A stretch of 60,479 nt of DNA, the filler included, from Jimgerdemannia flammicorona (taxonomy: Eukaryota): NCBI GenBank assembly GCA_003990765.1. It is 3 parts of 3 records of this genome, joined end to end, with 100 filler letters (N's around TTAATTAATTAA, not from the genome) between each part and the next. Parts side by side here need not be neighbours in the genome. Positions count along the whole stretch, not along the records: positions 1 to 20,094 come from RBNJ01001759.1; 2 more parts are not named here. One strand, written 5' to 3'. Every line of letters begins with the position of its first letter. Position 1 is the stretch's first letter. Positions 1 to 60,479 of the stretch are shown here, one piece after another. The translations under genes and the position numbers were made by a program. Under the pieces are notes generated by a model. The model searched no databases, was not told the DNA's origin, and saw only the letters and a program-made list of their open reading frames with translations.

Positions 1-204
1 GATCATTGCAGGGTGAAAAATGAGTAGACTGGACCAACATACGAATTTAGGGCTGCTGTTTTGTTTGCTCGTGATGCGGCAGGAAAGAACAAAGAAAAAG
101 AACAAAGAAAAGAGAGGGAACAAAGGAAAGAGTGATGTCACCAAAGTGCGGCAGGAAAAAAAAACAAGAGCGAAATGAACAAAAGAAAGAGTGACGTCAC
201 CAAA

Positions 205-404
205 GATTTCAATCCGAATGGATCAATCCGGATGGGTCAATCCGGATGGGTCAATCTGGATGGATCAATCCGGATGGATCAATCCGGATCAATCCGGATC
301 AATCCGGATCAGATCACGAGACCAATCCGAGTTGATTCGAATCCATCATATGACGAATCTGAATCGAATCTCATCCGGATCAACTCCATTCGTTCGGAGC
401 ACTA
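205..404. mobile_element. Right end of a hAT-like DNA transposon/MITE: subterminal ATCCGGAT/GATC repeats and terminal ...GGAGCACTA
   Basis: Tandem (C)AATCCGGAT(G/C) units from about 210 to 385 end in GAGCACTA (397-404). Its reverse complement TAGTGCTC matches the termini of the MITEs at 3297-3730 and 42724-43294. The left end is not seen. Confidence 0.6.
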
Positions 405-444
405 ATAGAGAGCAGTTTGGTAAAATTCCATTAGTATTTAATAA

Positions 445-2023
445 TGTCATGTAGTGGTTACTGAGTCCTTTAAATATGTCAGATTCTCTTCAAGGTGTAT
501 CTCTTAGACTAACTTAAGTTTATTATAAGCAAGTTCTTATTGGAGTTCCTTTCCAAGGTCTTATAGTCCTCAAACTTCTTATCTTTAACTATCTTGTTAT
601 CTCTTAGATTACTTGTAAGGGATTGTATATATTGCACTAAAAGGAACTAACTTTATTTCAGAGAAAATAAGAGGGATATATATATAAAATATAATTCAAT
701 AGTTGCTAAGATATAAAGCTAAATATAAATTCCAATAACTAAAACTACTAAGTTCTAGAGTCGGTACTAATAGTTGTATAGGTTCAGGATGCTGGTATAA
801 TTCAGTATTATATCAGAATACTGGTGCTGGCATTATTTAGTATTATATCAAAATACTGGTACTGGAACAATTCTGCATCACCTCAGAATGCTGGTGCTGG
901 CATTATCCAGTGTAATAAGGAACTTAGAGTAGAAAGTTCAGAACCATAGGGGCTTCATCCTTGTCATCAGAGGTCAGGATATCTTCAAAGGAGATGAGAT
1001 CTGCAAATTTGTCATATAGGTTACACGTTTAACGTACTTTGCATACTTCATCACATGTTTCATATATGTCAAAGTTGCACAGGATGATATCATCGCCAAT
1101 GACATCATTATGTTCAGCAGTGGTAGGAACAAGGAGATCTGGAGCTCTCCAGTCTATAAGGTTCTCTTTTATAAAATAGGGAACAAATGTGGGGTCTTGG
1201 GAAGGTTTAACCCAGATACTTGGGTCTTGGAATACTGAGATCAATCCTTGCAGGAATTGGTCTGGGTTGTCTTAGAGGATGGGGTGCCAGAAGTCTTCTA
1301 CTTCATCACTATTGAGGGTAATAGTGGACTGGGCTTTTGTAGCCACTCTGGCTTCTAGTATATTAATATGGTGGGATGACAGATCTCTGAAATCTGAAAC
1401 TCTAACATACTCTAAGTTGGGGATCGACTATGGTACATGTCTGAAGATCTGATGGATCTTCTTAGCTATCCTTGTTTCACATATATCTATGGGAGTGACA
1501 TCTTATAGCTCTTGAGTGCTGGCCTGTGGAAACTCCTGGTAGAGGAGGTTTCCTATTTCATACTCCTGCTACATTTGGAGACATTTAGTAGCAATGGTGA
1601 TCCTTGTTTCCATTTTACAGCAGTAGAAGATATAATGATAAAAGTCACCAGTACCTAGATTAACACTAGGAGTTCTTCTTGAGTGGGTCCTCATAGCTCT
1701 TCTAAGGTCTTGGAACATCCTTTCTTCAACTGAGGTACCTTGGTGGTTCCTTGATCTTGAGGTTTGGTGGACAGCAGGTATTTTGTTTGTAATAAGTCTT
1801 TGAGCTATTTTGGGATTAGTGGGTCTTGTTGATTGCTACTACTGCAGTTTCTTGATCCTTCTTTTATATTCCTCAGGATACTTGTACTGTGGTCACAATG
1901 ACTCACAGTTGGTCATCATTGCTCATCTTATATGCTATATGATCTTCTTGTACTCCAATCTGGTAGCTTGTAAGGAAAGACTGTCTCCTGTGCTGATGTC
2001 ATTATTCTGGAGTTACTGTTACA
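445..2023 (-). mobile_element. Solo LTR (~1.58 kb) of Ty3/Gypsy family B, containing an accessory ORF
   Basis: Termini TGTCAT...GTTACA. Colinear over its whole length with 29783-31373, which abuts a PPT. Flanks ATAA/ATAG fit a 4-bp TSD with one G>A change. No internal domain on either side. Confidence 0.85.
924..1781 (-). pseudogene. LTR-encoded accessory ORF of family B (about 285 codons, several in-frame stops, start decayed ATG>ATA)
   Basis: One frame reads (M)PAVHQTSRSRNHQGTSVEERMFQDLRRAMRTHS...QM*QEYEIGNLL...RIAKKIHQIFRHVP*SIPNLEYVRVSDFRDLS. The stops checked are at TGG>TAG and CAA>TAA positions. Homologous to 30259-31085 and 46456-47463. Confidence 0.75.
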
Positions 2024-5000
2024 ATAGCTATAAGAATAGTAATAGTAATTTTGTTCTTAGTTTGTTCTTGATGTCTTTGCTGAGTACTCATATTATAGTA
2101 GATTATTTGTATAAGATTGTTTGGGTTATTTATACTTCTTTTTATTAGAGATATTCAGAGGTATAACTGTCTTTCAGAAATTTAATAAGAATTTTCATTA
2201 TATATACTAAATATCTATACTAAATTACTATATATTCTATATTTGATAAAAGATTATATTCTTTTTCTCAAGTAGTATTATACTCAGAGTATCCTTTCTA
2301 TTTTATGAGATATATAGTATCAGGTAGACTTGATAGCTCATCTAAATTAATAGTCCTTGTGATCTAAAATATAATTAACTTTATATTCTAATTCTTAGTT
2401 AATGATAATTAGATCTAAGAGTAGTACTATTTTTTTTTTAAGAGTATTTTTAGTATCTAGCTAAAGTTGAGATATATGAAATACTGGATAAATTTTTCTA
2501 AAGTTACTAAGAGGTTTAACTTATATATAACAAGACTATACTTCTATAAAATCTTAAATAATTCAATATAGTAGAGTCTAAGTTTCTTCTTTAGGTCTGT
2601 GTTCTCCAGAGTCAGGTATTATATACTAAGTAATATCTATTTATCTTTTTCATATATGGCTTCTCTTTTATTTTTATCAATATATACTACTTATATTCTT
2701 ATACTTTTATAAAAATATTATATAAGTATCTTATATAGTATTAGTAACTTTTATACTACTAATACTATTACTCATATAATAGTTATGAGAATTCAGAGAA
2801 GTTATCTATAGTTCAGATAAAAAGGAGTCATTTTTATACTTGCACTTATACTATTATTATATATGAATTCAGCTAGGATTAGTTTTTTGTTTCAATTATT
2901 CTACTTATAACTATAGTAGATATTAAGTATTTACTTTAAAATTCAATTAATTCATTCTATTTAACCATCTATCTATAGGTAATAGATAGTAGATATCTTG
3001 AATTATACTCCTAGTTCTTTGAAGAGTATTTACTAGAAGTTACTGGTAAATTTTGCATCTTTATCAGAGATAATTGCTAATAGTAACTCATAAAGGTAGA
3101 ATATATTATTAATAAATAATTATGCTATTTCTAGAGCTGTTGCAGTAGTAATTATTATAACAAAATAAATCTGCTTACTGAGATGATTGATAAAAACAAT
3201 AATTATATCTCTTCCCTTCTTCATTTTTGATAGTTAGACAATAAAGTCCATTCTAATATAGTCTCAATTTTAGATAGAAATTAATAGTAACTATAATAGT
3301 ACTCTCAAACAAATTAAATCAATTTAAATTAAATTAAATTGAGAGTCATTCAAATTGAATTGAATTGGAAATTTTTAAATTTAAATTAAATTTGAATCAA
3401 ATTGAATTCAAATTAAATTAAGGCCTAATTTAATTTAATCAAATTAAATTAAGGTCTGATTTAATTTAAAATATTTATCTCAAATTCAAAATATAATAAT
3501 TTAATAGAAATATGTCCAAATTTAATATTTTTTATTATACTAGATTCTCTATTATAAAATATATTGAACAAGCTAAAATTTATTAAATTTGAATACATTT
3601 TGGTTGAGTTATTAAATTTTGAAAAATTAAGTTTGAATTGAATTGAATTGACTCTTAATTTAATTTAAATATTTTAAATTGAATTAAATTAGAGATAAAT
3701 TTGATTCAATTTGATTCATTTTGAGCACTAGGCTATAGTATTCTAGCTAAAGCTTAATTGCTAGATTTATATCATTGGTAAATATCATAAAATACAATAT
3801 AGTTTTTAATATTAGCTATTATCTTAGACCAGTAGAAATCTCAGATAATATGTTAGTATATCTTATCAAATCTCATATAACTAGCTGTGAGTATATTATA
3901 TAATTCTTATAGAATTTATAGATAGATAAGAGTATCAGAAACTCAAATTCTTATATTATTAAGATATATATATCTATTTTGAACAAAAATATTCTTATAT
4001 ATCTTCTTCATAATGTTGCTTCTTTTTTTGAGAATTTTTTTAACAATTTTATATATATTAGTATTCTTGATATACTCTTTTTTAACTTTTTCAAATAGAC
4101 TAATAGTGATGTTACTAATTACTATAAGAAAAGTATATCAGTTACTTTATTCTTAGTACTGGTAATATATTTGATTTTAATATTGAAAGATGCAAGGATC
4201 TGCATCCATCATACTTGTTTTTCTATAAGAATTAGTTATATCTGAATATATTACAAAGCTTGATAGTCTATCTATAAGGTGAATTTTTTACTAAAAAGAA
4301 AATATCTTTATAATTATAGAGATCAGATAATAGTAAGAAGTTCTTTATCTTATATTATATAATTCTTTTTATACTTATTTAGCTTCTGGGATAGGTATGC
4401 AACTAGATATTCATACTAGATCAATATAGTTCTAATAGTGATATTTGAGATATCTGTAGTAATAGTGAAGAGTTCTATAAGATCTAGGCTGATTAGGATT
4501 GATATATTAGTTAATATTCTCTTAAGAGTATTTATATATTACTATAGTACATTCTTCTGTCTATTCTTTTTAATATTGATTTCTTTCTTATAAAGGCTTA
4601 TGAGTAGAGAGATGATTACTGAGAATTCTTAAATAAATCTTTAGTAATATTTAGTTAATTAATTAAATTCTCATAGAGACTTAAGAGTTATCAGAATAAA
4701 TTGGTTGCAGATTGCTTCAGTCTTTTTGGAGTTAATATCAATGCTATTTACTAAGACAATGTATTCTAGATATTTAATTTCCTTCTTGAAAAAGTGATAC
4801 TTCTTTTTTTTTACTAAGAGCTTATATTCTTAAAGTATATCAAAATTATCTATAGATATTATCAGTGAGTAGTACTGCTTATACTATATATTAGAATATT
4901 ATTCAAGTATACTAAAATGAATACTTTAAGATATTTTTAAAATATATCATTCATTAGTATCTAGAAGGTTACTAGTATATTAGTAAGTCTGAAAAATATT

Positions 5001-5207
5001 ATACAGAATTTGTAATATCTAAATCTTGTTCAAAATGCTATTTTTGGAATATCTTCTTTCTTATTGTAAATTTAGTGATATCCAGATATAAGATTGATGA
5101 GTAAAAAGATCTTGACATTATATATTTAGTTGAGTAGTTCATTAATTTATAAGAATATATATCAGTTCTTAATAGATATCTTATTGAGTACTTAGTAATT
5201 AATATAT
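2024..5207 (-). mobile_element. Highly decayed chromodomain-containing Ty3/Gypsy (chromovirus) relic: RT-RH-IN-chromodomain
   Basis: Minus-strand reading near 2255-2312 gives YLIK*KGYSEYNTT*EKEYNL (chromodomain YLVKWKGY..NTWE). Near 4885-4920 it gives ILVYLNNILIYS (RT YLDD decayed to YLNN). Very AT-rich. Interrupted by a MITE and by the family A element. Confidence 0.7.
3297..3730. mobile_element. hAT-type MITE, AT-decayed
   Basis: Ends TAGTACTC...GAGCACTA with AAATT(G/A)AAT-type subterminal repeats. The 8-bp flanks AACTATAA/GGCTATAG differ only by G>A, consistent with an 8-bp hAT TSD. Confidence 0.7.
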
Positions 5208-5677
5208 TGTGATGGTATAGCCAAATTTGGAAGAAGGAAATAGGGAATACATAGACACTTGATCGCACCCAGTCCCAAAGTAGTATAGCCTTATAGTTAG
5301 CAGTCCTCAATTTCAATATTGTCTAAATTCTTAGACATTATCTAAAATTTTAGACATTATCCAAATTGAATGTCCCAATTTAGTATAATATTTAGACATT
5401 GTTCAAATATTTTGACAAAGTCTAAATAACTCACTTATTACTTAGCCACCCTCTCATAGCTAGCAAACTTGTATAAATAACCCAGTATCTTCAAGTGAAT
5501 AAACCTCAGATCGAAAGTGTTAGAAAAAGAACAAGTATACTGATAAAAGGACCTTCGGGATTATCTCTTTAAATATATTTGGCCTCAAGGAACTACTGAC
5601 TCTGGGAGTCAAGAAGACAAGAATTCAAGATAAAGAAATCTGATGTACTTGCCCATCTTAGCATCTGCTACGTTACA
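5208..5677 (+). repeat. 5' LTR, family A copy 1
   Basis: TGTGAT...GTTACA; near-identical to 11505-11970. Contains TTTAGACATT(A/G)TC repeats, TATAAATA (~5472) and AATAAA (~5499). Confidence 0.92.
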
Positions 5678-5775
5678 ACTTAGTGCCCATTGGCTGGTGA
5701 TTCAAGACGAATCCCTCACTTCAAGCTGAACAACAAATAACCACAACCAGAACCCACATAACACAATCAGATAGA

Positions 5776-8700
5776 ATGGATATGAGACCCCCCATATTCC
5801 ATGGATATACATATGTCTGATAAATCAATCATTACCTTCATTGATGATTTCGAGTAGTATGCTGCTATAAGGACCTTAAGTGCAGCACAACAAGTAGCCC
5901 TACTCCCTGTAAGCCTCCAAGACCCAGCAAGAACCACATTTACTGCAGCCAATGTATAAGCAGCCAATGATCTAGCAAGAATCATAGCTTTCAAGACCTG
6001 GCTCCGAGCAACCTACTATACAGATGAAATCAAACAGGCACTCAAAGATCAACTGAATACTATCTGCCAAGGAATATCTGAAGACCCAAACACATTCTAT
6101 ACAAGAATCTGACATCAAATAGTCCTTGCTGACTACCCCGATGCAGTTCAAGACCAAGTGGCTGAGAATACCTTTATGAAAGGCATTCACCAAGAAATCA
6201 CTTTAGCTATTCGATCTACCCCAACACCACTGGACCTGAGACAGAAGGTTACCTACACCCAAAGATACTGGACTGCCAGACACCCTCAGGGCCATACAAT
6301 GGAAAGGATAACCAGAGTAAAAATTGAACAAGCACCAAGAGTCACCAATACAATCCTGGCTACCATAGTTAACTGGAATACACAACCATAACCACAAGAC
6401 TAGAGAAGAGTTGACCCAATGGAGGAACTGGCCAAACAGTTTGCAGAAATGACTGCACACCTCAGTGACATAGTCAAAGAGTTCAAGAAGACTTGAGGGC
6501 TGGCCTGTGGGAACTCCCAGCAGAGGAGGTTTCCTATTTCATACTCCTGCCACATTTGGGAAGCCAGTACAAAAGTTTGCTGCTACAAATACAAGATGAT
6601 CAATAACATGCTATAACTGTGGAGAAGAAGGCCACTATGCCTCCAAATGTATAATAGAAACCAAGCGAAAGGCCAATTCAAGCAATGCAACCAGAAACTG
6701 CGAGCAGGCAAACACTATCACCTTTGAGAAGATTGGAGAATCTGAGGAAGAGAGGGAAAAATGGGAAGCTTACCCTGCCACCTCAAGCAAGAAGGATGAC
6801 TGATCCAGTCCCTACAAAAGACCTCCAGGCAGACCTCCTAAGAAGGCCCGGACACAAACAAGACAACCAGAAACAGTCATTGAAAAAGAGAACCAGCACA
6901 GTGAAGCTGATCAAGATATAGAGCTGGAACAAAATGCTGAACTTGAATGAGCAGTAGAAGATATCATCAGAAACACCACCCCATCAAGTGAAGGGAAGAA
7001 GGAGCAGAAATTGCGCAAGAGTAAGACCTTCAAGTATGATATCTTCAAGGACCTCAAGGACCAAAAAGTCAATGCAACCTTTGGCCAACTAGCAGAAATC
7101 CCAACCTTCAGACAACAAATGAGGACAGGAATCTTAGACATTGGCAAAGACCAAGGTTACAGAATAATTGAAGCCAACAATGCACAAGAAGATTCAGATA
7201 AAGAGAGTGAAGATAACTGGAAAACATCAGCCTATGCTACTGACCAGATCAAGGACCAGGTCTTTGAAGCCATCATTGATACAGGAGCAGGAGGATATCT
7301 CATCACCAAGAAAGCAGTAGACTGCCTAGGTTGGGAGATAGAAGAAGCCACCAAATTGGTGTTTGTCACAGCTGATGGGACATGAGCAACACCCTTGGGC
7401 AAAATCCAAGATGTACCAATTAAGTTCGGTGAAGCCACTATCTCTATGGATGTCATTGTCATCAATGCAACCAACTATGATATCCTCATCAGCAACCAGT
7501 GGCTTCACAAAGCCAAGGCCATGATCAACCTCAGTGCATAGAAGATGCAGATCATCTACCTGAGAAAGAAGATCAGAATTCCCATCAATGTCCACAAAGG
7601 AGTCCACCCCAAGATAGAGGAAGACCAAGAAGAAGAAGCCTATATGGTTACTACAAAGAAAGGAAAAGGCAAGCAATTGACAGAGGAAGAATGATATACA
7701 AGAATTGCAGATGGATATGCTCCACTAGGAAGGTACCCCCATAGTGAAAGAATGTACTGTGCCCAGCACTTGGATTGCTACTACTCTTGTATCATTGAGG
7801 TGAAGAAGATCACCAACAAGCCAAAGAAGAACCAGGAGGAATCAGAAGATGGACCACCAGAACTATTGGATGACAGTGATGATGAAGAAGACATCACAGT
7901 TAAGATATGAAGAATTCACCCTAATGCAGTTATGCCACAATAAAAATTGGAGAATACAGCAGAAATGGACCTATCCATCATAATATACACAATACTCAAA
8001 CCACAGACCACCACTATTCTAGGAATAGGAATTGAAGTAACCATCCTGCCAAACCATGTTGGAATCCTCAAGACAAAGAGTGGCCTGGCTAAAAGTGAAA
8101 TATGTATAGAAGGAGGAGTCATCGATTCGGATTATACTAGAGAAATCCTTCTCCTTACTAGGAACCACAACCCAACAATTCCATTTGAAGTAAGGAAGAA
8201 GGATCAGCTGATGCAAATGCTCATTCTACCTGTCCTTAATCCAAGAATCAAAGAGGTTGCAAACATCAGACAAACTCAGCGAGGGAGAGCTGGATTCAGC
8301 TCTACAGAAAGAGAAGTCCTTGCAGCAACTAAGATCACTGAACTGGAGCACAAGAAGGAGAAAAGTCAAGACAAACACACCTACACAATTGGAAGAAACT
8401 TTCCCCTCAGGAAAGAATTGCAGAGCCTCTTGTATACATTTGAGAATGTACTGGCCATGGATTTCAAGGACATCAAGACCAAGAAACCCTTATATTATCA
8501 TGATGTCAATACTGGAGATGCAAAGCCAATCTATCAGAAGGCCTGCCCCATTCCACCAGTATACAGAGAATGGCTCAAGACAGAGATCAAGGAAATGGAG
8601 AAATCTGGTATTATTGAAGAAGCCAGCAGCCCTTGGTCCTCCCCCATTGTCCTTGCACCAAAGAAAGGAAGCCAATCAGGAGAATTTACACCAAGACTCT

Positions 8701-9830
8701 GCATAGACTATAGAAGACTTAACAAGGTCACAGAGAAGGACAGACAACTATTGCCAAACATTGGCAATATTCTTATCATGCTGGGGAATAAATTATGATT
8801 CTACACCACTCTGGATCTGTTCTCAGGATTCTACTAAATTGGCCTTACATCTGAAGCCAGCAAAAGATCAGCCTTCATCACCCCCGATGGAACCTATGTC
8901 TATCTCCACATGCCCTTTGGAATGTGCAATATACCAGCAAGCTTCCAGAAAATGATGAATAGCATCTTCAGAGATGTTATGGAAAAATGGATGATGGTAT
9001 ATGTAGATGATGTAATCATCTTCAGCCAAACTGCTAAGGAGCACTTGGAACACATCAAGGAAATTCTCAGAAGGCTTCATAAACATGGCCTCTATATTAA
9101 GCCCAAGAAATGCAAGTTTGGAGAAGAAGAAATCACATATCTTGGACACATCATTAACCATGAAGGAACACATATAGACCCTACAAAGATCAAAGCAGTA
9201 GCAGCATACCCAGTACCTACCAGTATCACTGAAGCCTGAGCCTTCATGGGACTTGTATCCTACTACAGAAGATTTATTAGAAGGTTCTCCCACATCGCCA
9301 GTCCTATCTATGATCTGTTCAGAAAAGAGATCAAGTTCCAGTGGACTCAGCAGCAGCAACTAGCCTTTGACGAGCTCAAGACCAGATTGACCCAGGCCCC
9401 AATCTTGAGAAGACTCGACTGGACTCAAGAGTTTATTCTGCAGATGGATGCCAGTGCAATAGGACTTGGAGCTGTCCTCGTATAAAAGAAGAATGGTGCT
9501 GAATATATGGTAGCTTATCTCAGCCAAGGTATCCGAGAAGCTGAGCAGTCCTATGAATCATACAAGTTGGAATGCCTTGCAGTTATCTGGGCTGTAGAGA
9601 AGTTCCACTACTATCTGGCTGGCAGATACTTCACCATCCAGACAGATCATTTGGCACTCACCTGGTTGCTCACTACCAGTGAGCCCAAAGGAATCTATGC
9701 CTAATAAATCATAAAGCTGCAAGCATATGATGCCACGATCACCTACTGCCCTGAAAGAACCAATGCCAATGCTGATGCCCTCTCACAGACACCCCAAAGG
9801 ACCCCACCCTTACAAAATCACTATGAATAA
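5776..9830 (+). pseudogene. gag-PR-dUTPase-RT-RNaseH polyprotein pseudogene (family A copy 1)
   Basis: ORF fragments at 7011, 7947, 8910, 9246 and 9507 share one frame and are broken by stops of the CGA>TGA/CAA>TAA type. A small frameshift near 5805 and an insertion at 6492 disrupt gag. The frame ends ...NADALSQTPQRTPPLQNHYE* at 9828-9830. Confidence 0.9.
7893..8310 (+). pseudogene. dUTPase domain between protease and RT
   Basis: Trimeric dUTPase motifs: EMDLS, KTKSGLAK, GGVIDSDYTREI, KKDQLMQMLI and RGRAGFSST. Confidence 0.9.
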
Positions 9831-11016
9831 GGAGCTATACTACAGAATCATCAGCTACCTGGGGCAGCGAAAGATGCCCCCACATCTGGAAGAATGGACA
9901 AAAACAATTATTAATCAGACATGGAAACAATTCGAAACAGATGGAGAAATACTTAAGAAAGGACAACAATTAGTCATCCCCAAGCATCGGAAGAATCAAG
10001 TAATGAAAGAAGTACATGAACAGGGTCACATAGGAGGAACAAATATATATAACAAAGTGAGAAGAACCATATGGTGGCCTGGAATAGAAGAAGATATCAG
10101 ACAATTTGTCAGGACCTGTGACAAATGCCAGAAACAGAAACAAGACTGATGAGATCAAGCTCCTGGATCAGCAGACATCAAACTGATACCATTTGCCCAC
10201 ATTGCAATGGATGTAATCGGCCCCCTACCCCTGACATTGACTGGCAACTGATATGTCATTGTAATAGTAGACCTGTTTACAAAATGGGTAGAGGCTGGGC
10301 CGCTCAAGGAAGCCAATGCACAGTCAATTGCTGATTTCTTATACAGAGAAATCATTTGCCAATTCAAGACCCCAAAGCAAGTTACCACAGACAGAGGAAT
10401 AGAATTTGTCAACCAGTTTCACAAGATTCTTTACAAGAAGTACAAGATCCAGCACATCAAGACCACCACATATCACCCACAAGGAAACAGACAAGCAGAG
10501 AGAACCAACAAGATCCTCAAGAACATCATCACCAAGATCTGTGATGAATATGGAAACTGGGACTACTATCTTCCAATAGCATTATCTACTCTGCGGGACA
10601 TACAATTGCAAAGCACCCATTTTACACCATGAGAAATGCTATTCAGTGAAGAAAGTTCTGGTAGAAGTTTGTCAGTAAGTAATAATGCAATTTGGAAGTA
10701 TGTGGACACAGAGATACGGAGATTGCACCAGATCAGGAAAAAGGCAGAGGATTACATAATCAGGGCACAGGCACTGCAACGGAACAATGTGGAAAAGACT
10801 CACAAGCCCCTGGAGATTATCAAGATAGGAGATGAAGTCCTAGTGTATTAGAATATAGTAGAAGCCTCTTGGTCATGAAAACTGGAGCCCAAGTGGGAAG
10901 GACCTTACCTGGTACAAGATATAAAAGAGATCACTTTCCGACTACGAAAGCCCTCAGGCACAATAATCCCTACCACCATTCATCAAAACTGACTCAAGAA
11001 GTACCATGGCCAATAA
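9823..11016 (+). pseudogene. Integrase encoded as a separate ORF (HHCC, core, GPY motif; no chromodomain)
   Basis: ATG at 9823 (MNKELYY...) is in the +1 frame relative to RT/RH. Motifs VHEQGHIG...CDKCQ, IAMDVIGPLP, VDLFTKW, TDRG and KWEGPY. Ends LKKYHGQ* at 11016. Confidence 0.88.
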
Positions 11017-11467
11017 CCAAAGTACTGCAATGGTACTCAAGATCACTAGTGCTACACAAAGGGCCATCGAAAGACAATGGCACACCACCGAGCCTCTGAC
11101 TATAGAGGTATACTATGATGATATTCAGAGTATTGTGCAGACTCATCTCTCTTGAATCTTGCACTTTAGAGCCTATTAATATCAGGCAGAATTCCAAGAG
11201 TACTTCAAGCTTGAACAGGTACTCAATCAGGATCCAGCAAAGACCAAAGAGGACTGGATTACCAAGTGTCAACTCTCTCACTCACAGATCACTATTGCCA
11301 AAAGGATCCACAAGTTATTCTAAGAAGATGAACCAGCAATAGACCACCTGAGAGGAGTAACCCCTACTGACTTCGAGAAGGTGAGAAGACATCATTGGGA
11401 AACAGTTATATAGCAAATTGCACAGTACAAAACCATACAGATAGTTGAAGCCTGGGAGTTTGAATAG
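11006..11467 (+). pseudogene. Accessory ORF3 of family A (153 codons, unknown function)
   Basis: The ATG overlaps the integrase stop (ATGGCCAATAA). Reads MANNQSTAMVLKITSATQRAIERQW...EFQEYFKLEQVL...IAKRIHKLF*EDEPAIDHLRGVTPTDFEKV...AWEFE*. Start, stop and length match copy 2 (12775-13236). Confidence 0.8.
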
Positions 11468-11504
11468 ATGCCTCAGGGATGAGACCATCTATTCAGAAGG
11501 AAGT

Positions 11505-11970
11505 TGTAATGGTACAGCCAAATTTGGAAGAAGGAAATAGAGAATAGACACTTGATCGCACCTAGTCCCAAAGTAGTATAGCCTTATAGTTAGCAGTTCT
11601 CAATTTCAATATTGTCTAAATTCTTAGACATTGTCTAAAATTTTAGACATTATCCAAATCAAATGTCCCAATTTAGTATAGCATTTAGACATTGTCCAAA
11701 TATTTTGACAAAGTCCAAATGACTCACTTATTACTTAGCCACCCTCTCATAGCTAGCAAACTTGTATAAATAACTCAGTATCTTTGAGTGAATAAACCTC
11801 AGATCAAAAGTATTAGAAAAAGAACAAGTATACCGATAAAAGGACCTTCGGGATTACCTCTTTAAACACATTTGGCCTCAAGGAACTACTGACTCTGGGA
11901 GTCAAGAAGACAAGAATTCAAGATAAAGAAATCTGATGTACTTGCCCATCTTAGCATCCGCTACATTATA
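11505..11970 (+). repeat. 3' LTR, family A copy 1
   Basis: Follows the PPT and matches the 5' LTR with mostly transition differences. Followed by the ATAT TSD. Confidence 0.92.
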
Positions 11971-11974
11971 ATAT

Positions 11975-12270
11975 ATATAGAGACTTCTATCTTTCTTATA
12001 GATAAAGAGGATTGGTATACTATATGGTAATTTTGATAAATATATAAGATCTTTATTTAACAGATCTACTAACTATTCTTCAAGAGTTTCCAGCTCAGAA
12101 TAAGCTAATCAATAGATTCTATAGTAGAGAGGATCTACTTCTAGAGTAGTTTTGATGCTATATTCTACTACTCAAATAGGTGATAGTTCTTTAAGTTTTT
12201 AAAAGATATTTTCATAATCTTTGAGTAGTTCCTGGAGGCTTTCTTTTTCTTTATCTTTATTCTTTAATAG
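11975..12270 (-). mobile_element. Continuation of the chromovirus relic (RT N-terminal region)
   Basis: Minus strand near 11985-12040 reads LSKLPYSIPILFI*ERDRSL, a decayed PSKSPY.APVLFV.KKDGSL. It continues the RT interrupted at 5207. Confidence 0.6.
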
Positions 12271-12774
12271 TGTAACATAGTGGACACTAAGATGGGCAAG
12301 TACGTTGGATTTCTTTATCTTGAATTCTTATCTTCTTGACTCCCAGAGTCAGTAGTTCTTTGAGGCCAAATGTGTTTTTAAAGAGGTAATCCCGAAGGTC
12401 CTTTTATCAGTATACTTGTTCTTTTTCTAATACTTTTGATCTGAGGTTTATTCACTCTAAGATACTGGGTTATTTATACAAGTTTGCTAGCTATGAGAGG
12501 GTGACTAAGTAATAAATGAGTCATTTGGACTTTGTCGAAATATTTGGACAATGTCTAAATGCTATACTAAATCGGGACATTCAATTTGGATAATGTCTAA
12601 AATTTAGACAATGTCTAAGAATTTAGACAATATTGAAATCGAGGACTACTAACTATGAGGCTATACTACTTTGGGACTGGGTGTGATCAAGTGTCTATTC
12701 TCTATTTCCTTCTTCCAAATTTGGCTGTACTGTCACAACTTCCTCCTGAATAAATGGTCTCATCCCTGAGGCAT

Positions 12775-13236
12775 CTATTCAAACTTCCAGGCTTCAACCA
12801 TCTGTATGGTCTTATACTATGCAATTTGCTGCATGACTGTTTCCTAATGATGTCTTCTCATCTTCTTGAAGTCAGTGGGGATTACTCCTCTCAGGTGGTC
12901 TATTGCTAGTTCATCTTCTTGGAATAACTTGTGGATCCTTTTGGCAATAGTGATCTGTGAGTGGGAGAGTTGACACTCGGCAATCCAGTCCTTTTTGGTC
13001 TTTGCTGGATCCTGATTGAGCACCTGTCCAAGCTTGAAGTACTCTTGGAATTCTGTCTGATATTGATAGGCTCTAAAGTGTGAGATCCAAGAAAGATGAG
13101 TCTGCACAATACTCTGAATATCCTCATAGTATACCTCTATGGTCAGAGGCTTGGTGGTGTGCCATTGTCTTTCAATGGCTCTTTGAGCAGCACTAGTGAT
13201 CTTGAGTGCCATCACAGTGCTTCAGTTATTGGCCAT
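12775..13236 (-). pseudogene. Accessory ORF3 of family A copy 2
   Basis: 462 nt, same frame as ORF 12844..13215 (…YQTEFQEYFKLGQVL…IAKRIHKLFQEDELAIDHLRGVIPTDFKKMRRHH). The ATG overlaps the integrase stop. Confidence 0.8.
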
Positions 13237-14419
13237 GGTACTTCTTGAGTCAGTTTCGATGAATGGTGGTGGGGATTATTATGCCTGAGGGCTTTCATAG
13301 CTAGAAAGTGGTCTCTTTTATATCTTGTACCAGGTAAGGTCCTTCCCACTTGGGCTCCAGTTTTCATGATCAAGAGACTTCTACCATATTCTGATACACC
13401 AGGACTTCATCTCCTATCTTGATAATCTCCAGAGGCTTGTGAGTCTTTTCCACATTGTTCCATTGCAGTGCCTGTGTCTTAATTATGTAATCCTCTGCCT
13501 TTTTCCTGATCTGGTACAATCTCTATATCTCTGTGTCCACATGCTTCCAAATTGCATCATTACTTGCTAATAAACTTCCATCAGAACTTTCTTCACCAAA
13601 TAGCATTTCTCGTGGTGTAAAATGGGTGCTTTGTGATCATATGTCCTGCAGAGTGGATAATGCTATTGGAAGATAGTGGTCTCAGTTTCTGTATTTATCA
13701 CAGATCTTGGCAATGATGTTCTTGAGGGTCTTGTTGGTTCTCTCTGCTTGTCTGTTTCCTTATGGGTGATAGGCTGTGGTCTTGATGTGTTGGATCTTAT
13801 ACTTCTTGTAAAGAACCTTATGGAACTGGTTGACGAATTCTGTTCCTCTGTCTGTAGTAACTTGTTTTGGGGTCTTGAATCGGTAGATGATTTCTCTGTG
13901 AAAGAAATCGGCAATTGACTGTGCATTGGCTTCCTTGAGGGGTCTGGCATCTACTCATTTTGTAAATAGATCCACTATTACAATGACATATTGGTTACCA
14001 GTCAATGTCAGGGGTAGAGGGCCAATTACATCTATTGCAATGTGGGCAAATAGTATTGGTTCAATATCTGCTGATCCAGGGGCTTGATCCTGTCAGTCTT
14101 ATTTCTGTTTCTGGCATTTGTCACAGGTCCTGACAAATTGTCTGATATCTTCTTCCATTCTGGGCCACCACATGGTTCTTCTCACTTTGTCATATATATT
14201 TGTTCCTCCTACGTGACCTTGTTTATATATTGCTTTCATTACTTGATTCTTCCAGTGCTCAGGGATAACTAATTGTTGTCCTTTCTTAAGTATTTCTCCA
14301 TCAGTTTCAAATTGTTTTCATGTCCGATTAATAATTGTTTTTGTCCATTCTTCCAGATGTGGGGGCATCTTTTGCTGCCCCAGGTAGCTGATGATTCCAT
14401 AATACAGCTCCCTATTCAT
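13226..14419 (-). pseudogene. Integrase ORF of family A copy 2 (separate frame)
   Basis: ATG AAT AGG GAG at 14419 overlaps the RH-frame stop (…NHYE*). Colinear with 9823-11016. Confidence 0.85.
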
Positions 14420-17400
14420 AGTGATTTTGTGGGGGTGGGGTCCTTCGGGGTGTCTATGAGAGGGTGTTGGCATTAGCATTGGTTCTTCCAGGGTGGTGGG
14501 TGATTGTGGCATCATATGCTTGCAGCTTCATGATCCATTGGGCATAGATTCCTTTGGGCTCACTGGTAGTGAGCAACCAGGTAAGTGCCAAATGATCTGT
14601 CTGGATGGTGAAGTGTCTGCCAGCCAGATAGTAGTGGAACTTCTCCACAGCCCAGATGACTGCAAGGCATTCCAGCTTATAAGACTCATAGGACTGCTCT
14701 GCCCCACGAGTACCTTGGCTGAGATAAGCTACTATGTATTCAGCACTATTCTTCTTTTGTGCAAGGACAGCTCCAAGTTCCATTGCACTGGTATCCATCT
14801 GGAGAATAAACTCTTGAGTCCAGTTGGGTCTTCTCAGGATTGGGGTCTGGATCAATCTGGTCTTGAGCTCATCAAAGGCTAGTTGCTGCTGCTGAGTCCA
14901 CTGGAACTTGACTTCTTTTCTGAACAGATCATAGATAGGACTGGCAATGTGGGAGAACCTTCTAATAAATCTTCTGTAGTAGGATGTAAGTCCCATGAAG
15001 GCTCGGGCTTCAGTGATACTGGTAGGTACTGGGTATGCTGCTACTGCTTTGATCTTTTTAGGATCTGTATGTGTTCCTTCATGGTTGATAATGTGTCTAA
15101 GGTATGCGATTTCTTCTTCTCCAAACTTACATTTCTTGGGCTTGATGTAGAGGCCATGTTTACAAAGCCTTCTGAGAATTTCCTTGATGTGTTCCAAGTG
15201 CTCCTTGGTAGTTTGGCTGAAGATGATCACATCATTTACATATACCATCATCCATTTTTCCATAATATCCCTGAAGATGCTGTTCATCATTCACTGGAAG
15301 CTTGCTGGTGCATTGCATATTCCAAAGGGCATGTGAAGATAGACATAGGTTCCATTGGGAGTGATGAAGGCTGATCTTTTGCTGGCTTCAGGTATAAGAC
15401 CGATTTGGTAGAATCCTGAGAACAGATCCAGGGTGGTGTAGAATCGTGATTCATTCCCCAGCATGATAAGAATATTGCCAATATTTGGCAATAGTTGTCT
15501 GTCCTTCTCTGTGACCTCGTTGAGTCTTCTATAGTCTGTGCAGAGTCTTGGTGTAAATTCTCCTGGTTGGCTTCCTTTCTTTGGTGCAAGGATGATGAGG
15601 GAGGACCAAGGGCTACTGGCTTCTTCAATGATACCAGATTTCTTCATTTCCTTGATCTCTGTCTTGAGCCATTCTCTGTATGCTGGTGGAATGGGGCGGG
15701 CCTTCTGATAGATTGGCTTTGCATCTCCAGTATTGACATCATGATAATATAAGGGTTTCTTGGTCTTGATGTCCTTGAAATCCGTGGCCAGTACATCCTC
15801 GAATATATGTAAGAGGCTCTGCAATTCTTTCCTGAGGGAGAAGTTTCTTCTGATTGTGTAGGTGTGTTTGTCTTGGCTTTCCTCCTTCTTGTGCTCCAAT
15901 TCGGTGATCTTAGTTGCTGCGAGGACTCCTCTTCCTGTAGAGCCAAATCCAGCTTTCCCTCACTGAGTTTGTCTGATGTTTGCAACCTTCTTGATTCTTG
16001 GATTAAGGACAGGTAGGATGAGCATTTGTGCCAGCCGATCCTTCTTCCTTACTTCAAATGGAATGGTTGGGTTGTGGTTTCTGGTGAGGAGGAGAATTTC
16101 TCCCATGTAGTCTGAATCAATAACTCCTCCTTCTATCAATATTTCACTCTTTGCCAAGCTACTCCTTGTCTTGAGGATTCCGACATGGTTTGGTGGGATG
16201 GTTACTTCAATTCCTGTTCCTAGAATAGTGGTGGTCTGCAGTTCGAGTATTGTGTGTGTTGTGGTGGATAGGTCCATTCTTGCTGCATTCTCCAATTTGT
16301 ATTGTGGCATAACTGCATCAGGGTATCTTGACTGTGATATCTTCATCCTAATCATCACTATCATCCAATAACTCTAGTGGTCCATCTTCTAGTTCCTCCT
16401 GGTTCTTCTTTGGCTTGTTGGTGATCTTCTTTACCTCAATGATACAAGAGTAGCAGCAATCCAAGTACTGGGCACAGTACATTCTTTCACCATGGGGGCA
16501 CCTTCTTAGTGGGGTGTATCCATCTGTGATTCTTGTATACCATTCTTCCTCTGTCAATTGCTTGCCTTTTCCTTTCTTTGTAGTAACCATATAGGCTTCT
16601 TCTTCTTGGTCTTCCTCCATCTCGGGGTGGACTCCTTTGTGGATATTGATGGGAATTCTGATCTTCTTTTTCCAGTAGATGATCTGCATCTTCTGTGCAC
16701 TGAGGTCAATCATTGCCTTGGCTTTATGAAGCCATTGATTGCTGATGAGGATATCATAGTTGGTTGCATTGGTGATGATGACATCTACAGGGATAGTGGT
16801 CTCTCCAAACTTGATTGGTACATCTCAGATCTTTCCCAAGGGTGTTGCTCGTGTTCCATCAGCTGTGACGAATACCAGTTTGGTGGCTTCTTCTATCTCC
16901 CAGCCTAGGCAGTCTACTGCTTTCTTGGTGATGAGACATCCTCCTACTCCCATATCAATAATGGCTTCGAAGACTCAATCCTCAATCTGGCAGGTAGCAT
17001 AGGCTGATGTTTTCCAATTATCTTCACTCTCTTCATCTGAATCTTCTTGTGCATTATTGGCTTCAATTATTTTCCAACCTTGGTCTTTGCCAATATCTGA
17101 GATTCCTGTCCTCATTTGTTGTCTGAAGGTTGGGATTTCTGCTAGTTGGCCAAAGGTTACATTGACTTTTTGGTCCTTGAGGTCTTTGAAGATATCATAC
17201 TTGAAGGTCTTGCTTTTGTACAATTTCTGCTCCTTCTTTTCTTCACTTGATGGGGTGGTATTTCAGATGATATCTTCTACTGCTCAATCAAGTTCGGCAT
17301 CCTGTTCCAGCTCCATTTCTTGATCAGCTTCACTCTGCTGGGTCTCATTTCCGATGATAAGTTCCGGTTGCTTTGTTTGTGTCTGGGCCTTCTTAGGAGG

Positions 17401-18003
17401 TCTGCCTGGAGATCTTTTGTAGGGACTGGATCAAACATCCTTCTTACTTGAGGTGGTGGGGTAAGCTTCCCATTCCTCCCTCTCTTCCTCAGATTCTCCA
17501 ATCTCCTCAAAGGTGATAGTGTTTGCCTGCTTGCAGTTTCTGGTTGCATTGCTTGGATTAGTCTTTCACTTGGTTTCTGTCATGCATTCGGAGGCATAGT
17601 GGCCTTCTTCTCCACAGTTGTAGCATGTTATTGATTGTCTTGTATTTGTAGTAGCAAACTTCTGTACTGGCTTCTTCTTGAACTCTTTGACTATGTCACT
17701 GAGATATGCAGTCATTTCTGCAAACTGTTTGGCCAGTTCCTCCATTGAGTCAACCCTTCTCTGATCTTGTGGTTGCGGTTGTGTATTTCGGTTGACTATG
17801 GTAGCTGGGATAGTATTGGTGGCTCTTGGTGCTTGTTTGATTTTTACTCTGGTTATCCTTTCCATTGTATGGCCTTGAGGGTATCTGGCAGTCCAGTATC
17901 TTTGGGCATAGGTAACCTTCTGTCCCAGGTCTAGTAGTGTTGGGGTGGATCGAATGGCTAAAGCAATTTCTTAGTGAATGCCTTTCATAAAGGTATTCTC
18001 AGT

Positions 18004-20094
18004 CAAAAAAAGATCTTCAACACTTTCTCCGGTAACATTCAGGTTACACAAGACTCAGACAACACTTTCTATAACGTTTTTGGTGTCCAGCGACTAACAA
18101 CATGGATGGCAACGATCAATCTAGTGAGCGTACTGGCCAGGGGGGTAGCAGCGCCTTTGGCTGGCAGCAGGTGGGGAGGAGGGGAGATGGTTTGGGGATG
18201 CCAGGGGCCTCGATGGCTAGCCAGGGCCCCAGCGGCGGAGGAAGGGGAGGCCTGAGGCAGAGAGGAGGGGAGAGGACGACTTTTGCTGACAAGGTCAGGA
18301 TGGGGGCGATGGCTTCTGGGCTGGATAGTTGGCTGGGCCTAGGGAAGGCATCGATGGCTACTATCGGGGGTCAAGGAGGTGCACCCCTGGGTGCTTCTAG
18401 TGGTAGGGTAGAGGCCGGAGTAGGGGCTGGAGATGTGACGGTTGATGGGGCTGTGACTGGGGATCTGGCAAAAAATCCAGATGTGACGGCGGTTGGCAAT
18501 TCGGGACTTGGAGTGGGCACGAGGCCCGGGGACCTGGCGGATGGGGTGACGGGCATGGTGTCGGCCCCGTTACTCAAGAAGTCGTGGTCCGAATTCGCGG
18601 TCACGATGTGCTTCCGGGGCTTGGCAGTGACGGCAAGGATGATTTTGGGGCTGGTGGCACAGGAGGCTAAGGGAGCAGCATCGGTGAAGTTTTTGAGGGG
18701 AAAGGAAGGGGTTGAAGTGGGGTTCAAGGAGGAGGATGCCTTGTTGGCAGCCATGGAGAAGGGGGTGATGGTTGGCGGGGTGGTGGTCCCTATGGCTTGG
18801 TGTATGTGCTGGGACCCCCGGGTGGTGCAGTTGACGGTGTTGGACCTCCCTACGGTGTCGAAAGAAAGGACCAGAGAGTTGGTTGTAGAGGCGATAAAGG
18901 AGTATGGTGAGATTGTGGACGTGGGGTTCAAGGTCTGGGAGGGCACGGAGCTTAGAACTGGAGATGTCGATGTCAGGGTGAGACTGGCTGGAAAGGAGAA
19001 TACGGGGAAGTCGAGGGACTGGCCAGTAGCGCTGAGGTGGGGACCAGTGGAGTGTAAGGTCGCTAGGGTGAAGGGGACTCAGGAGGAGGAGGAGGACTTG
19101 CTGGAAGCGCTGGAGGACCTGGAAGGGGCTGTTGCAAGGAGGAGATTAGCCTGGAAGGAGTTCGAGGCCAGGACAGTGGTGGGAGAGGTGGATGGGAAGA
19201 GGGTTCGGATGGAGAAAGGGGCCTGGGAGAAGATGCAGGGGAGGAGGATTCAGAAGGAGTTGTTGGCAAAGTTGGATGGGGGTAGGGCTGGTGGAAGCTC
19301 TAGGGAGGGAGCTGCAGGGTTGCAGGAGAGTGTCTGGGTGGAAGGAGGCGAGATGGCCCGGGGCGGAGCTCCGATTGGAGGCGGGGAGGAGAGGGAGGTT
19401 AACCTGGAGGTGGATGCCGAAATGGGGGATGGTGGGTGCCCTCAGTACAGTGTGCCGAATGGGGCGGGAGGCGAGGAGGAGCTGATGGATGTGCCGGATG
19501 AGGAGTAGGATGAGTCAGTAAGGAGGAGCGCATTGGTGGACCCCGAGGTGGATGGGGGACAAATTGCTCAGGGGGTGGTGGAGGCGGTTGATGAGGAGAA
19601 GTGGATGTGGAAGACCCTGGAAGGGGTAGCAGCTGAAGAGCTGGGGGGTGAGGACTTCAGGGTGATGGAGGAGAGGCATTGGGAGGAGATTCTATGTGGG
19701 GAAGAGGTGCTGAGGAAGATGAGGAATGAGATCCTGGCGGTCCTCTTGGAGTCGGTTGAATATCAGGTTGATGATCAGCGTGAGGAGGAGCTCAGACAGA
19801 TTGCGAGTGAGAGGGCACTTGTTTTGTGGAACTCAAGGAAGGGACTGGAGAAGTGGCGCGCAGTCTGCTTAGATTATAGGGCAGATATGGAGGAGGTGGA
19901 CAGGGTGGAGTGTCAGGAGATCTTGGGGGCACTGGATGCTCAGGATATTGAGGAGGGGGAAGTGGAAGCTGAGCGGCTCTTGGACTTGGCGAGGGATGAG
20001 ATGAGCATGGAATTATAGGCTGGAGACTCTTCTACAATATCTATTCAATATGAACAGTACAACTAGGATATTCTCTTTGAATGTTAATGGGTTA
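18004..20094 (+). mobile_element. L1/Tx1-like LINE, 5' part (ORF1 and start of ORF2), cut by the contig gap
   Basis: ORF1 18102-20018 has a single TGG>TAG stop at 19506. ORF2 starts at 20050 (MNSTTRIFSLNVNGL, the APE endonuclease N-terminus). Matches the second copy from 35173. Confidence 0.88.
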
Positions 20095-20194
20095 NNNNNN
20101 NNNNNNNNNNNNNNNNNNNNNNNNNNNNNNNNNNNNNNTTAATTAATTAANNNNNNNNNNNNNNNNNNNNNNNNNNNNNNNNNNNNNNNNNNNN
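20095..20194. other. Artificial contig-joining spacer (N44-TTAATTAATTAA-N44)
   Basis: Exactly 100 bp with a linker carrying stop codons in all six frames. An identical spacer is at 40288-40387. Confidence 0.97.
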
Positions 20195-22188
20195 AGGTTA
20201 CATTTCCAAGAAGTTCTCGTACGTCCCATACAATCATTCGGTCTTCCCCATGGCGAGCCGCCACAACGAATGGGTCTCGGAACTCGAACCTGGTGTGACC
20301 TTCACGCACTACAGCCACTTGCATCCGTGCATTCAAGTCCATTGGTCGCCCTATGGCTCAGATTTCGTCACGCGTCTTTGGGTGAACACCTTCGTCGAGC
20401 AGGAATGGTCAAGGAAGCATTATCTGAGAATTTTCTCATCTTTGGGTGTTAAGGGCTTCCGAGGTCTCACGTCCTCGATCCAGTCATTAACGGGGTTTGT
20501 ACCATGGCGTGCCACCATGCTATGCTATGTCCCACTGCAAGACCTATGTGTATACAATGAGTATCTCATCAACTTTGACGGTTCCTGGGGGATGTTTAAG
20601 GCCATCTACAAGAGCTACGTCGATCCTCGCAGTCCGTTCATCAAGATCGCGAGAAGCGAGTACTGTGACCTCGTCGAGCCGATGCTTGAAGCGGTCGTGA
20701 ACTACAAATGGGTTGCCTTCGCCCGCCGTCGATTCTGGGCAAGGTTTATCCTTTTCATCCTCTATTTCATCGCCTTCTCCATGGCATCTTCCAAATCCAC
20801 CAATGCCAACCCTTTCATCCCGGCCGAATCCCGCTTCTCAATGCTTATCATTACCATCATTTTGGGCACTCTGTTCGCATTGCATGAGTTGCATCAGTTG
20901 TTAGCTCATCGTCTCGAGTACCTGAAATCTGTGTACAACTATGTCGACGTCATCCAGCTCGGCTTCGCTCTCACGTATGCATGGTGGGACTTGATCAATC
21001 CGCTAACCCCCCCACCGACCTGGATTGCTAGTTATGCAATCCTCGGGTTGTGGGCACATCTGCTACTGGATCTTCGCATCTTCCGCAAAACCGGTCTCTT
21101 CATCGTCGTCGTCTTAGAGGTTGCCGGCAAGGCAGCCCCTATCCTCGTCATTCTCCTCATCACGATCGTTGGGTTTGCGCAATCGCTGCTTCTTCTTCTT
21201 CACCAGGAGGACTCTAACGGTGCGTCTGGGCCAAATCCATTCACGAAAATTGAGGATTCATTAAATAGCGTCTTCTTCTTCATGGCGGGAGACTCCAGTA
21301 CAATTTCGAATTTCGGACTGAATTACAGCCAGTACAGCTTGGTGAATATCATTCGTGTCTTACTCGCATTCGCATCAATTGTCTTAACGAATATTCTTAT
21401 TGCGCTTCTCGTAAGTATTTTGTATTATTTTTGAGCTGCATATATATACGAGTGTAAAATGAATTAAGCTTTGTTGTTCATCTAACTTATCAGAGTAACA
21501 TCTACAATCACACTGACGCCCAACGTCTTTGGACTATGGTATGAACTTTGCGATTGCGATTTGGAAGGTTTCCCTCAGCATGCGTATCTTATCCGGGTAT
21601 ACGTTTATCACCACTCACAATATAGGAATTTGTTAAGCTTACGGCAGAAATTGAACAATTTTTGACGACCCCTCATCAGCGCAGGGACCCCATATGGTTC
21701 CCACGCTATGTTGTATACTATGGTAATTGTGATTCGTTCTTTGTATCTCGGCAAAGAGATTTGTAATCCCAGCGCCATTTCCTCATAATCTAAATATATG
21801 AATTGAAATGTTTTTTTTTTCTTTTTGTCCAGCCCATGTAGACTCCATTCGCCAATACAAGGAGAGCCGTGATACCGAGCTCAAAAAGGAAGAAGAGGAA
21901 AAGAGAAATGCTAAGAAGAAGGACGCAGCCGTACAGTTCACGTACTACCCATTAAGGTGGCCGTTAGGAGTGTGGCCTGAGGTGAAGGAGGATGCCAAGG
22001 ACACCAAGGGCCATAGTAAGAAGGGCAAAGGTGTGACCAAGCCTGACAAGATGGTTTCAATTTCGGCTTCGCTTTTGGATTCTATTTTGGCTTCGATTTC
22101 GGCTTTGAATAATATTTCAGGTGCCGAGGCTTCAGAGCTGGAGGCCCTGAAGTTGGAGCTGGATGATCGGACGGCGATTAAGCGGTAA
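20195..22188 (+). CDS. TRP-like cation channel, 5' end missing; exons <20195-21410, 21494-21538, 21626-21722, 21833-22188
   Basis: EAVVNYKWVAFA precedes six hydrophobic segments. A pore-like NPFTKIEDSLNSVFFFMAGD and an S6 LTNILIALL follow. GT-AG introns keep the frame through SNIYNH…/EFVKLTAEIEQFLTTPHQRRDPIWFPRYVVYY/AHVDSIRQY. Confidence 0.8.
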
Positions 22189-23300
22189 AAGGTGAATGGG
22201 AGTGTGCCATCTTAGAGCGCCCGTCCGAGGTGTTTGGCAGTGTTTTCTTGCGTTTCAATTTACTTTATCATACTTGGGTTCCAGTTACTTTATGTTCGCG
22301 CATATTTGGCAATATCGATGGGCTTTTCATATATTCGATAATTCATTGCCAACAAACAAAAGCTTTTGTCCCTACAAGAAATTGCAGTTACTGATGGCAC
22401 GTTCACTACAGCGGTTCTAACCGCCCGGACGATCAGATATCATCAACCCCGCGACATTACGCTTGAGGTATGGTTCTACGCCCCCATAGCCAAACAGATG
22501 TAATGGCGTAATCCTCACGTGTTTAATTAAACCTGGGCGTTGCCAAGGATGCACGATTTATCACGCGAATGCACCGTCTTCGATTCCGATTATTCATCCT
22601 GGTGGCCCTAAGGCAATTCGGACCTAACCTACAACCCGTGGATATATCAACCCTTCGAGCATGGCGCAGAGGATTGTCATTTCGGTGAATGGGCCTACGG
22701 GTCCTGCGTTAAGCAAGTTATCAGTAAACCGTTCACTGATACAAACATCTCCGCTCGACCAAACCTTGTAAGATCTTTGACACTGGCCAGAACCACGACG
22801 CCAACTACGACCGACTCCATTTAACGTGCTCCCAGCCAGATGATTTCTGGGGCGAACCCCTAACACCATCAAACCTTTATATATTTCGGAGTCAGGTTTT
22901 GGTATTACAGCAGCATTGTACCGCCGAGAGAAGACACCTCTACCAGGAAAAACCGCTGGCCAAATCAAAGAACAGAGAGTCGCCAACAAGCATGCTCCTC
23001 GTGTTGAGGGTCGTTCCAAAAAAATTGAGTTCGCCAGCCGGCTTTCATCAAAAGCTGGATTCTCTCAACAATACGTAAGGCGCGGGTTTGTTTATTCGTT
23101 CAGGGGGAAATGAGGCAAACAATGTGTTCATGATGTTTCATGGCTTTCAACCTGATTTAAGAACATGTTTCCCTGATATTAACACATTTAGTTTATTTTC
23201 AACCCTCGTTTCGTTTGGCAACAAATCGATCCCGCATTACTCTATCTAAAAGTTTCAGTGAAGACCACCAAGAACCCCACGCCAACCACCTATCTCCACC

Positions 23301-25133
23301 CTACAACTCATCTCTGCCCTTCTTCTCCTCAACCTTCTCCTCTACCTCGACGACTTCCATCTCACCCTCAAACTTCCAGCTACCAATCCTTCCTCCCTTG
23401 ATATCCTCTAACCATTTCTGCACGCCCTGTTCTTCCCACGCGCCGATGAAGGGCCTGTACATCTTCTTTCCCGGGTGCACTATAACCATGGCAGGGAAGT
23501 CCGCAGGGATGTCAAACTTGCTTATGATCTTGTCCGCACGCGACGCGTCGATCCACAAGAAGCGGAAAGGCGACTGCCCGGGCCCAAGATCAAACGCGCG
23601 TCGCTTGAGAGATGTAAGCAAGGGGAAAGTGGTCGCGTGCGCCGCGGCCGTCAACGGGTCGTCCGGGTGCAAAGTTGGAAGGATCGTCAGGACGCACAGA
23701 CCAGGGAGAGAGAGGCAGTGGGTCGTGAGCGCGGATTGAGAGGTGATCTCGGTAATTGTCGGGTCAACTGTGATGGAGGATTTGAGAAAATGTTTAGGAG
23801 GACGAACGAGATTGCTCAAAAACACCACAACCGCGCACTCTCGTCCACAAAAAACTACCCCTTACTCACATTCAACCTTCTTCGGCTCCTCCTTCGGCTC
23901 CTCCTTCGGCTCCTCCTTCGGCTCCTCCTTCTTCTTAGCCGCCTTCGCGAACCCTTCGAGGAACTTTCTCAATTCTGCCTGCTTTATCTGGCCATCATAG
24001 ACAACGCCCTCACCGCCGGCCGGGATGACGACGACGGTGGGGAACGCTTTGACGCCGAACTGGTCAACGACGGCTAGTTCCGTATTACGTACCTCGCCCA
24101 GCAGCATGCGGTTGTTGAAGTCCACTGAGAGGGCCTTGTATAGCACCGGCGTTGTGGGCTTGTTGGTGAAGAGGAGAGTTTTCGGGAGGGTCGCGTTCTA
24201 TTTGGGGTGAGAGAGTGTGTGTGTGTGTGAGTTCTGGCGAGAGCGAGGTTGACTACCCAAATAAAAACCGAACGTGTTTTACCTCGGTCGCCAGGAAGTC
24301 GTCAATGGAGACAGTCTTCTGGGAGGCCTTGCCGGTGATGATACTCTTGACGAAGCGCACGTTGGATGGCATCATCGAAAGGAGGTAGTCAACAATGGGC
24401 TTGGCTTCGCGCGGGCCCTGGTAGTCTGCGTGTTAGGGGGGGGGGATATTCGTCGAGTGTCAATCAACCGTCGCACGAGACCAAAAAAAAAAAAAAATTC
24501 TGGGAACCAAAAGGACATCCTACCAGAGGGCTTCTTGATGAACACGCCGGGGTTCTTTTTGTCTTCCATGAGCTCCGGCGGGAAGACCTTAATGGTAGGG
24601 AATCCTTGGACGTCGAAGTAGCTACACATAGGTTTGTTGGCCTCAACGTCGCAGTTGACAGCGGCGACCTTCACTAGACCATTGAGGTTCGCGGCGGCTT
24701 TATCCCAGTCGGGGGCGAGACTTTGTGCGTTGGGAAGGGGAGAAGGTGTTAGTTGGACGGGCATGGGGAATGACAAGAAGGGGGAAAGAAATGTCGGGTA
24801 AAAGATAGACGTACCGCTGGCAGTAACCGCACCAGGGGACGTAGAACTCGAGGGCGACGAGGTGCTGCGAGACGAGGGGAGTTGTGAATTCGATGTAAAG
24901 TTATAGGGTGCATATGTTCAAACAATCAATAATATGGCAGCCATCCGCACAGTGGCGTGGACAGCGAGCCCGGGTTCCAAAGGTTCCGCTCCGCGACCTA
25001 CCTCGGTCTCAGTAATCTCCCTCTTGAAGTTCTTTGGAGTGATCAGGACGACGGGACTGCCGGCACTGTACAAGGCGTGGGCGTTACTGACGAGGGCGGA
25101 TAGGGATAGGGCGGCGATGGCGGTGAGTTTCAT
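23301..25133 (-). CDS. Protein disulfide isomerase family (Mpd1/PDIA6-like) ER protein; exons 25133-25002, 24864-24815, 24720-24524, 24425-24283, 24197-23870, 23767-23301
   Basis: Signal peptide MKLTAIAALSLSALVSNAHA, thioredoxin site EFYVPWCGYCQ, AAVNCD…VQGFPTIKVF, DYQGPREAK, further Trx-like domains and C-terminal RDEL. All introns are GT-AG with compatible phases. Confidence 0.9.
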
Positions 25134-27889
25134 TGTTGTTCCAGAGAGGGTGGCTCGGGAAGAGACGCGAGTCAGCTTTTATAGTGTGGATGTGACTGCA
25201 TTTGTACCTGGCATTTCTTCATTGGTCACTATCCTCCATTTTAATAAATCCCGAAACCAAATAGATACACAGACCTATTATCTGGGTCACCGTCACGTTA
25301 ATTGTCAGAAAATGGACTTTATTTATATTACAGCGTTACGGATGGATTTCATTATATCAGTACTAGGTAATTCCAAGCTACTAGTATGACTAGCATTGCC
25401 ATACTCTAAAGCATGACCGTAGGAGGATCCCACGAGCTACATTGTAATCATGGTCGATGCAAGTCCACATGCTTAGATCTTGTTGAGACAGTGGACGCCA
25501 AGATTTAGAAATCAGACGTTGAGGCCTCCCGCTTGGGTTTCGCAGGAGGCAATCACGTCCTTTTCGTAGGCCCAGATTAATATCCATTGTTTCTGTATAT
25601 TCAAGTTCTTGTGGAACAGGCTCGGGTGGAGGCTTGGATGGAGGTAGGGTTGACGTTATTGGCATGTAGAAATGGATAGACGCCGCTGTGCCAGAGACGA
25701 AGTATGTTTGATGGGCAGAAAGAAGGGTCATTTGGGAGGTTTTTTGTAGTTTCTCAGGACGAAAAGGAAAAAGGCAAGGCAAGATGAAATGGAACAATGC
25801 GAGCCAAGATGAAAAGGGAGCGATACCTTACAAAATGATAAAGAGAAACGCAAGGCAAGAAAAAAAAGGAGCAAAGAGCAATGCGAGTACATTGGCCGTC
25901 AATCCATCAATAGCCAAAGAGGGACCGTTAGCCATATTATTGAATTGTACGACACAAAAAATTATGGCACACAAGGGGATGAATGAACGAAGAAAAGTTC
26001 GCAGCGCTCTTCAGTGCCGTTGTCGCCATCTCGGATTATGGGCGTGTTAGATGATAGCGACACATATGACGCAGGACGCTCGTAATGTAAAATATATATC
26101 CACCAGTTTTCTTTCTTCACCATTGGTTAGGCGCAATTCAATGACAAGATATAAGTCTAACATACGAGGCGAATATGAATAACCAACTGACTGGTAGGCA
26201 CTATGGGTTTACCTGACATGCGACGAATCTAATATACACAGCACCAACGCACAACACACCCTGGGCCCAAGCGCGTCTAGATGTTAGACCATATAGTTAA
26301 TGCGCAAGACGTGTCGAGTTTGGTGTGCTACAGAACACAAATTGTAGAACAGCCAGAGCGATGTGATTCTGAAACGGAAGTGCGGTACGTTTAGGTGTAT
26401 CTGACGCTTAAATTCATCATGTTTCATTCAGATAGAGGCACAGGTCAGAGCCCCTTGACAGATGACCCAAACCTCTATTACTGTCAGTTGAACGTTCCAT
26501 TGCAAAGTACAGGTTTGGCGCTGTAATGGTTGGGGTACATATTGATCACTTTAAAACGCTGTGCTCTCCATAGATTACCGAACTCCGCATTTTATTTTAT
26601 TTTATTTTATTTAAAAAAACAAGTGATCAAACAAGTTGACTTTCGGTGAATGCCTTGTCCCACAAAGTCAAGATATTGACAATAGGCCATAATAACTCAA
26701 CTACGGGATCAGTATGACGAGTCCGAACTAACGGCTGTCGATCCCGAAAAGCTACCCTAGTACGACGAGGAGGAGCTGCGCACGTAGATCGAGCAGGACG
26801 TACCCCCTCGCCACTACCATTTTCCCCGGCTTTCATAATTCTAACCTCATTTCCCACATCGCTACTACGCCCTCTACCCCTTCTGTCACCGAGAACGCAC
26901 TCACTCTCTTGTCTGTTCTCTCGCCTGGTATGATTTCCAGCCAGAGTCAGTCCCCTCTTACTCCAGCGAATTCCCCCCTCACAATTCCAACAATCAGCGT
27001 GCAAAGTAACCCTGCGGTTGTCTCCACAGCTTGCGCTTCCTCACAAGGGAAACCCACCCACGACGTTTCCAATATCTACACAGTACACGAGCCGAAAATC
27101 TTGATACCTGCCTCGGCCCCAGTCTCAACATTCATACCCCCTTGAACTCCATAGTTTCCTCACCTTCAATGGATCTTCCCGTTCTCACCTATAGTGAGGC
27201 TTCGATGGGCAATAAAATGCAGCACAATCTCTTTCTTTCGCCGACGATACCTGCTGTCGCCACGCCGAAGTGAATTTGAATGAAGGAAGTGAGATAGGTT
27301 CGGTGATAAGCTCTACACCCTCATCGACTACAGCCCTGTCGACGGCGTCCGCGGCGGGCATTACAGAGAGCCGTTGCTCGCTGACGCGGCTCACTTGTAT
27401 TATGGCGAGCTATGCGATTTTATGGCGGCGCTTTGGTAGCAGGTTTATGGAGTCGAGGGAGATTGTGCTGGTTTTTCCGAAGCTAAATTTGGTTATTGCG
27501 CAGGTAACGTTGTATTTTAAATATTGTAACGTGCCGGCTCAATAGAGGCAAATTACAAGGTGGGGCAGCTATGCAAATCAGCTTGAAAGGGAGAGTCATG
27601 ATGTTCTTAATATCTTATAGTAGAGTTTTATGTTGCTTTACAGGGACTTTGTCTTGATAGTAGATCAGATTATCCTCAATGATATATATATCCTTGAGCT
27701 CATTTGAAAAGACTCTAGTAGCAATAGTATCTTTCTTATAGGCTTATCTGATTTGATCTAGGAACTCTGGTGCCAAGGTAACTTACATTATTATGATAAA
27801 GTCCTCAGGCACACTATAAATGAGTACTGCCAAAAAAGGAAAATACACTAATTGAGCAGGAGTGAAGAGAATGAAACAGAAGGACAGGA

Positions 27890-28760
27890 GAAGAAGGTAT
27901 CAGAGGTGGGACAGGCTTCTGTTGGACAGTGTACCACTGGTAGATTTTGACATTAGTGAGGGTGTTGGGTATCAGCAGAGAGTGGGTTAGGATCTGTGAT
28001 CTTTGGGTTGGCAGACAGTGGGTATTGGCAAGGCTTGGGACTGGACTGGAGTCTGGTCTTGATATACTGAGATACAGTAGTGGCTTCTTTCTAAGTTCTG
28101 GATAGTGTGGTAGTGTATTTTGAGGAGGAATATTATGTTGAACTTTCAGTCAGAATATTTAATAGTAAGTGGAAGTTTTGAGTATAAGGATTACTTTAAT
28201 ATAAAATAAGTGAGAGAGATTATACAGATGCCTAAATATTAACTAAGTAAGTATAAGATACTTAGTGACTTCTGGAAAATAGTTGGAGATTATCTGGAGA
28301 TATGACAGTATACTGATAGAGAGAGGGGTAGATGGGGTAACTTGAAGAAGAGATTGGTAGAGTATATTAGTAATGAGTGACTCACTATAGGGTAGATATT
28401 AATAATATGAGTGGGGTTAACTGGACACTGGCTATTTGTCTTTGAGAATGAGAAGCAGATGATCTTGGAGAAAAAGGTAGTGAGGTAAGAGAAGTTGATA
28501 GTAGATATTCTATCTAGCTGATAGAGAGAGTGAGGCTCTCAGAAAAGTTGCTATTAGTGCCTAATAGAAGTAATTTGTGAGAAAAATTATAAGTGAGTCA
28601 CTGTGATTAATGGTATAGTTATTTTTAAGAGAGTAAGTATGGGAGAGAGAGTGTGTATTAAAGTGGAGTAAAGTGAGATAGATTAGATTAAGACTATTAG
28701 TATAGTATGAGAACTGTATATTTATTATAAACTAGTTAATAAAAGAGCCTCATATCTGGA
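27890..28760 (+). mobile_element. Decayed 3' fragment of LINE ORF2 related to the L1/Tx1-like family
   Basis: 27905-28100 (GGGACAGGCTTCTG…TGGCTTCTTTCTAAGTTC) aligns with 40095-40287 (GGGACAGGCTTCTA…TGGCTGCCCCCCAAGTTC). Ends near a (TA)n run. Confidence 0.6.
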
Positions 28761-29782
28761 TATATATATATATATATATATAAAAGAGAAGGAGATATTA
28801 AAATAAGTAGTAAAATAAAATATTAAATTGGCTGAATGAAGTATATACTTCCCAGGCCTACTCTCACTTATAGTAAAGAAGGCTATATTTAATCATATTA
28901 TACCAGAGTTGAGAGGAGTGTGTGAAAATAACTTGAGAGCTATGTACTACTAGAGACTAATGTTATATAAAGTACTGATACTATACTACTGTTCAGCTAG
29001 GTAATGAAAGGAGGGAGATCACTACTCTTCAGTAAATAGAGGTATCTCTGAGATATACTAACTAAGTATACTATTGCTAGAGTAAACTAAAACAAGTAGT
29101 TAGAGAGAAGATATCAGGGGAAACTCTAGCTAAAACTATACTATATATATTAAAACAGGCTATTCTAGACTTCTTCCATCTCAGAGACTTTGCTATAGTT
29201 TGAACTATATTTATAACTCTGACAAGATCTGAGTATTTTAATAAGATATCTGATACTATAAGTATCTTACTAGACTTATAAATGATTATTAGATTAAAGA
29301 TTTGAAGCTTTTGGCTCTACTTAGCTCTACTTGACTTATTGATATGATAGAGTAAATTAGTAGTCAGTAATGATATTAAACTTAATATCTTCTAAATAAT
29401 ATCTCTAGTAGTTTAAGATATATATATATATATAATTATTATATAGTAGTTTCTTTTTATAGATAGCTAACTTCTGTTTAGCTAGTAATAGTTTTTACAA
29501 CTTGAAGATAATAGATTAGTATTCTTTTCTAGTACTCAGAACTACTCTAATAGTAAAATTAAAAATATTAATAGTAACTATAAATTTTAGATTTGAATTA
29601 GAATTTTGTAAGACTGAGATATATAGATAATTCTTGAGTTCTTAGAATATTTATTAACAAAAAATTCTCAAATATAAGATATATATATAATGTTCTGAGT
29701 GTGACATCTTCTTTATTAGATTTGTAAGAGATTTAGTAATTTTAGAAATATTTCTAACAAAGCAGCAGTATATAATAACTAG

Positions 29783-31228
29783 TGTCATGTAGTGGTCACT
29801 GAGTTCTTCAAATATGCCAGATTCTCTTCAAGATATATCTCTTAGACTAACTCAAGTTGTTATAAGCAAGTTCTTATTGGGGTACCTTCCCAAGGTCTTA
29901 TAGTCCTCAAACTTCTTATCTTTAACTGTCTTGTTATCTTTTAGATTGCTTGCAAGGAAGTGTGTGTAAGTGAAACCAGAACTGACTTTATTTCAGAGGA
30001 AATAAGAGGGGTATTTATACAAAATACAATTTAATGGTTGCTAAGATATAAAGCTAAATATAAATTCCAATAACTAAAACTACTAAGTCCCAGAGTTGGT
30101 ACTGATGGTTGTACAGGTTCAGGATGCTGGCATTATTTAGTATCACATCAAAATGCTGGTGCTGGAACAATTTTGTATCACCTCAGAATACCAGTGCTAG
30201 CATTATCTAGTGTTATATGAGAATACCAGTGCTGACATTATCTAGTGTAATAAAGAACTTAGAGCAGAAAGTTCAGGATCATGAGGGCTTCATCATCATC
30301 ATCACTGAAGGAGATGAGATCTACAAATTCATCATATAGGTCATGCATTTCACGTACTTCATGTACTTTGGGTATATTATGTGGGATGATGTCATCAATA
30401 ACATCATTATGTTTGGCTGTAGCGGAGAAATCGGGGACAAGGTCTGGAGCTCTCCAGTCTATGAGGTTCTCTTCTACAAAATAAGGAACAAATGTGGGGT
30501 CTTGGGGAGATCTAACCCAGATACTTGGGCCTTGGAATACTGAGATCAATCCTTGCAGAAATTGATTTGGGTTGTCCTGAAGGATAGAGTGCCAGAAGTC
30601 TTCTACTTCTTCACTGTTGAGGGTGATGGTGGACCGGGCTTCTGTGGCCACTCTGGCTTCTAGTACATTGATACAGTGGGATGATAGGTCTCTGAAGTCT
30701 GAGACTCTAACATACTCCAAGTTGGGGATCAACCATGATACATGTCTAAAGATCTGATGGATCTTCTTAGCTGTCCTTGTTTTGTATATATCTATGGGAG
30801 TGGCATCTTGTAGCTCTTGGGTGCTGGCCTCTGGGAACTCCTGGCAAGGAGGTTTCCTATTTCATACTCCTGCCACATTTGGAGGTATTCAGTAGCAATG
30901 GTGATCCTTGTTTCCATTTTATGGCGATAGAGAATAAAGTGATAAGGGTCTGCAGTACCCAGGTTGACACTAGGAGTCCTTCTTGAGCAGGTCCTCATGG
31001 CTCTTCTGATGTCTTGGAATATCCTTTCCTCAACTGAGATACCTTAGTGATTCCTTGACCTTAAGGTTTGGCAGGCAGCAGGCATTTCGTTTGTGGTAAG
31101 TCTTTGAGCTATTTTGGAATTAGTAGTTCTTATTGGTTACTGCTACTGCAGTTCCTTGATCCTTCTTTTATATTCTTCAGGATGCTTGTGCTGTGGTCAC
31201 AATGACTTATAGTTGGTCATCATTGCTC

Positions 31229-31265
<37 letters not shown>

Positions 31266-34200
31266 TCATTGCTTATCTCATATGCTGTATGATCTTCTTG
31301 TACTCTAATCTGGTGGCTTGTAAGAAAAGGCTGTCTCCTGTGCTAATGTCATCATTCTGGGGTCACCATTATATCTTCCTCCTGAATAAGAATCTTCCTG
31401 AGCATCCTTATTCATTGGTCCAGTCCTGAAAAATTTGCTGATCCCATAATCTCTGGCAAGGGATCAAAAACTGGTGCTTATGGGCTGGCGTCTTCCCTTT
31501 GTATTTTGGCATGATAGTGAAGGGTCACTCCCTTCATATAGAGCAAGGACCTGATTCTGATCTTGACCAATCAGTTGATGGTTCGAACTCCTCTGACTGC
31601 AAAAGTCTCACAGATGAGTAGTTGCCAGTACTGTATCCCTTAGAGAATGGTCCAGACAGATAGCCTGCTGGTCATAGGACATGCTGTTATGATTCGTGGA
31701 CTAGAACCTCATGGGTAGTCATTACATTTTGCTTCTCTTATATAGGTTCATGGTACTTCTTGAGTCTGTTCCTATGTACCATAGTAGGCAGTATGGTCCC
31801 TGAGATTTTTCTAAGCCAGAAGGTAGTTTCCTTGATATCTTGCACATAGAAGGGTCCTTCCCATTTGGGCTCCAGTTTTCGTGACTATGAGGCTTCTACC
31901 ATATTTTGATACAGTAGAACTTTTTCTCTGATTCAGATGAGTTCTAGGGCCTTGTGATTCTTTTCTGCATTCTTTCTTATCAGCGCTTGTGACTTGGTGA
32001 TATAATCTTCAGCCTTCTTCCTGATTTGGTATAGTCTCCAGATTTCTGCATCAACCCATCTCCAAGTTAGGTCTAGATTTGTGGCTAAGGTTCTATCAGA
32101 ATCTTCTTCTCCGAAGAGCAGCTCTCTTGGGGTAAAATGTGTGCTCTGTAATCATATGTCTCATAAAACAGAGAGGGCAGTTGGGAGATAGTTATCCCAA
32201 TTCTCATATATCTCTGAGATCTTCACTAAGATGTTCTTGAGGGTCTTGTTGGTTCTCTCTGTCTGTCCATTTCCTTGAGGGTGGTATGTGGTGGTCTTGA
32301 TATGCTGAATCTTATATTTCTGATACATTATCTCATAGAATCCATTGACAAATTCTGTGCCACAGTCTGTTGTGATTTGCTTTGGTGTCTTGTAGTGGCA
32401 GATGATTTCTCGGTATAGGAAGTTGGCTATAGAGAGGGCATTGGCTTCTTGTAATGCTCCTGCCTCTATCCATTTGGTGAAGAGGTCTACAATAACTATA
32501 ATATAGTGGTTTCCTGATAGTGTTACTGATAGTGGTCTAATAATATCCATTGCGATGTAGTGGAAGAGGATAGGCTCAATTCTTGATGATCCAGGTGCCT
32601 GGTCTTACTGATCTTGTTTCTGTTTTTGGCACTTGTCACACCCTTTGACAAATTGGTGCAGGTCTTCTTCCATCTTGGGCCACCACATGGTTCTTCTTAC
32701 CTTGTCATATGTATTGGTTTCTCCTAAGTGTCCTTGCTTATGTACTTCCTTCATTACTTGATACTTTTTGTGTTCAGGTATTACTAGCTTTCCTTCTTTT
32801 CTGAGTGTAGTGTTGTCTAATTCAAACTATTTCCAAGTCTGGTTAATGATAGTGATTGTCCAGGGTTCGAGGTGATTGGACATCTTTCGCTGCCCAAGAT
32901 AGCTGATTAATCCATAGTATAGCTCCTTATTTATGTTGAGTAGTCTTGATGGGAGTGTTTCAGGGTGTCCTTGAGAGTGCATCGGCATTGGTGTTGGTCT
33001 TTCCTGAGTGGTGCTTGACAGTACAGTCATACTCTTACAGCCTGTAGATCTATCTGGCATATATTCCTTTGGGGTTCAGAGTGTGGAATAGCCAGGCAAG
33101 AGCAGAATGGTCTATTTGAATGGTGAAGTGTTTTCCAGCTAGGTAGTAGTGGAACTTGTCTACTGTCCAAACTATCGCTAAGCATTCAAGCTTGCATGAC
33201 TCATAGTTCTGTTCTGCTCCATGAATACCTTGGCTTACATAGGAGATGACATATTCATGTCTATCTTTCTTCTGAGCTAGGACTGCTCTAAGTCATATAG
33301 CACTCGCATCTGTCTGCAGGATGAATTCTAGGTTCCAGTCTGATCTTCTGAGGATGGGTGCTTGGGTCAACCTGGTCTTGAGTTCATTGAAGGTTTCTTG
33401 GCACTCCTTGGTCCATTTGAATTTGGTCTCCTTCTTCAGTAGCTCATAGATAAGTGCTGCAATATTGGAGTATCCTTTGATGAATCTTCTGTAGTAGCTG
33501 GCCAGTCCAAGGAAGGCATGGACTTCTGTGGTTATTCTGGGTCTTGGGTAGGCTGCAACAGCCTCAATCTTCATAGAGTCTGTGTGGATTCCAGTCTGAT
33601 TGATGAGGTGTCCTAGGTAGGTGATTTCTTGAGCTGCAAACTTACATTTCTTGGGCTTGATGTAGAGGCCATGCTCCTTGAGCCTCTTGAGGGCTAGCTG
33701 TATGTAATTGACATGTTCCTGTGCAGTGTTGCTGAAGATGATCACATCATCAATATAGACAAAGAGCCATTTTCCAATCTTGTTGCTGAAGACTCTATTC
33801 ATCATTCGCTGGAAACTTGCTGGGGCATTGTACATTCTAAATAGCATTTACAGATAGATATAGGTGGCATCAGGTGTGATGAAGGCTGATTTCTCACTGG
33901 CATCTTGAGTGAGACCAATCTGATGGAAGCCTGAGAACAGATCCAAGATGGTGTAGTATTTGGCTTCACTTCCAAGAGTAGTAAGGATTTCTTGAATATT
34001 CGGTAAGGGCTGCCTATCCTTCTTGGTGATGGCATTGAGTTTCCTGTAGTCAATACAGAGTCTTGGTACAAACTCTCCAGGCTTGCTTCCTTTCTTTGGG
34101 GCAAGAACAATGGGTGAGGCCCAGGGGCTGATAGCTTGCTTGATGATTCTGGCTTCTTCTATTTCCTTGAGTTCAGCTTGCAGCCACTCTCTGTAGGCAG

Positions 34201-35170
34201 GTGGTATGGGTCTGGCTTTCTGGTAGATAGGCTTGGTATCACCAGTGTCAACTTCATGGTAGTACTTGAGTTCTTGATTGTGGATATCTCTAAAGTCTGT
34301 AGCAAGTACTCCTTCATTCTGGTACAGGATCTTGAGACATTGTTCCTCCAAGGGAAAGTTTTCTCCAATGGTATATGTGTGCTTGTTCTGGTCCTTGTCT
34401 TTCTTGTGCTCAAGTTCAGTAATCTTGGTGGCAGCATAGGCTCTTCTTCCAGTAGATCCAAAGCCTTGTTCTCCTCTCTTGGTCTTAATAAGTTCAATGG
34501 CTTCTATGATCTTGGGCTTCTTGATTTCATGGATCAGCATCTGGCCAATCCTGTCATGCTTCTTGACTTCGAAGGGGGTGGTGTGGTTGTGATTTCTGAC
34601 TATGAGAAAAATCTTGCTAGTGTAATCAGGGTCAATTACTCCTCCTTCAACTGAGATTTTGCTTTTGGCCAGACTGCTCCTGGTCTTGATAATTCTGGCA
34701 TGGTTTTCTGACAACTTGACTCCAATTCCAGTGCCAAGTAGGGTAGTGGTCTGTGGTTTAAGGGTAGCATCTTGGATGCTGGCAAGGTCCATTCCTATGG
34801 CTCCTTCAGTCTTGTATTCTGGGATCTTGGCTTCAGGGTGAAACTTCTTGACCTTGAGGGTGATGTCTGATTCTTGTTCCTCCTCATTGTCACTGTCAGC
34901 TTGAAGCTCTGGGGGCTGGTCATCTTCTTCAGCTTTCCTTTTTGCTTTGGCAGCTTCTTGCTCATATTTCTGTTGGCAGATTTTCCTGACTTCGCTGATA
35001 CAGGACCAGCAGTCATTCAGGTGTTCAGAGCAGTACATTCTAGTACCATGAGGGCATCTTCCTTGAGGGGCATACCCATTAATGATCTTGTTATACTACT
35101 GCTCATCTGTGAGCTTGGGTGTCTTGTTCTTGTTCTTGTTCACCAAGTACATGAAGACCTCTGTGTCTTC
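29783..35170 (-). mobile_element. dUTPase-carrying Ty3/Gypsy family B: long 3' LTR (29783-31373), IN, RH, RT and dUTPase, interrupted by a LINE
   Basis: PPT AGGAGGAAGA abuts the LTR at 31373. IN 31738-32934, RT VYIDDVII, dUTPase GMDLAS…GGVIDPDYT…RGEQGFGSTG. The proteins are related to but distinct from family A. Confidence 0.92.
30259..31085 (-). pseudogene. LTR-encoded accessory ORF of family B (copy in the 3' LTR)
   Basis: ATG at 31085. ORF pieces 30792..30998 and 30259..30732 join after a 1-nt deletion near 30846. Homologous to 924-1781. Confidence 0.75.
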
Positions 35171-35172
35171 AC

Positions 35173-38100
35173 ACACCTTTCACCAGTAACATTTGGGTGA
35201 CACAAGACTCAGACAACACTTTTTACAATGTTTTTGGTATCTGACGACTAACAACATGGACAGCAACGATCGATCTGGTGAGCATACTGGCCAGGGGGGT
35301 GATGGCGCCTTTGGCTGGCAGCAGGTGGGGAGGAGGGGAGATGGTTTGGGGATGCCAGGGGCCTCGATGGCTAGCTGAGGCCCCGGCAGTGGAGGGAGGG
35401 GAGATCTGAGGCAGAGAGGAGGGGAGAGGTCAACCTTTGCTGACAAGGTCAGGATGGGGAAGATGGCTTCTGGGCTGGATAGTTGGCTGGGCCTGGGGAA
35501 GGCGACGATGGCTACTGCTGGGGGTCAGGGAGGTGCACCCCAGGGTACTTCTGGTGGTAGGGAAGGGGCTGGAGTAGGGGCTGGAGATGTGACTGTTGAT
35601 GGGGCTGTGACTGGGGATCTGACAAAAAATCCAGATGTGACGACAGTTGGCAATTTGGGACTTGGAGTGGGCATGAGGCCCAGGGACCTGGCAGATGGGG
35701 TGATAGGCATGGTGTCGGCCCCGTTACTCAAGAAGTCGAGATCCGAATTCATGGTCATGATGTGCTTCTGGGGCTTGGCAGTGACGGCAAGGATGATTTT
35801 GGGGCTGGTGGTGCAGGAGGCTAAGAGAGCAGCGTCAGTGAAGTTCTTGAGGAGAAAGGAAGGGGTTGAGGTGGGGTTTGAGGAGGAAGACACCTTGTTG
35901 GCAGCCATGGAGAAGGGGGTGATGGTTGGCAGGGTTGTGGTCCCTATGGCCCGGTGTATGCACTGGGACCCCCAGGTGGTGCAGTTGATGGTGTTGGACC
36001 TTCCTATGGTGTCGAAGAAAAGGACCAGAGAGTTGGTTGTGGAGGTGATCAAGGAGTATGGTGAGATTGTAGATGTTGGGTTCAAGGTCTGGGAGGGCAT
36101 GGAGCTTAGAACTGGAGACGTCGATGTCAGGGTGAGACTGGCTGGAAAGGAGAATACGGAGAAGTTGAGAGACTGGCCAGCAACACTGTGGTGGGGACCG
36201 GTGGAGTGTAAGGTCACTAGGGTGAAGGGGACTCAGGAGGAGGAGAAGAACCTGTTGGAGGCTCTGGAGGACCTGGAAGGGGGCAGTTGTGAGGAGGAGA
36301 TTAGCCTGGAAGGAGTTTGAGGCCAGGACGGTAGTGGGGGAGGTGGATGGGAAGAGGGTTCAGATGGAGAAGGGGGCCTGGGAGAAGATGCAGGGGAGGA
36401 GAATTCAGAAGGAGTTGTTGGCGAAGTTGGGCGGGGGTAGGGCTGGTGGAAGCTCCAGCAAGGGGGCTGCAGGGCTGCAGGAGAGTGCCTGGGCTGAAGG
36501 GGGAGAGATGGCCCAGGGTGGGGCTCAGATTGTAGTCAGGGAGAGGAGGGAGGATAACTTGGAGGTAGATGCCGAAATGGGCGAAGGTGGGTGCCCTCAG
36601 TATAGTGTGCCGGATGGGGCAGGAGGTGAGGAGGAGCTGATGGATGTACCGGAGGAGGAGTGGGATGAGTCAGTGAGGAGGAGCATACTGGTAGACCTCG
36701 AGGTGGATGGGGGACAAATTGCTCAGGGGGCAGCAGAGGCAGTAGATGAGGAGAAGTGGATGTGGAAGACCCTGGAAGGGCTAGCGGCTGAAGAGCTGGG
36801 GAGTGAGAACTTCAGGGTGATGGAGGAGAGGCATTGGGAGGAGATTCTATATGGGGAAGAGGTGCCAAGGAAGATAAGAAATAAGATCCTGGCTGTCCTC
36901 TTGGAGTCTGTTGAGTATCAGATTGATGATCAGCGAGAGGAGGAGCTTAGAAGGATTGCGAGTAACAGGGCACTTATCTTGTGGAACTCGAGGAAGGGAC
37001 TAGAGAAGTGGCACGCAGTCTGCTTAGATTACAGGGTGGATATGGAGGAGGTGGACAGGGTGGAGTGTCAGGAAATCTTGGGGGTGCTGGATGCTCAGGA
37101 TATTGCGGAGGGTGATTTGGAAGCTGAGCAGCTCTTGGACTTGGCAAGGGATGAGATGAGCATGGAATTATAGGTTGGGGTCCCTTTTACAATATCTACT
37201 CAATATGAACAGTATAACTAGGATATTCTCATTGAATGTGAATGGGTTACGGGGGGCAGCTAGGAGGAAGTACATCTTTGGTTGGCTTCGGGGTCTGGAT
37301 GCGGACCTCTTCTTGTTACAGGATGTTCGGTATGATGCAGATGTGGATTTACAGGATTGGACTAAGGAATGGGGGGGTGCAGCAGTTTGGAGGGGGAAAG
37401 TGGGTATTCTTGTTTGGAAAGGGATGGGGGACATTGGGGACATTGGACATTGGGGTTGCAGGTGGTGTGGGGAGTATGGCAGAGGCCTGGATGGGGCTCG
37501 CTGATGGTTGGGTCTTGTTACTATCCAGCTGAGAGAGGGGAGAGGGTGGATTGGATTCGCAGGTTGAAAGAGGCTGGTTTATTGGGAGAAGTTGGGTTTG
37601 ACTGTATGGGGGGGGACTTCAACATGGTACGGGATAAGGAGTTGGACAGAACTGATGGAGAGAGAGGCATGCGAGGTGAAAGTGGTGGGTTGGCAGACTG
37701 GTTGGAGATGGAAAGGTTGTGTTCTTTAGTGGACTCAGGGAGACATTTTTGGGCTGATCGGTGGATGTATACCCATTGGGTGGCAGGACTGGGCTCTAGG
37801 ATTGACTGGGTTCTAACAGCAGAGTGTTGGGGAGCAGATGTCTGGACAGTGCTGGGTGTCATATGGTGTCTATGGTCTGATCACTGGGGGTTGCTTGGAG
37901 GGGAGAGGTTTGGGGGAAATGAGGATGGGCCTGGATATTGGTGGCTAAATTCTTCCTTGTTGGAGGATAGGGCATTGTGGGAGGGTTGGGAAACAGAGGT
38001 GATCAGAGATATCAGCAGGTGGCAGGATCAAGGACTGGTGATTGGGAACCGCTGGAGAAGGCTGAAGGTGAAAGCTCAGGGGTATTGAAGGGAAGTGGGG

Positions 38101-40287
38101 AAAGGAAAGAGTGCTCAGCATAGGCAGCAGGTGATGTGGGCCTTGCAGTGTTTGGTGGCGCTCATGGAGAGATGGGTGGGTATGCTGGAGGATAGGGCCA
38201 AGGCTGATTGGCATATTGCAAGAATCTGGCAGGAGGTGGAGGAGCTCAAAGGGGTGCTATGGAGGGAGGAGGAGGAGCAGCTGCAGGGGATGGTGGCCTG
38301 CTTGTGATGGCAGGAACTTGAGGAAGGGGAGAGACCTACCAGGTTCTTGTCACGGTTGTTACAAGCATGATGAATGAGGCAGCGGTGGGAGGGAGTTTTG
38401 GATGAGAATGGTGAGCTAGTGGTGGGGACCCCAGTGATTTTGGGCCTCTTGCGATCCCAGTGGGAGAACCTTTGGAGTGAGGATGAAGGGGGACTGGATG
38501 CCCTAGACATTGAAAGGCAGCTGGGGGATTGGCACCCGGACCCTGCTATGGGACTTGTGGCATTGGGGGACCCAGTGAGTGGTGAGGAGATTTGCAAAGT
38601 GGTGGCCTCTATGAGTAAAGAGACAGCCCTGGGAGAGGATGGACTCCTCTGAGATTTTTGGCAGAAGATGACAGGGGTGCGTGAGGTACTTGAGGAAATG
38701 ATGGCTATGTGTGATGAAGTTCTTCGGTCTAGTGCCTGGATTGGGGGACAGTGCTTGGGGCTGGTCTCCTTGCTATATAAGAACAAGGGCAGGAGGGAGG
38801 ATTGGAAGAACTGGCGGCCAATCATGCTTCTGGACATGGACCACAAACTGGTGACGAAGATCTTGGTGTTGCGGTTGCAAGGGATCGCACAGCAGGTGCT
38901 TGGTTTGGAGCAACGTGGGTTTGTCAGCAGTCGATTGATTCGAGATGGGACAGCCTGGGTTCATGGAGTGATTGAAGGTACCCGGGCTACAGGGGTGGAT
39001 GGCAGATTGGTATTTCTAGACCAGGAGAAGGCTTATGATAGAGTGTGGAGAATATGGCTAGAGGGAGTGCTGAAGCGGATTGGTATCCCTTCAGGGTTCC
39101 GAGGTTCATTGATCAGCCTCTTGGAGGACAGTCAGGTGGCATTGGTCCTCAATGGCCACCAGGGGGTAACCTTCCCCCTGGGCCATGGGGTGCCACAAGG
39201 GGACCCCTTGTCACCCATATTGTATGCCCTTTCCCTGGAGCCACTACTGGACAGGATTCGGTATAAGATTGGAGGTTTGGACATCTTAGGGGTGAACTGG
39301 AAGGTGGGGGCCTTTGCCGATGATATGGTGGTTGGACTGGGGTCCTTGGGGGATGTTGGAGAGTTGCAGAGGACAGTGGAATGGTATGAGCGGGGTTCCA
39401 GTGCTAAACTGAACTGGCACAAATGCAAGATGCTGGTGCTGGGCACTGGAATTGTCAGTGGCAATGTTATTGGAATGGTGGTTCTGGCTGGTGAACCAGT
39501 GTGCTACTTGGGGATCTACTTCTCAGTGTTCGGATCTCTTCTTCCTCGGGCATGGTGGGACTGTAAACTGCTGGAGTGGGGCAATGTCTTGATGCGGTGG
39601 GGAGGCCGGCATATGTCCCTAGCCAGAAGGGTGATGGTGTTGAATGTGTACTGGATGCCGAAGCTGTGGTATGTTGGATATCATTTGGATTTCCTGCCGT
39701 GGGTGGTTAAGGGGTTGTTGAAGATGGCGAGGTCATGGATTTGGGGAGGGCGGCAGAGCCAGGTTAGTTGGGAGGTGCTCATGCTGCCCTTGGAAAGAGG
39801 TGGACTGGGCTTAGTAGACTTTACTAAGCAGCTTTTATGTCTGAGGGCCTGGTGGCTAAGGAGGGCGAGTGAGCTTAGAGGTTGGGAGTGGGTGCCACTC
39901 ATGCAGAGATTGTGGGAGGTTTGATACTCCCCATGTGGTGGCTCCAGCGACCTGCTTGCAATAGTGGCTATAGAAGGGAGTCGGAGGATGCGGTTTACAG
40001 GCTTTTGGTGGGGAGTGGTAGATGGTGCTAAGAAAATCAGCCTTCAGTGGTGAGGTGACGAGGCTGAGGAAGTTTGGGGACCGCAGATGTGGAGATGGGA
40101 CAGGCTTCTATTGGGTGGTATTCTGGTGGAGAACTTTCAGCTTGGCGAGGGTCTGGAGTACCTGCGAGGCCTAGGTGGAGACCTGTGGCCTGAAGCCTGG
40201 CAGAGGGTTGGAATCGGGGAAGAGTGGGATTGGAATGGGCTCTGGCTTTGGAGCAAACGGGTGAGGCAGTGGCTGCCCCCCAAGTTC
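35173..40287 (+). mobile_element. L1/Tx1-like LINE with intact 5' end: ORF1 (35256-37173) and ORF2 (37205 onward; APE endonuclease and RT); 3' end lost in the gap
   Basis: Endonuclease motifs SLNVNGL, GGDFNMV, SRIDWVL and SDH. RT motifs NWRPIMLL, LDQEKAYDRV, GVPQGDPLSPILY and FADD. Broken by stops and frameshifts. Confidence 0.93.
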
Positions 40288-40387
40288 NNNNNNNNNNNNN
40301 NNNNNNNNNNNNNNNNNNNNNNNNNNNNNNNTTAATTAATTAANNNNNNNNNNNNNNNNNNNNNNNNNNNNNNNNNNNNNNNNNNNN
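40288..40387. other. Artificial contig-joining spacer
   Basis: N44-TTAATTAATTAA-N44. Confidence 0.97.
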
Positions 40388-40825
40388 GAAAAGCAGTCAC
40401 CTACGCCAGAACCGTGCTCGCCGGGAAGCTCGCCAAAGCCAGAGGGCCCCACCACAGGCACCGAGGACCTGCAGGTAACCTACACTGAGCACTTGACGCC
40501 CAAGGTCGGCCGACTCCCTACGTAGCCCAAGACACACCGAGACAACTCCTTGTTGGCGACGGCAAAAGGAAGAAGGCACCGCACCAAAACGGGTACACCC
40601 CAGACGCAGCTGAAGGCACCAGAATCCGCGAAAAAGTGGAGGAAGCACCGATCTGACACCGATAAAGGGGCAACATATCACCATTGCCTCCCTCCCACTG
40701 CCCTGCAACAGGTACAGCAAACCAACCCGAGGTAGAGGGGGTAATAATTGTGGAAAGTGGACTCGGAAGGTTGCCTACCAAACCATTGTGACCGGTAAGG
40801 TAGCGGAGAAAGGGGCGTAGAAATA
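40388..40825 (-). mobile_element. Possible 5' end of a related LINE (minus strand), cut by the gap
   Basis: CpG-rich block. Its minus-strand start CCCTTTCTCCGCTACCTTACCGGTCACA resembles the LINE 5' end CACTTTCTCCGGTAACATTCAGGTTACA at 18021. The similarity is weak. Confidence 0.35.
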
Positions 40826-40859
40826 GGTTATCTATATGAGATTGTTTCAGAATATTTAT

Positions 40860-41450
40860 ACTTCTCTTCATCAGTAGTATTTAGAAATATAACTGTCTTT
40901 TGAAAATTCTATCAGAATTTCCATTACATCAGATATCTATATCTAGTTACTTCTGTATTTGATAAAAGATTGTTTACTTTTTTTTAAATAGTATTTATAC
41001 TTGTAGTATCTTTTCCATTTTATGAGATAGTATTAGATGGGCTTGGTAGCTTATCTAAATTAATAATTCTTATAATTCAGAATATAGTCTCCTTCATATT
41101 CTAATTGCTGATCAATAATTACTAAATTGTGAGATAGTATAGTTTTTTCTTCAAAGGTATTCAGAGTATATAGCTAAAGTTGAAATATATGAAATACTGG
41201 ATAAATTCTCTTTAGTATGTATTACTAAGAGATCTAACTTATATATAATAGATCTATATTTTTTAAGAATCTTGAATAGTCTAATATAACAGAGTTTAAG
41301 TTTCTTTTTGGAATCTATATTATCTAGCATTAGGTACTAAGTACTAAGTAATACTTATTCTTCTGTTTTATAAGTAACTTTCTTTTATTTTATTAGTATA
41401 TACTACTTATATTCTTTGTTCCTCTATGAGAACATCTTATGTTTACTGAA
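40860..41450 (-). mobile_element. Decayed chromovirus 3' end (IN C-terminus and chromodomain)
   Basis: Colinear with 2150-2700; minus strand reads YLIKWKRY near 41005-41030. Confidence 0.6.
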
Positions 41451-41509
41451 TGTTATCTTATAATTCTATATATAGCTGATACTGTGGTTTAGATGGTAAC
41501 TTATAATAA

Positions 41510-41929
41510 AACTCTATACTAATAGAATTAATATATTGTAGATAATCAATAGTGACTATCAGCTCTAATTTTTGAGTTTTTGAGAAAGTATCAAGTTCCA
41601 ATTGCCTATTATAGCAGAGTCTAGGTTTTGCTTTTAAATTCTTATTCTGGTGAGAGGGCCATACTTGTATTCCAAGTTAATCAGACTCAGAATTATTAAT
41701 AAGTTAGATTGAAGGACTTTTTATGATAAGAATAGTGCTTTATTCTTATATTTAGAAAAAGTAGAGCTGAGGTTATAATACACTCAGTATAGAAGATATT
41801 TATATATGATATACTGGATATATCTATATATAGTTATACTACTTTGGGTAACTATGGCTGCTACTTGAAATTTCTATCAGAATTTCCAGAGGCTTATAGA
41901 TGTATATACACATATAATAATTTATTACA
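41510..41929 (-). repeat. Decayed LTR-like repeat, with an inverted second copy at about 44363-44840
   Basis: The reverse complement of 41660-41710 (…TCTGATTAACTTGGAATACAAGTATG) matches 44630-44680. On the minus strand a purine tract GAAGGGAGGGA precedes TGTAAT at 41929. Confidence 0.5.
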
Positions 41930-42723
41930 TCCCTCCCTTCTTTACTTGAGTCTACTTATTAGACTCAGTACTAAACTCTAGATACTTATTGAACTAAAGA
42001 GCAGTATACTAAACTACTTGAAAAATAATTTTACTCTATCATTCATTACTCAAATTAATAATATTCTCAGAGAATACTCTATAGAGATAGTCAAGAAATC
42101 TGATGTCTTCTTCATTACTTATATTCTTGCTTGTATCTCTTGATAGACCTACATCAGTTATGCTACTTATTCTTAGAGCTATTATATATCTTCTATAGAA
42201 ATTATGATATTGAAAAAAGATTTATATTAGTAAGGAAGTGAGATTTAACTTTTTCACTACTACTAATTATAATAAATATTCTATTATAGAGAACAACTAT
42301 ACTTATTAAAATGCAAGAATACTTTAATATAGTAAAGTTAGATAAAATCTGAGACTTAGACTATATGTCAGTAATGTCCAAATAGAAATATATAACTAGA
42401 TTTAAGAAATAGGATTTTGAGAAGTTCAATTGCCTTGGAGATTCAAATAAAAGTATGATAACTAACTAGACTGAGCTTTATTGAAGTATTCAGAGAGGGT
42501 ATTTGTATAAGAGAAATAGAAAGAAAAAGAAACAAATAGAATATTACTATACTAGATATCAAGCAATAAGTTATACTTGATAGAACTTAGTAGAATATTA
42601 CAGAGAGTTACTAAGTATTGATTAGTAATTGATAGAATCTTAGCAGAACTATTTAGGAAACAGATTCTTGACAAATGACTAAGTAATTCTATACTATTCT
42701 AAGCTATTCTGGAATGTTATACT

Positions 42724-43294
42724 TAGTACTCTGAATGAGCTGATCTAGATCAGATTCAAATCACATTTGGATCAACTTGAATAAAATTCAAATCCCATCC
42801 AGATTGATTTGAATCAATCATTGTTTTGATTTCCAAATTAGACAATTAAATGTTTACATCAATAACTTGATAAATATCATTCAATTTTGATGATCTTGGT
42901 GCCATTTGAAAGGCCTTAATAATGCCTTTCTAATGATACCAAGAATATTGAAATTAGATCATATATTGCTGAGTTATCAAAGAAAATGTCTAACTTGCCA
43001 ATTTTGGAAATTTCTTCAAAAGAACAGTTTCCTTAATAGCTCGGCAACATGTAATCCGATTTTAATATTCTTGGTATCATTAGAAAGGACATATTAAGAG
43101 CTTTCAAATGATATCAAGATCATCAAAATTAGATGATTATTTATTGAGTTATTGATATAAACATTTAATTGTCTAATTTGGAAATCAAATCAATCTGGAT
43201 AGGATTTAAATCCTATCTGAGTTGATTCAGATGGGATTCAATTCAAATCTAATCCAAATCCAATCCAGATTAAATTGACTCATTCAGAGTACTA
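42724..43294. mobile_element. hAT-type foldback MITE (571 bp)
   Basis: Perfect 16-bp TIR TAGTACTCTGAATGAG/CTCATTCAGAGTACTA and 8-bp TSD GTTATACT/GTTCTACT. Long internal inverted arms (about 42826-42975 vs 43036-43190). Confidence 0.88.
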
Positions 43295-43839
43295 GTTCTA
43301 CTGAGTTATATAATAAAAAAAAAAGATAAATTAGTAGAAGAAAAATAGAATATAGAGGATTGTTACACCTATCCTGAGTGTATAAAGATGAAGAAGAAAT
43401 GCAACTATACTTGAAAGATGCCTATAGCTAAAGTTGCAGAAGTACTAGTAATTTGGAATCAAGAAGTATCTGAAGAAGAAACCTCTGAATAAGAAGTTTC
43501 TGAACAAAAAGAATACTCTGAACTCATTTTGTAAAATGATCTCTACTAGATACTACTAGAAGATAATGATCCTTAGAATCTTAAAGAAGGCCCAAGCATG
43601 GTCACAATTGTTCAAAGATAGAAAACTCATTAAGAAAGAGCCTTTTAGCTAGAGAGATATTAGTATTAAAATATCTTCCACTCTCTCTAAGACTACCACT
43701 ATTAGTACTACCTATTAGACTAATAAAAAAAAACAAAGAAACTGTAGACCAGGATCTTTAATCACAATTGTACAAACTACTATCTTTCAAGAAACAACCA
43801 TAATATTAAAAATAAATAAAGATACTTTACTTAAACAGA

Positions 43840-44095
43840 AGTACTATCTCTAGCTACTCTTCTTCTAACCTATAATAGAGATAGATATAAATATCTCTAG
43901 TATTAGAGTAAATAAACCTCAGATCAAAATAGTTTAAAGCAAAGAGAAAATAAGAGAATTAGTAAGCCTGTGGGCAGATACACTTTGAACTCACCCACTT
44001 CTATATTCTAAAGACTCTATAGAGTTAAAGAAGATTAAGTTTTCAAAATACAGAAATCTGATATACTTATATAGTTATATATCTACTATATTATA
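43840..44095 (+). repeat. Decayed LTR fragment with the family A/C promoter-polyA core
   Basis: ATATAAATATCTCTAGTATTAGAGTAAATAAACCTCAGATC and AGAAATCTGATATACTT match the family A LTR 3' half. Confidence 0.55.
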
Positions 44096-46109
44096 CTATA
44101 TAGATTAGCTTGAGCTCTTAGTTACTTTGTTAAAAGTAAAAAATATTTTTATAATTTCTGATATTTTTAGTATTTAGTAGTATAATAGATCAATCTAGAT
44201 ATCAAGTAGTCAATTTCCTTACTGAGATGGATTCTTGAATATAGAGAAGAATTTGAAAAATTTATTGACAACTATATAAAAAATAAATAAAAGAACCTGT
44301 ATCTATTTTTTTTGAGAGAAACTACAGAATATTTTATTACTTTTTATTAAATATAAGAAAAATGTAACAGTTCATTATATAGCAATAAAGCTACTGAAAA
44401 TTCTAATAGAATTTTCAATAGAAATTCTAATAGAATTTCTAATAAATAGTTATAGATATCTCATATAGTATAACTTTATATAGTATATTATATTTAGCTA
44501 TAGCTTTAACTATATAAATATTCTTATACTAAGTATATTGTAATCTCAGTCTAAAAGTTGAAAAAAAGCTTAAACTCTACTTTCTCTGAATATATAAATA
44601 AGCAGTATTCTTATCAAAGAACTCTCAGATCTAACTTGTTAACAATTTTGAGCCTGATTAACTTAGGATACAAGTATGATATCTTAGCCACTAGTATAAG
44701 AACTCAAAAGTAATACTTGAACTATACTTTTACAATAGATATATAATTGGAACTTAGTACTTCTTTCTAAGTATCCAAAACTTAGAGCCAATAGTTATTT
44801 GATTATCTATAAAACATTAATTCTATTAGTATATAGTTTTATTATATCAAGTAGAGAGAGTATTATTGGATATAACTATACTAAATATTTAAGCTCAAGA
44901 GGTTTTTAAATAAAGTAATATATCCAAACTTAATAAATACAGAAGAATCAATATTCTTATTTCATATATGAATATAAGATTTATCAATATCTCTCCCAAC
45001 TGACTGCAGACCCTCTTATCTGTATCTTCTTATATTTGTCTATCTTGTCCTATCTCTTCTCATTTCCTACTTAATAAATTTAATTATTTTAAGATAAATT
45101 CTAACTCAATTATAGTTCTGACTTAATAACCCCTAATTTATTTATAAAGAAGATTGAAAATTAGAGCATAGTATTAGACAGATAAAAAAAAAGAAGCATT
45201 TTGACATACTTTTGAGAATAAGAGCTGGATTTTCAAAATAGATTTATCAACTATATTATATATAGTGTGACATTGGTTTTGTATAATGAACTTCGACTGC
45301 ACGGCTCAATGTGTGCCACTTGGTGAAGTGCACAATGTATATCTGAGGGTGTTGGTGACATTCGTGGGTTGATGGTCACGTGATCGGCTCGTTCGATTCA
45401 TACGATAATTGATAGTGAGAGTTCGTTCAATGATGGGAGAGGTCGTTCGATTGTTCAATGGCTCGGGACGTCGATGGCTTAATTGTTTAGTGGAAAAGGG
45501 CGGCGAATAACTTGAATTTATGTGGTGACGACGGGCTTGGCTTTAAGCGGTTCGTGGCGCAGTAGGTCGGGAAAACGGAGGTTGATGGCTCGCTCATCCA
45601 TCTTGACTTGTTAACTTGAAAGATTCCTGGCAGTCATTCAGGTCTTTGGCAGCGGCCTTGTATCCTTTAGCTGGGTAACTTGGGTTCCTTGGGTTTCCGG
45701 GTCTTAAATCTCGAATGGCGGTCGAATGGCAGTGGTCCAAATGGTGGTTGAATGGCGGCGGTCGTAGTCTTGAATCCTTGGCTGGGTCTCGGGTCTCGAA
45801 TGGCGGCAGTCGGGTAACGTTTTCTTTCCGTGGCAAGAGAAAATTCTTTAACTCAAACTTCCGAGTGATCCGTTGCTCTAGGTTGTTATCTTGTTCTCAG
45901 AATTTATCCGGTCTCTTGGAGGCAGTGTGTTTTCTCTGTAAAACTATCTGGCTGAGGTTTATTCACTCTAAGAGTATGGGTTATTTATACAAGTTTGCTA
46001 GCTATGGGGGGGGGGGGCGCGACTAAGACTAAGGTATACTACGTTGTGGCGAACTTATGCTATTGGTTTGCACGATATGAGGTGCAGGCTATTGTTTACT
46101 ACAGATTGG

Positions 46110-46446
46110 GTTGTAGGGGATAGCAACGCTGGATTCGGACCTGCTGACAAAATGCTGAAAACGGTGGTACTGGGTAGCAACGCTGGATTCGGATGAGCTG
46201 ACATGATACGATAATTGTTGCCAGAAACAGTTGTAGAGGGTAGTAACACTGAATTCGGACCTGCTGACAAAATGCTGAAAATGGTGGTACTGGGTAGCAA
46301 TGCTGGATTCGGATGAGCTGACATGATACGATGATTGTTGCCGGAAACAGTTGTGGAGGGTGGTAACGCTGAATTCGGACCTGCTGACAAAATGCTGAAA
46401 ATGGTGGTACTGGGTAGCAATGCTGGATTCGGATGAGCTGACATGA
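46110..46446. repeat. About 3 x 120-bp tandem repeat (two related subunits) in the family C LTR U3
   Basis: TTCGGACCTGCTGACAAAATGCTGAAAA recurs at 120-bp spacing (lines 46141, 46261, 46381), alternating with GGATTCGGATGAGCTGACATGA. Confidence 0.9.
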
Positions 46447-46455
46447 GCTGGGTTC

Positions 46456-47463
46456 TCACAGCTGATGGGCGGTACTCTGGAGGAAATAGTACCCTTCGTC
46501 CGTGGCGGGCAAATCTTGCTGGGTTGTGATTTCTTCTTCATCATGTCTCTCCTCAAAGGGGGGAAGAGCCGGCCAAGAGGTGAGGGGGTAGAAAAGTGGC
46601 CAGTCATCTTCAACAACATTCTCCAACCCTTGAACAGCTTGAATGCGGACAGAGGACTGGTAGACTCTCTGTTGCTCCTCTTCTTCTTCTGAAGACTCGT
46701 CAGTTTCAGTGTCAGAGGGGGTTTCTCCAGGGGTGGGGTCTTGGAGTTCTTGGGCTTCCTCTTTAAAGACAGGGACTTCTTGAGCTTCTTCTTGATTCGG
46801 TTCCCAAATGATGAGATGTGAATTGTGGCTGACAGGGTGGTGGGTGGTTGGGGTAGCTCCAACAGGTGTCTCTATAGTGATGGGCAGTCCTTCAAATATC
46901 TCCATAAGACTCATTAGGTGACCTTGATGGTTGTCTCGGAGTGGAGTGGTGTGGAAGCCTGGCTGAGTAGGTTTGGTTTGTTGGCTTCCTACGGCGATGC
47001 AGTTGCTGCCAATAGCATTGGCTACTTCAGATTCTATCCAGTCAGCATCTTCAGTTGAAAGACGTGAGAGGCTGCCAGCTGTTACTCCTTGCAAGTGTGC
47101 TATAGCCCAGGGAATATGGCGGAAGATTTGATGGATATGGAGGGCTCTCTTGATTAGCCGGCTGGTGGTTAACATTTCAGCAATGAGGTCTTCCTGGTCG
47201 CCTTCTTGAGTCTCATTGCGAAGGCGGTGTCCGATTTCATAGTCATGCCAGAGGGTCATTCGTTCGGTAGTGTCTTTGAGCTGTTGGGTCATTATATACC
47301 GGTAGTTGATGAAGTGTCCAAGGTCCTCAGTGTAGAAGTTCAAGTGTTCAGTAGTGTCTGGGCACCAGATGGCCTTCTTGATAGCTTCGAAGATCAGGGT
47401 CTTTGGGCCAGGCAAAGGGGTAGAGCGGCGGGAGGTCTGGTTGGATCAGCGAATGGGAGGCAT
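46456..47463 (-). CDS. LTR-encoded accessory protein (335 codons; one early TGA at codon 6, then open to the end), unknown function
   Basis: ATG at 47463 is in frame with ORF 46456..47415: MPPIR*SNQTSRRSTPLPGPKTLIFEAIKKAIW…LWHDYEIGHRL…RALHIHQIFRHIPWAIAHLQGVT…, followed by an acidic low-complexity C-terminus. Confidence 0.75.
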
Positions 47464-48957
47464 TGTGTGGTGGGTACTTGGTTCTTTGGTGCTGATCCCT
47501 GAGGCGGAGTATGGTTCCTTAAATAACGTGGTCTTCATTTTGGCTCGGATCTTCTTGTCTTCTTTTGGGATGATCACCTAATGGGTCAGGCTGTCTATTT
47601 GATTGTCACACCATTATGTTGTCTGATCTTAGCAGTCACCGGTACTCCGTTGTCATTTGCTTACGTCACAATAGGTATATCATATTATCAATATTACTTC
47701 TGATATTATAGTAGGAACCAGAAACCCAGATAAGTAGTGATGATGTATTGTATCTTATTATATTCCACTTTGGTGGACATATTGAGAGAATTACTAATTG
47801 AGTTTTTACAGGAATACTATATCAGATAGAAGTGTAGAGTGGTATTATTTTAGATAGCCACTGAGTTATTATGTAGTATATTGAGAAAATAACTAAAATC
47901 TCAGGACCAAATGACTGACCTGTACTTCCCCTTGCAAGTACTGTTTATGACTAAGTTGACCTCTCATGGAAGAAATATAAAACACCTAACTCAAAGGGCT
48001 TGAATCATTGAATGCTACCATTGTTGTTGAGAATACACATCATTGATGATTTTTGTGATCCCCCTTACATTGCCCTTTCAATCAATTGCACGAGAAAGTA
48101 TCAGAAGCTTCGTTTCCAAATACATGTGAAATAAATATTAAAGAAGCAACAAAAGGCAATGGAGCTATATGAAGTAAAAGGAGAAGTGGGTCCCAGGATC
48201 AAATGGTATGCTTAAGCTATCACTGGAGCATTCAGATTCGTTTGGCGAGCCCAAATTTTGTACTACCAGTCCCAAAACATGGTGAATCCCACAACCGCGT
48301 GTGAGGGCGCTCAAAACCAGTATTGATAAGTTGATGGCTTCCATTATACTTCAGCAATGTCATCAGAATCATATTCTTGGAAATAGTGTCCAACATTTTC
48401 TCTGCTTTTGCCATTGAGGAGAAATAATTTGTTGCCAACAAAGCTCGATTACAGCCCTAAGATATCCCCCGATTTTCTGTTCGATATGTTTATTAGCATA
48501 TTATCTCCCACATTATATCTATCTACCCATGAGACCCACTTGTATCGAGTCTTGCCTGTATTAATAAACGAAATGCAGTATATGTTATCATGGCTTTGAT
48601 AATGGATGGTGGGTTTGAAAACAGACTAAGTCCTTCCTATATCTATTGTCCATCTTCCAGAAGACATTCCTAAATTCATCAAGGTTCATCGCTGCCTTGC
48701 GTAATGCATCGCTCATCACCGATGCTTCCATTCCCTGCTCGCTCGTCTTATGCCTCGTGGTATGCGACGTTACCGACGAATGCATACTTGTCCTGTGCGG
48801 ACATAGGGGCGATGCGCTCGTGTGCATCTCTGTTGCCAATTGGCACGGAATCACTGATCGCTCCATCCGCCCCCTCATCGAAAAGTGCAGAAGCTCAAGG
48901 CTTACATTTTATCAAATGTGAGCCCAAATTATTTCCTAGTGTAGACCCTTTATCTTA

Positions 48958-49618
48958 TATAATAATATTAATAACAATATACATTAATATACAATAATTT
49001 GATAATCCATCACATTATTCTGATTGTGAACGTGTTCATAACTGCCCCTTATCATCGATAAGAGCTTTCCTTCTATAACTTTTTCTCGTCGCACTCAACT
49101 GAATGGGAGTACGGACGACGGGTCATATAAATTGTACAAACACATCAAAGGAAATTGAGTAATAATATTTTCTAGCATTATGTAAAATTTTTAAACAAAC
49201 CATTTCCGTATATAAATGGCGCGCCGAGAACATTGCAGCCATTGAGATAGACTATCTCAGAACGGACCGTTTTACCAACTTTGGACCTCTTCCCAACCAC
49301 ATATTCACTCCTTATTCCACCCCAGCCATCCCTCGCAATCTCCTTCACAAACTTGACTCACTTATATAATGCCTCATACACATCGTCATTATCCGAGATC
49401 TCGAATACTTACATCGCCGACTGTATTCCGCCTTGCTTCCCTTACGACATTGTGACCTGCAAATGAGATAGATATCCGTCGACAGAAAATATACGAGGTT
49501 AGCCTGGACAGTGTGCAGGGCCTGCAAGTCAGACATGTGTGTGATGTGGTTTACCGCAATGTCATGGTTCACTAAAAAGTCTGCTGCTTTGCCATAGCCG
49601 ATCTGTGAAGAGGTTGGC

Positions 49619-49684
<66 letters not shown>

Positions 49685-50960
49685 AAGAGTTATATATCTC
49701 ATTGAGCAGGAGTGTTGGAATAATAACTCTATAGTCCAGTATGTGATCTTATATCATTCTATCAGATTTATATCATTTATTAATAATATAGAGAAATATG
49801 TAACCTATATAACTTCAATAAAATCACCCTCTTTTATAATACTATACAAGTATTTCAGATTTCTATATCTTGAAAACTTGATCTTCTCTAACTCTGCAGA
49901 ATTCTTAGGATACAGAAATAGGTAAGTTCAAAGTATATCTACCTATAAACTTACTAGTCCTCTTGCTTTTTCTTTACTTTAAATTATTTTAATCTGAGGT
50001 TTATTTACTCTAGATACTGGGATATTTATATAAGTTTGCTAGTTATAGAGTGGCTAAGTTATAACTATATTTCCTATAAGTCACTTTTTACAAGTATTGA
50101 ATCTTTTGATATCTGCTAAGATTTCAATAATTATAAGAATTTTGAAATCTGCAGAATCTTAGCAATTGTTAAAGTTTTTATATTTGTAGAATAATTACTT
50201 TTATAGAGCTATATTATATTTGGAAATCAGATTCAGGTACTATAATTAAATATCTATTCTTCTGATTTATATTACTAATTAAGATCAACCATCACAATAA
50301 TAATATTAATAACAATATATATTAATATGTAATTATTAGAAAATCCATCACATTACTCTATTGTGAATATATTCAAAACTGACCCTTATCATTGATAAGA
50401 GCTTTCCTTCTAAAAAAATTTCTCATCGCACTCAACTGAATATAAATTGTACAAATACATCAAAAGAAATTGTGTAATAATATTTTCTAGCAATATGTAC
50501 AAAATTTATAATCAAAACATTTCTGTATTTAAATGGCGCCCCGAGAACATTGCAGCCATTAAGATAGACTATCTCAGAACGGACCGTTATTACAACTTTG
50601 GACCTCTTCTCTACCACATATTCTCTCCTTATTCCACCCCAGCCATCCCACGCAATCTCCTTCACAAACTTGACTCACTTATATAATGCCCCATACACAT
50701 CGTCATTATCCGAGATCTCGATACTTTACATCGCCGACTGTATTCAGCCTTGCTTCCCTTACGACATTGTGACCTGCAAATGAGATAGCTATCCGTCAAC
50801 AGAAAATATACGAGGTTAGCCTGGACAGTATGCAGGGCCTGCAAGTCAGACATGTGTGTGATGGACTTGGTCAAGGCTAACCGCGCCACAACTTTCGACA
50901 GGTGGTTTACCGCAATGTCATGGTTTACTAAAAAGTCTGCTGCTTTGCCATAGCCGATCT
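48958..50960 (+). repeat. Local direct duplication (about 48958-49605 and 50297-50960), each copy followed by a T-rich tract
   Basis: Colinear, for example AAATGGCGC.CCGAGAACATTGCAGCC at ~49215 and ~50531, and GCCATAGCCGATCT at ~49591 and ~50947. The second copy has about 40 extra bp near 50862-50901. Confidence 0.85.
49742..50296 (-). repeat. Decayed solo LTR related to families A/C
   Basis: TGTGAT…ATCACA ends. Contains ATCTGAGGTTTATTTACTCTAGATACTGGGATATTTATATAAGTTTGCTAG, the reverse complement of the LTR promoter core. The TSD is not preserved. Confidence 0.7.
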
Positions 50961-53900
50961 TTGGCTTTTTTTTTTTTTTTTTTTGGTTTTTGTTTTTTTT
51001 GTTTTTTGTTTTTTGTTTTTTGTTTTTTGTTTTTTGTTTTTTGTTTGTCAAGTGGAAGAGGGGAGTGGGGAGAGAAAATTGTCAGAGAGTGACATTAGGA
51101 TCTATTTTCTCAAATTTGAACAATCGCAACGCATCATAATCGGCCTTGACGGCCATGTCAAGGCGCATCACACAGACGATTCCATTCCCCATTCTACGTA
51201 CCATCCTCGTTACAGATCATGTACGGCATCTCGCAACAGCGTCAACTGTCATGGTCCTGATTATCCATGAGGATATCGAAGTTACAATTATTAGGATATG
51301 CCAGAAATACTTCTAAATGATTCTGTTTCGATGAAGTAAACCTCACACATAATTCTTTCTCATCACTTCCCACATCCCCTCATCTACGCTCGCCGCCCTC
51401 CCTCCCCAGCACAATCGCTAATGAAGGCACCACGTCTTCACGTTACTCTGTAACGACGAGACAGGTTGCGCGTCGATGCCATCCACATCGTCAGTAAGGC
51501 TGAAGCGTAGGGTAACGTCGAGGGGCATATACTCGTCTGGTTTTATGTCGGCGATGAACTACACCTCAAGATAGGGAGACAGTAGTAAAGTAATGCGTCG
51601 ATCGCGTGCGCAATGGTGGTGGGAGAGGTGGGAAGATAACGCCCATCCAAATATTAACCCGCGTTCTTTTCTCGCTCACATTTCCTACTATAAAATCACC
51701 CTCCATCCTTTTCCATGTCCATTTTACATACGGAATTTCCGTCTCCTGGCTGCTGACCGACGAATTACCGTTGGGCGACCTGCCGCTGGACGACGATTTA
51801 CCACTTGAGGGCGATTTTCGTGAGCGACAACTTGCGACTGGAGGAGGAATGATGAGGGATAATCAACCTGCGAATTTACTCTCGAAGTCTTACTGCTGAG
51901 CTACGACGGTGGCAATCAGCCTCGCTGGGAATGGCGAATAGCGACGATTTAACGCAATAATTTTCCTGCTGTCCTATGACGAGTTGCAGCTGAGCGACGA
52001 TTGCTAATGTAAGTGACGCTTTGTCGTATGCGACGATTGACCTCTTTGTGGGTGGCCAATAGTCGCCAGAGGGTAATTAGCTGTGAGGGACGATCGTCGG
52101 CTGAGTGAAGACTAAGAGTGACAATCTGCCGGTGTGCGCCAGACGAATATTGCAGGCGAGTGGCAACTTGGTAGAGTGGCTGAGTATTGTCGTGGGTAGC
52201 ATTTGACGTTGGGACATATTTGTCTGTTTTCTATAATAAACCAAGCATCACGTGGTCATTATCCACATTCACGAATTTTAAGTCAAGCCCAATACTATTT
52301 GTGTTGGGAAAACCCGATAAAAATTTTGGCCGACACTATTATATATTAATATTATCACTATATTCTTGTTATATTATTAATATTATTTGTTATTTTATTT
52401 TAATTTTATTGTATTGTTTCTATTATTAACTAAATATAATTTTATTATTAGAAAACCAGCTGTATCTTTAAGTGCCCGCCGCCCTATCCCTCCCCGGCAC
52501 TCTTTCGCCCCTGGTGACCTGATAACCCGGTGACCTGGAATCGCCCCTGGTAACCTGGTATCCTGGAAGCCATAAGACTGGAGCAACAGCAATCTGTGCC
52601 AATACGGAAAATTGCATCGGATGTTCGGACCTAGTCATTATGGTGGGGCCGAGAAAAAAATTATACAATGTGGTGGTTTAGTGTCAGATTAAAAATTTCC
52701 ACCAAGTGTGCGACTGCCCATTGGATGGAGCGCCGTGATGACGACGATAATGGCGAATGGCTCGTGGGCCTCGACGGTTCGATGATGACGCCTCCTCTGG
52801 TGACATCACCGTCTTGACATCTGTTTCATAGTAGCCGCGTTGAAATAATATAATACAAATTCACAAACTGCTTGATACAATCCTGCGCGGTTGAAATTCA
52901 AATTAATTCGACGGCCAACACCATCAAATGCGGCGGTGATATACTTAATCAATGAATTCCAACGCGTTATAATATTCCATCACGTTACAAACCTCAGCGC
53001 GTATGACCACATGTGACTTTGATTACTAGAAAGTATTCGCTTATAAAAGCTTTTCATTCACAGCACTCATACACATTCCTAAACCGTTCAATATCCATTT
53101 CGTGACCCATCAAGTTGCATGCATTTGTGATCATCGCGTTCGACTTCATCTTGAGAACAAGTAAATACCATTTATTTGTTAAAACACTTTGAACCATTTC
53201 ATCCCGTGTTTACCACATACGGTTCCACCAATATGTAAATGTAGACGGAAACAGAAACGTTACAGATCCAATGGGGATTTGGTCGGGCAACGGAATTCGA
53301 CCTGAATTTCGGGATCAGTAAGAGTTCTGGACGAAGAACATTCGGTTATGTAGGACTCCGTTGGTAGGCGGAGTACGCGTAGGCGAAATACGTTGACCCC
53401 GGGACAGAAATCCGAAATCCGAAATCGGGCGAAGAACGTAATAATGAAAAGGGACCTAAATCGGAATCTTGAAAAGAACTCAGATGAAGGACATAGCAAT
53501 GAAAAAGGGGCCTTGAACGGAAATCGTAACAGACATGGATTGGGTGAGCAGGGAGGTAGAAACAAGCTTGTCACGGGAATATATTGCAAAGTGGCGATGC
53601 AGTCTAGTGGGATTTACAACTCGATAAATGGTATACGTCATTATTGTGGCTTATGTATACATATGTCATCAATATCTACGCCACTAGAAATCATTCGTAA
53701 CACGTTGTTTTCAAGATTGCCGCTCTTTGTGAAATACCAAATATTCAGAATTTATTGCTCAAGATTACCATCCAGGGTGAACAGAGGTAAAGGCAAAGAC
53801 AGGCGAAGAGGCAGAGGGAAGGTGTTGTGTGCTCTTCAGAATTCTGCAATATTTAGATTTAAACTACTTGGGTATCAATATAAATTTCTACTAAAAATGA

Positions 53901-56900
53901 GGCTAGGTTATGAGTGCAGTATAACAGAAAATCAAAATTTAAACAGCATTGAATATATGGTATCCAAATATATAACTCTGGGAAAATAAGGTGAAATAAA
54001 TAGTATAGAATAAAAATAAATAAATAAATTTCAATAAAATAATATTAAAATTATGTAGATTTAATTATTTAGTTAATATAATTATAATACTATACTTATA
54101 TAATTTACTAAATATTTAATTATTATATTTTTTTTAATATAGCAATAAATATCTAATTCTGATATCTATAAAATAGATTTTAATATTCAATATAATAGAT
54201 AGTAATAATGTTACTCTTATCAACTAATAAAATTATCAATTTGAGTAATATCATTATTGCCAACAATAGAAATTGATAGTGGCTACCTATTCTCATTTTA
54301 TTTTTTCTCTATATAAAAGTAAATAACTCAAACTCAATATTCTAGTATTTAATTTAAATTAAAAAAATAAAAACTAATCTTTAAATGAAAGGAAGAGTCA
54401 ATTTTTGGAATATATAATATCTTTCTAAAGTTATAGGATTTTAAAATTTTTTGTTATAGGTGTCCGTCAGCGCCACTGGGTTGGTGACGACACCTAATCC
54501 CAAACAAGCAATGCCAGTGTCGATCGGCCGCGCGAAAATTCGAAAAATGTCAGATCTCCATAATGAGAGCAGCAATTCAAATGCGACTTGTGCAAGCTCA
54601 TTCTTGACTTTTATTAATGAGCTTCTAACCACATTTCACTGCAGATTATTATGTAGAAAGGGATGTAGATTGACAAGAAAGATTTTTTAGGTCGCTTTAT
54701 TGTTCCAATTTGGAAGTTTACGTCACCGGGTGGCTTATGTTATTCTGCTCATCCTCGATCGACCTGATGTTTTACAGTAAGGAGGCTCTACGTACGAGCC
54801 TCAACCAGCTCCATACAATTAAAATGGTCGAAGTAAGGCAGCTCAAATTGATGCAAGAAATCAATGAGTTACACAAAAATGCAATTTGTCTTCGAGGTCC
54901 ATTTGATTCTGACTCTAAATTGCGTCAAGACATAATTAAATTATAAATGCAATTAATTATATGTGGGAGAACTCATTACATGAAAAGGCCGACCGATTTT
55001 CGGGTGGGACTTTTGAACGGAAAGGCATCGCTCGTATCTTGACATCACACCGATCGACCTGGCGAATGAAGCAACCAAATCCAAACAAACTTGTTCCTCG
55101 CAGTGGCGGCCACATTCTTCAAGACTTCTATAGTACCATGGCTGAATTCCGGACAGAAAAAAAATGGCACGACTTGGAACCACAAAATTTATCGGATTGA
55201 TGCTAAACTGTCGAAGCAACCAAAAGGCAAAGGCAGCGTCTGGCGCCATTTCCCAAAACATGGCATCCAGAACGTAGAAGAGTTCGATGATGCGCTAATT
55301 CGTATCGACACCGAGCTGTTCTGCCAATAATCGGTGTCGTTTTAATATCATTTCTACAGGCTGAAATAGGGTCCGTTCCGAGCTACTTTCCCGCTTACAC
55401 GGGTATTGCGATGGATTTGGCGAAAATGATGGGATGGACAGAATGTGACAAAAGGGTGCATGGGGTTATGTTATGCCACAAAATAAAGTCTGATATCTGG
55501 TACACAATACCACAGCGGTTTTTTTTTTTTTTTTTTTAATCTAATCAACATACTGTTGAACCACACTAACATAATAATAGCCGCATCTTTTTAAAAAGTA
55601 AATGGACGTTTTTCTTATGAAGCCTCCTCACACATTTGTAGCTCATTTAAGCTCTGTTGACTGCAAATAAGACTGATGTGCAATCGCTTTGAGAAGATGG
55701 CTTGGAACATTGGTCTATATACAAATTCCGATGCATAAAAAGTATTAAGCAATTCCACCTATTGTACGATACATCCATTTCTGACCATACAAATTGTTGG
55801 CTGAAATTATCTATTGTCCAATATCAAACACATATACTGTAATTATGTCAAAGGCACCTTTATATTTATATTTCATACAATTATGGGAATTAGCCATTCA
55901 AGCAAGTGTATCTCACACATACACAAAAACCCTGTTTATTCATCAACCAACCAATCTACTCGCTCAAAGATATGTACACTCATTTCAACGTTCCAAACTG
56001 CCATCAAAGATCCACTTGATCTGGCCTTCACAGGCGCATATAACGTTTCGTGAGTCAATTCAGTGTGGCTTAATGGCTGCTACAGACGCTGCTACAGACG
56101 TTGTTGCAAAGAACTTGATCACCCAGTCGACAGCCGTGCTGACGATTCTGCTCGCCGAGATTCGCAAATGAGAAAATAAAAACTCACACATGCAAGAAAA
56201 TCACCTCTTATTCCACCACCTCCTCAGGGAAACAATACCACCCCAATTAATTTATAACCCACCATCAATTGTCCATCCCCATTCACAGTTCGAATAGCTT
56301 TCAGTGCTTCATTTCCGCCTCCCAATCTGCTTCACAGTTGTTGGTCCACAGGACGTGGTTGATAGAGTCTACGATCTGTAGCACGGCAGGGAAGAGGGAT
56401 AATATAGATTATGACAGAGTTTCAGGAAGAAGCAGGTATGGTCGTCGGGAAGGAGGGGAATAATAAGAGAGTCCCGCAAGAAGCGAGGGTCGCACCGCCT
56501 ACCCTAACCACACATACCACAACACGTCTACAAACCCTCAACTCCCGAACTCGGCGAAACTCACTTCGCTCTCCTAGTACGTGACGACAGTGTTGTCAGT
56601 GGCAGGGATGTTGAGCGCCTCCATCAGGCCGATAACGGTGCCGTTGCGGTAGTCGACCGACCTCGTGAATGTTCTTTCGCATGCATGATTGAATGGCTAT
56701 GGATAAGAATATAATAGTCATGAGGTTGTATTCCGCTATCTCACCCAACACACAACAAAACCAATATATGCCACACAATACATACCACTTCAATCTCCCG
56801 TTTCTCGTTTGCCCTCCCTCCCTCCACCTCCACTCCCTCTCCTTCCCTCTCTCCCTTGCCGGTTCGCTCACGAGGTTCTGGTTTCCACAAAATGTTCTTC

Positions 56901-57916
56901 CGGGACTAAAAAACTGGACACCCATGTCGCCGACGCAACCATTCCTCCCTCTCCCCTCCTGTCCAACTCCTTCTGTAGTTCAAGCGAGTCGTCATCGAAC
57001 GGGAGCTTGCTGCGGCGCGAGGTCGCTGGCGCGCCTGAGGTCGAATGTCCGTACGGATCACTCCAGGCTGTATGCTGGGGAAGGAAAGGTGTTGCGAGAT
57101 GCGGGCAGGTGTGTGGGAGGAGGCGTCTTGATGCGGGACCGGAACGGTTGTGCTACTTGGAGCTATTGGCGCGTCGGACGAAAGCACAACTCGGACAGAA
57201 GAATCGTGGTGAGAGCAGGGCGGGTGAGGCAAAGGTAAGGGTCTGTGTCCGTGTCCACGTCCGTGCCTTCGAGAAGGCGGTCTAGGCTTGCGAACATGGG
57301 ACGGCCTGTGGTTGCACTGCAGGGCGACGGGATGTGCTGAGAGAGAGATCGTTGTGATCAGAGTCTTGCGAGGGAGAGGGGTCCAAGGAGTCGTCGTTGT
57401 CGAGTTTGAGGTCGATGGTTGAGACGGTCTGAGGTCAGGGTTAACGGAAATGAGAAGGTGCCATGCAGGGTTTTACAAGCCCCTTTAATATTTCCAATAA
57501 TTCCTAGCTGATGCGTTTGCTGTCAGCATTACGATCCCGAAAGAGATGGGTGGATTGTGGCGTGGCGAGCGGGTCATGCGATGCGGGTTTGTGACGGTGA
57601 CGAGCAATCCTGTTTGGGGGCGTGGGAAGGTGAATGGTGAGGCAAGTGGAGGCGCAAAGGAGAATGAGGAGGCAAATGGAGGCGCAAATGAGAATGAGGA
57701 GGCAAGTGGAGAAGAGGGACGTTTGGCACTTGTGCGAGCAAGGATGGGTCAAGGTGTGGAGACTATAACGACATGACCGCACCTATGGTGATCGTCACAA
57801 ATGTAAGGTCGATTTTTAACTAAATTCACCTGACTTTCTCAGCCACGAGACTGCGAGCCATTTATGTGGCCACAACCCCATTTACCCACTGACAGTCCAT
57901 TCTTCAAAGAACAACC

Positions 57917-59271
57917 ATGTCCGCCCAAACCCGCCAACAGTCCTTACAGGGCTTACTTGCCCGACTCAAGCCCTTCGAACACCTGCATAGAGCCCACCAA
58001 ATTGACATCTTGGCTTGGAAGAACCAATATTCCGTTTACAACCAAGAACTCCGTGCCTGTCTTAACACCTTGGCCGTGCCGCAGCTGGAGCCATACCTTG
58101 TCTGGATTCCGATCGGAGACTTCCAGTTAAAACAGGTTGCCGAAGGCGGATTTGCCAAAGTTTACCAAGCACATGTTTTATTGAAACGAGGAGGGTTTCA
58201 GGTGGCTGCCAAAGAATTGAAATTGACAATGGTTCAAGAGGTGAGTTTCGGTTGGTGTGATATATCCAATATTTTCCACACAATATAAATTGTCAATATC
58301 CTTGCTATATTTTTATCTCACCAATACAGTTAGTGCTGAGTGTCTATTTGAGCCGCTGTGGAAATGACATCAGCAATGCCCCTACAATGGATATTGTTGC
58401 TGTATCACGACATCCTGATACCAACGAGTATCTAATGATTATGCAATTTGCTGATATCGGTACTCTTGAGAAGCAGCCGTGCGAACAAGATGGTGATTGG
58501 TATACAGCTTTCGCATATGCCATAAAACTTACCAGCCGCTTAGCCAGTCTCCATGATATGGGATTCAACCATAAGGATCTTCACCCGGGAAACGTAGTAT
58601 TCCACACGTCGCATACTGCACTCCTGATCGATGTCGGCCTTAGTCAAGCTGTAGAAGATGCAAATTCCGTGAAAGGTGTCTATGGTCGAATGGCATACTT
58701 CCCTCCGGAGATCTTTAAGGGTGAAGATTATACACAGAAATCAGATGTCTACTGCTTGGGAACTCTGTTGTGGCAGTTGATTGTTGGCGTCCCACCACAA
58801 GGCAACGCATCGGTGGCTGTCACCAGCAATCCTGATGGGCTTCGAGAGGAGTTGATCCATGGTGCACCAAAAACGTTCAACGATATCATTAAGAGCTGCT
58901 GGCACATTGACCCTAACCAGCGACCTAGTGCTCTTGAAGTCTACAATCAATTGTTGGAATGCACAGCTGGTTTTGTCAGCATTCCATTTGTCATGCAACC
59001 AACTATAGAAGATAAAATATTAGGAGAGCTTGCTATTACTTCTATGTCATTTTCACTTGAGATGCAGTCGTTCATCAAGACAAGACGGGCCATTTATCAG
59101 CAAGAGTTGAAATTTGCAAACAGCAGCAAAGTCTTTGAATTCGTGGATGGAACTAGTATATACAACACTAGGAGTAGATTTTATACATATTTACAACTCA
59201 AACAATTTACCAAAGAGTACTTGAGATTGACATCTGCCACTCTTATACAACAACCAAATCAATGTAGGTAG
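57917..59271 (+). CDS. Protein kinase (TKL-like); exons 57917-58240 and 58330-~59265, probably spliced to downstream LRR exons
   Basis: WIPIGDFQLKQVAEGGFAKVY, VAAKEL, HKDLHPGNVV, IDVGLS, YGRMAYFPPE, KSDVYCLG and CWHIDPNQRPS. GT-AG intron 58241-58329 is in phase 0. Confidence 0.85.
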
Positions 59272-59455
59272 TATTACAGATTATAGAGTCATTTTGTATA
59301 TATATAATATTTACTAATTAGTAGATTTTTGTATTTTGACTTATGAATAGTTTGTGGTAGTATTAGAGGTAATGTTGGTGGATCTTTATAGTATTAACAT
59401 ATAATGGTTAACTGTTGATTTATATATTTAACACTCAATTTGAATTTATATATAG

Positions 59456-60408
59456 AAAGCAGGATCAGTGATAAGGAGGCTAATATTCTAGTGGAGCTTC
59501 TGAAGCAAAACATAACTTTGAATAAGTTAAATCTCTCTGGTATGACTGTGTGAAATATTTTTTACAGAAAAGAAATATATACTCTATGCATATATACTTA
59601 TATCTGCTTATATTCAGAAAAGTACAAGTACACAAGTGACAAAGCAAGGTGCACTCTAATCGAATTTCTGAAGCAGTACACAAACGTGACGAAGCTCGAT
59701 CTCAGCAGTGAGTTAGAATTCTCTGAATTACCGTTTTGTAGTGGTGGGATATAAGTAAGCCGTGATAGAGATGTGCTCACATCCCTTCATTATATTCAGA
59801 AAACGGAATCGGCATTCTGTTGACCCGCGCCATTGCCGAGCTTCTAAGGCAGAACACAACTTTGACCACCGTCAATTTTCAAAGTATGTTAGAAATGTGT
59901 GAAGCATTGTGTGCAGCTGCGTGATAAAATGAAACTCGATCTGTGCGTGTTCGCTCATCCCCTGTTCATTTTAAAGTGAATAATATTGGCCACGAGGGGG
60001 CACGCGCTCTCGCCGAGTCATTGAAGCAGAACACGACCTTGACCGAGCTCAATCTCGGAGGTATGTCAGAACTGTGTGAAGCATTGTGAGCAACTGCATG
60101 ATGGAATGGCTGTGTGTGTTCGCTCAATCCCTGTTAATTTTAAAGATAATAGAATTGGTCACGAGGGAGTATGCGCTCTAGCCGAGTCTTTGAAGCAGAA
60201 CACGACCTTGACAGAGCTGAATCTCTCCTGTATGTCAGAACTGCATAAAGCATTGTGTGCAGCTGCGTGGTAGAATGACGCTCACGATCTGTACCTATTT
60301 GCTCATCCCTGTCCATTTTAAAAGATAATAACATTGACCATGAGGGGGCACGTGCTCTAGCTGAATCTCTGGAGCAGAACACGACCTTGACCAAGCTGAA
60401 TCTCCTTG
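59456..60408 (+). CDS. RNI/NLRC3-type leucine-rich repeat exons (59456-59539, 59618-59707, 59800-59883, 59977-60060, 60146-60229, 60325-60408); likely continues past the window
   Basis: Phase-1 exons of 84 nt (one of 90 nt), each encoding one 28-aa repeat such as NNIGHEGARALAESLKQNTTLTELNL, flanked by AG/GT. The later introns are themselves repeated. Confidence 0.88.
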
Positions 60409-60479
60409 GTATGTCAGAACTGTGTAAAGCATTGTGGCAGATGCACGATGGAATGAAGTTCACGATCTGTACCTGTTTG

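Follow-up and report, generated by a model that had tools for sequence, protein, structure and literature searches.

The analyzed window, i.e., the whole stretch of 60,479 nucleotides of Jimgerdemannia flammicorona DNA (GCA_003990765.1; three parts joined end to end), harbors three decayed copies of a long terminal repeat (LTR) retrotransposon, designated A1, A2, and B, all of them dead and carrying many C-to-T and G-to-A changes. Copy A1, on the plus strand, is bounded by a 5′ LTR (5208–5677, TGT...ACA) and a 3′ LTR (11505–11970), 94.6% identical over 466 aligned bases; the latter ends in TA, the other two LTRs in ACA. Directly 3′ of the 5′ LTR lies a primer-binding-site-like sequence (5681–5698) beginning with TAG here and with TGG in the relative L093; a TGG-starting site directly after the ACA end, a candidate primer-binding site, is found in L093, L095, and L098. 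The interior comprises a decayed gag-pol (5776–9830) encoding Gag with a CCHC knuckle, protease, dUTPase, reverse transcriptase (RT), and RNase H; a separate integrase gene (9823–11016) with an H2C2 zinc finger, an rve core, and a GPY motif, interrupted by seven internal stops; and a third open reading frame, ORF3 (11006–11467), of 153 codons in the +1 frame, whose ATG falls within the 3′ end of integrase. A polypurine tract, read from the sequence (11495–11503), precedes the 3′ LTR. Pfam searches with stops read as X assigned the upstream frame to protease, dUTPase, RT, and RNase H, and the downstream one to the H2C2 finger and the rve core.

The 3′ LTR of A2 (12271–12737, minus strand), 93.8% identical to that of A1, lies tail to tail with it at a distance of ~300 nt, and the two copies together (5208–18005) form a long inverted repeat, ~91% complementary. 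A2 and B both lack their 5′ ends, each being cut short at a copy of one G-rich repeat (18023–19424 and 35177–36579; 88% identical), although they are situated on different contigs. The gag of A1 contains ~70 nt extra in comparison with L093, at ~6487–6561, where its frame is broken. Elsewhere, the window contains a 423-codon open frame with an RT domain (38653–39924), probably another retroelement, a protein kinase (58261–59271) with named relatives from Endogone and Jimgerdemannia, and tandem repeats of 120 nt (46110–46469) and ~170 nt (59826–60456).

Many features of the element are those of Ty3/Gypsy: direct LTRs of the TG...CA type, the polypurine tract, the order protease–RT–RNase H–integrase, and an integrase with H2C2, a DDE core, and GPY/F. 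At the same time, and in contrast to Ty3/Gypsy (Metaviridae), the integrase stands outside the polyprotein with an ATG of its own, and a third, non-env ORF overlaps its end. Since the integrase lies outside Pol, the elements are treated here as a Gypsy-type lineage and not as a canonical member of Ty3/Gypsy.

In copy A1, the RNase H frame closes as ...NHYE-stop and the integrase frame opens as MNKELYY at 9823, offset by +1, within the start/stop overlap ATGAATAA (9823–9830, plus strand; the gag-pol stop TAA occupies 9828–9830). The corresponding overlaps are ATGAATAG in A2 (14412–14419, minus strand; ATG at 14419) and ATAAATAA in B (32927–32934, minus strand), where the start position is 32934 and the ATG is present in 28/30 loci of the family. 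Hence, the claim of the initial annotation that the integrase of A1, A2, and B is a separate +1 ORF was borne out at all three junctions.

The same arrangement recurs throughout the genome. The DNA searches yielded 40 scored matches for each of families A and B, of which 30 per family were inspected, in family A the best 30 (A1 and A2 being included in the first set and B in the second). The +1 offset was present in 29/30 loci of family A, along with TAA or TAG five bases past the start in 30/30 and the ATG in 26/30; in family B, the offset was found in 30/30. The single family A exception (L017) is a copy in which a 10-nt deletion merges the RNase H and integrase frames, and which is otherwise decayed. 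Two more families, C and D, were found by protein searches with more distant integrases (30 and 20 loci, respectively, inspected out of 150 matches). Family C displays ATGAATAA in the +1 frame at 28 of 29 loci with RNase H, the remaining one having a one-base insertion, while family D displays ATGA in the −1 frame at 19/19 such loci; each family includes one further locus without RNase H. Thus, both frames occur within one genome, +1 in families A–C and −1 in family D. Some C and D copies have premature TGA or TAA triplets 10–60 nt ahead of the ATG; these were not accepted as the true stop, because sibling copies carry CGA or CAA at these sites.

Outside this genome, a search with the open integrase stretch retrieved 24 proteins, and a representative search added more, starting with MN, MD, or ME. 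Stand-alone integrases of ~410–430 aa with an MN or MD start were encountered at 39–49% identity, and seven distant complete proteins among the 24 measured 409–423 aa (39–48% identity), six of them starting with MN(K/R/A)(E/D) and one (P0006) bearing this motif at residue 8. No fused protein above 38% identity appeared among the best 120 of 285 long-protein matches, a blank that constitutes weak evidence. One cluster of stand-alone integrases (P0148) has members annotated to an archaeal metagenome-assembled genome, where they lie on a contig of 2.5 kb; this is probably mis-binned fungal DNA.

A metagenome scan covering about half of the collection retained 80 loci of 533, and a scan of viral contigs yielded four loci, all distant. 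The ingroup consisted of 24 metagenome loci, and all 12 with RNase H upstream were split, i.e., out of frame with an integrase 40–51% identical to the query; two of the 12, L095 and L096, represent the same element, and L093 is close to family A. Among the 60 outgroup loci, 47 had RNase H upstream, of which 38 showed one open frame, six an offset, and three an in-frame stop (one offset locus, L124, duplicates L123). These nine were not counted as split; in five of the six offset loci, by a direct check, the nearest in-frame ATG was at least 25 nt from the stop or absent, and the offset loci checked had no coupled ATG. Two outgroup loci, L112 and L169, have the integrase upstream of RT, the order of Gmr1-type elements.

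The initial annotation had named a continuous RNase H–integrase frame in intact copies as the observation that would refute the split, and it called for an alignment of genomic copies and relatives across this junction. Open relatives, however, keep the split: L095/L096 are fully open (Gag-Pol of 1564 aa, integrase of 418 aa, ORF3 of 230 aa) and show no continuous frame. Both assemblies carry short direct repeats at their termini, as would a circular or tandem form. Gag and Pol share one reading frame in L095 as well as in L093 and L098.

Two quick trees, built without bootstrap, place the split elements together. In the maximum-likelihood integrase tree (83 rows, near-duplicate loci excluded), the split integrases formed one clade with an SH-aLRT of 99; its 31 rows included all 15 split loci, 14 stand-alone Met-initiated proteins, and two loci of unknown status, with no fused member. 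In the RT–RNase H tree (54 rows), the 13 split loci likewise formed one clade (SH-aLRT 95), standing apart among unnamed or loosely named Gypsy-like RTs in a tree that lacked a curated reference set. The integrase clade takes in named proteins from Rhizophagus irregularis and Paraglomus brasilianum. In the Rhizophagus gene model P0204 (GET51362.1), RNase H is joined to integrase residue ~36, and its RT, of odd composition, falls outside the split RT clade; the extension of the lineage to Glomeromycotina is therefore drawn from the integrase. As this model lacks ~50 residues around the RNase H start and adjoins a stand-alone model with the next accession, its fusion looks like gene-finder stitching. 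Overall, the split is lineage-wide in these Gypsy-type elements and is not confined to one family, and the lineage is likely one of early-branching fungi. The view that the overlap is no random frameshift thus stands, since the +1 offset is kept in 59/60 copies of families A and B and relatives are split as well; these observations support the split of integrase from gag-pol as a real, inherited feature.

Fourteen junctions were compared across the lineage. The integrase ATG is present in all of them, and the gag-pol stop is situated −5, −2, +1, +5, +7, or +8 nt from it in 14/14, giving rise to the forms TGAtcATG, TAATG, TGATG, ATGA, ATGnnTAR, ATGgatcTAG, and ATGaacacTGA. The integrase frame is +1 relative to gag-pol in five junctions and −1 in nine; the linker between the last RNase H motif and the ATG varies from 35 to 92 nt, and the tail peptides it encodes are unrelated between lineages. 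Hence, conservation concerns an ATG situated at most a few bases from the stop, while the frame and the linker vary. The initial description of a +1 frame and a ATGAATAA overlap is a matter of individual families and does not extend to the lineage as a whole. Under a null model of free stop placement, the probability of such proximity is ~5e-8 for seven sub-clades, a figure to be used as a guide only, because the model ignores inheritance and genome compaction.

The second overlap reported in the initial annotation, between integrase and ORF3, is less uniform than implied there. In A1, it takes the form ATGGCCAATAA (11006–11016), and the integrase stop lies at +8 from the ORF3 ATG in 20/25 family A and 17/21 family C copies in which the motif was found; in family B, it is mostly further downstream. 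The ORF3 ATG is situated in the +1 frame within the integrase Y-H codons in most relatives (L094 is devoid of this overlap), and the integrase stop follows it by 5–131 nt. The reported overlap therefore exists and its ATG is conserved, but the stop is loose, and ATGGCCAATAA predominates only in families A and C. Within the same elements, this loose stop provides an internal contrast to the tight integrase junction, and it suggests that ORF3 is expressed in a mode unlike that of integrase. The eleven ORF3 proteins are homologous, with leave-one-out profile E-values of 3e-12 or better (for a database of one, the alignment having included the held-out row). Neither the window copy nor 10 relatives matched a Pfam family, and the top ESM Atlas matches were unnamed proteins only. 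The AlphaFold model (pLDDT 84.7) is all helical; Foldseek returned no match at E ≤ 0.001, and the best VIA Z was 5.0, a value by which the fold can be neither named nor called new. ORF3 is regarded as a conserved protein with a predicted helical structure.

The sequences show the integrase to be a separate gene whose conserved ATG coincides with or adjoins the gag-pol stop, and it is fairly probable, if far from certain, that it is translated from the full-length RNA by coupled termination–reinitiation instead of being cleaved from a long polyprotein as in textbook retrotransposons. According to this scheme, ribosomes would read a dispensable tail of 12–30 codons after RNase H and terminate, and a minority of them would restart at the integrase ATG. 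As Gag and Pol share one frame, such a restart would keep integrase below Gag, a ratio that other elements achieve by frameshifting, with no need of a gag/pol frameshift. To get into the particle or onto the cDNA, the free integrase would then need to bind RNA, RT, or Gag non-covalently, probably in cis. A stop that tracks the ATG across changing frames fits this scheme and argues strongly against frameshifting. The junctions of the lineage match known reinitiation sites of the UAAUG, AUGA, and AUGnnUGA types. To judge from the available text of PMC2699510, termination–reinitiation at UAAUG, AUGA, and AUGucUGA junctions proceeds with an efficiency of 4–20%, and the CHV1 case demonstrates that the process works in fungi, tolerating a spacing of 1–10 nt. 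On the other side, reinitiation after a long ORF usually needs an upstream element, as stated in the accessible part of PMC10275272, and no shared upstream element was found here, which may count against reinitiation. Specifically, the UGGGA core of TURBS was not found within 120 nt upstream in any of the 14 junctions, and no shared hairpin was found in 80-nt windows (folding z-scores were mixed, −4.4 to +2.2, in a test of low power with pseudoknots outside its model). Synonymous-site identity showed no rise before the junction (four-fold sites in nine pairs, also of low power).

The failure to find a reinitiation element is compatible with the integrase being translated from its own shorter RNA, arising from an internal promoter in RNase H or from splicing of a 5′ leader to an acceptor before the ATG, the stop/start proximity being then a matter of compaction. 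Separate RNAs for pol or env occur in retroelements (e.g., foamy virus pol and env); a conserved ATG would suit any independent initiation, and ORF3, whose stop is loose, may well depend on an RNA of this kind. Still, this explanation does not account for the unconserved tail of 12–30 codons, which every sub-clade keeps free of stops as far as the ATG. A YAG acceptor is absent from the upstream 60 nt in 4/14 junctions and takes no common position in the others, and the closest out-of-frame ATGs precede the integrase ATG by 11, 34, and 46 nt in three lineages, so that the leader would have to be very short. Overall, a separate RNA is the main rival to reinitiation, albeit not a probable one.

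Retention of the fusion to Pol, by programmed frameshifting or a small intron removing the stop, would solve the packaging problem and accord with the constant +1 offset in families A, B, and C; fused forms are represented by P0204 and, through its deletion, by the decayed L017. Considering the change of frame between sub-clades, even within one genome, together with the retention of the ATG at every junction, this seems quite improbable. Moreover, the integrase frame is closed by stops 6–11 codons upstream in four lineages. Slippery heptamers of the X-XXY-YYZ type are present in 3/14 junctions, each different, so that neither a constant offset nor a shared shift site is apparent, and none of the best 120 long-protein matches listed is a fusion of more than 38% identity. 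Among the three mechanisms of the initial annotation, +1 frameshifting is thus contradicted by the −1 frame of relatives and family D and by the kept ATG, and termination–reinitiation is favored.

Cap-independent internal ribosome entry at the ATG, regardless of upstream translation, would agree with a conserved ATG located deep in the RNA and with the A/C-rich, U-poor sequence upstream of it in several lineages. It would, however, leave the upstream stop with no need to track the ATG, and neither conserved structure nor synonymous-site constraint was found; such a mode of expression is considered very unlikely. Finally, a decay or assembly artefact, i.e., a frameshift in an amplified dead master copy, is suggested by the dead state and base changes of all window copies but is hardly conceivable, since it is already refuted by the open yet split L095/L096 and at odds with the split in four families and all 12 ingroup metagenome loci as well as with its confinement to a clade in both trees.

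The proposed termination–reinitiation has counterparts among viruses and mobile elements, compared here on the basis of the available text of the papers cited. An out-of-frame stop and start a few bases apart are characteristic of CHV1 (UAAUG), HvV190S, FCV (AUGA), RHDV (AUGucUGA), and the influenza B M1/BM2 junction, two of these examples functioning in fungi (PMC2699510, PMC10275272). The lineage described here makes use of all three of these junction shapes, and the spacing in ATGAATAA is that of RHDV. In the RNA viruses, at the same time, an upstream TURBS, pseudoknot, or coding element accompanies the junction and the coupling has been measured, whereas no such element was found here and we infer the coupling. 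A stop/start overlap (UAAUG, between ORF1 and ORF2) yields the downstream enzyme in the retrotransposon SART1 as well (cited in PMC10275272), but this is a non-LTR element with no integrase and no particle-packaging problem.

Individual traits of the lineage are likewise met elsewhere: a dUTPase between protease and RT is shared with PosPlaTy3-5, a dUTPase-bearing fungal Ty3/Gypsy element (PMC2864245), and a single Gag-Pol frame with DGLT-A (PMC5911963). Ginger1 DNA transposons and GIN genes provide examples of a stand-alone Gypsy-type integrase of ~400 aa with H2C2, DDE, and GPY/F (PMC2836005), and the N-terminal extension of ~50 aa in the integrase described here displays a Y/L-P-F/Y-L pattern which, by eye only, resembles the YPYY region that precedes the zinc finger in Ginger1. 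Unlike Ginger1, the lineage consists of LTR elements with direct LTRs and RT, lacking terminal inverted repeats and, by Pfam, an OTU/Ulp1 domain; the tree contained no Ginger sequences. The available portions of PMC5911963 and PMC5009743 contain no case of a separate integrase. No description of the split-integrase layout was found in the literature covered, which took in little of the subscription journals and Repbase Reports, both possible sites of such an annotation, and no supplements.

Synthesis of integrase within Gag-Pol is regarded as a rule with hardly any exceptions among LTR retrotransposons and retroviruses, since dosage and packaging are thereby solved together. Here, this rule is broken by a successful clade, represented by four families in this genome and by thousands of first-look candidates, implying that another solution exists. 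A more far-reaching and doubtful reading is that an old Mucoromycota clade of LTR retrotransposons swapped the gag/pol frameshift and the packaging of integrase within a polyprotein for a tricistronic RNA translated by stop and restart, with the integrase loaded free and ORF3 promoting reinitiation or carrying the integrase into the particle. The stop/start geometries, at least six in number, offer a natural series for studying how eukaryotic ribosomes reinitiate once they have translated a very long ORF, and the question of how a free integrase finds its cDNA becomes testable. Annotation pipelines, in turn, will read such elements as frameshifted or take their integrase for a lone transposase. 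The origin of Ginger1 from LTR elements is an open proposal according to the available text of PMC2836005 and PMC6839031; if the stop-and-restart reading is true, an integrase gene standing by itself in this way would represent the sort of intermediate that could give rise to Ginger1-type DNA transposases.

Follow-up and report, generated by a model that had tools for sequence, protein, structure and literature searches.

The 2,405 bp at positions 45266-47670 very probably represent a solo LTR, read on the minus strand, that carries a conserved accessory gene (termed ORFx) in its U3; this is a claim about structure and not about function. The unit lies in a window of 60,479 nucleotides from Jimgerdemannia flammicorona, made up of three pieces of ~20.09 kb joined via N-linkers. 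Neither neighbourhood nor a common chromosome is implied for the unit and for two sister retrotransposon families, A and B; family A is on another piece than the unit. Copies in other samples are contigs from four public sequencing runs aligned to the window. The unit and its parts are as follows.

45266..47670, minus strand: solo LTR, 2,405 bp, with TGTGAC...GTCACA termini; the contig cover of four runs is confined to it
45262..45265, no strand: left copy of the target-site duplication, ATAG, from flank comparison
47671..47674, no strand: right copy of the target-site duplication, ATAG, from flank comparison
47670 to ~45965, minus strand: U3, ~1.7 kb, limits inferred from the TATA and AATAAA positions
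47464..47670, minus strand: U3 leader, 207 nt, similar in its first ~45 nt to the family B LTR 5' terminus
46456..47463, minus strand: ORFx, 335 codons and a stop (ATG 47463-47461, stop 46458-46456)
46110..46446, minus strand: tandem array between ORFx and the TATA box, period 120, 2.8 copies, 94% matches
45928..46015, minus strand: promoter/poly(A) core common to family A LTRs (TATAAATA at 45989-45982, AATAAA at 45963-45958)
45266..~45957, minus strand: putative R/U5, ~690 nt, CpG-rich, limits from the TATA and AATAAA positions

The terminal hexamers of the unit (TGTGAC at 45266-45271 and GTCACA at 47665-47670) form a perfect 6-nt inverted repeat, and families A and B have similar TG...CA termini. 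Such ends, like a target-site duplication of 4 bp (4-6 bp being the usual length), are typical of Ty3/gypsy LTRs. A 4-nt flank match such as ATAG is expected by chance with a probability of ~0.008, given the local composition. On the minus strand, the 207-nt leader is followed by ORFx, the 120-bp array in 2.8 copies, TATAAATA/AATAAA and then ~690 nt; a 26-bp repeat at 45714-45763 lies within the putative R/U5. The original prediction had described these ends, the ATAG duplication, the lack of gag and pol, and the minus-strand order of leader, 335-codon ORF, array, core and R/U5, and each of these was found in its place. None of the 10 scanned stop-to-stop ORFs of >=60 aa (10 of the 13 ORFs overlapping 45000-48000) reaches Pfam at E <= 0.01, and Rfam yields no match at E <= 0.1 on 45000-48000. 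In a self-comparison of the unit, the 120-bp tandem array is all that shows up; terminal direct repeats are absent, and neither a PBS nor a PPT is found inside the 2,405 bp. What is seen is one LTR with identical ATAG on both sides and no internal sequence adjoining it, as defines a solo LTR; the two terminal direct repeats around a PBS and a PPT that define a TRIM or LARD are absent from the unit. The observed/expected CpG ratio of 0.67 in the unit vs. 0.00 in the left flank agrees with the CpG retention noticed earlier, the ratio in family A being 0.14-0.15. The flanks are 22% GC, CpG-free and unrelated to the junction sequences of other samples.

The junctions in those samples bear directly on the identity of the unit. 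In all four runs, contig depth is present across the unit, next to nothing at 44900-45003 and 47708-47811, and zero at 45004-45211 and 47812-48000, and loose ends of contigs sit exactly at 45266 and 47670. At the U5 junction (45266), an identical sequence of 24-30 nt is found in runs X1 (3 contigs), X2 (1 contig, 245 nt) and X3 (1 contig, 250 nt). On the minus strand, TGG begins there three nucleotides past the LTR end, as in a primer-binding site, and this PBS-like sequence presumably corresponds to a tRNA primer; the window itself holds no tRNA gene. At the U3 junction (47670), an identical sequence of 24 nt is shared by X1 (5 contigs) and X2 (1 contig). It is purine-rich on the minus strand and ends with AAGGGGCAGA directly ahead of TGTGAC; the PPT counterparts are CAGAAGGAAGT ahead of the family A LTR and CAGGAGGAAGA ahead of the family B LTR. 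A single 330-nt X2 contig runs from the PPT-side sequence through the leader into ORFx, of which it covers the first 33 codons. The two junction sequences have no 4-nt duplication in common, which argues that they are internal element sequence and not insertion flanks. Such conserved PBS-like and PPT-like neighbours without a duplication suggest that the unit is the true LTR of a full-length element and that the window copy is a solo LTR. The original prediction had favoured this reading and looked to a PBS or PPT at the exact ends; it gains support from the PBS-like sequence at 45266 and the PPT-like sequence at 47670 in contigs of other samples, together with the lack of terminal direct repeats in the unit. 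Within the window, the PBS-side motif has no match and the PPT-side motif has one, at chance level; metagenome contigs contain no match to the 30-nt PBS-side junction. The target family presumably has a gag-pol like that of the sister families on other pieces of the window, 24-30 nt being visible beyond each LTR end.

The features of the sister families that bear on ORFx are as follows.

446..2023, minus strand: family B LTR copy 1 on piece 1, ~1.58 kb, with a decayed ORFx homologue at 930-1754 (domain E 7.6e-83)
29783..31372, minus strand: family B 3' LTR on piece 2, adjoining a PPT (minus strand CAGGAGGAAGA) and pol at 31749-35095
11033..11446, plus strand: ORFx-like segment of family A copy 1, profile positions 11-147 (domain E 2e-06), with the 3' LTR from 11506
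12814..13203, minus strand: ORFx-like internal segment of family A copy 2 (domain E 5.6e-07)

In families A and B the LTRs flank gag and a PR-RT-RH-IN pol, with a dUTPase between protease and RT; the family B pol at 31749-35095 has the order PR-dUTPase-RT-RH-IN. The second copy of family B holds a frameshifted ORFx homologue at 30265-31055 within its LTR (E 2.5e-67 and 7.5e-24). The two family B LTRs align over 433-2016 and 29767-31366 with 80.5% identity, and the alignment ends at the PPT of the pol-bearing element. In both family A copies the ORFx-like segment is internal, located between integrase and PPT, and the LTR is only ~470 bp long. The flank duplications are ATAT/ATAT in family A and ATAA/ATAG in family B copy 1. 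No gag-like similarity is found in the first 445 nt of the window, beside family B copy 1. The segments 2099-2700 and 40824-41416 were considered as flanks of one duplicated locus, but this was dropped, since the N-linkers put them on different pieces.

With the LTR start at 47670 and TATAAATA at 45989, ORFx (47463-46456) falls within the putative U3. The window copy has a premature TGA at codon 6 (47448-47446), beyond which 329 codons are open. In X1 and X2 contigs codon 6 is CGA (G at 47448), and the homologue P0001 has Arg; the earlier guess of a CGA>TGA change is thus borne out, and the ORF, whose presence in other copies of the repeat had been in question, does occur in contigs of other samples. 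Because codon 6 is CGA/Arg elsewhere, the window copy appears to be decaying by CpG-to-TpG change (the TGA at codon 6 and missense changes) and, to judge by its sequence, is dead. Among 40 of the 246 copy-to-copy differences, 15 fall within the ORF (11 non-synonymous and 4 synonymous), and one listed difference creates a stop at codon 329; the differences between copies look neutral. P0001 is an intact ORFx homologue of 325 aa with 81% identity, and three further relatives, P0003, P0004 and P0006, are likewise intact, with 214-342 aa and 30-36% identity. The family comprises 14 proteins in 5.8 billion. Nine relatives, none longer than 342 aa, came out of an exhaustive HMMER scan over 1.84 billion representatives, which revealed no larger host family. 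A scan of metagenome contigs with the ORFx alignment produced 589 pattern matches, none of which was confirmed. Judged by these homologues, ORFx appears to be a real, conserved gene of the retrotransposon clade that forms a tiny orphan family, and it appears to be an old gene of the clade, not a recent host capture. The original prediction had further held that LTR-LTR recombination leaves a complete gene at each insertion. A gene-sized ORF does stay, but the terms 'complete gene' and 'gene cassette' go too far: ORFx is upstream of the LTR TATA/AATAAA, which means that in a solo LTR it needs its own promoter, and the copy has a premature stop and CpG-decay missense changes.

AlphaFold2, run with 10 sequences, models a helical domain with pLDDT 75.5 and pTM 0.68. 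The acidic C-terminal tail of ORFx is rich in W, F, Y and L, and the C-terminal parts of four homologues have a net charge of -16 to -29, 9-17 W/F/Y residues and low pLDDT. By composition, ORFx fits an acidic activator, namely an acidic, low-pLDDT tail with interspersed aromatics. Pfam searches of ORFx and eight family members gave nothing at E <= 1 except three chance-level rows, and a PDB sequence profile search with ORFx gave no match at E <= 10. Foldseek against the PDB reached a best E of 0.39 with the whole model and of 0.99 with the N-domain alone, the best Z values of VIA-align over 48,161 chains were 4.0 and 3.7, and the best Foldseek E in the BFVD viral structure library was 0.41. 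In the ESM Atlas, P0001 has no usable match, and P0004 has only unnamed clusters near 0.9 with <170 shared features. These structure comparisons recognised no DNA-binding fold in ORFx, and the model has no transmembrane-like feature. ParB-type rows (VirB once and SopB twice) appeared at Z 2.8-3.2, far below significance, and can serve as a lead only.

The leader holds TATTTAA at 47525-47519, 56-62 nt ahead of the ORFx ATG, which may be a candidate promoter of ORFx, and an in-frame upstream ATG lies 25 codons ahead of the ORFx ATG. The array contains six copies of the 21-bp motif GTCAGCNNNTCCGAATYCAGC (6 matches vs. 0.05 expected, all within the array) and is a candidate enhancer. One contig skips 180 nt in the array, which indicates that its copy number varies. 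The core shows 80-92% identity to family A LTRs at 5446-5533, 11739-11826 and 12417-12501, in line with the earlier claim that the two share a TATA/AATAAA core, and has the highest contig depth in all four runs. Loose ends of contigs at 45952 and 46006 show that it is common to several LTR families. TATAAATA and AATAAA within this repeat are by sequence a candidate promoter and poly(A) signal; a sigma-70 and terminator scan is inapplicable to a eukaryote. In run X5, guessed to be RNA (none of the 13 runs found is listed as RNA), the core and U5 are covered deeply and ORFx thinly, and the array and leader are uncovered, a pattern from which no conclusion is drawn.

These data point to the following history. 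The target family is most likely a Ty3/gypsy-type retrotransposon of a soil fungus related to Mucoromycota, and its sisters are families A and B, which bear a dUTPase. Insertion by integrase presumably created the 4-bp ATAG duplication, and a later LTR-LTR recombination presumably deleted the internal part. The U3 comprises the complete accessory gene ORFx, followed by the six-fold 21-bp motif and by TATAAATA/AATAAA. The position of ORFx 3' of the polypurine tract means that reverse transcription copies it into both LTRs, and each solo LTR therefore retains one copy. In a full-length element, translation of ORFx probably uses a 3'-coterminal subgenomic mRNA that would arise by splicing or internal initiation and end at the poly(A) site of the 3' LTR. 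The role of the protein would most likely be that of a trans-acting regulator of the element's own expression; neither homology nor a fold match backs ORFx as a regulator (best VIA Z 3.7-4.0, Foldseek E 0.39-0.99). That it is a transactivator acting on the U3 repeats can be put forward only tentatively. The main alternative would be a role in RNA export or as an adaptor, by analogy with CERV of Cer1. A more elaborate proposal seems rather unlikely: ORFx would be a Tas-like transactivator whose gene directly precedes its response element, the six-fold motif, and the LTR promoter, and every LTR would then combine regulator and target in one self-contained module. Such modules would have arisen by the gene crossing the PPT boundary, and those that persist intact as solo LTRs could serve the whole family in trans or be domesticated by the host as regulator genes.

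Other explanations of the unit have to be weighed against the solo LTR. The original prediction had allowed for a non-autonomous unit mobilised by integrase. Such a unit would be a self-contained gene cassette, recognised by integrase at its ends, and would never have served a larger element as its LTR. The perfect 6-nt inverted termini, the 4-bp duplication and the absence of gag and pol inside would all suit such a cassette, and the integrases of families A and B could recognise it by its similar termini. Nevertheless, in other samples both ends adjoin PBS-like and PPT-like sequence, oriented as in 5' and 3' LTRs, and the homologue in family B adjoins a pol region. Moreover, the unit has no internal PBS, PPT or terminal direct repeats, so RNA of the unit alone would not be reverse-transcribable in the usual way. 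On this evidence a cassette is very unlikely. It is extremely improbable that the unit is instead the truncated 3' end of an element, composed of a 3' ORF and a shorter LTR, with ends and duplication arising by chance in AT-rich DNA. The internal position of the ORFx-like segment in family A, next to an LTR of only ~470 bp, would be compatible with this, as would the probability of the flank match (~0.008), which is not negligible. However, a PPT-like junction sits exactly at 47670, upstream of the leader and ORFx, in six contigs of two runs, the terminal ~45 nt there are similar to the end of the family B LTR, and the cover in other samples stops exactly at both ends.

The solo LTR may also be accepted while ORFx is taken for something other than a retrotransposon gene, either a recently captured host gene or a functionless open frame. 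Its lack of a Pfam family or known fold and the neutral look of the substitutions between copies would allow this, but homologues at 30-36% identity stay open over 214-342 aa. At least three diverged LTR families of the window also contain them, always in the 3' end of the element or in the LTR, and the scan of 1.84 billion representatives, with its nine relatives of <=342 aa, revealed no larger host family. Thus, a captured or functionless frame is highly improbable, and ORFx as an old gene of the clade is the preferred reading.

Retrotransposon LTRs are normally non-coding. A phrase search of the open-access literature found no description of an ORF within the LTR of a fungal retrotransposon, which does not prove absence. 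An accessory gene in U3 doubles the gene dose per element, and a solo LTR, the commonest relic of an insertion, still carries the whole ORF, which would provide a simple route for a transposon gene to persist, act in trans and be co-opted. The value of the finding is modest unless expression and function of ORFx are demonstrated. ORFx is on either side of the PPT boundary among the sister families, which points to relocation of an accessory gene into the LTR, a testable step. ORFx also adds an orphan family without a recognised fold from a poorly sampled group of soil fungi.

A known parallel is sag of MMTV, a gene-sized ORF wholly in the U3 of an unusually long LTR, which is present in both LTRs, kept at endogenous or solo copies, and makes up the 3' end of viral RNAs. 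MMTV belongs to the vertebrate betaretroviruses and has env; its Sag protein is a type II membrane glycoprotein. Like sag, ORFx is a complete ORF that precedes the LTR TATA box within the putative U3; unlike Sag, it has no Pfam match or transmembrane-like feature in its model and belongs to a fungal Ty3/gypsy-type element. Pfam and the viral structure library show no homology of ORFx to Sag or another known retroviral accessory protein. In foamy viruses, the 3' accessory genes tas/bel1 and bel2/bet overlap U3, and the transactivator Tas, which has an acidic activation region, targets the LTR. By analogy, the acidic, aromatic-rich tail of ORFx beside a U3 motif in six copies would suit a role of this kind, although ORFx has no sequence or fold similarity to foamy-virus proteins (best viral-library E 0.41).

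Among Ty3/gypsy elements, Cer1 of C. elegans carries CERV, a lineage-specific third gene in the env position with no homologues outside the host group; it is made from a spliced mRNA with partly gag-frame exons, is needed for genomic RNA export and is internal (PMC10309623). Unlike ORFx, CERV thus lies outside the LTR, and no similarity between the two was found. The fungal Ty3/gypsy element PosPlaTy3-5 has a dUTPase between protease and RT, as families A and B do, and a figure legend in the excerpted text assigns some fungal elements an 'additional ORF with unknown function' (PMC2864245). For PosPlaTy3-5-type elements, unlike for ORFx, the same excerpt places no ORF within the LTR. LTR retrotransposons of bdelloid rotifers have family-specific ORF3s, usually from spliced messages (PMC5408684), and BcGypsy1 of Botrytis has brtn, an extra ORF downstream of pol (bioRxiv 10.1101/2021.04.13.439636). 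The rotifer ORF3s and brtn are likewise extra ORFs 3' of pol in Ty3/gypsy-like elements, some with dUTPase. They are internal and several have enzymatic or env-like domains, whereas ORFx is an orphan and lies within the LTR in two of three families.

The original prediction described positions 45266-47670 as a solo LTR that carries a gene, here called ORFx, and the structure observed there is confirmed in all points. The expected TGTGAC…GTCACA ends and the ATAG duplication are both present, a match of 4 nt between the flanks having a chance probability of about 0.008 at the local base composition. The minus-strand order is also as proposed (a leader of about 200 bp, the ORF with a TGA at codon 6, a 120-bp array and a TATA/AATAAA core akin to that of family A, one of two sister LTR retrotransposon families, A and B, found elsewhere in the window).

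Segments of the unit at 45266-47670
45266-47670, minus strand: LTR unit of 2,405 bp, starting with TGTGAC and ending with GTCACA, with ATAG directly outside both
207 nt, minus strand: leader, the first segment of the unit, 5' of ORFx
ATG at 47463, stop at 46458-46456, minus strand: ORFx, 335 codons, codon 6 being TGA
46446-46110, minus strand: tandem array, 120-bp period, 2.8 units
88 bp, minus strand: core, TATAAATA and then AATAAA 26 nt later, 80-92% identity with family A LTRs
about 690 nt, minus strand: terminal segment, CpG-rich, running down to the unit end

Of the 13 ORFs overlapping 45000-48000, 10 in the unit were scanned, and none matches a Pfam family at E <= 0.01, in line with the claimed absence of gag and pol. 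The retention of CpG that had been claimed is evident from an observed/expected ratio of 0.67 in the unit vs. 0.00 in the left flank (22% GC) and 0.14-0.15 in family A. The array contains six copies of a 21-bp motif (6 matches vs. 0.05 expected), which a motif scan of the whole window did not find anywhere else in it.

Contigs from four public sequencing runs, mostly soil metagenomes, were mapped onto 44900-48000. They cover the whole unit; in each of the four runs depth is zero in the bins 45004-45211 and 47812-48000, and it is near nil in 44900-45003 and 47708-47811. On the U5 side, contigs of three runs from two studies (X1, n = 3; X2, n = 1, 245 nt; X3, n = 1, 250 nt) share an identical continuation beyond exactly 45266, which on the minus strand reads TTT and then TGG after the LTR end. 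By its position and its TGG start, this sequence looks like a primer-binding site (PBS), and it may correspond to the complement of the 3' end of tRNA-Pro; no tRNA genes were found in the window. On the U3 side, contigs of X1 (n = 5) and X2 (n = 1) have a common continuation at exactly 47670, where AAGGGGCAGA immediately precedes TGTGAC on the minus strand. It resembles the polypurine tracts (PPTs) before the LTRs of family A (CAGAAGGAAGT) and family B (CAGGAGGAAGA). The PBS-like and PPT-like junctions lie on the sides expected from the direction of the ORF and from the order of TATA and AATAAA. One X2 contig (330 nt) runs from the PPT-side sequence through the leader into ORFx, of which it holds the first 33 codons.

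Such junction sequences could in principle be the flanks of another insertion. This is ruled out because no 4-nt duplication is common to the two, and they are therefore internal element sequence. The original prediction had also allowed for a non-autonomous unit. Self-comparison reveals no terminal direct repeats within the unit, so the reading as a small non-autonomous LTR element is rejected. As for the proviso that the repeat might never flank gag-pol, internal retroelement sequence does adjoin it elsewhere, the visible length being only 24-30 nt. These observations show that the unit is the LTR of a larger element, which elsewhere has PBS-like and PPT-like junctions; the copy studied here is bare and flanked by ATAG, as a solo LTR should be.

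The sister families lie on other pieces of the window. The three pieces are about 20.09 kb each and are separated by artificial linkers at 20095-20194 and 40288-40387 (each 44 N, TTAATTAATTAA and 44 N), and features found on separate pieces need not be adjacent in the genome.

Content of the three pieces
Piece 1: family A and one family B LTR
Piece 2: family B element with a pol region
Piece 3: the unit at 45266-47670 and a kinase gene fragment at 58261-59268

Both families are Ty3/gypsy elements with a dUTPase between protease and RT. A profile built from ORFx and its database relatives was run against the six-frame translation of the window. It matches the family B LTR copy on piece 1 at 930-1754 (E 7.6e-83) and, with a frameshift (E 2.5e-67 and 7.5e-24), the second copy at 30265-31055. 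Copies of the family B LTR, which measures about 1.58 kb, align over 433-2016 vs. 29767-31366 with 80.5% identity, and the alignment stops where copy 2 enters the PPT, followed by pol from integrase to dUTPase. The matches fall inside the aligned LTRs, and the gene therefore lies within the LTR, as in the unit on piece 3. The family A LTR is only about 470 bp, and in both family A copies the segment resembling ORFx (about positions 11-147 of the profile; E 2e-06 and 5.6e-07) is internal, between the integrase end and the PPT. Since ORFx occurs in A, B and the present unit, the accessory gene predates these families. The profile matches establish ORFx as a conserved predicted gene, located in U3 in two families, and, judged from these alignments, the gene has shifted across the LTR boundary between families.

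Two further observations concern the same elements. A 68-bp patch at 6492-6559 in family A copy 1, missing in copy 2, is 91% identical in reverse orientation to 1511-1578, which lies within the family B ORFx, and could be a template-switch or repair patch. Insertion sites are of the ATA-N type (ATAT/ATAT at 5209-11971, ATAA/ATAG at 446-2023 and ATAG/ATAG at 45266-47670), which suggests a 4-bp duplication and an AT-rich target preference in the clade of these three related LTR families.

A word-indexed search of 5.8 billion proteins yielded 2 relatives of ORFx by single sequence and 14 by profile. All are environmental in source, three are labelled 'hypothetical protein', and none of the 14 has a Pfam domain. 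When 1.84 billion representatives were scanned exhaustively with HMMER, 9 relatives came up, all of <= 342 aa, and no fused or larger cellular one. The closest intact database protein described here (P0001, 325 aa, 81% identity) starts with MPPTRR, which makes codon 6 an Arg codon. Three other intact relatives, P0003, P0004 and P0006 (214, 342 and 247 aa), share 30-36% identity with ORFx, P0006 being of the family B type. An AlphaFold2 model of residues 7-225 from the family alignment has a helical domain and then a small hairpin (pLDDT 75.5, pTM 0.68); the C-terminal tail is modelled with low confidence, and fold searches with the ORFx models gave no meaningful match. An acidic stretch with scattered W, F, Y and L is the usual look of an acidic activation region. 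The ORFx tail, which is rich in W, F, Y and L and strongly acidic (across four homologues the net charge ranges from -16 to -29), bears a resemblance to such a region.

The copy at 45266-47670 is dead. Contigs of X1 and X2 read CGA at codon 6, which bears out the guess of a CGA>TGA change, and among the differences listed the window copy shows further CpG-to-TpG changes (its Cys codons 34 and 155 read CGC in other copies). Among the 40 of 246 differences listed, 15 fall in the ORF, 11 of them protein-changing and 4 silent; one gives other copies a stop at codon 329. This mix points to neutral drift among copies, as is expected of dead transposon copies. What speaks for a function of ORFx is its conservation across families rather than among copies.

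Since the PPT lies upstream of ORFx, plus-strand priming at this tract would make the gene part of U3. Reverse transcription would then place ORFx at both element ends, and LTR-LTR recombination would leave a single copy. In a provirus-like element, the ORFx copy in the 3' LTR would lie towards the 3' end of the genomic RNA and may be translated from a 3'-coterminal mRNA, spliced or internally initiated, by analogy with third ORFs of other LTR elements, for which two reports describe such expression (PMC5408684, PMC10309623). The AATAAA, only 26 nt past the TATA, is probably at or before the cap site and would thus be read in the 3' LTR only. In a solo LTR, ORFx lies upstream of the LTR promoter, so its expression there would need either read-through or a promoter of its own, for which TATTTAA at 47525-47519, 56-62 nt 5' of the ATG, is the sole candidate. 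The favoured reading is that the protein may regulate expression of its own element. That it does so by transactivation through the six-fold U3 motif is a real possibility, though less likely than not. The main alternative is that ORFx might be a CERV- or Rev-like adaptor for RNA export.

ORFs within U3 are known in retroviruses, namely MMTV sag and foamy-virus bel2, and ORFx is like them in its location. As an extra ORF of a Ty3/gypsy element it is comparable to CERV of Cer1, rotifer ORF3s, Botrytis brtn and the 'additional ORF' of some fungal elements, as the respective reports present them (PMC10309623; PMC5408684; bioRxiv 10.1101/2021.04.13.439636; PMC2864245). A literature phrase search, which cannot prove absence, turned up no account of fungal retrotransposons with a gene located in the LTR. 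The ORFx-bearing LTR is of interest for its structure and its evolution, and its predicted protein is an orphan.

Several other features were seen in the window. A retroelement, 'D', cuts short both family A copy 2 and the element of family B; its copies (18014-20094 and 35166-40287) have the same start, 89.6% identity over 2,084 bp and a strong G-over-C skew, and both reach piece ends. Its RT is at 38653-39921, and its first ORF (477 aa) has no Pfam match. The ~9 kb at 20195-29000 have 44-55% GC, with a CpG observed/expected ratio of 0.81 over 18023-29000 and ORFs of up to 427 aa without Pfam match. An AT-rich repeat of ~600 bp occurs on piece 1 (2099-2700, 75 bp from the family B LTR) and piece 3 (40824-41416) with 74% identity. 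At 48959-51028 there are two direct ~0.7-kb copies, 1.3 kb apart and 84-93% identical, both ending in a very long T run (~70 T at 49620-49683). LTR-core-like fragments are found at 49835-50064 and, inverted, at 43885-44081. The open frame at 58261-59268 encodes a kinase domain (Pfam Pkinase, E 5e-23); its nearest named relatives are from Endogonales fungi (36-40% identity), and unnamed environmental proteins reach 56-67%. These relationships make a soil fungus near Mucoromycota the probable host. A tandem repeat of ~170-177 bp (72-83% identity) at 59826-60479 reaches the window end.

Follow-up and report, generated by a model that had tools for sequence, protein, structure and literature searches.

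Mouse mammary tumour virus (MMTV) carries the superantigen gene sag, which encodes a type II membrane glycoprotein, in the U3 of its LTR. The lentiviral nef and the spumavirus bel, tas and bet genes are 3' accessory genes that extend into U3 and overlap it only in part, and the spumavirus Tas protein activates its own LTR as well as an internal promoter. Accessory genes of this kind distinguish complex retroviruses from plain retrotransposons and, to our knowledge, a gene inside U3 has so far been known mainly from retroviruses. Among retrotransposons, an "add. ORF" without known function is shown in the drawings of some fungal Gypsy elements, fungal Gypsy elements of the PosPlaTy3-5 type are described with a dUTPase between PR and RT, and the plant element Athila with an env-like additional ORF (Novikova et al. 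2010, PMC2864245), while captured ORFs are described for rotifer LTR retrotransposons (PMC5408684).

Here we analysed a window of 60,479 nucleotides (the whole stretch of DNA under study) from Jimgerdemannia flammicorona, in which an open reading frame, ORF3, recurs in three related LTR retrotransposon families, A, B and C. Judged from sequence comparison, ORF3 is one protein family common to the three, and we consider it likely that it represents a real protein-coding third gene 3' of pol, encoding a putative trans-acting accessory factor.

Copies of ORF3 and the elements that carry them

The following copies were located in the window:

924-1781, minus strand: ORF3 of family B, copy B1; 285 codons, start ATG changed to ATA, five internal stops
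6492-6559, plus strand: sixth trace of ORF3; 68-bp insertion in element A1, absent from A2, antisense to A1
11006-11467, plus strand: ORF3 of family A, copy A1; short form, 153 codons, four internal stops
12775-13236, minus strand: ORF3 of family A, copy A2; three internal stops, open stretch of 125 codons at 12844-13221
30259-31085, minus strand: ORF3 of family B, copy B2; long form, one frameshift
46456-47463, minus strand: ORF3 of family C; long form, 335 codons plus stop, beginning MPPIR, with a premature stop at codon 6 followed by 329 open codons

The sequence-only reading had listed five copies, which stand with their coordinates; the 68-bp antisense fragment within A1, a 91% match to family B ORF3 at 1511-1578, is added as a further trace. 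At least one stop or frameshift is present in each of the five window copies. In family C, codon 6 reads TGA in the window and CGA in other copies, and the frame is 81% identical to an intact relative of 325 aa (P0001).

The carriers have TG...CA direct LTRs, a polypurine tract (PPT) before the 3' LTR and the pol order PR-RT-RNase H-IN of Ty3/gypsy elements (Metaviridae). Pfam domains follow one another as aspartyl protease (weak, below the cut-off), dUTPase, RVT_1, RT_RNaseH_2 and rve; the dUTPase (PF00692) is matched with E 1.3e-25 in B2, where it lies upstream of RVT_1 within the same ORF, and with E 4.6e-17 in A1. The Chromo domain that marks chromoviruses gave no match in the five IN-region ORFs scanned, and pol ends about 40 residues past a GPY/F-like motif. 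The ORF3 carriers are non-chromodomain Ty3/gypsy LTR retrotransposons with the order PR-dUTPase-RT-RNase H-IN.

Position of ORF3 relative to the LTR

In family A the gene is internal to the element, as seen in copy A1:

5208-5677: 5' LTR of A1
11495-11503, plus strand: PPT of A1, downstream of ORF3
11505-11971, plus strand: 3' LTR of A1; about 467 bp, no ORF

The two A1 LTRs are 94% identical, have TGT...ACA ends, and the 3' LTR is preceded by the PPT. ORF3 overlaps the end of pol, its start preceding the pol stop by 11 nt, and ends before the PPT, so that family A does not have the placement of sag, with the whole ORF between LTR start and TATA box or R. The overlap of the ATG with the last pol codons, together with the lack of a visible chromodomain in the elements, could be read as ORF3 of family A being a C-terminal extension of integrase, made by +1 frameshifting or reinitiation at the 11-nt overlap and acting as a targeting module in place of the chromodomain. 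We regard this as very improbable. The A1 ATG stands in the optimal context ACCATGG, P0006, P0023 and P0027, relatives of the A type, keep the start as MANN/MANQ, the ORF3 of families B and C lies more than 600 nt from pol with stops in all frames between, and a search of 1.84 billion (1.84e9) representatives with no length limit found no ORF3 fused to pol.

In family B, ORF3 lies within the LTR:

445-2023, minus strand: LTR of B1, the second copy of the family B LTR; about 80% identity to B2
29783-31373, minus strand: 3' LTR of B2; 1,591 bp, contains ORF3, LTR start at 31373
30012-30021, minus strand: TATA box of B2
31374-31384, minus strand: PPT of B2, immediately upstream of the LTR start
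31749-35079, minus strand: pol of B2, with dUTPase, RT, RNase H and integrase core; element truncated at its 5' end

The order in B2 is LTR start (31373), ORF3 (31085-30259) and TATA box (30021-30012), as in sag. The junction of PPT and LTR start is identical between A and B2 at 21 of 24 nt with no gaps, and the homology of B1 and B2 stops exactly at the B1 LTR start (2023); B1 is probably a solo LTR. No remnant of a short ORF3 was found in the 364-nt spacer of B2.

The same arrangement is found in family C:

45266-45812, minus strand: internal sequence resembling a primer-binding site and leader; likeness to the A leader seen by eye
45813-47670, minus strand: 5' LTR of C; about 1.86 kb, contains ORF3, start at 47670
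45952-45964, minus strand: AATAAA of C, after the core promoter block
45980-46006, minus strand: core promoter block of C; 27 nt identical in A and C, with the TATA box at 45982-45991
46110-46446, minus strand: tandem repeats in U3, about three units of 120 bp between the ORF3 stop and the TATA box

Here too the sequence runs from LTR start (47670) through ORF3 (47463-46456) to the TATA box (45991-45982). The LTR end was placed putatively at about 45813 from its resemblance to the A LTR end, and the region after the ORF aligns locally with the A LTR at z = 30.5. By self-BLAST the repeats (46110-46326 against 46230-46446) are 94% identical. At the LTR start, contigs from other samples leave the window sequence and all run into the same purine-rich stretch, with five loose ends in run X1 and one in run X2 (two runs of one study), while the window itself continues beyond 47670 into AT-rich DNA unrelated to that purine-rich consensus. 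The C copy is truncated at 45266, where loose ends show that other copies extend further, and no pol was found upstream of C in the window. Contigs of run X5, guessed to be RNA, cover mainly the R/U5 part common to family A and, being contigs, carry no information on transcripts.

Taken together, the ORF3 of families B and C (285-335 codons) lies wholly inside LTRs of 1.6-1.9 kb, at a distance of 207-288 nt from the LTR start and ahead of both TATA box and AATAAA, and the LTR starts are confirmed independently, by two LTR copies in B and by contig break points of other samples in C. The position first proposed from the sequence, ahead of the PPT in family A and within U3 in the other two families, is borne out. 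One might object that the B and C LTRs are misdelimited and that ORF3 is internal in all families, between IN and a true PPT, as in A: the window contains a single C copy, neither B nor C is represented in it by a complete element, and at a metagenomic locus described below (L001) a long-form ORF stands directly before a purine run and TGTAAT. We give this little credence, since PPT and LTR start precede the ORF in B2 with nearly the same sequence as in A, B1 loses its likeness to B2 exactly at the LTR start, a purine tract is missing after the ORF of both B and C, the C contigs break at 47670 into the common purine-rich sequence and pol is missing upstream of C.

ORF3 is always 3' of pol and therefore occupies the 3' end of the genomic RNA. 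With the plus-strand priming site of B and C upstream of ORF3, the whole gene falls in U3, is copied into both LTRs and is retained in solo LTRs. The earlier suggestion that the gene entered the LTR when the PPT shifted is plausible; a relic of the integrase C-terminus in U3 upstream of ORF3 was unsupported (z = 2.6, below the best shuffle).

Relatives, constraint and predicted function of ORF3

The B and C proteins are clearly related, the family C ORF3 matching two B2 pieces by BLASTP with E 1e-11 and 3e-12. The link from A to B/C seems moderate, not strong: C matches A2 over 61 residues with E 7e-5, profiles of five A-type and eight B/C-type sequences align in hhalign over 77 columns (probability 84.7%, E 6.6e-6), and the two are bridged through the metagenomic relatives P0011 and P0028, which are matched by both A-type and B/C-type HMMs. 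The alignment is collinear across families over about 130 residues. The claim of a single protein family made by the sequence-only reading holds.

Among the 1.84 billion representatives ORF3 had 13 matches at E <= 1e-3, of which 12, small clusters on short contigs, were counted as real and one (P0013) was judged spurious. These relatives, annotated in public collections as "hypothetical protein", have intact ORFs of 130-342 aa and conserved starts (MANN..., MPA/MPP...) at identities down to about 20-30%. No cellular homologue was found among the same representatives. A scan of metagenomes yielded one locus, L001, where a long-form ORF is followed directly by a PPT-like run and TGTAAT; past this run, no significant similarity to the LTR of any of the three families was seen (z 0.1-1.2), and the junction 3' of the ORF appears similar at the motif level only. 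A 28-nt repeat stands before and after the L001 ORF (z = 6.8). In IMG/VR the A profile found no locus, and two loci from the B/C alignment scan were judged spurious, being phage contigs in which the match runs counter to real phage genes.

Between A1 and A2, dN/dS is 0.29 for ORF3 (146 codons) and 0.27 for pol (892 codons), with out-of-frame controls of 0.43 and 1.21, and between B1 and B2 it is 0.33 for ORF3 (260 codons), with both controls at 0.83; these values rest on 32 substitutions in A and 110 in B, with codons containing stops left out, and on copies with transition-biased mutation (transitions 448 of 487 and 184 of 219 differences). Among the 18 best-supported listed differences between C and its other copies, six are synonymous and 12 nonsynonymous, little better than neutral. 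In A and B, dN/dS of ORF3 is below the out-of-frame controls, and ORF3 is under purifying selection, for which the support is thin.

These data bear on two further explanations. The open frames could be due to chance, or cis-acting DNA or RNA signals that overlap them could preserve them, as U3 regions carry conserved regulatory DNA and all five window copies are interrupted at least once, in which case no protein would be made. This is already largely refuted and hardly credible, since amino-acid changes are avoided in the ORF frame and not in the other two frames, protein-level similarity continues where DNA alignment fails, the relatives hold intact ORFs, and a confident AlphaFold fold appears once 19 sequences are aligned. 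Somewhat less remote, though still improbable, is a passenger status of ORF3: an ancestral element would have picked up a piece of a host gene in a single event, and the piece would have been carried along since without being of service to the element. LTR retrotransposons do capture foreign ORFs, as in rotifers (PMC5408684), and the dUTPase of these elements is itself probably an acquisition (PMC2864245). Against this stand the lack of a cellular homologue among the representatives searched, with the 12 small clusters as the only matches, an ORF kept intact under pol-like constraint in lineages diverged to 20-30% identity, and a place 3' of pol that was kept though the LTR boundary moved.

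For the reading of ORF3 as a gene of service to the element, the predicted protein gives some indications. The AlphaFold model of the N-domain (about 145 aa, built with the 19 aligned sequences) has seven helices, pLDDT 84.2 and pTM 0.75, and points to a conserved, all-helical domain featuring a long helical hairpin together with the motif A-K/R-x-I-H-x-I/L-F; a full-length C model from nine sequences (pLDDT 42) was discarded. The pI of the N-domain is near neutral (5.7-8.8). Long forms have an extra acidic disordered tail of 100-190 residues with repeated acidic-hydrophobic motifs, with a pI of 4.1-4.2 in six of seven and D+E of 11-35 against K+R of 1-9, the exception being P0011 (pI 6.0). 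The short A form is without this tail, and thus the role of the tail is not essential to the family. No TM segment was found, the maximal 19-residue Kyte-Doolittle mean being 0.17-1.07 in nine of nine proteins, which agrees with the initial view that ORF3 is not env. None of eight ORF3 proteins or pieces passed a Pfam gathering cut-off. With the N-domain, Foldseek found no match at E <= 0.001 in the PDB (best E 1.2), VIA-align wide none with Z >= 5 among 48,161 chains (best Z 3.3), and Foldseek and VIA-align recognised no DNA-binding fold; BFVD gave none at E <= 0.001 (best E 0.89), a PDB sequence profile search had a best E of 1.5, and the best score in the ESM Atlas was 0.88, to an unnamed cluster. 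Matches that would speak against a separate accessory family, to a Pfam family, a solved structure or a cellular gene family, did not appear in these searches.

The ORF3 protein is soluble and may be a trans-acting accessory factor, not an enzyme, particle or envelope protein. The transactivator or anti-silencing factor proposed by the sequence-only reading is a hypothetical role, as no DNA-binding fold was recognised and the N-domain is near neutral. Its near-neutral N-domain would most likely bind a protein partner, and the acidic-hydrophobic tail would most likely recruit host machinery, as acidic activation domains do. Given a real gene, a booster of LTR-driven transcription is a tentative candidate role, an adaptor against host silencing or restriction a more doubtful one and a cofactor of integration or particle assembly a rather unlikely one, with something else making up the rest.

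ORF3 would have to be expressed from a subgenomic mRNA or from its own promoter. TATA-like boxes precede the ATG by 62-87 nt in B1, B2, C and L001, but such motifs are common in AT-rich DNA, which weakens the reading as an own promoter. Position -3 of every ORF3 ATG is A, B and L001 share conserved sequence over the 40 nt upstream of it (z = 10.8), and no consistent AG of a splice acceptor was seen by eye before the ATG across B, C and L001. It is conceivable, though unlikely, that the B and C LTRs are self-contained genes, each with its own TATA-like box, ATG, ORF of 285-335 codons and the AATAAA of the LTR. If so, full elements would carry two expressed ORF3 copies and solo LTRs would keep making the factor, which could activate the shared core promoter or block silencing. 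Live copies would then profit from dead ones, and a change of the plus-strand priming site alone would have sufficed to bring the gene into the repeat or take it out.

ORF3 among known accessory genes

Like MMTV sag, the ORF3 of families B and C is a complete accessory ORF inside U3, so that each LTR contains it and every other gene lies 5' of it. Unlike sag, it has no hydrophobic segment and no likeness in sequence or fold to solved structures or viral models, and its host element is a retrotransposon without env, not a vertebrate retrovirus. The nef and bel/tas/bet genes share with ORF3 the 3' accessory position reaching U3, and the role of Tas is of the kind proposed here for ORF3; however, they overlap U3 in part, whereas in B and C the whole ORF lies inside, and no homology was found.

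As in elements of the PosPlaTy3-5 type, the ORF3 carriers are fungal Ty3/gypsy elements with the dUTPase between PR and RT (PMC2864245). The "add. ORF" of fungal elements may belong to the same family; the text of that paper presents it without sequence, position or LTR location. A full-text search of the literature turned up no report of a fungal retrotransposon with an ORF in its LTR. The sequence-only reading knew of no such standard feature in fungal Ty3/Gypsy elements; extra ORFs as such are on record there (PMC2864245). The additional ORFs of plants and rotifers are, like ORF3, lineage-specific extra genes after pol; they differ from the B and C ORF3 in lying in the internal region and not in the LTR, and many are env-like or enzymatic, in contrast to a helical protein without a known family.

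For annotation, ORF-bearing LTRs of 1.6-1.9 kb may be called host genes, and if ORF3 regulates LTR transcription or silencing it would offer a new handle on fungal transposon control. The presence of ORF3 on either side of the PPT in sister families is a natural experiment on the evolution of the LTR boundary, and a conserved, selected U3 gene in an env-less fungal-type Ty3/gypsy element would show that LTR retrotransposons can build the retroviral layout independently.

Retrotransposon families and their ORF3 copies

Self-comparison and Pfam scans revealed three related LTR retrotransposon families in the window. Family A is represented by two copies, 91% alike, and the pol of the sole family B element shares about 70% DNA identity with that of A.

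LTR retrotransposons of the window
5208-5677 and 11505-11971, plus strand: LTRs of A1, 94% identical
12267-18005, minus strand: A2, 5' end truncated
31749-35079 (pol) and 29783-31373 (3' LTR), minus strand: B2, 5'-truncated
445-2023: B1, a second family B LTR standing alone, about 80% identical to the B2 LTR
45266-47670, minus strand: family C, one piece

Pfam identified a weak protease match, dUTPase (E 1.3e-25), reverse transcriptase, RNase H and an integrase core in pol; a chromodomain was found in none of the five integrase-region ORFs scanned. Fungal Gypsy elements with dUTPase between protease and reverse transcriptase are already on record (PMC2864245). All five copies of the extra gene, ORF3, that had been recognized from the sequence alone were confirmed at the coordinates given there.

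ORF3 copies
11006-11467, plus strand: A1, 153 codons with four internal stops
12775-13236, minus strand: A2, 153 codons with three internal stops
924-1781, minus strand: B1, 285 codons, start mutated to ATA, five internal stops
30259-31085, minus strand: B2, one frameshift
46456-47463, minus strand: C, MPPIR and a stop at codon 6, followed by 329 open codons

The codon-6 stop of C is an arginine codon in copies from other samples. A sixth trace is a 68-bp insertion in the A1 gag region (6492-6559), missing from A2 and first encountered as a "decoy" match in an HMM search, which matches part of B ORF3 at 91-93% in antisense to A1; it may have arisen as filler DNA or through template switching from one family to another.

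Transitions account for 448 of 487 differences between A1 and A2 (92%) and 184 of 219 between B1 and B2 (84%), and differences between copies are enriched at CpA and CpG. The CpG observed/expected ratio, 0.82 in the gene-bearing end of the window and 0.67 in C, drops to 0.10-0.14 in A and B. This pattern fits fungal repeat-directed mutation, short of proving it. AT-rich blocks (2099-2700 and 40824-41416; 2100-5200; 41000-45000) with GC 0.20-0.29 and a CpG ratio of 0.00-0.03 match other repeats at 70-74%, and one holds a decayed pol fragment (4254-5107, minus strand); they resemble old elements worn down through C-to-T mutation, adjoining the far less mutated C copy.

A G-rich block with strong GC skew (up to 0.58; GC 0.55-0.59) occurs in two copies 90% identical, 18014-20094 and 35166-37249, which begin exactly where A2 and B2 break off at their 5' ends. 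Pfam matched none of the long ORFs in the block (477, 313 and 315 aa). Since an RVT_1 reverse transcriptase (38653-39924) follows the second copy, the block is probably another retroelement inserted into both A2 and B2; the missing 5' parts of these elements were not found beyond the G-rich blocks. Near the C copy lie a direct repeat (48959-49681 and 50297-51028, about 84% identity, 1.3 kb spacing) and an inverted pair (43885-44081 and 49835-50031, 82%), the latter in part similar to the A LTR (11728-11828 against 49966-50064). Tandem repeats of about 170-180-bp units occupy the right end of the window (59826-60479), and a short-period repeat adjoining B1 (136-405) translates into a repeated "IRMDQSGW"-like peptide. 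A probable host gene is the 336-aa ORF with a Pkinase domain (58261-59271, plus strand; E 5e-23), whose surroundings have a normal CpG content.

Position of ORF3 relative to the LTR

ORF3 lies within U3 in families B and C and before the polypurine tract (PPT) in family A; the mapped boundaries thus agree with the placement put forward in the sequence-only reading. ORF3 of family A starts, in the +1 frame, at an ATG with ACCATGG context that precedes the pol stop by 11 nt, and in A1 the end of ORF3 (11467) is followed by a purine tract at 11495-11503 and the LTR start at 11505. Between this LTR start and the TATA box, at 11600-11720, stand about four copies of a partly palindromic word of about 16 nt (TTAGACATTGTC-like), which are candidate factor-binding sites.

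In family B the PPT/LTR junction is upstream of ORF3 and is identical to the A junction at 21 of 24 nt, ungapped. The B2 purine tract (31374-31384, minus strand) precedes an LTR start at 31373, and likeness between B1 and B2 begins exactly at the LTR start and is absent before it. The ORF3 ATG follows 288 nt after the LTR start in B2 and 242 nt in B1; the B2 stop is 238 nt before the TATA box (30012-30021), after which comes AATAAA. No ORF3 trace was found in the 364 nt between B2 pol and the purine tract.

The LTR of family C has its start motif at 47659-47670; beyond it the DNA is AT-rich and unrelated, and pol is absent upstream. We compared contigs of four public sequencing runs over 45200-47800. 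Six loose contig ends leave the window sequence exactly at 47670, five in run X1 and one in X2, two runs from one study, and all continue with the same 24 letters, ending in a purine run on the element strand. At the point where flanking DNA takes over in the window, other C copies therefore carry internal sequence with a purine tract, so that the window copy is a 5' LTR and 47670 a true LTR boundary. Loose ends at 45266, the point of truncation in the window, show that other C copies extend further. The stretch from the ORF3 stop (46456) to the TATA box (45982-45991) contains about three tandem repeats of 120 bp (46110-46446, minus strand), and a 27-nt core promoter block together with the AATAAA block is identical in A and C (local alignment of the C sequence after ORF3 with the A LTR, z = 30.5).

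The ORF3 protein family

BLASTP related ORF3 of C to the B copies (E 1e-11 and 3e-12) and to A over 61 residues (E 7e-5). The three are collinear over about 130 residues, A being without the C-terminal 130-190 residues. Profile-profile comparison of A (5 sequences) with B/C (8 sequences) gave an hhalign probability of 84.7% (E 6.6e-6, 77 columns), in line with the single family proposed from shared residues. Run locally with Z fixed at one million, hmmsearch with the B/C model picked up A-type proteins only weakly (E 0.002-0.6), and two database relatives, P0011 and P0028, were found by both models (B/C model 1e-10 and 3e-11; A model 7e-4 and 3e-4). Among 314 window ORFs none further scored besides the 68-bp A1 fragment, a real ORF3 piece. 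We accept homology for the ORF3 family, with moderate strength for the A link.

The A1 and A2 copies of ORF3 show an omega of 0.29 (146 codons; 14 synonymous and 18 non-synonymous changes), against 0.27 for pol (892 codons) and 0.43 and 1.21 for the other two ORF3 frames. For B1 and B2 the value is 0.33 (260 codons; N-domain 0.30, tail 0.35), against 0.83 in both other frames. Stop-bearing codons were excluded, and all omega figures derive from small substitution counts under transition-biased mutation; lying below the out-of-frame controls, they are consistent with the conserved protein proposed earlier. In a weaker test, among the best-supported differences listed between C and copies from other samples, 6 of 18 were synonymous and 12 were not.

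A profile search of 1.84 billion representatives without length limit yielded 13 proteins at E <= 1e-3. P0013, an 846-residue immunoglobulin-repeat protein (E 6e-5), was judged spurious, which leaves 12 short ORFs, each standing alone. Among these are intact proteins of A type (130-153 aa, with MANN or MANQ at the N-terminus), B type (247 aa) and C type (324-331 aa), along with the more distant P0004/P0021, P0005, P0011 and P0012/P0029. Their clusters number 1-6 members, their contigs measure 535-19,434 bp, and no name other than "hypothetical protein" is attached to any of them; the search revealed neither a pol fusion nor a related cellular gene family.

As to the protein itself, the suggestion that it is not env is supported by the absence of any hydrophobic segment. 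None of eight ORF3 proteins or pieces reached a Pfam family cut-off. AlphaFold modelled C residues 1-150 (19 aligned sequences) as seven helices with pLDDT 84.2 and pTM 0.75, one of them 37 residues long and packed as a pair with the two that follow it. No resembling structure was found by Foldseek against PDB (best E 1.2), by VIA-align against 48,161 chains (best Z 3.3) or among BFVD viral models (best E 0.89), and neither a sequence search of PDB nor the ESM Atlas produced a match. The pI is 5.7-8.8 for the N-domains and 4.1-4.2 for the tails of six of seven long forms (those with N-domain and C-terminal tail); by eye, the tails bear repeated acidic-plus-hydrophobic motifs. ORF3 is not a recognisable enzyme, and nucleic-acid binding is not obvious. 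A neutral helical domain with an acidic-hydrophobic tail would best fit a protein-binding adaptor or activator and, as the tail is absent in A, the core function would reside in the N-domain.

Possible expression, origin of the layout and comparison with known elements

As the last gene on the genomic RNA, 3' of gag-pol, ORF3 needs a subgenomic RNA or its own promoter. A TATA-like box lies 62-87 nt before the ATG in B1, B2, C and L001, a metagenomic contig with a long-form homologue, each with A at -3, and B and L001 share conserved sequence in the 40 nt preceding the ATG (z = 10.8). With these features in front and the AATAAA of the LTR behind, every LTR of B or C would be a transcription unit complete in itself; the self-contained unit is a lead, short of a finding, given how often TATA-like words turn up in DNA of this kind.

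Since sister families carry ORF3 on opposite sides of the site where the plus strand is primed, the boundary moved at least once. In the divergent long form of L001, a purine run and TGTAAT directly follow the stop codon, a motif-level likeness that may point to a long form arranged as in A; the L001 sequence gives no further sign of such a layout. An integrase-end relic in U3 upstream of ORF3 was also sought, and the candidate failed (z = 2.6). A 28-33-nt direct repeat flanks the L001 homologue (170-202 and 1481-1513, z = 6.8) and could be part of an LTR on both sides of it.

Extra ORFs in LTR retrotransposons are already known, and the Figure 3 legend of PMC2864245 has some fungal Gypsy elements drawn with an unnamed "add. 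ORF"; ORF3 is probably a new protein family, unless that ORF belongs to it. The literature searched yielded no description of a fungal retrotransposon with an ORF inside its LTR. The placement of ORF3 is unusual for retrotransposons. It is like that of MMTV sag, a gene placed inside U3, and in part like that of nef and the foamy-virus bel region.
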